Positions 1 to 20,619 of a stretch of 20,619 nucleotides of DNA are shown in pieces. The notes beneath the pieces were generated by a model, which searched no databases, was not told the origin of the DNA, and saw only the letters and a list, made by a program, of their open reading frames with translations. Positions within the stretch are counted from its first letter, which is position 1; every line of letters begins with the position of its first letter. The stretch is from an uncultured Planctomycetia bacterium. Lineage in GTDB: Bacteria > Omnitrophota > Gorgyraeia > Duberdicusellales > 4484-171. Location of the stretch: assembly GCA_964536865.1 (NCBI GenBank), contig CAZHYN010000005.1, positions 56,829-77,447 on the forward strand, in the 5' to 3' direction. The translations under genes and the position numbers were made by a program.

Positions 1-35
1 TTAGTTAAATCTGCTATTGATTAACTATCTTCCTA

Positions 36-107
36 CTGCCCGGTGAGGACTCGAACCTCAATACCCAGACCCAAATTCTGGTGTGTTACCAGTTACACCA
101 CCGGGCA
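36..107 (-). tRNA. tRNA-Gln (anticodon UUG)
   Basis: The reverse complement folds as a cloverleaf. Acceptor stem TGCCCGG/CCGGGCA (7 bp, U1:A72), D stem GTGT/ACAC, anticodon stem CCAGA/TCTGG with loop A-T-TTG-G-G, T arm TGAGG-TTCGAGT-CCTCA. Discriminator is G and no CCA is encoded. Confidence 0.85.
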
Positions 108-162
108 AACTACCTTAAGGAAAACACAGTAAATAGGGATTAAATTCTCTAATAAAATAACT

Positions 163-573
163 CTAAATAGAAGGGGATTCTTTAATATCTTTACTCTCGC
201 TCTTTTTCTGTGTTTCCTTCTCTCGATAGTAAGCATCAAGCACTTTACTTTGAAGGTAATCTCTAAATTCCTGGTTGATGGGGTGTGCTAAATCTTGATG
301 GATACTCTGCCTATCTTTAGCTAAATCTTTGGGAGGTGGAGGGAGTTGTACTCCACACCAGTTGCAGAATCTAGAACCCACATCAACCTTCTTGCCACAG
401 CGAGGACAAAATTGTTTCATCTTCCTCGCTGGCATAGCTACAAATAAACCCTGGTTGCCTTCTACTACCTTGATGTTTCTCACCACAAATGAGTTATCAA
501 AGGTGACAGTAGCATAAGCCTTAAGCTTTTTCTCACCGTCCCGAAGAGAAATCCTAACCTCAGTAATCTCCAT
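163..573 (-). CDS. spoVG: SpoVG-family protein carrying an internal CxxC-x10-CxxC zinc-ribbon insertion
   Basis: N-terminus MEITEVRISL...FVVRNIKVVEGNQGLFVAMPARK and the later AHPIN motif match the SpoVG fold. AGGAGG Shine-Dalgarno lies just upstream. About 40 aa (FCPRCGKKVDVGSRFCNWCGVQL...) sit where canonical SpoVG has a short loop. Confidence 0.85.
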   Translation of the reverse strand: MEITEVRISLRDGEKKLKAYATVTFDNSFVVRNIKVVEGNQGLFVAMPARKMKQFCPRCGKKVDVGSRFCNWCGVQLPPPPKDLAKDRQSIHQDLAHPINQEFRDYLQSKVLDAYYREKETQKKSESKDIKESPSI

Positions 574-588
574 AGAAACCCCTCCTTT

Positions 589-1470
589 TTACATACTCTG
601 AGCTACGAACCATCTCCAGTTCTCAGAAAATCCCCTTCTTATCATGGTTAAGTTCTCGTTTCTCTTTAGTATAGTAAAGAAAGCGCTCCCGCTTCCTGTC
701 ATTCTAAATCCTTTCCTCTTCAAGAAAACCCTATTCCTTTTTAAAAGAGGAGATAGAGAAAAGGCTCCCTCTTCCAGAGCGTTGAATAGACTATAATCTA
801 AAAGAACCCAATCTTTTTCTCTTAGAGCGTAGGAAATCATCTTAGCATTATCAAGAAAATTTGTCAATTTTGCTTTTGTATTCTGGTAGACTAACTTTGT
901 GGAAAACTTCAAGTTAGGGTAGCCAATTAAGTAACGAAGTCTAATATCTGTTTCCAATGGTATTACCTCTTCTCCTCTACCAGAAAGGTAAGCAAAACTG
1001 GCTCCAGAAAGGAAAAAGTTCACATCACTACCTAACGTCTTACCTAAAGCATACAATTCTGAGGAAGAAAGACCAAGCTTTAAAAGGATATCTACTCCTA
1101 AAATAGTAGAGGCAGCATCAGAGGAACCCCCTCCCAGTCCTCCTCCTACAGGGATATTTTTATGAAGGTAAAGAGTAAAGCCATGCCTTATTTTAAACTT
1201 TTTTTTCAGTAAGCTCACTGCTTTAACGCAGAGGTTATCTCTCTCTAAGCTCTTATCATCACAGAAAAAACGTATCTGAGGACGATTGTCAATTTCTATA
1301 GTGAGTTCATCATAGAGAGAAATTCTGTTTACAATACTCTCTATCCTATGAAAACCATTGGGATACTTTCCTAGAATATTAAGATAAAGATTAATTTTGG
1401 CAGGACAGATAAGCTTAACCCTGCAAAAGTCCTTCTGCTTTTGTAGCAATAAATTCTGAGGAAAGCCCAT
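589..1470 (-). CDS. ispE: 4-diphosphocytidyl-2-C-methyl-D-erythritol kinase (GHMP kinase, MEP pathway)
   Basis: PAKINLYLNILGKYPNGFH N-terminal signature and GHMP motif PVGGGLGGGSSDAA. The ATG at 1470 has an AGGA 4 nt upstream but overlaps the upstream gene by 56 nt, so the true start may be internal. Confidence 0.85.
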   Translation of the reverse strand: MGFPQNLLLQKQKDFCRVKLICPAKINLYLNILGKYPNGFHRIESIVNRISLYDELTIEIDNRPQIRFFCDDKSLERDNLCVKAVSLLKKKFKIRHGFTLYLHKNIPVGGGLGGGSSDAASTILGVDILLKLGLSSSELYALGKTLGSDVNFFLSGASFAYLSGRGEEVIPLETDIRLRYLIGYPNLKFSTKLVYQNTKAKLTNFLDNAKMISYALREKDWVLLDYSLFNALEEGAFSLSPLLKRNRVFLKRKGFRMTGSGSAFFTILKRNENLTMIRRGFSENWRWFVAQSM

Positions 1471-2368
1471 ATTCCTGCATCAACTCCTTAGGAGAACCAG
1501 ATTGACCAAATCTGTTGGATATCCCAATACTTTCTACCCTCTTAGGATAAAACTTGGCCAAAACCTCACATACTCCGGAGTAAAGTCCTCCTCTGCTCTG
1601 ATGCTCCTCACAGACTATGAGGGCACGATGTCTCTTTGCTAGATTAACAATCAGTTCCTCATCTATAGGAGTTATTGTATGGAAGTTAGCTACTGTGACT
1701 GTAATACCCTTCTCTCTTAGAATCTTAGCTGCTTGAAGTGATTCATAAACCATAATCCCGCATGCAATAATTGCTACATCCTTTTCTTTCTCCAAGCTAT
1801 CCTCTCCCAAGATATATCCTTTCCCTAAAATAAACTTTTTCTTAGAAGGTATAGTAGGAACTTTTGCTCTCCCTAACCTAATATAGAAAGGACCAGGAGT
1901 TTGATATGCAGAAATTACTGCATCTTTTGTCTCAGGTGCATCAGAAGGAACTATTATCTTGATATTAGGAATAGACCTTAAAAGAGCGATATCTTCCAGT
2001 GCCTGATGAGAAGAGCCATCTTCTCCCACAGTGATGCCTCCGTGAGTAGCTACTATCTTTACATTAAATTCATTGTAGCAGACGGTATTTCTCAGTTGAT
2101 CCAATGCCCGGGTAGTAGCAAACATAGCAAAAGTAGATACAAATACTACCTTCCCACAACTGGCAAGCCCTGCTGCAGCAGCCATCATATTCTGCTCTGC
2201 TACTCCAAAATTGAAAAACCGGCCAGGAAACATTCTGCCAAACATACTAGTTCGTGTAGATCCAGAGAGATCAGCATCTAACACTACAATATTAGGGTCT
2301 TTTTTACCCAACTCTACTAATGTCTTACCATAAGTATCTCGAGCATAAAGAAGTTGAACTTCACTCAT
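1415..2368 (-). CDS. Transketolase, C-terminal (pyrimidine-binding) subunit of a split transketolase
   Basis: FNFGVAEQNMMAAAAGLA, ATHGGITVGEDGSSHQALEDIALLRSIPN. The 317 aa length and 8-nt overlap with the N-terminal subunit gene fit a split enzyme. Confidence 0.85.
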   Translation of the reverse strand: MSEVQLLYARDTYGKTLVELGKKDPNIVVLDADLSGSTRTSMFGRMFPGRFFNFGVAEQNMMAAAAGLASCGKVVFVSTFAMFATTRALDQLRNTVCYNEFNVKIVATHGGITVGEDGSSHQALEDIALLRSIPNIKIIVPSDAPETKDAVISAYQTPGPFYIRLGRAKVPTIPSKKKFILGKGYILGEDSLEKEKDVAIIACGIMVYESLQAAKILREKGITVTVANFHTITPIDEELIVNLAKRHRALIVCEEHQSRGGLYSGVCEVLAKFYPKRVESIGISNRFGQSGSPKELMQEYGLSSEFIATKAEGLLQG

Positions 2369-3212
2369 CTGTCCCTTTCTCCTCTATTACTTTATCTAAT
2401 TTTTCTAACTCTTCCAGAGCAATTTCCTTCTCTTTTTCTGTAGGAGCGCGCCCATGGAAATCTACCACATGCTCCATAAAGGAGATACCTTTGCCCTTAA
2501 CAGTATGGGCGATAATCACTGTGGGCTTCTGTTCCACAGATTTTGCCTCCTCAAACGCTTCCAAGAGCTCCTCAATATTGTGCCCATCACATTGAATAGT
2601 ATGCCAACCAAAAGATTCCCATTTGTTCACTAAAGGCTCTAGATTCATTATCTCCTCAATGCGACCATCAATTTGAAAACGGTTGTAATCCACGATTCCA
2701 CAAAGATTATCCAACTTAAAGTGAGCTGCTGCCATAGCTGCTTCCCAAATATTACCCTCTTGGATTTCTCCATCACCCATAAGACAGTAAACTCGCCAGT
2801 CCTGATTATCTATTTTACCTGCTAAAGCCATCCCTAAAGCCACAGAAAGTCCCTGTCCCAAAGAACCACTTGCTACCTCTACACCAGGGGTACGACGGTC
2901 AGGATGGCCTTGAAGGATAGAGCCTAATTTCCTTAAGTTCCAGAGTTCATCAACTTTAAAATACCCACTCAAGGCTAGGGCAGCATAGAGAACAGGACAG
3001 GCGTGCCCCTTAGAAAGATGGAAACGATCCCTTTTATACCATTTAGGATCTTTAGGGTTATGGCGCATTACTTTAAAGTAAAGACAGGTAATAATCTCTG
3101 TACTAGATAATGAACCTCCTGGATGACCACTTCCTGCCCGAGCTGTCATCTGAATAATTAATTTTCTTATTTTATTCGCGGTCTTGTAAAGTTGCTTTAA
3201 TTCTTTTTTCAT
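2361..3212 (-). CDS. Transketolase, N-terminal (ThDP-binding) subunit
   Basis: AGSGHPGGSLSS, HLSKGHACPVLYA and the GDGEIQEGNIWEA ThDP motif. 283 aa, as expected for a split transketolase. Confidence 0.85.
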   Translation of the reverse strand: MKKELKQLYKTANKIRKLIIQMTARAGSGHPGGSLSSTEIITCLYFKVMRHNPKDPKWYKRDRFHLSKGHACPVLYAALALSGYFKVDELWNLRKLGSILQGHPDRRTPGVEVASGSLGQGLSVALGMALAGKIDNQDWRVYCLMGDGEIQEGNIWEAAMAAAHFKLDNLCGIVDYNRFQIDGRIEEIMNLEPLVNKWESFGWHTIQCDGHNIEELLEAFEEAKSVEQKPTVIIAHTVKGKGISFMEHVVDFHGRAPTEKEKEIALEELEKLDKVIEEKGTDE

Positions 3213-4152
3213 ACTTCTCTACCTTCTTCTTCAAAGAAACATTATCTTTATCTAATTCTAATCCTTTCCTATAGTATCTCAATCCCTCTTTGAAATTATT
3301 CATCCGGATGTAAAGATCCCCTAAATGTTCATATATAGTAGGTTCCTCAAGATAATTTAAAGCCTTAAGAAGAAACTCCTTTGCCCTCGGATAATCTCTC
3401 TTTTTAAAATAAACCCACCCTAAACTGTCCAGATAAGCACCGTTGTTAGGGTCTTTCTCTAAAGCCTTTTTTATCAATCTTTCAGCATCATCTAAATTTA
3501 CCCCTTCCTCAGCATATAGGTACCCCAAAGAATTTAAAGCATCGGCATGATTGGGATCTAATTTTATTGTTCTCTTCCACATCTGAATAGCTTTCTTTCT
3601 CTCATTTATCTCTTCATAGAAGTATCCTAACCAGAAATAACCATCAGCGTAATCTGGTCTCTGGTCTATTATGGCTTGATATACTCTTATGGCTTGCTGA
3701 GGCATTTTTTTGTAGAAATAAAATTGTCCTAAGTATTCGGAAATCTTTATATTCTCAGGACGAAGCTGATGAGCTTTCTCCAAGAAGTATTGATACTCAT
3801 TCTCTAATTCTTCAGATCTCTTCTTACTTGCGTAAAGAAAAATTAAAGCTACGGAGGCATCTAAGTTATCAGGGTCTAACTCCTTTGCTCTCTTAAAAGC
3901 TGTCTCTGCCTCTGAAGTTCTTCCTACTTTAAGAAGAAGAAAACCTATCTTCAGATGAATATGGCTAGAATTAGGATCCAAACGTTTTAGCTTTTCAAAT
4001 TCCTGAAGGGCCTCCTGGTATCTTCCATCTCGGATATATAAAAGACCTCTTAGGTATCTGGCTACTTGATCTGAAGAAATTTCATCTAAAGAGTAAAGAT
4101 AAAGAGGGAAACTAATCAGTAAGATTAAAAAAAAGAGAAAGAATTTATTCAT
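3172..4152 (-). CDS. TPR-repeat protein with N-terminal signal/anchor sequence
   Basis: Hydrophobic N-terminus MNKFFLFFLILLISFPLYLYS followed by repeated 34-aa TPR-like units (A..F.KA.ELDPN..A...LG..Y). Confidence 0.7.
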   Translation of the reverse strand: MNKFFLFFLILLISFPLYLYSLDEISSDQVARYLRGLLYIRDGRYQEALQEFEKLKRLDPNSSHIHLKIGFLLLKVGRTSEAETAFKRAKELDPDNLDASVALIFLYASKKRSEELENEYQYFLEKAHQLRPENIKISEYLGQFYFYKKMPQQAIRVYQAIIDQRPDYADGYFWLGYFYEEINERKKAIQMWKRTIKLDPNHADALNSLGYLYAEEGVNLDDAERLIKKALEKDPNNGAYLDSLGWVYFKKRDYPRAKEFLLKALNYLEEPTIYEHLGDLYIRMNNFKEGLRYYRKGLELDKDNVSLKKKVEKYEKRIKATLQDRE

Positions 4153-4165
4153 TAATCTCTGGAGA

Positions 4166-4255
4166 CTACTTCTTCTTGTGCCTCTGTTGCTTCCGCCTTT
4201 TCTTATACCAATGACGTTTTACTTTTTTTAACTTTCTCTTCCTTCCGCAGGGCAT
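4166..4255 (-). CDS. 29-aa highly basic protein, possibly a bS22 / AURKAIP1-COX24-like small ribosomal protein (absent from the ORF track)
   Basis: Hand translation gives MPCGRKRKLKKVKRHWYKKRRKQQRHKKK*. A GAGGAAG Shine-Dalgarno lies 5-8 nt upstream of the ATG. The ORF fills the hisG-TPR gap (17 nt and 13 nt spacers) on the operon strand. Confidence 0.45.
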   Translation of the reverse strand: MPCGRKRKLKKVKRHWYKKRRKQQRHKKK

Positions 4256-4272
4256 ATTACTTCCTCAGAGGT

Positions 4273-5148
4273 TTAATATATCAATTTATTTAGGGGGTAC
4301 TCAATAATACCCTGAGCTCCTGCCTCTTTTAACTTAGGAAGGAGAGTCCGAACTTGCCTCTCCTCAATAATTACTTCTAAAGCATACCATCCTTTTAAAG
4401 TAAGGGCAGAAATCGTCGGTTTCTTTAAAGCAGGAAGAAGATTCAATACTCTCTCTAAGTTATTCTTATGAATGTTTAACTTCAAACCTACTTTACCTTT
4501 AGCTTCTAAAGCCCCTTTAAGTAGTAATAAAACATTCTCCATCTTTTTCCTCTTCCATCTGTTAGAGTAGGCTTCCTTATTAGCGATAAACTTCGGAGTA
4601 GAAACACACACACAAGCAATTTCTCTTAAGTTATTAGCTTTTAAAGATTCCCCTGTTTCGGTAAGTTCCACAATAGCATCAACAAGTCCGCTTTTTACTT
4701 TTACTTCTGTTGCTCCCCAACTGAATTCTACCTCTACATTGATCTTTCTCTTCCTAAAGAACTGCTTAGTATAGTTAACTAACTCCGTAGCTATACGCTT
4801 TCCTTTTAAGTCTCTTATACTCTTTATAGAAGAATCTTTTCTTACCGCTATAACCCATCTCACTGGCTTAAGAGTCTTTTTAGCATAGACTAATTCCTCC
4901 AACCTTAAAACATGAGAGTTATTCTCCAATATCCAATCTTCTCCTGTTATTCCACAATCTAGGATCCCCTCTTCCACATATCTAGACATCTCTTGGGCTC
5001 TTAAAAGAACAGGTTTGGTCTCAGGATCATCAATAGAGGGAAAATAAGAACGGGGTCTTACTGAGATATTGAACCCCGCCATTTTAAAAAGTTCTAAGGT
5101 TGCTTCTTGCAAACTTCCTTTGGGTAAACCTAACTTTAATACTTTCAT
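4273..5148 (-). CDS. hisG: ATP phosphoribosyltransferase, long form
   Basis: MKVLKLGLPKGSLQEATLELFKMAGF and TETGESLKANNL motifs. At 291 aa it includes the C-terminal regulatory domain. Confidence 0.85.
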   Translation of the reverse strand: MKVLKLGLPKGSLQEATLELFKMAGFNISVRPRSYFPSIDDPETKPVLLRAQEMSRYVEEGILDCGITGEDWILENNSHVLRLEELVYAKKTLKPVRWVIAVRKDSSIKSIRDLKGKRIATELVNYTKQFFRKRKINVEVEFSWGATEVKVKSGLVDAIVELTETGESLKANNLREIACVCVSTPKFIANKEAYSNRWKRKKMENVLLLLKGALEAKGKVGLKLNIHKNNLERVLNLLPALKKPTISALTLKGWYALEVIIEERQVRTLLPKLKEAGAQGIIEYPLNKLIY

Positions 5149-5168
5149 AGCTGACTCACAGAAAATAA

Positions 5169-5197
5169 ATTATACAATCATCATATTTTATTGTAAA
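5169..5197 (-). promoter_or_regulatory. Candidate sigma70-type promoter for hisG: TTTACA-17-TATAAT
   Basis: Minus-strand -35 TTTACA (5192-5197) and -10 TATAAT (5169-5174) with a 17-nt spacer, in the 71-bp GT9-hisG gap. The -10 lies about 20 nt upstream of the hisG ATG. Confidence 0.4.
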
Positions 5198-5219
5198 GAA
5201 AAATTATCTCCTTATTAGT

Positions 5220-6311
5220 TTATTCTATCCCTTTCTTCCTATCTTCTAAAAATCTCCTAACTACTTCAAAAACTTCCTCTACAGTAATATCCCTTAAACA
5301 TTTCTTATCATACTTGCATCCAGGGAATTTAAACTTTTGATAACATGGTCGGCAAGATAAGTCTCTCTTCAAGATAACAATGTCTCGATTATCAGGGTAA
5401 GCTCCATATACCGTTTCATCTACAGGGCCAAAGAACACCACTGTTTTCACTCCTAAAGAGTAAGAAATATGGAAAGGACCTCCATCATTGGTAACAAAAA
5501 GGGTACACATCTTAACTAAAGCTGAAAATTCTACTAAATCTATCTTGCCACACAAGTCTATAACCCTATTTTTAGTATTTTCTACAATATACCTAGCTAT
5601 ATTCGTCTCGCTCTCAGAGCCAAATATAATTACTTTTGCCCCTAATTCTTCTATAATCAAGTTACAGAGCGTAGAGAAATACTCCTTAGGCCATCTTTTG
5701 AAGTATGCACTTTCTCGCCAACTATCCCCTGCACCAGGACAGATGCCTACTAAAATCTCTTCTTTATGGAGATTTAATTTTTTTAAGATGTTGTTGGCTC
5801 TCTCGATATCCTCCTCTCTCAGGAACAAATCAAACTTAACTCGCTTAGGTTTGATACCGACAAACTTAACTAACTGTAAATAGTAGTCAGCCACATGTTT
5901 ATCCTTATAGCCAAGGGGGAGCTCTTCTTTACAGTTAAGAAACCTTCCTCTATTTCTGTAATTAAACCCTACTCTTTTTTTAATTCCACATAATTTAAAG
6001 AATAGACCATACTGAGAGTTTAAAGAAAAATCAAATATGACATCGAAATTTTCTCTCTTTATTCGCTTAAAGAAAGAGAAAACTTCTTTTAAGAAGGCTG
6101 TCTTCGATTTCTTTATAAGCCTTCGGTAGTCGTCCTTCTCAAATACGTATACTTTCTCTAAGAAAATGTTCCTGGAAAGGAGGGGATAGACTCTCTTATT
6201 ACAGATATAAAATATTTTAGCTTGGGGGAAATTTTCTTTTATATTTCTTATGAGGGGAGTAGTAAATAAAACATCGCCAATGCCAAAGGGGTTAAATATT
6301 AAAAATTTCAT
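5220..6311 (-). CDS. Glycosyltransferase family 9 (ADP-heptose:LPS heptosyltransferase-like)
   Basis: FNPFGIGDVLFTTPLIRNIKENFP N-terminal motif and TNDGGPFHISYSLGVKTVVFFGP C-terminal motif, both typical of GT9. Confidence 0.75.
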   Translation of the reverse strand: MKFLIFNPFGIGDVLFTTPLIRNIKENFPQAKIFYICNKRVYPLLSRNIFLEKVYVFEKDDYRRLIKKSKTAFLKEVFSFFKRIKRENFDVIFDFSLNSQYGLFFKLCGIKKRVGFNYRNRGRFLNCKEELPLGYKDKHVADYYLQLVKFVGIKPKRVKFDLFLREEDIERANNILKKLNLHKEEILVGICPGAGDSWRESAYFKRWPKEYFSTLCNLIIEELGAKVIIFGSESETNIARYIVENTKNRVIDLCGKIDLVEFSALVKMCTLFVTNDGGPFHISYSLGVKTVVFFGPVDETVYGAYPDNRDIVILKRDLSCRPCYQKFKFPGCKYDKKCLRDITVEEVFEVVRRFLEDRKKGIE

Positions 6312-6313
6312 AT

Positions 6314-7687
6314 TTAATAGGAGTCGAAGCGCTCAATGTCATCTTCTCCCAGATAAGTTCCTATCTGAACCTCAATTACTTTGGCTATTTTATTTGTAGG
6401 GTTGTAGAGACGGTGCTTTTCTCTTTTAGGAACGAATATACTCTCATTTCTTTTTAAGTTAATTTTTTTATTCTTCAAAATTACCTCTATTCTTCCCTCC
6501 ACAACATTCCAGTGTTCACTTCTAAACTTGTGTCTCTGTAAGGATATATATTTTTTAGGATAAATTCCAATCTCCTTTACCTTGTAGTTACCAGCCTCTT
6601 TCAATATGGTGTAGTATCCCCAAGGTCTGTAGACAGTGAGAGAATCCTTTACCTCCTTTTCTTCCTTTAAAAACTTTACTACCTCTTTCATTCTATCCGC
6701 CAAAGACTTTTTTAAAACTAAAACGGTGTCCGGTGCCTCCACTATTATAGCATCCCTTAGTCCCACCCCTACAATCAACCTCTCTTTAGAAAAGGAAAAG
6801 CAACTCTGTGAGTCAAAAAAAACACCTTTGCCTATAGTGGCGTTTGACTTCCTATCCTTAAAAAATTCCCAGAAACTCTCCCAATTCCCCAAATCAGACC
6901 ACCTTAAATTAAATTTAACTACACACGCTTTCTTTGTTTTTTCCATAATTCCATAATCTATGGAGATAGATGGCATTCTAAAAAATTCTTTTAAAAAGGA
7001 GCTAAAATTCTTTCTATAAATTCTAAACAGAGAAGGCTGATATCTTTTTACCTCTTCAATAAACACGCTCTTTTTAAAAGAAAATATCCCTGCATTCCAC
7101 AATGCCCCCTTCCTCAAAAGAATGTGCAAACGTCTCCCTTTAGGTTTCTCTACAAATCTATCTACTAAATAACCTACTCTCAGGCGCTTTTTTAAAAGAA
7201 TATAACCATAACCCTCCTTAAGAGCAGTGGGTTTTACACCAAAAGTGACCAGATATCCCAAACTAGCTAACTTACCAGCTTTTTTTAGGCAGGCTTTAAA
7301 TCGATTTAGGGGCTTTATAATATGATCGGAGGGAAATACAAAAAATAACTCATCATCTGCAACCTTATCTTCTAAATATTTTAAAACGGTTAAAACCGAA
7401 GGAAGGGTACTTTTTGGTTTCGGCTCTAAAACAAGATTACGCTTTAAATAATCTTTTTCTTTTTGGGAAATTCCTAAAGAATCAATTTGATTAAAGATAT
7501 GAAACTTATAATCTTGGTGAGAGCTGATAAATATATCGTAAGGATTAAATATACTTAAAACCCGTTTTAAGGTAATCTGAAATAAACTCTTTCCGTCTAA
7601 AAACTCTACGAACTGCTTAGGATAATTTATTCTCGAAAGAGGCCAAAGTCTGGTTCCTTTACCTCCTGCTAATACTACTGCTTTCAT
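6314..7687 (-). CDS. manC: Mannose-1-phosphate guanylyltransferase / mannose-6-phosphate isomerase (type II PMI, bifunctional)
   Basis: MKAVVLAGGKGTRLWPLSR nucleotidyltransferase motif plus a C-terminal cupin (RPWGYY...SLQRHKFRSEHWNVVEG...IEVQIGTYLGEDDIERFDSY). Confidence 0.85.
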   Translation of the reverse strand: MKAVVLAGGKGTRLWPLSRINYPKQFVEFLDGKSLFQITLKRVLSIFNPYDIFISSHQDYKFHIFNQIDSLGISQKEKDYLKRNLVLEPKPKSTLPSVLTVLKYLEDKVADDELFFVFPSDHIIKPLNRFKACLKKAGKLASLGYLVTFGVKPTALKEGYGYILLKKRLRVGYLVDRFVEKPKGRRLHILLRKGALWNAGIFSFKKSVFIEEVKRYQPSLFRIYRKNFSSFLKEFFRMPSISIDYGIMEKTKKACVVKFNLRWSDLGNWESFWEFFKDRKSNATIGKGVFFDSQSCFSFSKERLIVGVGLRDAIIVEAPDTVLVLKKSLADRMKEVVKFLKEEKEVKDSLTVYRPWGYYTILKEAGNYKVKEIGIYPKKYISLQRHKFRSEHWNVVEGRIEVILKNKKINLKRNESIFVPKREKHRLYNPTNKIAKVIEVQIGTYLGEDDIERFDSY

Positions 7688-9144
7688 TATTGACTCCTCA
7701 ATTCTTTCAAACGCTTGGAAAAATAACCTCCGGTATAACCGTCTAAACTAGCAGTGAGCTCTCTAAGACGTAACTCTTTTTTCATCCTCTCCTCATCAGG
7801 TAAGGTAGGATCTTTTAATGCTATCTTTATCCGCAACCTCTCATAATATAACCCATTCACATCATCAAGAATAGTAGTCCTTAATTGGGTGTTGAGTCGA
7901 CTCCGCGTATCTATATCATCTTGATAGGTATTCCAAATCAAATCTCCTAAATCCCAGCTAAAACTTAAACCCCAATCACGGGGACCAATATAGTATCTAT
8001 CAGAACTGCTGTCGTAATTTATAGTCTTATCATAATCTAAACTTACCGTAGGAAGGATTGCTCTAAACTTTAGGTGCTTTCTCCACCTTCTGATCTTCTC
8101 TGGATGAACCTCATTATATCTTAACGCCGCCTCTTGAACTTCTCTTATACTAGGCTCATATTTAAGCAACTTATCTAAATCTCGTGTGTATTTACCTCTG
8201 CTATACTCTTCTTTAAAATATAAACCCTTAGTGGTAGCTACAAAAAGCCTACCTCTCTTATCAAAATCTAAATCAAAAATATCTTTGGTAGGTAAACCCT
8301 CAAAGATAGCTTCAGAAACCTCATCTTTAAGGTTTACTTTAAAAATACCTCTATTAGTCCCTAAATATAAGTTATTTCTGTCACTCTTAGGCTTAGCTAT
8401 TGCTCTAATATCAGCATTTTCTATTATAGGAAGGTGAACTTTTATGAATCTATTTCCTTTATCTTCAGAGAAAAAGAGGCCTTTACTGGTACCTAAGTAG
8501 ATTTTATCTCTAAAGTAATAATCTACTTTTATCACTCTGCATACAAGACTAAATTCCTCTTGCTCTTGTTGTTCTTCAATTAGAGGAAAACTTCGCTTAA
8601 AACGCTTCCCATCAAAAGAAACATACACTCCTAAATTCGAAGCTAAATAAATAGACTGGGAAGAAAAATCTATAGAATAAACTACCAAATCCTGAGGTAA
8701 GGTCTCCTCCTTTTTCCACTTTGTAGTATCCTCCGAAGAGGAATAAAGTCCAGAAGTTGTCCCTACATATACTGTATTTCTATTCTTTCCCACACATTTA
8801 ATCTCAACCTCAGGAGGAGAGATAAATACTTTCTCTATTTTATCTTCGAAAATCCTATAAAGGGAAGAAGTGGTAGCTAAGTAAATGTTGTCGTATAGAA
8901 CATCATCCACACACAAATCCCTTATACCTTCATCTTTAGCTACAAGAATTTTTTTCCAGGTTTTTCCTCCATCCCTACTTCTAAATAGAGAATTAGATGA
9001 GGTAGTATAGAGTAAATTATCATCAAAATTGGATACATAAATTCTATAAAGCGCTGCTTTCTCAATCCCTCCCAGCTTAACAAATCCTGCCCAAGCGCTC
9101 TCTATAAAGACAAATAAAAAAACTGGCACCCACAATGCCCTCAT
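7687..9144 (-). CDS. Secreted two-domain protein: N-terminal BNR/Asp-box beta-propeller-like region plus an uncharacterised C-terminal domain
   Basis: Signal peptide MRALWVPVFLFVFIESAWA. Asp-box SRDGGKTWKK. Repeated Y(L/V)(G/A)T..GL(Y/F) blades. A 1-nt overlap (TAATG) with manC suggests translational coupling. Confidence 0.6.
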   Translation of the reverse strand: MRALWVPVFLFVFIESAWAGFVKLGGIEKAALYRIYVSNFDDNLLYTTSSNSLFRSRDGGKTWKKILVAKDEGIRDLCVDDVLYDNIYLATTSSLYRIFEDKIEKVFISPPEVEIKCVGKNRNTVYVGTTSGLYSSSEDTTKWKKEETLPQDLVVYSIDFSSQSIYLASNLGVYVSFDGKRFKRSFPLIEEQQEQEEFSLVCRVIKVDYYFRDKIYLGTSKGLFFSEDKGNRFIKVHLPIIENADIRAIAKPKSDRNNLYLGTNRGIFKVNLKDEVSEAIFEGLPTKDIFDLDFDKRGRLFVATTKGLYFKEEYSRGKYTRDLDKLLKYEPSIREVQEAALRYNEVHPEKIRRWRKHLKFRAILPTVSLDYDKTINYDSSSDRYYIGPRDWGLSFSWDLGDLIWNTYQDDIDTRSRLNTQLRTTILDDVNGLYYERLRIKIALKDPTLPDEERMKKELRLRELTASLDGYTGGYFSKRLKELRSQ

Positions 9145-9305
9145 CTTTCCTCCCTCTTTATTTTATACATCTTTTTCAAAAAGTCTGTGAAATTAAATTT
9201 CTAACTTTCCAAAGCACAAAAATAATAGATAGGTATTTTCTCCTGAGGTATTGAATTAGACGACGCATCCTACTTTCAGAAACGGCTCTTTTGGAAAGAT
9301 AGAAG

Positions 9306-9333
9306 ATTTTAGAAAAAATTCTTAAACTATCAA
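9306..9333 (-). promoter_or_regulatory. Candidate promoter TTGATA-16-TAAAAT for the beta-propeller/manC/GT9 operon
   Basis: Minus-strand -35 at 9328-9333 and -10 at 9306-9311 inside the 280-bp intergenic gap. AT-rich context makes chance matches common. Confidence 0.3.
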
Positions 9334-9400
9334 GCATAAGTAAAGAATTATCTCATTATCTCTCTCCAAGAGCAAGTTTTTTTATCTCAATATATTACCT

Positions 9401-9446
9401 CAAATGAGACAAAACAAGTCTGACTTAAAATGTCTCATTTGGAGGG
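9401..9446. repeat. 46-bp palindromic repeat, copy A (inverted partner at 19322-19367)
   Basis: caaatgagacaaaacaagtctgacttaaaatgtctcatttggaggg. Its reverse complement matches 19322-19367 at 45/46 positions. Internal hairpin AAATGAGACA/TGTCTCATTT. It overlaps the last 6 codons and the stop of the GT2 gene. Confidence 0.9.
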
Positions 9447-10240
9447 GTTTTGTGGTGTTTAATCAGCTCTTTATACTTAGCATAACTTACAATTTGATAG
9501 AGAGAAGAAAAATAAGCCACCATAAAGCCAACAAAACCGTCACGATAACCTTTCTTTACTAAAAAAGTCCTTATGAATCTATCTAACATCCTCCATAAGA
9601 CGTGAATTAGATTCATCTTATAATGAGCTTTCTTAGGATTTACTAAGGATAACTTATACCATTTAATTGCTTCTAAGGTAGTTTGCTTATTAACTTTATT
9701 TAAAAAATCTCCCCAATTTCTATAGGTGTAATGAATAAGGGGATTTTTTAGATGTCCACAACTACCCTCCAAAAACGCTTTAGGATGAACTTCTACCTCC
9801 TCCCACTTAAACTTATCCTTCCTAAATAATTTTATCTGAGGGGCAGGGTATAACCCTCCCCATCTTATCCAGTAATTTCCTATAAAGTTTTTGCGTGGTA
9901 CAGTATAAGCACTGTGGGAAGGGCTCGAACTTAAAACTTCAATAATTTCCTTCTTTAACTCCGGAGTTAACCTTTCGTCAGCATCTAAACTAAACACCCA
10001 CTCATTTTTTGCCTGAGTATATGCCCAGTTTCTGTGCTTTCCTTCGATATCCATCTTCCTAAATAATACTTTTGCTCCTAAATTTTTGGCTATTTCAGGA
10101 GTCCTATCTGCTGACTCATCATCAACTACAATAACCTCATCCGCCCAATCCAAAACAGATTTTATACACTCAGCAATTCTTTCCTCCTCATTCTTGGTTA
10201 AAATTACCACAGAAATAGCTTCTCTAACCATAACAGCCAA
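9425..10240 (-). CDS. Glycosyltransferase family 2
   Basis: ISVVILTKNEEERIAECIKSV...VVDDESADRT and LDADE (DxD) motifs. Confidence 0.8.
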   Translation of the reverse strand: MAVMVREAISVVILTKNEEERIAECIKSVLDWADEVIVVDDESADRTPEIAKNLGAKVLFRKMDIEGKHRNWAYTQAKNEWVFSLDADERLTPELKKEIIEVLSSSPSHSAYTVPRKNFIGNYWIRWGGLYPAPQIKLFRKDKFKWEEVEVHPKAFLEGSCGHLKNPLIHYTYRNWGDFLNKVNKQTTLEAIKWYKLSLVNPKKAHYKMNLIHVLWRMLDRFIRTFLVKKGYRDGFVGFMVAYFSSLYQIVSYAKYKELIKHHKTPPNETF

Positions 10241-11300
10241 AATGTTTTATCTCTCTTATTTTTTCTTCATCAAAGTCAGTTAATACTGGATACTTAAATT
10301 TATCTAAAAGCCAGTGCAAGCTTCTGCTTTTACTTATAATTAAATTATATCTCTTCTTCTTTTTTAAAATCTTAAAAACTAAGTCAAAAAGGTTATTAAA
10401 TTTTATAAATTCTATGCCGGAATGCTCAAAATGATTGCTCTCCTTAAAAATAGCCTCCCTCTCTTTATGAAGATTTTTAACGAAGAAGCGAACAAAATTA
10501 CCTTCTCGTGCTAAGTTTATCCCTCTATCTAAATTATCCAACAACTCTTTAAAATCTTCCACAATCCATGCCACCCTTAATATTTTACCCCACTTCTTTG
10601 TAAACTTTTCTCTACTTTTTGCAAAGACTTCCTCTTTTTCTTTAGGCCATTGTTTAAATGAGGCATGCTCCTGGTGCCATACATAAGAACCCTTAGCTAC
10701 CCCTATTAGGTAACCCGCACTTTTAGCTTTCATAGAGTAATCGGTATCCTCAAAAAACATAGGATGAAATTCTTCTGACAATCCTCCTATCTTTTCTATA
10801 ACCTCTCTTTTTATTACCATACAAAATCCTATACAGAAAGGCATCTCTACAAATACTCCGGTGTATCTAGCCTTTAGCTGCTGGGCAAATTCCTCTAAGG
10901 AAACACCTTTGGGTGGGTTAGCTCCTAAATTATTACTGTTAGGATTAAGAACCCCTACCTTAGGATGTTTTTCGAAAACAGATATTATCTCGGAAAGCCA
11001 ACCCTTAGTAAAAATTAAATCATTGTTAGCCAAACATACGTAAGGAGCACTGGATACGGTCAATCCTTGATTCATTCCTCCCACGAAACCTCGGTTTTCA
11101 TTATTTAAAATAATTTTTACTTTAAATTGATCTGTGCTGCGTAAACTTTCTAAATACTCTCTGGTACCATCTATGCTTGCATTATCAATTATGATTAACT
11201 GGGAAGGTAAGTATGTAGTGCGCAAGAGGCTCTCAACAAAACTTTTTATTATCTCTTTTTGATTCCACGTCAATACAATGATATCACATAAATACCTCAT
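10224..11300 (-). CDS. Glycosyltransferase family 2 with a ~120-aa C-terminal extension
   Basis: DIIVLTWNQ...IIIDNASIDGTREYL and ANNDLIFTKGWL motifs. 17-nt overlap with the downstream GT2 gene. Confidence 0.75.
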   Translation of the reverse strand: MRYLCDIIVLTWNQKEIIKSFVESLLRTTYLPSQLIIIDNASIDGTREYLESLRSTDQFKVKIILNNENRGFVGGMNQGLTVSSAPYVCLANNDLIFTKGWLSEIISVFEKHPKVGVLNPNSNNLGANPPKGVSLEEFAQQLKARYTGVFVEMPFCIGFCMVIKREVIEKIGGLSEEFHPMFFEDTDYSMKAKSAGYLIGVAKGSYVWHQEHASFKQWPKEKEEVFAKSREKFTKKWGKILRVAWIVEDFKELLDNLDRGINLAREGNFVRFFVKNLHKEREAIFKESNHFEHSGIEFIKFNNLFDLVFKILKKKKRYNLIISKSRSLHWLLDKFKYPVLTDFDEEKIREIKHFGCYG

Positions 11301-12160
11301 ATCCTTAACTGGTTAAATTTCCCTCCAAACTTAAAAGCAATATAGTTAAACATCTTCTGTACACGGTGAAAATAGGTGTGGTTGGTAACTACTAACTCAT
11401 ATCCTGCCTTAGCAATTCTCTCTCTTTCTTCTTCGTTTTTTAAATAATACTCTATCAATTCTAAAAGTTCCTTATCATTTCTATACACTACCAAATGCTT
11501 TCCTGGAGTAAAAAGTTCCTCAAATCCATTGTTCTTAATATAATTAGTCAAAAGAAAACATCCGCAGGCCATTACCTCAAAAATACGCATATTGATATCA
11601 TTTCTTATAGAGGAGTTAAATCCAATCTTTGATGCACTATAAATCTCTGCCATTCTCCTAAAATCTGCTTCGCCAATAAAACTGTTAGGATAAGTTTTCT
11701 TTAAAAGCTCTAAGTGTCTACCACGAGCAAATTTTTTAGCATCTCTACCTACAAAGCCAATGTCATAATTTTTTTCTAAATTTAATTTTTTATGGATTCT
11801 GGGTTCGCAACCTAAAGGAATCCACTGAGTATCTACCTTTGTCTCTCGATGCAACCTTTCTGCTCCCTCTTTCTGAGCACAAAAGACAACATCGTAATGA
11901 TATAGGTGTCTTCTAATCTTTTTATAAGGTTTTTTTAGATGAGTATCTATAGCATAAAAAATAGCCGGACGTAAATCAGGAGAGATGTCATACTTATAAT
12001 CCCCATGATCAATTCTGAAGTAGAGGTTAAACCCTTTAGGTATATTAGGGTCTTGGGTCCAGAAGTGTTGGTAGCTAATACCTGCTTCTTTTATGATTCT
12101 CTCTATATACGCTCCTGTAGTGGACTCACTTTCCTTATTATAAATTACCGCTATCCTCAT
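11297..12160 (-). CDS. CgeB-like / Glyco_trans_1_2-type glycosyltransferase family protein
   Basis: C-terminal pattern NMRIFEVMACGCFLLTN...ELF.PGKHLVVY...EL..LI.YYLKNEEERERIA..G...V...HTY..R resembles CgeB/DUF3880-type proteins. ATGA overlap with the next gene. Confidence 0.55.
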   Translation of the reverse strand: MRIAVIYNKESESTTGAYIERIIKEAGISYQHFWTQDPNIPKGFNLYFRIDHGDYKYDISPDLRPAIFYAIDTHLKKPYKKIRRHLYHYDVVFCAQKEGAERLHRETKVDTQWIPLGCEPRIHKKLNLEKNYDIGFVGRDAKKFARGRHLELLKKTYPNSFIGEADFRRMAEIYSASKIGFNSSIRNDINMRIFEVMACGCFLLTNYIKNNGFEELFTPGKHLVVYRNDKELLELIEYYLKNEEERERIAKAGYELVVTNHTYFHRVQKMFNYIAFKFGGKFNQLRI

Positions 12161-12232
12161 ACCATATCTATCCTATCTATGTTGGGTATTCTATGTCCAC
12201 TATCTATTAATCATTAAGAAGTTAATATACTT

Positions 12233-13342
12233 TTAACAAAGACCTTTACTTTCCAGCTTCTTGAAAGCTTCTCTGGTAAAATCAAAGGCCTCTTGAGTCT
12301 CTGACCAGTTAATTAATTTTTTCATCCCTTCTTTAAATGAAACCTTGGGCTTAAATCCTAACTTTTTAGAGATTTTTCTGGTATCTGCATAGCAGTGCCG
12401 GATATCTCCTGCTCTGAATTTATTTAAGATTTTAGGCTCCAAACCCTTTCGGTATAGAGAAATTATAGTCTGCGCAATGTCTAAGATAGTGCAAGGCTTG
12501 CCTCTACCTACATTAAAAAAATCAAAATCAGCTTCCTTTTTTTTCATCGCTAAAATATTTGCCTCAACAATATCAGAAACGTAGATAAAATCACGAGATT
12601 GTCTTCCATCTTCAAAAATTAGAGGCGCTCGGTTATTCTTTACTCGAGATAAAAATATTGCTGCCACTCCTGTATAAGGATTACTTAAAGATTGTCGGGG
12701 ACCATAAACGTTAAAGTAACGTAAAGCCACAACAGGAATCTTATAAGCTCTTCCCACTGCTAAACACATCTCTTCTTGAGACCGCTTAGTAACAGCGTAA
12801 ATAGATGTGGGAAATAAAGGTTTATCTTCAGAAGTAGGAATGGCTTCTACTTTTCTTTTGCACTTAGGACACCTCATCTCCCAATCACGCTTCTTTAGCT
12901 GAGTTTCTTCTCTTAATAAAGGATATACTATACCATCTTTTTTGCAACTGTAAGCTCCCTCCCCATATATAGACATACTGGAAGCTACAATAAGTTTTTT
13001 AACTTTATTTTTAGTATTAACAATTAAATCTAAGAGCATAGCTGTTCCTAAGGAGTTATGCTCAACATACTTACGGATTTCATACATAGATTGTCCTACT
13101 CCAACTTGAGAAGCCTGATGAAAAACTACGTCAACTCCTTTCAATGCCTTTTTTAATTTATCTCTATCTCTTATATCAGCGAAGATATATTCAGTGTCTC
13201 TTCTCAAATAAGAAGGCCTCTTACCCAAGTGAACTTGAGGTTCTAAAAGATCGTAAACCCTCACCTTGTGTCCTTCTTCCACTAACCTATCTACTAAGTG
13301 AGACCCAATAAACCCACATCCTCCAGTAACCAAAATACGCAT
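12233..13342 (-). CDS. NAD-dependent epimerase/dehydratase (extended SDR) with a Cys-containing insertion
   Basis: MRILVTGGCGFIGSHLV Rossmann motif and catalytic YAVTK (YxxxK). A ~35-aa insert (YSCKKDG...EMRCPKCKRKVEAIPTSE) lies between the SS.S.YG and YxxxK segments. Confidence 0.8.
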   Translation of the reverse strand: MRILVTGGCGFIGSHLVDRLVEEGHKVRVYDLLEPQVHLGKRPSYLRRDTEYIFADIRDRDKLKKALKGVDVVFHQASQVGVGQSMYEIRKYVEHNSLGTAMLLDLIVNTKNKVKKLIVASSMSIYGEGAYSCKKDGIVYPLLREETQLKKRDWEMRCPKCKRKVEAIPTSEDKPLFPTSIYAVTKRSQEEMCLAVGRAYKIPVVALRYFNVYGPRQSLSNPYTGVAAIFLSRVKNNRAPLIFEDGRQSRDFIYVSDIVEANILAMKKKEADFDFFNVGRGKPCTILDIAQTIISLYRKGLEPKILNKFRAGDIRHCYADTRKISKKLGFKPKVSFKEGMKKLINWSETQEAFDFTREAFKKLESKGLC

Positions 13343-13389
13343 TTACTCTCCTTTCTTTTTATTCTCCTAAAAAAGCCACTACTCAAGAA

Positions 13390-14394
13390 TTAGAACCAGG
13401 TTCTTACTCCTGCTCCAATAGATATCCCCTCCTTTCCTTTTAAGAGACGTAAAAAATATTCAAAATCTTTCTCAGAGAGACTCTCCCGCCTAAAAATTAT
13501 TTCTAATCCCACCGGCTTCCCTCTCTTATCCTTTAGAGTAAATTTTAGCTTCTTACCTCTATCTAACTTTACAACAGCTGTAAATTTAATTCTTTTTATT
13601 ATTCCCTCCCCATAATTCATTTCAAAAACTAATCCCAAGGACCTTTTTATCTTCCAAGTCCCATACAGAATAATTACCCTCTCTGTGTAAGATTTTGCCC
13701 AACCTATCCCCACTCTGTATTTGATTTTATTCTGAGTAGGATAAAGAGTGGGAGTCTGGATATGCGCACGAAATTCAAAATTTGACTTATCTTGAGCTCT
13801 AAAGCTGTAACCCAACCTATTAGATGAGATAATATTCCAAAAACCTTTAAAAACTAAAGTGTTTTTCTCTTTGGTCTTAAGTTTTTTATACTCATATATA
13901 ATGTGTTGGTTTTTGTTTAGATACCAACTTCCCCTGAATATGAGAGTATCAACAAAATCTTCTCTAACTACACTGAAGGCAATCCGGTTAAACTTATCCG
14001 AATGCCATAAACCCTTTAATTTTATAAAGTATACCTTACTTATACCCCGAGACCGCTTACATTTTATCTGAACCAGCAAAGAATCTCTTTTGGGAAACAA
14101 AATTCCTGTGCGAAGGATTAATCTCTTATTCTTTTTCTCTTCTCCGCTAATGTAAAAAACTAAATTATGGTCTTTATCTAAGCTCCATCTGCCCCTAAAC
14201 TTTATTTTATCTGGCAAAGAATAAGGAGAAGAGAAAGATTTGTCAACTTCGTATATAAGATTATTTCTTTCCACTTTAAACTCGCCAAAAACTGCCTCTA
14301 TTTTCTTAGAAAAAGGGCGCCTTACCAAAAGCTGATTCTCATTATTTACCGAAACCACAAAGAAATCATTTCTTTTTAAGTTAGAAGTATACAT
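13390..14394 (-). CDS. Hypothetical protein built of ~10 tandem ~29-31-aa beta-hairpin-like repeats, with no signal peptide
   Basis: Recurring h-x-F-[RK]-G-x-W-x-h...[ND]-x-h-x-h units: IKFRGRWSLDKDHNLVF, IKLKGLWHSDKFNRIAF, LIFRGSWYLNKNQHIIY, LVFKGFWNIISSNRLGY, ILYGTWKIKRSLGLVF. Ends in GAGVRTWF. No family recognised. Confidence 0.6.
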   Translation of the reverse strand: MYTSNLKRNDFFVVSVNNENQLLVRRPFSKKIEAVFGEFKVERNNLIYEVDKSFSSPYSLPDKIKFRGRWSLDKDHNLVFYISGEEKKNKRLILRTGILFPKRDSLLVQIKCKRSRGISKVYFIKLKGLWHSDKFNRIAFSVVREDFVDTLIFRGSWYLNKNQHIIYEYKKLKTKEKNTLVFKGFWNIISSNRLGYSFRAQDKSNFEFRAHIQTPTLYPTQNKIKYRVGIGWAKSYTERVIILYGTWKIKRSLGLVFEMNYGEGIIKRIKFTAVVKLDRGKKLKFTLKDKRGKPVGLEIIFRRESLSEKDFEYFLRLLKGKEGISIGAGVRTWF

Positions 14395-14412
14395 TCTATT
14401 CTCTTATTTGTT

Positions 14413-14934
14413 TCAGAATTCTATTTTCTTAATTCCTAAGACCTTACACAATCGAAATAATGTCTCTATTGTAATATTCTTTTTGCCTTCTTCGATCATA
14501 GAGATATCTGGTTGACTTATACCTACTTGCACACCTAACTCTTTCTGAGTTAAATTCTTTTGAACTCTGGCTTCTCTAATTACTTTACCAATTTTTAAAG
14601 ATATCTGCGAGGGTCTTCCTTTAAACTTTTTATACTTATTATAACCCTCTTTTTCTAAAAGAGATTCATAGATAGTCTGCCACCAGTCTCTGAAATCTGA
14701 ATAAGGTGCAATTTTCTTCCAGTAAGATTTTATCCTTGGCCAGTATTTAATAAAATTCTCTTGAGAGATTAAAGAAAATAATTCTTTAGGGCTATGACAG
14801 CGGGAAAGAAGAGCTACCATACGAGGGATAAACTTAGAATGTTTAGGGTTATCAATAATCTCTTCTATCTCTTTAAGTGCTTTTGCACTCAAATCCCAAA
14901 AATATTTTGAGTAGATGGAAATTTTTGATTTCAT
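14413..14934 (-). CDS. XRE-family HTH protein with a ~110-aa N-terminal domain of unknown function (putative antitoxin/regulator)
   Basis: C-terminal LTQKELGVQVGISQPDISMIEEGKKNITIETLFRLCKVLG is a canonical XRE HTH. 4-nt ATGA overlap with the upstream nucleotidyltransferase gene. Confidence 0.7.
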   Translation of the reverse strand: MKSKISIYSKYFWDLSAKALKEIEEIIDNPKHSKFIPRMVALLSRCHSPKELFSLISQENFIKYWPRIKSYWKKIAPYSDFRDWWQTIYESLLEKEGYNKYKKFKGRPSQISLKIGKVIREARVQKNLTQKELGVQVGISQPDISMIEEGKKNITIETLFRLCKVLGIKKIEF

Positions 14935-15641
14935 TTCAACACCTCTTCAATAAACTTCTTTATTTCATTTTCCAAATAAATAAGCATCTCTTTAGAATCA
15001 AATTTATCCTCATAAATATCTAAATCAAGTAAGGCTAACTTAAGGTCTTGCCGAGAAAATGTCCGATACCAATGAATCATCCCTCGCTGCAGGTGGTTGG
15101 AAACTTTTTGTAAAAACAGATGTAGAGGTTCGATTTTTTTAGAAAGCATATAGATATCAAAGACATCACGAGCTTCTCTCCGCCCCTCAAATATCCTTCT
15201 ACCTATCTCATCTAATTCTGGTTTCAATCCAGCAATAGCAACAATCTTCTGGAGATATATATTCTCTACATCATAAACTCTTACTCCCTTGAATTTTCTT
15301 ATACAAGGCTTAAGAACAACCATATCTTCAACAAAATCTATTTTTAAAGGTCTTTTTGTTCCCCTAACTGGAGCTATGTAAAATCTTACTCTAGCTTTTC
15401 CCTCAACACTTAACTCTTCCTTTAAGCTCATATTAGTACCAACTACTTTTTGAAAAGCAGATACTAACTTCTCTATTTCCGATATATTATATTTCGGAGA
15501 AAAAAAGTCTAAATCTGCAGAAAATCTATGATGTAAATAATAAAGTTCTAAAGCCGTACCTCCGGAAAGAGCAAAACTCTTTGCAAATTTTGAAAAGACT
15601 CCTAATATCTTTTTTTGAGCTTCTCTAATCTTTAAATCCAT
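14931..15641 (-). CDS. AbiEii/DUF1814-like nucleotidyltransferase (putative toxin)
   Basis: FALSGGTALELYYLHHRFSADLDFF resembles the AbiEii nucleotidyltransferase core (GGTAL...R.S.DLDFF). 236 aa. Confidence 0.6.
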   Translation of the reverse strand: MDLKIREAQKKILGVFSKFAKSFALSGGTALELYYLHHRFSADLDFFSPKYNISEIEKLVSAFQKVVGTNMSLKEELSVEGKARVRFYIAPVRGTKRPLKIDFVEDMVVLKPCIRKFKGVRVYDVENIYLQKIVAIAGLKPELDEIGRRIFEGRREARDVFDIYMLSKKIEPLHLFLQKVSNHLQRGMIHWYRTFSRQDLKLALLDLDIYEDKFDSKEMLIYLENEIKKFIEEVLK

Positions 15642-15646
15642 AATTA

Positions 15647-15703
15647 TATAGGTTATATACTATATCTAATATAGATTATAACCTATAAAAATCTTTTTGT
15701 CAA
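15647..15703 (-). promoter_or_regulatory. Consensus sigma70 promoter (TTGACA-17-TATAAT) overlapped by a perfect 11-bp inverted-repeat operator
   Basis: Minus-strand -35 TTGACA at 15698-15703, 17-nt spacer, -10 TATAAT at 15675-15680. Arms TATAGGTTATA (15677-15687) and TATAACCTATA (15647-15657) are separated by 19 bp and straddle the -10 and the likely transcription start. A third TATAACCTA half-site lies at 15760-15768. The ATG at 15641 has no obvious Shine-Dalgarno. Confidence 0.6.
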
Positions 15704-15784
15704 TGTAAAAAGCTAACTCTCTCTTATAAGAATAAATAAATATTTATTAGATTTTCCTCTATAACCTAGAGTTTATAACTGAAA

Positions 15785-16108
15785 CTACCGATAATATTCA
15801 TGAGACCATTTGTAATTCTCTTTCCATCTATATCCAGAAGTCCAAAAGATACCTTTTCTCTGCAGGAACTTTTTTTGAAGAAGTTTACAAATTTCTGCAA
15901 ACTTAGGATGTAATGTTGACTCTCTTCCCATAATACCTATTCCTCCTCTAAATCCCTCCAAAGAATCTATTGCTTTCTTGATTGTTTCCAAATCCATAAA
16001 ATAAGTCTTTTTGTGATGACCTATAAAAGGCGGGCAATTAGCACACTCTAAAAAACATGTATTAGTAATCTCAATCTGAATCAACCACATATCTCTAATT
16101 GCTTTCAT
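15785..16108 (-). pseudogene. Truncated radical-SAM enzyme remnant (107 aa)
   Basis: ITNTCFLECANC carries the CxxxCxxC cluster motif. The usual GGEP(T/L)LHP motif is degraded to GRESTLHP. The ORF stops after about one third of a normal radical-SAM domain. Confidence 0.6.
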
Positions 16109-16131
16109 AATGAGCTCTTTTTAGGTTGTTT
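16064..16131. repeat. 68-bp direct repeat, copy 1 (partner at 17551-17618)
   Basis: 66/68 identical to copy 2, with mismatches at 16066 and 16094. Contains the first 14-15 codons and 23 nt of leader of the radical-SAM remnant, plus the last 3 codons and stop of the ATPase gene. Confidence 0.9.
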
Positions 16132-17476
16132 TTAAAATTTCAGAAACACGCGGAACAAGGTAAAAGGGTAAAGAAATCAAATTAAACTTTTCTCCTAAAA
16201 ACTCCACCTTACTCTTTTCTAAGTTTCCACTATAAATACGGAAAATTATTGAATTTTCTACTTCTTTAGCAAAGATAAGCAAGGATTTCAATCTGCCTAT
16301 CGGTTTAGATTTTACCTCTATACCTACTATTTTTCCCTCCTTAGAAAAACAAAAGTCCACCTCTGCACTGCCCTCTTTTTTTTCTTTAGCCCAATAAAAA
16401 ATTTTGGGAAAGACATCAATATATTGAGAAATTAAATTCTGAGCAACTACTTGTTCAGCAATTCTTCCTCTATAAAAATCATCTAACTTTTCAATATGTA
16501 AAAGTTGATCTTGTAGACCCATCTGATAATTCACTAATCCCACGTCTAAAAAAATTAATTTCTTTGGTCTTTTCTTTTGAGCTACCAGAGGAAGTCTCCT
16601 TGACTTTATAGCATTTAATTGATAAAGGAGCATAACTTTCTCTAAAGTATCAAAAGATTTACTCATTTCTCTGCTTCTAAAGTTAGAACCACCAAATTTT
16701 TCATAAGTAATTAAATTTCCCACAAATAAAGGAGCGGTTTCAATTACATAACTTAGATATTTTGCCTCGGCTAAAGAAGAATATTTATAGACATCCTCAC
16801 AATAAGTAGTAAATAAAGAGTTATATATTGATTTTAAATCGTTCATATTATTGTTTCTTATAAAACTCTTTACCACTTCAGGCATTCCTCCCACCAAGGT
16901 ATACTCGTAAAATTTTTCTAAAGCCAATTTATGAATTCCTTCAGGAATTTTATCCTTTATCTTAACATTAAGCAAAAAATCTAAAAGCTCTTTTTCTTTC
17001 TTTGCCTCTAAATACTCAAAAAAATCTAAAGGATAAAGATAACAAAATTCTACTCTTCCTACAGGAAAGGAAAGTCCTTCTCTTCTTATTTTTGCTTCCA
17101 GAAGAGAACCTGCAGCAATTACATACCAGTCTTTCTTTTCTTCATAAAAAAACCTTAATAATTTAATTAAAGATGGGGCATTTTGAATTTCATCTATGAA
17201 AATAAGGCTCTGGTTAGGAATTATTTTCTTATTAAACTTTACTTTTATAATATCCTCAAATTCTTTTAGAGAAATATCTTTGCGAAATAATCTTAAATGT
17301 TCTATGTTATCCAAGTTTATATGGATAACTTCTTTAAAATATTTTTTACCAAATAATAAAACTGCACAAGTTTTACCCACCTGGCGTGCTCCTCTTACAA
17401 TTAGAGGCTTTCTTTCTTTTTTTTCTTTCCATTTCAAAAAGTAATTAATAATTTTCCTGTAGAACATATCAGGCAC
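16121..17476 (-). CDS. AAA+ ATPase of the DUF4143/COG1373 type
   Basis: Walker A GARQVGKT, Walker B LIFIDEIQ, and the typical N-terminus FYRKIINYFLKWKEKKERKPLIVRG. The ORF-track start is GTG at 17476. The ATG at 17467 (MFYRK...) is the more likely start. Confidence 0.75.
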   Translation of the reverse strand: MPDMFYRKIINYFLKWKEKKERKPLIVRGARQVGKTCAVLLFGKKYFKEVIHINLDNIEHLRLFRKDISLKEFEDIIKVKFNKKIIPNQSLIFIDEIQNAPSLIKLLRFFYEEKKDWYVIAAGSLLEAKIRREGLSFPVGRVEFCYLYPLDFFEYLEAKKEKELLDFLLNVKIKDKIPEGIHKLALEKFYEYTLVGGMPEVVKSFIRNNNMNDLKSIYNSLFTTYCEDVYKYSSLAEAKYLSYVIETAPLFVGNLITYEKFGGSNFRSREMSKSFDTLEKVMLLYQLNAIKSRRLPLVAQKKRPKKLIFLDVGLVNYQMGLQDQLLHIEKLDDFYRGRIAEQVVAQNLISQYIDVFPKIFYWAKEKKEGSAEVDFCFSKEGKIVGIEVKSKPIGRLKSLLIFAKEVENSIIFRIYSGNLEKSKVEFLGEKFNLISLPFYLVPRVSEILKTT

Positions 17477-17550
17477 TATTTGTATTAACTTAGTACTAAT
17501 TTACTACAAATTATGTAATAATTCAATAGTTAATTTAGTAAAATTGGGTG

Positions 17551-17618
17551 AGCAATCTCAATCTGAATCAACCACATATCCCTAATTGCTTTCATAATGA
17601 GCTCTTTTTAGGTTGTTT
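17551..17618. repeat. 68-bp direct repeat, copy 2, carrying an orphan 5' fragment of the radical-SAM gene
   Basis: Same leader and ATG (17595) as copy 1. Reads MKAIRDMWLIQIEI, then diverges and stops after 21 codons (17530-17595). Confidence 0.9.
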
Positions 17619-17627
17619 AATAAATTA

Positions 17628-18022
17628 TCATAAATACCTAAACACCTGCAAAGCAGTTTTTCTCCAATCGAAATTGACTAATCTCTTTTTTCCTTTTCTT
17701 ATCAGTTCTTTTCTTAAATTACTACCTTCTATCAGTTCTTCTATTTTTTAGATAAACTCTCATAATCATATGAATCTATCAAAATTGCTGCATCATCTGT
17801 TATTTCAGGAATAGAACCTCTATTTGTAGCTATTACGGAAACTCCTCAAGCAAAAGATTCTAAAATTGGCAATCCAAATCCTTCATATAGAGAGGAGATA
17901 ATTGGAATAAGTGCGTTAGAAAGTAAAACTTTTATCAGAAGATTCCTTACTAAATTACATACATATACAGAAATTCCACACTTAGAATAAGCTAAAATTC
18001 TTGCGTTAACTCCTATTCGCAT
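17628..18022 (-). pseudogene. Decayed GT4 glycosyltransferase (internal deletion, nonsense codon, frameshift)
   Basis: Hand translation gives the GT4 N-terminus MRIGVNARILAYSKCGISVYVCNLVRNLL joined after ~45 codons directly to the C-terminal core SLYEGFGLPILESFA*GVSVIATNRGSIPEI. The TGA at 17846-17848 sits where GT4 has Cys. A 1-nt frameshift in the A6 run (17744-17749) precedes the tail IEELIEGSNLRKELIRKGKKRLVNFDWRKTALQVFRYL*. Confidence 0.75.
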
Positions 18023-18077
18023 TTTTCTCTAAGAGATACCCTTCCCTTTAAACTTCATTCTTTCAATTTTTCTTCTT

Positions 18078-18113
18078 TCAATGCCTTAGACCCTACACAA
18101 GCGAAATAATGTC
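18078..18113 (-). pseudogene. 36-bp relic of the 3' end of a second XRE-HTH gene
   Basis: aatgccttagaccctacacaagcgaaataatgtctc matches 14431-14466 (3' end of the intact HTH gene, ...ETLFRLCKVLGI) at 32/36 positions in the same orientation. It lies 2 nt downstream of the GT4 stop codon. Confidence 0.7.
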
Positions 18114-18115
18114 TC

Positions 18116-19201
18116 TTAGGTAGTAATTCCCTCTATGAGTGTCTTATACTTAGTTCCCATATTATAAATTCTGAACTCCTTCGCCTTTTCTAACCCCTTT
18201 ATTATTAGCTTTTCTCTATAATTAGAATTACTGAGAACATTCATAATACCATTTGCGATACTCTCTACATCATAAGGGCTTACCAATTCTGCACATCCTA
18301 AAGCAACCTCTCTTATAGAGCCAACATCTGAAGCCACCACAGGAACACCACAGGCAAAAGCCTCCACTACAGGAAAACCAAAGCCTTCATAAAAAGAAGG
18401 ATAGACCAAAATCTTTGCTCCATTATAGAGGTAAACTAAATCTTCCTCATTAACATACCCTAAATAGACCACTTTATTTTTTGCTTCATAACTCTCCATA
18501 AATAAATCTACTTCCCTGTAAGATTTTACCTTTTTGCCTACGATAACTAATTTAACTTTAGGGAATTTCTTTATTATGTAAAGAAATGCTTTAAGCAAAG
18601 AAATAAGATTCTTTCTTCGTTCTATAGAAGAAACAAAAAGTAAGTAATCATCCTCTATGCCAAATCTTCTCAACTTTTTCCTTATTATCTTTTGATTATC
18701 TATTTTTCTATAAACCAAATCTAAGGCAGGATAGATTACTTCTGTTTTTTCTTTGATATAGGGATAAAATTTAAGTAAATCACTCAAAGTATTCTTTGAT
18801 ATACATACCACCTTATCAGCTCTTTTAAGTCTTTGAGGTAAAAAACTAACTAACTTCTCTTTAGCATCTGTGCTGGAGAACTCCTCAACTACTAAGGGTA
18901 TTAAATCATGGAGGATTAAGATAAATTTGCCATAGTATGGAGAAAACTCATAAGAAGAACTAACGTGGATATCAGCAGGGGGATACTCTTTCTTAAACCC
19001 ATTACAGTAGATAATACCTTTACGATTAAGTTTAGGGGGCTTTTTCCTAAATTCACTCCACCTTTTTCGATAGTAAAGAATGAATCTGTATTTTTCTTCA
19101 CTAAAAGTTACACAAAAGCTTTTAAGTAAAGAAAGAGTAAACTTACCGATACCTGTAACAGTAGGTTTCAAGGTAGAATTAACATCTATGCATATATCCA
19201 T
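18116..19201 (-). CDS. Glycosyltransferase family 4 (GT-B, retaining type)
   Basis: YPSFYEGFGFPVVEAFACGVPVVASDVGSIREV carries the E-x7-E motif region. 361 aa. Confidence 0.8.
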   Translation of the reverse strand: MDICIDVNSTLKPTVTGIGKFTLSLLKSFCVTFSEEKYRFILYYRKRWSEFRKKPPKLNRKGIIYCNGFKKEYPPADIHVSSSYEFSPYYGKFILILHDLIPLVVEEFSSTDAKEKLVSFLPQRLKRADKVVCISKNTLSDLLKFYPYIKEKTEVIYPALDLVYRKIDNQKIIRKKLRRFGIEDDYLLFVSSIERRKNLISLLKAFLYIIKKFPKVKLVIVGKKVKSYREVDLFMESYEAKNKVVYLGYVNEEDLVYLYNGAKILVYPSFYEGFGFPVVEAFACGVPVVASDVGSIREVALGCAELVSPYDVESIANGIMNVLSNSNYREKLIIKGLEKAKEFRIYNMGTKYKTLIEGITT

Positions 19202-19207
19202 CTTTTC

Positions 19208-19315
19208 TTATATATTTTCCTTCTTTTCTTTATCCTTCACATACTCTTTAAATTTTCTACATATGCTTAAATTTTTTATACATACGTTTACACCGAATGA
19301 TATGAGAAAAAACAT
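19208..19315 (-). CDS. Possible 35-aa leader/small ORF upstream of GT4
   Basis: MFFLISFGVNVCIKNLSICRKFKEYVKDKEKKENI*. A strong GGAGGGAGG Shine-Dalgarno, contributed by repeat copy B, lies 3 nt upstream of the ATG. The stop is 6 nt before the GT4 ATG, which lacks its own Shine-Dalgarno. Confidence 0.25.
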   Translation of the reverse strand: MFFLISFGVNVCIKNLSICRKFKEYVKDKEKKENI

Positions 19316-19321
19316 CTTCCT

Positions 19322-19367
19322 CCCTCCAAATGAGACATTCTAAGTCAGACTTGTTTTGTCTCATTTG
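19322..19367. repeat. 46-bp palindromic repeat, copy B (inverted relative to 9401-9446)
   Basis: ccctccaaatgagacattctaagtcagacttgttttgtctcatttg matches the reverse complement of copy A at 45/46 positions. Confidence 0.9.
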
Positions 19368-19413
19368 GAAATCTAATACCCAAATATACCTATGATTTTT
19401 TATAGTAAACCCC

Positions 19414-19463
19414 AAACCACGCCCTTACCCCCCGCCCTTTCAAGGAAAGGGTGGGGTGGTTTT
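19414..19463. terminator. GC-rich stem-loop, candidate intrinsic (possibly bidirectional) terminator
   Basis: Core stem CCCCGCCCTTTC-aag-GAAAGGGTGGGG (19430-19456; one G:T pair). Possible outer helix AAACCAC/GTGGTTT. A TTTT run follows on the plus strand and a weaker T-rich stretch on the minus strand. Lies ~80 nt downstream of the DUF3108-like gene stop. Confidence 0.45.
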
Positions 19464-19544
19464 CTGTGATTGGGGGTAAATATCTTTTGTAATTTTCCAA
19501 AGAACCAAATCAATTCTGAATTTTTCTTTACCATTCTTACCTGT

Positions 19545-20303
19545 TTAAGTTACTGATACTAAGGAAACAGAAAGAAAACCTAATGCAGAGAATACTCTAA
19601 CAAAGATAGGAAGATGGGGGTTATCTAACATAACCATCAGGAAAGTAGAAGAGTGTCTTAAGTTTCCATCCCTTCTTTTAACCTCCCCCCTAATCCAAAA
19701 TACTTTCTTCCCATGAAGTTTTTTGCTTTCTTCTACTTTAGCGATGAGTCTGTAATTTTTCTGATTGGTATTTATATTTAGGTCTATAACTTCTCCCTTT
19801 TTTAGACCTTTTCTATTTAAAAATGAAAAAAGTAATGATAAAGGGTCATAGGTAGGAGGATAAATTACTCTTTTTTCTCCTCCTATCTCCATAAACTGCT
19901 CGCTCTGATGGTAAATCACAACCTTCCTTTCAGGAACTTTACCCTGTATTTGAAGATCCTGGGTAAACTTTACAGGCAGGAGAGTATCCTCATCTATGAA
20001 AGAGTCGACCTCTACCTTAACTTTACGAAAAAAATCAAAGAACTTATTGGGTTTAGCATAAGCTTTTATATGGTAGACTCTCTTGCCACCTAACTCCTCA
20101 ACTCCCTTATTTTCCATAATAACTTCTCCTAAAGGGATAAAGTTAGCATAACTTACCCTAAATACTAACTTCTCTATACTTTTTTTACTATCAAGATTCA
20201 ATCTTTTTGCTATAAAAGAGGGACTATTAATAACATTAGATACTACTAAAACAAAAAGAACTAAAACCACTATACCTAAAAATATAACTCTTACATACCT
20301 CAT
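19545..20303 (-). CDS. DUF3108-like envelope protein with N-terminal membrane anchor/signal
   Basis: Hydrophobic N-terminus VIFLGIVVLVLFVLVV. FRVSYANFIPLGEVIMEN...YHIKAYAKPNKFFDFFRKVKVEVDSFIDEDTLLP resembles DUF3108 proteins. AGGAGG Shine-Dalgarno upstream. Confidence 0.55.
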   Translation of the reverse strand: MRYVRVIFLGIVVLVLFVLVVSNVINSPSFIAKRLNLDSKKSIEKLVFRVSYANFIPLGEVIMENKGVEELGGKRVYHIKAYAKPNKFFDFFRKVKVEVDSFIDEDTLLPVKFTQDLQIQGKVPERKVVIYHQSEQFMEIGGEKRVIYPPTYDPLSLLFSFLNRKGLKKGEVIDLNINTNQKNYRLIAKVEESKKLHGKKVFWIRGEVKRRDGNLRHSSTFLMVMLDNPHLPIFVRVFSALGFLSVSLVSVT

Positions 20304-20386
20304 AAATTCCTCCTTTCGTTATGTAATCTGAGCTCTTAGTATCGTTTTCCTATTCCTATATGAAAGAGAAATTCAGTAATTGGTTA

Positions 20387-20429
20387 ATTATATATCCCTA
20401 TAACTCTTCTATCAAGAGAGAATCTTGAT
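20387..20429 (-). promoter_or_regulatory. Candidate promoter TTGATA-17-TATAAT with a 7-bp palindrome over the -35
   Basis: Minus-strand -35 at 20410-20415 and -10 at 20387-20392. ATCAAGA-gagaa-TCTTGAT (20411-20429) overlaps the -35. Lies ~85 nt upstream of the DUF3108-like gene ATG. Confidence 0.4.
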
Positions 20430-20506
20430 ATTCCTAAAGATTTAAAAGTAGCTTACGTTTCAAAAAGAAGAAATCAGGGAGTTTTCCTTTGATTTTAATC
20501 CGCCTT

Positions 20507-20619
20507 TTAATCATTTATAGATGGCTTGATTGGTTCTGCTTCCACCTCGTAGACATCGATAGGGCCTGTCTTTTGAGTGCACATTATTTTAGAAGGACAC
20601 TTTTGGGTGTGAAAAGTTT
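20507..20619 (-). CDS. 3' end of an unidentified gene running off the window edge
   Basis: Open frame ...TFHTQKCPSKIMCTQKTGPIDVYEVEAEPIKPSIND* on the operon strand. Too short to assign. Confidence 0.3.
   Translation of the reverse strand, partial: TFHTQKCPSKIMCTQKTGPIDVYEVEAEPIKPSIND

Follow-up and report, generated by a model that had tools for sequence, protein, structure and literature searches.

Two 46-bp sequences, at positions 9401 to 9446 (copy A) and 19322 to 19367 (copy B) of the 20,619-nucleotide stretch of Omnitrophota DNA analysed here (the window), face each other as inverted repeats across a 9.9-kb block that holds surface-glycan genes, and the locus raises the question of whether such a pair acts on the block it brackets or belongs to something more widely distributed. 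A sequence-only reading had proposed three answers: that the repeats are recombination sites of a phase-variable inversion, that they are the ends of a mobilised island, or that they belong to a dispersed family of REP- or MITE-like palindromes found at operon boundaries. Our results support the last of these, since the same hairpin, which we call H1, occurs at other loci, and a sister hairpin, H3, flanks a RAYT/TIRYT-like gene. It seems likely that copies A and B are solo members of a REP-like family of two-tier hairpins dispersed in Candidatus Omnitrophota genomes, and not an inversion device. Given a dispersed family linked to a transposase-like gene, the repeats most likely mark recombination seams rather than an on/off switch for surface-sugar genes.

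The structural observations that gave rise to the question hold. The two copies are reverse complements at 45 of 46 positions, with one mismatch, and each contains the reported hairpin, in which 11 bp of outer stem (CAAATGAGACA/TGTCTCATTTG) lead through a 4x4 internal loop to an inner AAGT/ACTT stem (dG -20.7 to -22 kcal/mol; z = -3.3 to -6). Searching the window with a degenerate 41-nt pattern gives two matches and no others, copies A and B, where 100 shuffles lead one to expect none, and outside the 46 nt the similarity of the copies ends abruptly on both sides. Each arm comes close to being a palindrome in its own right, so that the copies, compared as direct repeats, still reach 79% identity; their inverted orientation is defined only by the 19-nt interior and a 5- to 6-nt tail. 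The orthologous copy in a sister lineage also differs from copy A by one interior mismatch, and the A/B pair is not uniquely similar. Copy A carries the canonical succession of stem, interior, stem and GGAGGG tail on the + strand, antisense to the genes; in copy B the canonical orientation is on the - strand, in mRNA sense. Copy B lies 178 nt downstream of the stop of a DUF3108 gene and upstream of a GT4 gene, a junction also present in ERZ27248455 and in Logan SRR7517633. These two are the only H1 copies within the 33 kb of the source contig that were read.

The block between them (9447 to 19321, - strand) does not contain every glycan gene: a GT9 heptosyltransferase gene (5220 to 6311) and ManC (6314 to 7687) lie outside it, and approximately half of what is enclosed is not concerned with glycan biosynthesis. 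The block is a mosaic of a GT4 gene, a GT4 pseudogene, a 5′ duplicate of a radical-SAM gene, an AAA_14/DUF4143 ATPase gene, a truncated radical-SAM gene, AbiEii, an HTH antitoxin-like gene, an unknown 334-aa gene, an epimerase gene, a CgeB-like GT gene and two GT2 genes; the non-glycan content consists of AbiEii with its antitoxin-like companion, the ATPase gene, the truncated radical-SAM gene and the GT4 pseudogene. On the other side of copy A, an intergenic slot extending to the beta-propeller gene (9145 to 9400) is empty here and in relatives holds (VanZ)-H3H3-Y1b-H3H3, so that the window has only copy A in the slot where relatives carry the transposase-like gene Y1b. A tblastn search found no Y1 or VanZ remnant, and the reported absence of any recombinase or transposase from the window was confirmed.

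Beyond the window, H1 takes the form CAAATGAGACA-n4-AAGTCnGACTT-n4-TGTCTCATTTG followed by a GGAG-rich tail, and metagenome contigs from related Omnitrophota carry it at no fewer than three further genomic sites. When JGI metagenomes were scanned for the exact pattern, seven more H1 copies came up on six contigs, and look-ups added others. The distinct H1 sites include the 3′ end of the GT2 gene, a position downstream of a PEP-CTERM protein gene (contig L132) and two positions, E1 and E2, around a ketoacyl-synthase locus; across related contigs there are at least five distinct sites for H1 and at least five for H3. The sister hairpin, TAACTTGACA...TGTCAAGTTA, has a 10+19+10 geometry identical to that of H1 and shares with it GACA/TGTC stem ends and a GGAGG tail on one side. 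A hybrid copy with H3 stems and an H1-like interior (contig L141, 1456 to 1494) sits upstream of a GT4 gene, a placement analogous to that of copy B. The comparison of copies supports the hairpin structure: across the family 96.4% of the cells are paired, as against 19-43% in slid controls, and 7 of the 14 stem pairs change on both sides, compensating across subfamilies. Members of both subfamilies measure 39-41 nt, are two-tier and lie in intergenic gaps or over stop codons; H1 copies are singlets, found at unrelated loci singly or as direct pairs, and H3 doublets are tandem direct repeats 6 nt apart. The flanks of six H1 sites contain neither GTAG nor CGTC and have instead a one-sided, purine-rich tail (GGAAGAG, AGGGGAG or GGAGGG). 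Neither window copy qualifies as an intrinsic terminator, the stems being AT-rich, with no T-run after them and no call from a terminator scan; nor do the hairpins belong to a curated Rfam family, only a tRNA-Gln in the window reaching its gathering threshold. In E-value mode the Rfam search gives the hairpins chance matches to miRNA precursors, at 17-19 bits against thresholds of 70-100.

The link to a mobile-element enzyme comes from Y1b. Its product has a Pfam Y1_Tnp domain at residues 22-129, with the HUH (LNHLHLLL) and tyrosine (YIHLNP) motifs in place, and a C-terminal HTH (HTH_7/HTH_23) at 250-283; homologues carry PF13384 or PF02796. Among NCBIfam models it matches NF047646, REP-associated tyrosine transposase, best (E=1e-15, covering positions 2-146 of the 146 in the model), with a score of 58 bits that falls below the equivalog cut-off of 80, and a profile search with the Y1b family matched no solved structure. 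Y1b is a Y1 (HUH) transposase-like gene and resembles those of RAYTs and TIRYTs. H3 singles or doublets stand on both sides of it in every variant examined (100, 90, 87 and 79% identity), the flanks forming direct 111-nt repeats built of hairpins, and its slot is invariant in relatives (GT2-(VanZ)-Y1b-propeller-ManC), where it adjoins the H1 copy at the GT2 end. No Y1 gene has H1 directly at its side: Y1b is flanked by H3, and a second Y1 gene by an unrelated hairpin, H2. What connects H1 with Y1b is accordingly indirect, namely a common architecture, the hybrid copy and a proximity of 490 nt.

Copy A coincides with a mosaic seam to the base. Identity with relatives is 97-99% as far as its outer edge, past which the sequences are unrelated, and all alignments of the window to relatives end at window position 9398. 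In the comparison with contig L145, 39 of 39 bases are identical in each interval compared up to the hairpin, after which identity is random, and the segment from 9398 to 13377 is 98-99% identical; contigs L136 and L135 show the same pattern at E1, identical as far as the hairpin and random after it. An 828-bp unit comprising exactly one GT2 ORF and its H1 is 96.6% identical to that of a sister lineage, against only 87.6% for the core genes. Copy A is orthologous to the H1 copies of L130, L131 and L143-L148, in which the interior is flipped, and the sister lineage's copy at the GT2 site has, with its flipped interior, tails on both sides (CCCTCC...AGGGGAG), as would be expected from a crossover inside the stem. 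Contigs L133, L134 and L135 represent three alleles, distinguished by a 2.57-kb cassette that has H1 at its boundary, and the polymorphism at E2 includes a 20-nt duplication (a gene-end repeat) and an alternative gene end. Among the contigs compared we found no clean pair of filled and empty sites, and the other mosaic breakpoints within the block, near 10225 and 12217, have no hairpin. The base-exact coincidence of hairpin and seam, together with the chimeric, flipped hairpin, provides tangible natural examples of recombination inside such elements.

The hairpins also reach into coding sequence. As the sequence-only reading had noted, copy A supplies the last six codons and the stop of the GT2 glycosyltransferase gene (PF00535; 9425 to 10240, - strand), which ends in PPNETF. 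This tail is not conserved: in an alignment of 23 GT2 homologues conservation stops at ...SYAKY.EL.K and the tails beyond are variable, and in L130 and P0001 the protein ends in PPNETKQV because the hairpin interior is flipped. The sequence read as a ribosome-binding site in copy B is likewise there, the GGAGGG end continuing into GGAGGGAGGAAGATG at the start of a putative 35-codon ORF (MFFLISFGVNVCIKNLSICRKFKEYVKDKEKKENI and stop; 19208 to 19315, - strand) with a Shine-Dalgarno-like GGAGGGAGG drawn partly from the copy B tail. No gene caller, that of the source assembly included, annotated this ORF. The same succession of hairpin, GGAGG and ATG precedes Y1b in contig L153, where the tail is the Y1b ribosome-binding site.

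How else might the pair be explained? The tempting idea of a 10-kb phase-variation switch, in which a trans-acting recombinase flips the block and turns the glycan genes antisense, finds no support and can be set aside. The repeats are truly inverted around surface-glycan genes, and trans-acting invertases exist in other bacteria, but the repeat is not specific to this locus; it is a member of a dispersed family that stands singly or in direct pairs elsewhere. Neither the window nor the 33 kb of contig (positions 1-33138) encodes a serine or tyrosine recombinase, the orientation of GT2 relative to the propeller gene and ManC is the same in relatives, and the reference junctions were found in 14 of 14 observations (at the DUF3108, GT4 and propeller genes, in samples ERZ27248455, SRR7517633 and SRR7517634), a count of assembled contigs, which may mask minor variants such as a low-frequency inversion. 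We regard such a switch as very improbable. It is extremely unlikely that the whole block arrived as a composite transposon or island with these repeats as its terminal inverted repeats, even though the ends are nearly identical, the block is rich in accessory genes and its GC content falls to 28-32% at 15-18 kb. The absence of both target-site duplications and a transposase argues against a transposon, different segments of the block, itself a mosaic, are shared with different relatives, solitary copies of the hairpin are found at unrelated loci, and relatives have a different set of genes upstream of the H1 at the GT2 end. What survives of the island proposal is that the hairpins mark recombination junctions. 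MITEs were considered and rejected, the flanks of six sites showing no duplication other than the 20-nt gene-end repeat at E2.

Two further explanations accept the family and differ on what it does. The hairpins could be specific recombination sites, attC-like in function, of a system driven by the HTH-bearing Y1 (HUH) transposase, which would cut and rejoin single-stranded DNA at the hairpin foot and excise or integrate cassettes (GT2+H1, or a TA+Y1a block), shuffling glycan and defence genes between Omnitrophota species. The 828-bp unit, the presence or absence of the 2.57-kb cassette between two direct H1 copies, the strand exchange within an element implied by the two-tailed hairpin and the Y1 enzyme adjoining the seam in relatives are all consistent with this. 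We nevertheless think it improbable that H1 and H3 are the working sites of such an enzyme: other breakpoints of the same mosaics are free of hairpins, the window copies lie 9.9 kb apart in opposite orientation with about 10 genes between them, attC R and L boxes are absent, the L135 state retains the cassette with one H1 only, the duplication at E2 better fits homologous or illegitimate recombination, and only about three independent events are seen. If the proposal were correct, cassette shuffling at surface-glycan loci would be an integron-like function built on a domesticated IS200-type enzyme. Alternatively, the hairpins might be pure RNA punctuation, that is, stabilisers, attenuators or providers of ribosome-binding sites at operon boundaries, spread by ordinary recombination with no role for Y1. 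The hairpins are strong, four sites abut or overlap stop codons (copy A, the GT2-site H1 of L130/L145, E2 and the H3 over the Y1b stop), the purine tail is 3′ in mRNA sense at 5 of 6 H1 sites, and it doubles as ribosome-binding site for Y1b and for the small ORF after copy B. E. coli REPs stabilise upstream mRNA, which also speaks for a role of this kind. Punctuation by itself leaves unexplained why near-identical 39-41-nt sequences occur in lineages whose neighbouring genes are only 70-88% identical and why the sister subfamily is always found around a Y1 transposase-like gene; moreover, there is no U-run, the terminator scan does not call the hairpins and copy A faces the other way on the mRNA. 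We think it improbable that punctuation is the whole account; an RNA-level role is compatible with a REP-like family as a secondary function.

The closest parallel to such a family is the REP/REPIN-RAYT system, or REPtron, of E. coli and Pseudomonas (PMC3116915, PMC5581495, PMC3479197). In both, imperfect palindromes of about 40 nt lie outside genes, mostly just downstream of them, subfamilies coexist within one lineage, and copies surround a single-locus Y1 HUH gene (here H3 around Y1b, whose best model is that of a REP-associated tyrosine transposase). REPs are tied to hot spots of rearrangement and insertion (PMC1525189), as are these hairpins, and the fixed single locus of Y1b matches the single-copy, vertically inherited behaviour of RAYTs (PMC5581495). 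There are also differences. REPs are defined by a conserved unpaired 5′ GTAG, or CGTC in the other super-family, at the hairpin foot (PMC3733652), a tag whose place is taken here by the GGAG-rich tail; a 4x4 internal loop divides the hairpin into two tiers, the doublets are tandem and direct rather than inverted REPINs, the Y1 gene is flanked by 111-nt direct repeats, its product has a C-terminal HTH and scores under the RAYT cut-off, and the host belongs to the uncultured phylum Omnitrophota. Some of these traits recall the TIRtrons, or TIRYTs (Di Nocera et al. 2013, PMC3733652), which have been equated with TnpA-Y1 subclass 2.1.2 (Quentin et al. 2018, PMC6006769): their proteins, like that of Y1b, exceed classical RAYTs in length and carry an HTH_23/HTH_28-type domain at the C-terminus, and the genes are flanked by repeats of their own that are moderately abundant, partly self-complementary and arranged singly or in dimers. 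The GGGGWSAS motif reported for TIRtrons fits the H1 tail of the sister lineage (GGGGAGAG) and is missing from both window copies, and the flanking repeats here are direct, each a full hairpin, in place of terminal inverted repeats. Quentin et al. could not find REP-like hairpins for subclass 2.1 (PMC6006769), whereas hairpins are obvious here, beside a Y1b that resembles that subclass in domain architecture.

Other systems share less. Elements of the IS200/IS605 type also bound a Y1 HUH gene by directly oriented subterminal hairpins and make no target duplications, but Y1b keeps to one conserved slot (variants 79-100% identical) instead of many sites, the hairpins are far commoner without the gene than with it, and the Y1b protein, roughly double TnpA-IS200 in size, has the RAYT model as its best match. 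With invertible DNA switches (Hin/Gin-type, Bacteroides invertons) the common feature is inverted repeats around surface-structure genes; here there is no recombinase, the repeat is not locus-specific, only one orientation is observed, and the segment is far larger than is typical of promoter invertons. Integron attC sites were rejected, as the stems CAAATGAGACA/TGTCTCATTTG lack the R-box consensus (RYYYAAC...GTTRRRY), no integrase is present, and the two window sites, 9.9 kb apart and inverted, do not form a co-oriented array.

We suspect that a Y1b-type enzyme recognises the folded single-stranded hairpin with its foot and has spread or maintained the elements, copies of which would survive in permissive intergenic sites at the ends of genes and operons. 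Where transcribed, they would form stable stem-loops and could donate stop codons or Shine-Dalgarno-like tails; as portable stretches of homology, or as cleavage sites, they may allow recombination to join different sets of genes. The inverted arrangement around the glycan block is then attributable to two independent copies in the large intergenic gaps that edge a recombination-prone locus. An uncultured phylum thus carries a REP-like hairpin family along with a Y1 transposase-like gene of its own, a family unlike textbook REPs in having no GTAG tag, a two-tier hairpin and direct doublets. Its partner appears to be an HTH-bearing Y1 protein, of a kind reported without REP-like partners (PMC6006769); if confirmed, this pairing would carry the REP-RAYT relationship over to a further branch of the TnpA-Y1 superfamily. 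For those annotating these MAGs, the hairpins explain why contigs break, why some C-terminal tails look odd and why spurious small ORFs arise.

Copies A and B, the hairpins at 9401-9446 and 19322-19367 of the window, are solo, REP-like members of a hairpin family of Omnitrophota. Together they form an inverted repeat of 46 nt with one mismatch, and each arm is a two-tier hairpin in which a 4x4 internal loop separates the outer stem of 11 bp (CAAATGAGACA/TGTCTCATTTG) from the inner stem AAGT/ACTT, much as the sequence-only reading had described them. Their folding energies lie between -20.7 and -22 kcal/mol (z = -3.3 to -6). Aligned as direct repeats the copies still show 79% identity, each arm being almost a palindrome, and their orientation is set only by the 19-nt interior and the GGAGGG tail. 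Only these two sites in the window match a degenerate 41-nt pattern, for which 100 shuffles gave an expectation of zero. In the window and the contig, neither a search tolerating up to 9 substitutions nor an architecture scan independent of stem sequence returned any copy besides A and B; the contig was covered over positions 1-33138 of the 45.7-kb metagenome contig (ENA ERZ27248455) that contains the window, and A and B are the only H1 copies there. An Rfam search with the hairpins found no family. A role as terminators was rejected, neither copy being called by terminator scans, as was a role as promoters, the weak ATGAGA-16-TARAAT-like match within each copy being no better than in shuffles. 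Another hairpin, CCCCGCCCTTTCAAGGAAAGGGTGGGG (19430-19456), stands between copy B and the stop of DUF3108; with a 12-bp stem, it is GC-rich and unusual for its 32% GC surroundings, and it is called as a terminator on the antisense strand only.

The suggestion that the repeats belong to a dispersed palindromic family is borne out in related contigs. A strict pattern for H1, the hairpin subfamily of copies A and B, recovered seven further copies on six contigs of the JGI metagenomes, and later look-ups added more. They occur at the 3′ end of the orthologous GT2 gene, 3′ of a PEP-CTERM protein gene (L132), and at two sites, E1 and E2, of a ketoacyl-synthase locus. The stems are invariant across copies and the 4-nt internal loops variable. 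At five of six H1 sites the layout in mRNA sense is stem, interior, stem and then a purine-rich tail (GGAGGG, GGAAGAG or AGGGGAG); only copy A is inverted relative to the other five. Nor are copies A and B uniquely alike, since the GT2-site copy of a sister lineage is also one interior mismatch from A. Logan runs SRR7517633 and SRR7517634 contain the same organism as the window, several window proteins have close homologues annotated as proteins of Candidatus Omnitrophota MAGs, and one related contig is part of MAG GCA_003644525.1. Neither H1 nor H3, its sister subfamily, was found in the viral contigs scanned. A loose pattern, AAATGAGACA-N13-25-TGTCTCATTT, matches at least 120 unrelated hairpins in species-representative genomes (Clostridia, Patescibacteria, Coriobacteriia and others), and none among the matches listed (L001-L120) has the H1 interior. 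In at least 120 genomes from other phyla these stem arms enclose unrelated interiors, many of which, among the matches listed, prolong the palindrome around a core resembling GGGGACAGTCCCC. In several gut MAGs of Coriobacteriia the hairpin is present on two or three contigs apiece; its interiors there include GTTGCTCAGAGCAAC, and these are possibly another repeat family.

The inverted pairing of A and B had also been read as a phase-variation switch, in which the intervening 9.9-kb glycan block would be flipped by recombination between the two copies. This reading is unsupported, and any such inversion would be rare at most. With the exact DUF3108, propeller and GT4 proteins as queries, all 14 assembled-contig observations, from three samples, showed the reference junctions and orientation; the H1 repeat is not specific to this locus; and the absence of recombinase genes from the window, which the sequence-only reading had noted, extends to the 33 kb of contig surveyed.

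In relatives, hairpins of the sister subfamily flank a Y1 transposase-like gene. In the related contig L130, the space between GT2/H1 and the beta-propeller gene holds Y1b, an ORF of 284 amino acids that has a Y1_Tnp domain and, at its C-terminus, an HTH. On both sides of it stand direct repeats of 111 nt, each a tandem doublet of H3 (CCTCC-TAACTTGACA-n4-CTTTTnAAAAG-n4-TGTCAAGTTA). H3 and H1 share a 10+19+10 geometry, GACA/TGTC stem ends and a GGAGG tail; an architecture-based scan of all related loci found only these two stem types, and a hybrid copy (L141, 1456-1494) has the stems of H3 around an H1-like interior. When 14 distinct hairpin copies were aligned, 96.4% of cells were paired, versus 19-43% in slid controls; 7 of 14 pairs had changed on both sides, mostly reflecting the single split between H1 and H3. 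Among NCBIfam models, Y1b matches NF047646 (REP-associated tyrosine transposase) best, with E=1e-15 and a match spanning positions 2-146 of the 146 in the model, though at 58 bits it stays below the 80-bit cut-off; the HUH and Tyr motifs are both present. A profile search found no solved structure for the Y1b family. H3 flanks every Y1b variant examined (100, 90, 87 and 79% identity), and all variants occupy one slot, in the order last GT2, (VanZ), Y1b, propeller, ManC, GT9. H3 doublets also occur away from Y1b, for example between GT9 and HisG. In L153 (1226-1290) the GGAGG tail of the hairpin is the Shine-Dalgarno sequence of Y1b itself (TGTCAAGTTAGGAGGAAAGATG), and a hairpin-GGAGG-ATG layout is found at window copy B (19311-19327), ahead of an unannotated 35-codon ORF; the sequence-only reading had correctly placed GGAGGGAGG ahead of this ORF. 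Y1b is missing from the window, where the corresponding slot (9145-9400) is empty, and tblastn for Y1 or VanZ remnants adjoining the window copies gave nothing better than E about 2. We infer that a Y1b-type enzyme probably maintains or spreads hairpins of the H1/H3 type.

Another Y1 gene, Y1a (214 amino acids), which is unrelated to Y1b, was considered as the partner of H1; its best PDB match is E. coli TnpA-REP (4ER8, E=2.6e-5), an enzyme that cuts and rejoins DNA strand-specifically at the foot of the hairpin. It was rejected because it is flanked in every case, on both sides, by a different hairpin, H2 (ccaaTTCAACCT-ACG-AGGTTGAActgg), which is absent from the window. In relatives, a compact H2-Y1a-H2 unit with a RAYT-like gene of 214-224 amino acids directly follows a ketoacyl-synthase gene (L135, 3065-3828; L136, 6397-7163; L138, 1438-2187; L139, 880-1629; L140, 373-1118). 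The Y1a proteins of these units are 82-99% identical, homologues of the family number over 4,500, most of them from Omnitrophota, and H2 was never seen apart from Y1a in the sequences examined.

The nearest known kinds are the REP/REPIN-RAYT systems (PMC3116915, PMC5581495, PMC3479197) and their TIRtron/TIRYT variant (PMC3733652), with which the Omnitrophota elements share short palindromes dispersed at the ends of genes, subfamilies inside one lineage, and a single-locus Y1 gene between its own repeats. Unlike known REP-type systems, the Omnitrophota hairpins are two-tier and lack a GTAG or CGTC tag, their doublets are tandem direct rather than inverted, the Y1 gene has direct flanks, and its protein bears an HTH. 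The domain architecture of Y1b resembles that of TnpA-Y1 subclass 2.1.2, a subclass for which, according to Quentin et al. (PMC6006769), REP-like hairpins could not be found. Our literature search found no publication linking Omnitrophota with IS200-type genes.

Copy A demonstrably lies at a recombination seam. Relative to the sister lineage, the core genes from HisG to tRNA (1-5205) are 87.6% identical, the propeller, ManC and GT9 region (about 5205-9398) about 70%, and GT2 with H1 (9398-10225) 96.6%, from which it follows that GT2 was recently exchanged between lineages and that the variable glycan region reaches beyond the hairpin bracket. Contig L145 is 98-99% identical over 9398-13377 and, past the shared stretch, turns to the sister-type VanZ-H3H3-Y1b arrangement. 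All alignments to relatives stop at 9398, three bases past the copy A stem; ungapped identity is 39/39 per 39-nt window as far as the hairpin, and random thereafter. At the GT2 site the interior is flipped between lineages and the flank on the GT2 side retained, so that the GT2 C-terminus reads PPNETF* in the window, as previously given, versus PPNETKQV*; both endings fall within a non-conserved tail past the last conserved motif of the GT2 family. The sister copy has tails on both sides (CCCTCC...AGGGGAG), as would be expected of an in-stem crossover between oppositely oriented copies. The ketoacyl-synthase locus has three allelic states, differing by a 2.57-kb cassette of toxin-antitoxin genes and H2-Y1a-H2 that is bounded by one or two H1 copies; L136 diverges from L135 immediately after E1. 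REPs are known hot spots of insertion and rearrangement (PMC1525189). That the hairpins form a Y1-driven cassette-exchange system seems to us quite unlikely, and an attC-like, integron reading was rejected: there are no R-boxes, and the mosaic breakpoints at about 10225 and about 12217 have no hairpin.

Copies A and B, as solo REP-like hairpins, sit in two large intergenic gaps edging a recombination-prone glycan and defence locus. All long ORFs of the window are on the minus strand. In transcription order, DUF3108 precedes copy B; the bracket then holds the 35-codon ORF, GT4, a GT4 pseudogene, a radical-SAM 5′ duplicate, an AAA_14/DUF4143 ATPase gene, a truncated radical-SAM gene, AbiEii, an HTH gene, an unknown 334-amino-acid gene, an epimerase gene, a CgeB-like GT and two GT2 genes; after copy A come the beta-propeller, ManC, GT9, HisG, TPR, transketolase, IspE-like kinase, SpoVG and tRNA-Gln genes. 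The bracket does not enclose every glycan gene, since ManC and GT9 are found beyond it.

A direct repeat of 87 nt, with 89% identity between its copies (16053-16139 and 17540-17626), stands on either side of the ATPase gene, both copies being the 5′ end and upstream region of a radical-SAM gene, which suggests a duplicative insertion of the ATPase gene. Logan contig breaks coincide with this repeat (L122 end, L125 start). The radical-SAM ORF is cut down to 107 amino acids (15785-16108); its orthologue in relatives has 316 (L130, 7048-7998; L147, 193-1143) and, unlike the window gene, is directly 3′ of the epimerase gene. A 58-amino-acid ORF (17846-18022), fusing an N-terminal GT4-like stretch to a C-terminal EGFGLPILE motif, is a collapsed GT4 pseudogene within the 639-nt gap after GT4, and its region matches the L141 GT4 start at 75%. 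Inside the glycan cluster (14413-15690) are the gene for the AbiEii toxin and, downstream of it, an HTH gene of HipB/Y4mF-like type; a 47-nt AT-rich, near-perfect palindrome immediately upstream of AbiEii (15644-15690) is a possible operator. Immediately past the window end come another AbiEii and a fragment of DUF4143 (L121, 916-2446). SpoVG (163-573) has an internal zinc-ribbon insertion at residues 55-77, and the DZR, Zn_Ribbon_1 and DUF7575 models match within the SpoVG domain.

What the first reader, a model, noticed from the sequence alone, without database searches (positions are those of the whole stretch)
13390..15768. Candidate three-gene module: reversed-order AbiEii-like nucleotidyltransferase, XRE-HTH protein with unknown N-domain, and a beta-repeat protein
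Seen directly: the NTase gene (14931-15641) and HTH gene (14413-14934) overlap by ATGA. They are driven by a textbook TTGACA-17-TATAAT promoter whose -10 and start region is covered by a perfect 11-bp inverted repeat, with a third half-site upstream. This is the architecture of an autoregulated toxin-antitoxin operon. Established knowledge: canonical AbiE systems place the antitoxin (AbiEi, winged HTH) first and the AbiEii NTase second. Here the order is reversed, and the partner is an XRE HTH fused to a ~110-aa N-terminal domain (YFWDLSAKALKEIEEII...WPRIKSYWKKI) that I cannot assign. Only 18 nt downstream, on the same strand and with no separating terminator, lies the 334-aa repeat protein of unknown family. 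Inference: this is a non-canonical type IV-like TA or abortive-infection module, possibly with a third effector or sensor component, embedded in a surface-glycan locus. Such loci are typical phage-receptor determinants.
Basis: partly seen in the sequence, partly recalled or inferred. Interest (0 to 1): 0.65.

Follow-up and report, generated by a model that had tools for sequence, protein, structure and literature searches.

The report
Toxin-first AbiEii nucleotidyltransferase toxin-antitoxin pair
This is a self-contained two-gene cassette, not three: an AbiEii/MenT-type nucleotidyltransferase "toxin" followed by a DNA-binding partner carrying a previously undescribed helical domain, and it recurs with the same promoter-operator design in well over a hundred uncultured bacteria.

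Summary
The 236-aa protein is an AbiEii/DUF1814 nucleotidyltransferase with every catalytic motif intact. The 173-aa protein is an XRE helix-turn-helix protein with an unassigned 96-aa all-helical N-domain. The two genes overlap by ATGA and sit behind a 12/12 sigma-70 promoter covered by palindromes.

Comparative data turn this into a robust two-gene family. I found 69 intact pairs in species-representative genomes, mostly Omnitrophota, also Elusimicrobiota, WOR-1, Nitrospirota and others. Searching from the NTase side, 72 of 73 metagenome loci with enough downstream sequence also carry the partner.

The promoter design is conserved in 55 of 66 loci. It consists of TTGACA, a first operator ATAGGTTATAATCTAT that contains the -10, and a second operator 22-23 bp downstream. 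Operator sequence co-varies with the recognition helix.

The 334-aa repeat protein is not part of the module. Its homologues lie in glycan and sulfation loci without the pair, or on the other side of it. The third half-site is not conserved.

Best reading: an autoregulated, toxin-first DUF1814 toxin-antitoxin (abortive-infection-like) cassette with a new antitoxin type. Toxicity and neutralisation are inferred, not shown. It is a new variant of a known kind and of moderate interest.

The parts
15698..15703 (-). -35 hexamer TTGACA of the cassette promoter
   Evidence: 12/12 promoter match. TTGAC lies 16-17 nt upstream of the -10 in 36 of 47 related loci.
15671..15686 (-). Operator O1, the 16-bp palindrome ATAGGTTATAATCTAT, whose centre is the -10 hexamer TATAAT (15675-15680)
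   Evidence: 0 mismatches to ATAGRTTATAAYCTAT. It is at the same position in 55 of 66 related loci.
15648..15663 (-). Operator O2, ATAGTATATAACCTAT, 23 bp downstream of O1 (centre to centre), between the predicted transcription start and the start codon
   Evidence: (D1, spacing 23). O1-O2 spacing is 23 bp in 34 loci and 22 bp in 12 of 47.
14931..15641 (-). AbiEii/DUF1814-family nucleotidyltransferase, 236 aa, the predicted toxin. Motifs: G27-G28 (I); R39-F-S41-A-D43-L-D45 (II, with the putative phosphoacceptor S41); K100-I-D102; K132 (III); R158-D159-x-x-D162 (IV)
   Evidence: Pfam PF08843 E=2e-20. 24 PADLOC AbiEii models match. All motif residues are invariant in 40 homologues. The nearest solved structures by sequence profile are 4o8s and 4ok0 (E=6e-7).
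14647..14934 (-). N-terminal domain of the 173-aa partner (residues 1-96): six helices, five invariant tryptophans, no assigned family. It is the predicted toxin-binding or neutralising domain.
   Evidence: AlphaFold2 gives pLDDT 89 and pTM 0.78. There is no Pfam match. No Foldseek match in PDB (best E=5.4) or BFVD (best E=3.2). Conserved residues are listed.
14428..14607 (-). XRE-type helix-turn-helix domain of the partner (residues 110-169), the predicted autorepressor that binds O1 and O2
   Evidence: HTH_3 E=2e-15. Foldseek matches C.BclI, HipB, C.AhdI and C.Esp1396I at TM about 0.75-0.83 over the target. The recognition helix co-varies with the operators.
14413..14934 (-). Whole partner gene (173 aa), overlapping the NTase stop codon by ATGA (translational coupling)
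   Evidence: The 4-nt overlap is present in 62 of 74 related pairs.
13390..14394 (-). NOT part of the cassette. A 334-aa lysine-rich repeat protein (units of about 56 aa with a G-x-W...L-x-F motif) from a small family, all named members from Omnitrophota, that belongs to the surrounding glycan/sulfation locus.
   Evidence: Only 17 clusters exist. Homologues lie in glycan loci without the pair or on the other side of it. Internal repeats. No Pfam or PDB match.
15760..15768 (-). It is not a conserved element and is probably chance or a local remnant.
   Evidence: An exact upstream copy is found only in the window's own genome among 47 loci.

Best explanation
This is a mobile, self-contained two-gene toxin-antitoxin (abortive-infection-like) cassette of the DUF1814/AbiEii/MenT nucleotidyltransferase class, in toxin-first order.

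Shown:
- One sigma-70 promoter drives a translationally coupled NTase gene and partner gene.
- The partner consists of a novel six-helix N-domain, a flexible linker and an XRE helix-turn-helix domain.
- Two 16-bp palindromic operators, 22-23 bp apart, cover the -10 hexamer and the transcription start region.
- This design is conserved across phyla, and operator sequence co-varies with the recognition helix.

Inferred:
- Dimers of the partner bind O1 and O2 and repress the operon.
- The NTase is a growth-arresting enzyme that, like MenT1/3/4 and AbiEii, adds nucleotides to tRNA 3' ends.
- The partner's N-domain binds the NTase and neutralises it, either by occluding the active site or by inducing auto-phosphorylation of the invariant Ser41. 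Ser41 sits in R-x-S-x-D-x-D, the position of Thr65 in S. agalactiae AbiEii.
- Loss or turnover of the partner (cassette loss, phage-induced shut-off of host expression) would free the toxin.

The 334-aa neighbour is a gene of the glycan locus. The cassette has landed in an insertion-prone spot of that locus.
For: Family and active site:
- Pfam AbiEii E=2e-20.
- G27, G28, R39, F40, S41, D43, L44, D45, K100, D102, K132, D159 and D162 are invariant in 40 homologues (R158 is conserved in at least 90%). They match motifs I-IV of Dy et al. 2014 (PMC3985639) and the phosphoacceptor position reported for AbiEii T65 and MenT (PMC11375011).

The pair is a unit:
- The NTase lies immediately upstream of the partner in 77 of 78 assessable genome loci; 69 are intact. 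62 of 74 pairs overlap by 4 nt and 7 by 1 nt.
- Searching from the NTase side, 72 of 73 metagenome loci with at least 300 nt downstream carry the partner. This includes a subfamily with only 34-38% NTase identity and 27-37% partner identity, so the two genes diverge together.

Asymmetry typical of toxin-antitoxin pairs:
- Five loci hold NTase remnants and one an orphan partner; the partner reads full length in at least four of these six. No checked locus has an NTase without a partner.

Mobility:
- Flanking genes are heterogeneous (169 Pfam families in 126 neighbours, none in more than 5).
- Record titles span several phyla.
- The zone has low GC, 0.28-0.33.

Autoregulation:
- In 55 of 66 loci TTGACA is followed by O1 (which contains the -10) and O2, although the proteins are only 45-65% identical.
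- Loci whose recognition helix reads QGDIS, QADIS, QSDIS, QPNIS or QPHIS instead of QPDIS carry different palindromes.

Partner architecture.
Against: - No experiment exists for any member. Toxicity, complex formation, phosphorylation and DNA binding are all inferred.
- The N-domain has no detectable relative among known antitoxin domains. Foldseek finds no AbiEi C-terminal domain, MenA or any other hit.
- In distant relatives the N-domain plus XRE head is fused to Mrr_cat nuclease and PIN/TPR domains. This fits a sensor or regulatory role at least as well as a toxin-binding role.
- MenT2 shows that not every DUF1814 protein is toxic (PMC7450476).
- The closest solved relative by sequence (4o8s/4ok0) is deposited only as 'Putative', with no functional annotation.
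- The family was not found on viral contigs or plasmids, so mobility rests on patchy context alone.
Confidence: 0.7

Rival explanations
1. One reading: a three-gene module in which the 334-aa repeat protein is a third effector or sensor component, co-transcribed with the NTase and the HTH protein.
For: - An 18-nt gap, the same strand and no terminator-like site.
- The rare 334-aa family lies within 3 kb of the pair in 4 of 7 contexts seen: the window, L021, L025 and L029.
Against: - None of about 75 other genome loci has the 334-aa homologue downstream of the pair.
- In L025 and L029 it lies upstream of the pair's own promoter, and in L021 it is 2.5 kb away.
- Three further genomic contexts (five loci, L011-L015) have it with no AbiEii or HTH gene nearby, next to Wzy_C, GT9, sulfate-activation and carbamoyltransferase genes.
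- No neighbour family is conserved.
- Co-directional read-through is generic here, because every long gene in the window is on the minus strand.
Confidence: 0.04
2. A transcription-only control model. The partner is purely a repressor or sensor, like a restriction-modification controller protein or a CapH/BrxR-type defence regulator. Its N-domain senses a signal, and the NTase is an effector released by de-repression with no protein-level neutralisation.
For: - The HTH domain is structurally closest to controller proteins (C.BclI, C.AhdI, C.Esp1396I) and to HipB.
- PADLOC 'Control_protein' and capH models match it.
- The tandem operators over the promoter resemble controller-protein operators.
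- Distant N-domain/XRE relatives are fused to nucleases, as if the head were a regulatory module.
Against: - The effector gene comes first and is translationally coupled to the regulator in 69 of 74 pairs. A toxic effector would therefore be made before, and in step with, its repressor on entering a naive cell. That is only viable with protein-level neutralisation, as in HigBA and MqsRA (established knowledge).
- The N-domain is at least as conserved as the HTH domain (66% against 59% mean column identity) and diverges together with the NTase.
Confidence: 0.15
3. The NTase is not a toxin. It is a housekeeping or modifying nucleotidyltransferase, for example acting on a glycan-pathway metabolite, a small molecule or an RNA, under a dedicated local repressor.
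For: - The cassette sits in glycan loci in the window, L001, L003, L029 and some other loci.
- MenT2 is non-toxic.
- The nearest solved homologue has no functional annotation.
Against: - Contexts are mostly unrelated to glycans: nrdR/CCA-adding enzyme/helicase in L005-L010, and 169 families among the neighbours.
- The distribution across phyla is patchy.
- NTase decay with the partner retained and neighbouring MazF, ParE, extra AbiEii and AAA_14/DUF4143 genes are signatures of conflict or addiction genes, not of metabolic ones.
Confidence: 0.08

Closest known systems
AbiE (AbiEi-AbiEii) of Lactococcus and Streptococcus agalactiae
   Same: - The toxin belongs to the same Pfam family (PF08843), with motifs I-IV and the R-x-[S/T]-x-D-x-D phosphoacceptor context.
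- It is a bicistronic, overlapping operon.
- The partner has two domains, one DNA-binding and one non-DNA-binding.
- Inverted repeats in the promoter suggest negative autoregulation.
   Different: - Gene order is reversed (toxin first).
- The partner is not AbiEi/COG5340. It has an XRE HTH at the C-terminus instead of a winged HTH at the N-terminus, and an unrelated six-helix domain instead of the AbiEi C-terminal domain.
- The operators overlap the -10 hexamer itself.
- The toxin is too diverged for any solved AbiEii or MenT structure to appear among the profile matches to PDB sequences at E<=1.
MenAT1-4 of Mycobacterium tuberculosis (DUF1814 toxins that block tRNA acceptor stems; antitoxin-induced auto-phosphorylation)
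   Same: - The same toxin superfamily.
- There is precedent for one toxin family pairing with unrelated antitoxin families: MazE-like MenA1, COG4861 MenA2, COG5340 MenA3 and MenA4.
- The Ser/Thr at the phosphorylation position is conserved.
   Different: - All four MenAT systems are antitoxin first (PMC7450476).
- None has an XRE partner or this N-domain.
- MenAT1 was also tested for transcriptional regulation (PMC11375011; the result was not retrieved here), whereas here the operator design is the most conserved non-coding feature.
Toxin-first type II systems with XRE antitoxins (HigBA, MqsRA, HipAB-like regulation)
   Same: - The toxin gene precedes and overlaps the antitoxin gene.
- The antitoxin is an N-terminal neutralising domain plus a C-terminal XRE HTH, as in MqsA (established knowledge).
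- The promoter is covered by palindromes.
- The HTH fold is closest to HipB and controller proteins.
   Different: - The toxin is a nucleotidyltransferase, not an RNase or a kinase.
- The N-domain is unrelated to MqsA's zinc domain or to HigA.
PDB 4o8s/4ok0, a structure deposited as 'Putative'. From my own recall, not checked here, this is JHP933, a DUF1814 nucleotidyltransferase of the Helicobacter pylori plasticity zone.
   Same: It is the closest solved relative of the NTase by sequence profile (E=6e-7, query positions 21-172), and the RFSxDLDF and ARDxFD motifs align.
   Different: No partner or function is known to me for that protein. Identity is low. Campylobacter plasmid homologues have a small upstream ORF instead, that is the opposite order.

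Membership tests
AbiE / DUF1814-COG5340 toxin-antitoxin system | The toxin is a DUF1814/AbiEii nucleotidyltransferase with motifs I-II (hG[GS]...R..DhD), III (K) and IV (+DxxD) | tested here: met
   Pfam PF08843 E=2e-20. G27, G28, R39, D43, D45, K132 and R158-D159-x-x-D162 are present, and all but R158 (at least 90%) are invariant in 40 homologues. Motif definitions come from PMC3985639.
AbiE / DUF1814-COG5340 toxin-antitoxin system | The antitoxin is AbiEi (COG5340 or COG4861): an N-terminal winged HTH plus a C-terminal neutralising domain | tested here: not met
   No AbiEi Pfam or PADLOC model matches the 173-aa protein; only XRE-type HTH models do. The domain order is the opposite one. Foldseek on the N-domain finds no solved structure at E<5.
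AbiE / DUF1814-COG5340 toxin-antitoxin system | The regulator or antitoxin gene precedes the NTase gene | tested here: not met
   The NTase gene is first in the window and in all 74 related pairs analysed. Dy et al. 2014 state that the regulator precedes the NTase.
AbiE / DUF1814-COG5340 toxin-antitoxin system | Negative autoregulation through inverted repeats in the promoter | tested here: inconclusive
   Two palindromes cover the -10 and the start region. They are conserved in 55 of 66 loci and co-vary with the recognition helix. Binding and repression themselves cannot be tested with these tools.
Type VII DUF1814 systems (MenAT1/3; AbiE as reclassified) | A conserved Ser/Thr phosphoacceptor two residues before the first catalytic Asp | tested here: met
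   S41 in R39-F-S41-A-D43-L-D45 is invariant in 40 homologues. The spacing is the same as R63/T65/D67/D69 of S. agalactiae AbiEii.
Type VII DUF1814 systems (MenAT1/3; AbiE as reclassified) | The antitoxin binds the toxin and induces its auto-phosphorylation | not testable with these tools
   This needs Phos-tag gels or mass spectrometry of the co-expressed proteins.
Toxin-antitoxin system (general) | The toxin arrests growth and the cognate partner rescues | not testable with these tools
   There is only indirect support: a strict pairing (72 of 73 and 77 of 78 loci), NTase decay with the partner retained in 5 or 6 loci, and variable genomic contexts.
Proposed three-gene module (NTase + HTH + 334-aa repeat protein) | Conserved co-occurrence and order of the three genes | tested here: not met
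   The 334-aa homologue lies downstream of the pair only in the window's own genome. It lies upstream of the pair in L025 and L029, 2.5 kb away in L021, is absent from the other roughly 75 loci, and stands alone in three other genomic contexts, L011-L015.

The most novel reading that the evidence does not exclude
The six-helix, tryptophan-rich N-domain is a new class of antitoxin or sensor domain with no structural relative in PDB or BFVD. It controls DUF1814 nucleotidyltransferase toxins at the protein level, possibly by triggering Ser41 auto-phosphorylation. Coupled to an XRE HTH, it forms a portable 'head' that other conflict systems also use, as in the Mrr_cat/PIN/TPR fusions. This would define a previously unrecognised, toxin-first branch of the AbiE/MenAT superfamily. 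That branch is abundant in Omnitrophota, Elusimicrobiota and neighbouring uncultured phyla and would probably be missed by defence or toxin-antitoxin finders that require an AbiEi partner.
Probability: 0.4. Interest if true: 0.6.

Novelty: new variant of a known kind. Interest (0 to 1): 0.45.

Why it matters
- DUF1814 toxins (AbiEii, MenT) are a current focus because they stop translation by modifying tRNA 3' ends and are switched off by antitoxin-induced auto-phosphorylation. Every characterised system is antitoxin first.
- A large natural family with the opposite order and an unrelated, structurally unmatched partner domain tests how general that switch is. It also offers a compact new toxin-binding domain to study.
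- The very well conserved promoter-operator design, together with natural specificity variants (QPDIS against QGDIS, QADIS or QSDIS heads with different palindromes), is a ready-made system for studying repressor-operator co-evolution.
- Tools that call AbiE only when an AbiEi gene is present would probably miss this family, which may undercount defence or addiction genes in Omnitrophota and related uncultured phyla.
- Removing the 334-aa protein from the module prevents a wrong three-component model from spreading.

Tried and rejected
- **Three-gene module.** Rejected by gene-neighbourhood data.
- **Third operator half-site.** Not conserved.
- **N-domain against Pfam.** No match for any of 37 members, even at E<=5.
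- **N-domain against solved structures.** The sequence profile gives only a 35-residue match to the helical region of Listeria GmaR (7x9r; whole-sequence E=1e-4, per-stretch E=0.02). Foldseek on the N-domain model does not recover it, so I treat it as unproven local similarity.
- **Foldseek against viral structures.** Nothing.
- **Full-length partner model against PDB.** Only the HTH domain matches.
- **334-aa protein.** No match in Pfam, NCBIfam or PDB sequence profiles. The only PADLOC hit is a weak Csx19 match at E=0.014, which I disregard.
- **Viral contigs scanned with the NTase profile.** None.
- **Plasmid database.** No N-domain relative and only remote AbiEii relatives.
- **Variovorax plasmid.** An AbiEii gene there is followed, with a 4-nt overlap, by a 172-aa protein carrying a winged HTH. 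It looked like a bridge to cultured bacteria, but hhalign to the N-domain gives only 8.5% probability. I record it as an analogy, not a homologue.
- **Rfam and tRNA scans.** Nothing in the region.
- **Literature.** No paper in the library describes an AbiEii-XRE toxin-first pair. Absence from this library does not prove absence elsewhere.
Full report

Yes, at the stated coordinates.
- The minus strand carries ORFs at 14931-15641 (236 aa), 14413-14934 (173 aa) and 13390-14394 (334 aa).
- The first two overlap by ATGA. The third starts 18 nt after the second gene's stop codon.
- Upstream lies TTGACA-17-TATAAT at 15703..15675, the only 12/12 match in the scanned 3.6 kb. The total number of promoter-like sites is not above chance (12 found, 12.7 expected). 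No terminator-like site lies anywhere between 12800 and 16400.
- The perfect 11-bp inverted repeat TATAGGTTATA/TATAACCTATA is there. It extends to 22-nt arms at 86% complementarity.
- The 9-mer TAGGTTATA occurs three times in the window, all within 15649-15768, against 0.47 expected; 1 of 100 shuffles reaches three.
- Pfam assigns the 236-aa protein to AbiEii (PF08843, E=2e-20, profile positions 8-215 of 238) and residues 119-169 of the 173-aa protein to HTH_3. Nothing matches the first 110 residues of that protein or any part of the 334-aa protein.
- Twenty-four PADLOC AbiEii models match the NTase.

**2. Where the window comes from**

The window matches a Candidatus Omnitrophota metagenome-assembled genome from Guaymas (QNCE01000093.1; 100% identity for the partner protein). 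Public records call the three proteins 'hypothetical protein', 'XRE family transcriptional regulator' and 'hypothetical protein'. All long ORFs in the window are on the minus strand. Most of them encode glycan biosynthesis functions: epimerase, GT1, GT2, ManC and DUF3108.

**3. The NTase-HTH pair is a conserved unit**

- The 173-aa protein has at least 420 full-length relatives of 167-175 aa.
- In three independent contexts an AbiEii gene of 235-240 aa lies immediately upstream and overlaps the partner gene by 4 nt.
- A scan of one genome per species returned 80 loci. Most are labelled Omnitrophota. Others are labelled Elusimicrobiota, WOR-1, Nitrospirota, Goldiibacteriota, Firestonebacteria, Ratteibacteria, 'Planctomycetia', Syntrophomonadaceae or Deltaproteobacteria.
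- tblastn finds the NTase directly upstream in 77 of these loci. Two of the three negatives are cut off by a contig end. The third, L049, is a true orphan partner.
- 69 NTase genes are intact. Five are remnants of 18-132 codons; the partner gene beside four of them reads full length, while in L047 it also reads truncated.
- The gene junction is a 4-nt overlap in 62 of 74 pairs and a 1-nt overlap in 7.
- Searching from the NTase side in metagenome contigs gave 80 more loci. 70 show the partner by tblastn. Two apparent exceptions, L152 and L174, do encode it in divergent form (hhalign probability 97.7% for L174). The other negatives are cut by contig ends or leave too little downstream sequence; only L151 (313 nt) remains unchecked among those with at least 300 nt.
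- A subfamily with 34-38% NTase identity has 27-37% partner identity, so the two genes diverge together.
- The family was not found on IMG/VR viral contigs. On 72,556 plasmids only remote AbiEii relatives and HTH-only matches appear.

**4. The promoter-operator design is conserved and co-varies with the HTH**

- In 55 of 66 loci the 90 nt before the NTase start contain the same design. TTGACA comes first. About 17 nt later comes a 16-bp palindrome ATAG-N8-CTAT whose centre is the -10 hexamer (TATAAT or TATACT). A second such palindrome follows.
- Among the 47 loci with long enough flanks, palindrome spacing is 23 bp in 34 and 22 bp in 12. The TTGAC-to-(-10) spacer is 16-17 nt in 36. The second palindrome ends a median of 15 nt before the start codon.
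- In the window the operators are O1 at 15671-15686 and O2 at 15648-15663.
- This DNA conservation holds although the proteins are only 45-65% identical.
- Loci with a different recognition helix carry different palindromes. L090 (QGDIS), L094 (QADIS), L095 (QGDIS) and L035 (QSDIS) have ATATG...CATAT-type or AT-only sites, and L073 and L079 (QPNIS, QPHIS) have altered sites. All QPDIS loci keep ATAG...CTAT.
- I take this as strong comparative evidence that the XRE domain reads these operators and represses its own promoter. Binding itself is inferred.
An exact copy occurs only in the window's own genome, and a copy with at most one mismatch in 4 of 47 loci.

**5. The proteins**

*NTase.* Among 40 homologues the invariant residues include G27, G28, R39, F40, S41, D43, L44, D45, K100, D102, K132, D159 and D162; R158 is conserved in at least 90%.
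- These are motifs I-IV as defined for AbiEii by Dy et al. 2014 (PMC3985639).
- S41 stands where T65 is auto-phosphorylated in S. agalactiae AbiEii and where MenT1 and MenT3 are phosphorylated (bioRxiv 10.64898/2026.01.19.700257; PMC11375011).
- The nearest solved structures by sequence profile are 4o8s and 4ok0 (E=6e-7). No solved MenT or AbiEii structure appears among the matches at E<=1, so this is a distinct DUF1814 branch.

*Partner.* AlphaFold2 (pLDDT 87.5) shows six helices (residues 4-95), a disordered linker (96-109) and a classic XRE domain.
- Foldseek matches only the XRE part, to C.BclI, HipB, C.AhdI and C.Esp1396I.
- The N-domain modelled alone (pLDDT 89, pTM 0.78) has no significant match in PDB (best E=5.4) or BFVD (best E=3.2), and none in Pfam.
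- It is at least as conserved as the HTH domain. Invariant residues include K10-Y-F-W13, H32, F35, L43-S-R45, W65-P66, W72, W84-W85 and Y89.
- A profile search of 1.84 billion representative proteins finds only 93 proteins. In the representatives long enough to show it (most are 160-180 aa) and in all ten I scanned against Pfam, an XRE HTH follows the N-domain.
- A few distant members add Mrr_cat nuclease, PIN or TPR domains at the C-terminus.

**6. The 334-aa protein is a neighbour, not a component**

- Its family is tiny: 17 clusters, and every member that carries a source name comes from Omnitrophota.
- It has genuine internal repeats of about 56 residues and no match in Pfam or among PDB sequences.
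- In three further genomic contexts (five loci) it sits among Wzy_C, GT9, sulfate-activation and carbamoyltransferase genes with no AbiEii or HTH gene nearby.
- Of the 79 other genome loci that hold the pair, three have it within 4 kb. In L025 and L029 it lies immediately upstream of the pair's own promoter. In L021 it is 2.5 kb upstream.
- L029 reads Inositol_P, AAA_14/DUF4143 ATPase, 334-aa homologue, AbiEii, HTH, ManC. L025 has a MazF gene just beyond the pair.
- Position and order therefore vary. I read the repeated proximity as an insertion-prone junction of the glycan/sulfation locus where selfish genes accumulate.
- Immediate neighbours of the pair across 65 loci fall into 169 Pfam families, none present in more than 5 of 126 neighbours. 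Glycan genes are a recurrent minority.

**7. Mechanism**

I commit at about 0.7 to an autoregulated, toxin-first DUF1814 toxin-antitoxin or abortive-infection-like cassette.
- Shown: the gene pair, the translational coupling, the conserved active site, the conserved and co-varying operators, the variable contexts, and NTase decay with the partner retained.
- Inferred: the NTase arrests growth, by analogy to MenT and AbiEii through nucleotide addition to tRNA 3' ends. The N-domain binds and neutralises it, by occlusion and/or induced auto-phosphorylation of S41. The HTH domain represses transcription through O1 and O2.
- The main rival (0.15) is control by transcription alone. Toxin-first order with translational coupling argues against it. 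The nuclease fusions of the N-domain/XRE head keep it alive.
- A non-toxic metabolic NTase (0.08) and the three-gene model (0.04) are unlikely.

**8. Comparison with known systems, and novelty**

- The toxin is a member of the AbiEii/DUF1814 family.
- The system is not a member of AbiE as defined. The antitoxin family and the gene order were both tested and are not met.
- Every characterised DUF1814 system (AbiE, MenAT1-4) is antitoxin first, with COG5340, COG4861 or MazE-like partners (PMC3985639; PMC7450476).
- The architecture works like HigBA or MqsRA: toxin first, and an antitoxin made of an N-terminal neutralising domain plus a C-terminal XRE HTH.
- I found no description of this pairing in the searchable literature.
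- It is therefore a new variant of a known kind. It is abundant in uncultured phyla, and finders that require an AbiEi partner would probably miss it.
- Interest is moderate (0.45). The toxin class and the operon logic are familiar. The partner domain, the reversed order, the family's size and the operator co-variation are new and directly testable.

Noticed in passing
window 16053-16139 and 17540-17626: An 87-nt direct repeat (89% identical) flanks the AAA_14/DUF4143 ATPase gene (16121-17476). The repeat comprises the leader and first ~20 codons of the radical-SAM ORF. The ATPase gene therefore looks like an insertion that duplicated the 5' end of that gene.
   Followed up: partly
window 15785-16108 (minus strand): The radical-SAM ORF just upstream of the cassette is only 107 aa. 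The CxxxCxxC motif is present, but Pfam covers only profile positions 1-72 of 166, so the gene is truncated. The cassette promoter begins about 80 nt after its stop codon, consistent with the cassette or an accompanying deletion having destroyed the gene.
   Followed up: partly
window ~17650-18070 (minus strand): The sequence reads like the C-terminal part of a GT4 glycosyltransferase with in-frame stop codons (...[47 protein letters not shown]), so it is a likely pseudogene. Together with the low GC of 15000-18000 (0.28-0.32), this marks a decayed, insertion-prone zone within the glycan locus.
   Followed up: no
L029:1157-4498; L025:716-4136; window 13390-17476: The rare 334-aa repeat-protein gene, an AAA_14/DUF4143 ATPase gene, the AbiEii-HTH pair and (in L025) a MazF gene cluster next to sulfate-activation or ManC genes, in different orders, in divergent Omnitrophota genomes. 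This suggests a recurrent hotspot for selfish genes at this junction of the glycan/sulfation locus.
   Followed up: partly
L003:650-2016: A second, different AbiEii gene (253 aa) is preceded by an overlapping 202-aa ORF with no Pfam hit (partner-first order). It lies 2.3 kb upstream of the toxin-first pair in the same glycan locus. Three further AbiEii genes occur among the immediate neighbours of the pair elsewhere.
   Followed up: no
L177:2381-3681 (Variovorax sp. WDL1 plasmid 3, NZ_LR594691.1): An annotated AbiEii gene is followed, with a 4-nt overlap, by a 172-aa 'hypothetical protein'. That protein has a weak C-terminal winged-HTH match (TrmB, HTH_24) and an N-terminal 'FWSRD...F..HWPHIR' stretch reminiscent of the N-domain. 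hhalign probability is only 8.5%, so homology is unproven. Toxin-first AbiEii pairs with other DNA-binding partners may exist in cultured Proteobacteria.
   Followed up: partly
proteins P0199 (755 aa) and P0216 (603 aa): Distant relatives of the N-domain/XRE head are fused at the C-terminus to a Mrr_cat restriction-endonuclease domain plus a PIN-TPR-GreABC or TPR region. The head may therefore act as a regulatory module in other conflict systems. Their genomic contexts could not be looked up.
   Followed up: no
N-domain residues 26-60 (window ~14755-14859): There is a short sequence-profile similarity to the helical region of the Listeria anti-repressor glycosyltransferase GmaR (7x9r residues 213-247; 'LLSKFHQPKEIFAFMERHHFI' against 'LLSRCDKPKELFSLISKEEFI'; whole-sequence E=1e-4, per-stretch E=0.02). 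Foldseek does not support it.
   Followed up: partly
L001:5513-8734, L011:5983-8386, window 19545-20303: A carbamoyltransferase-SxtJ-DUF5989 block recurs in L001, L002 and L011, and DUF3108 genes recur in L001-L004 and the window, all in these Omnitrophota glycan loci. In L001 the AbiEii-HTH pair occupies exactly the position that the 334-aa gene occupies in L011.
   Followed up: no
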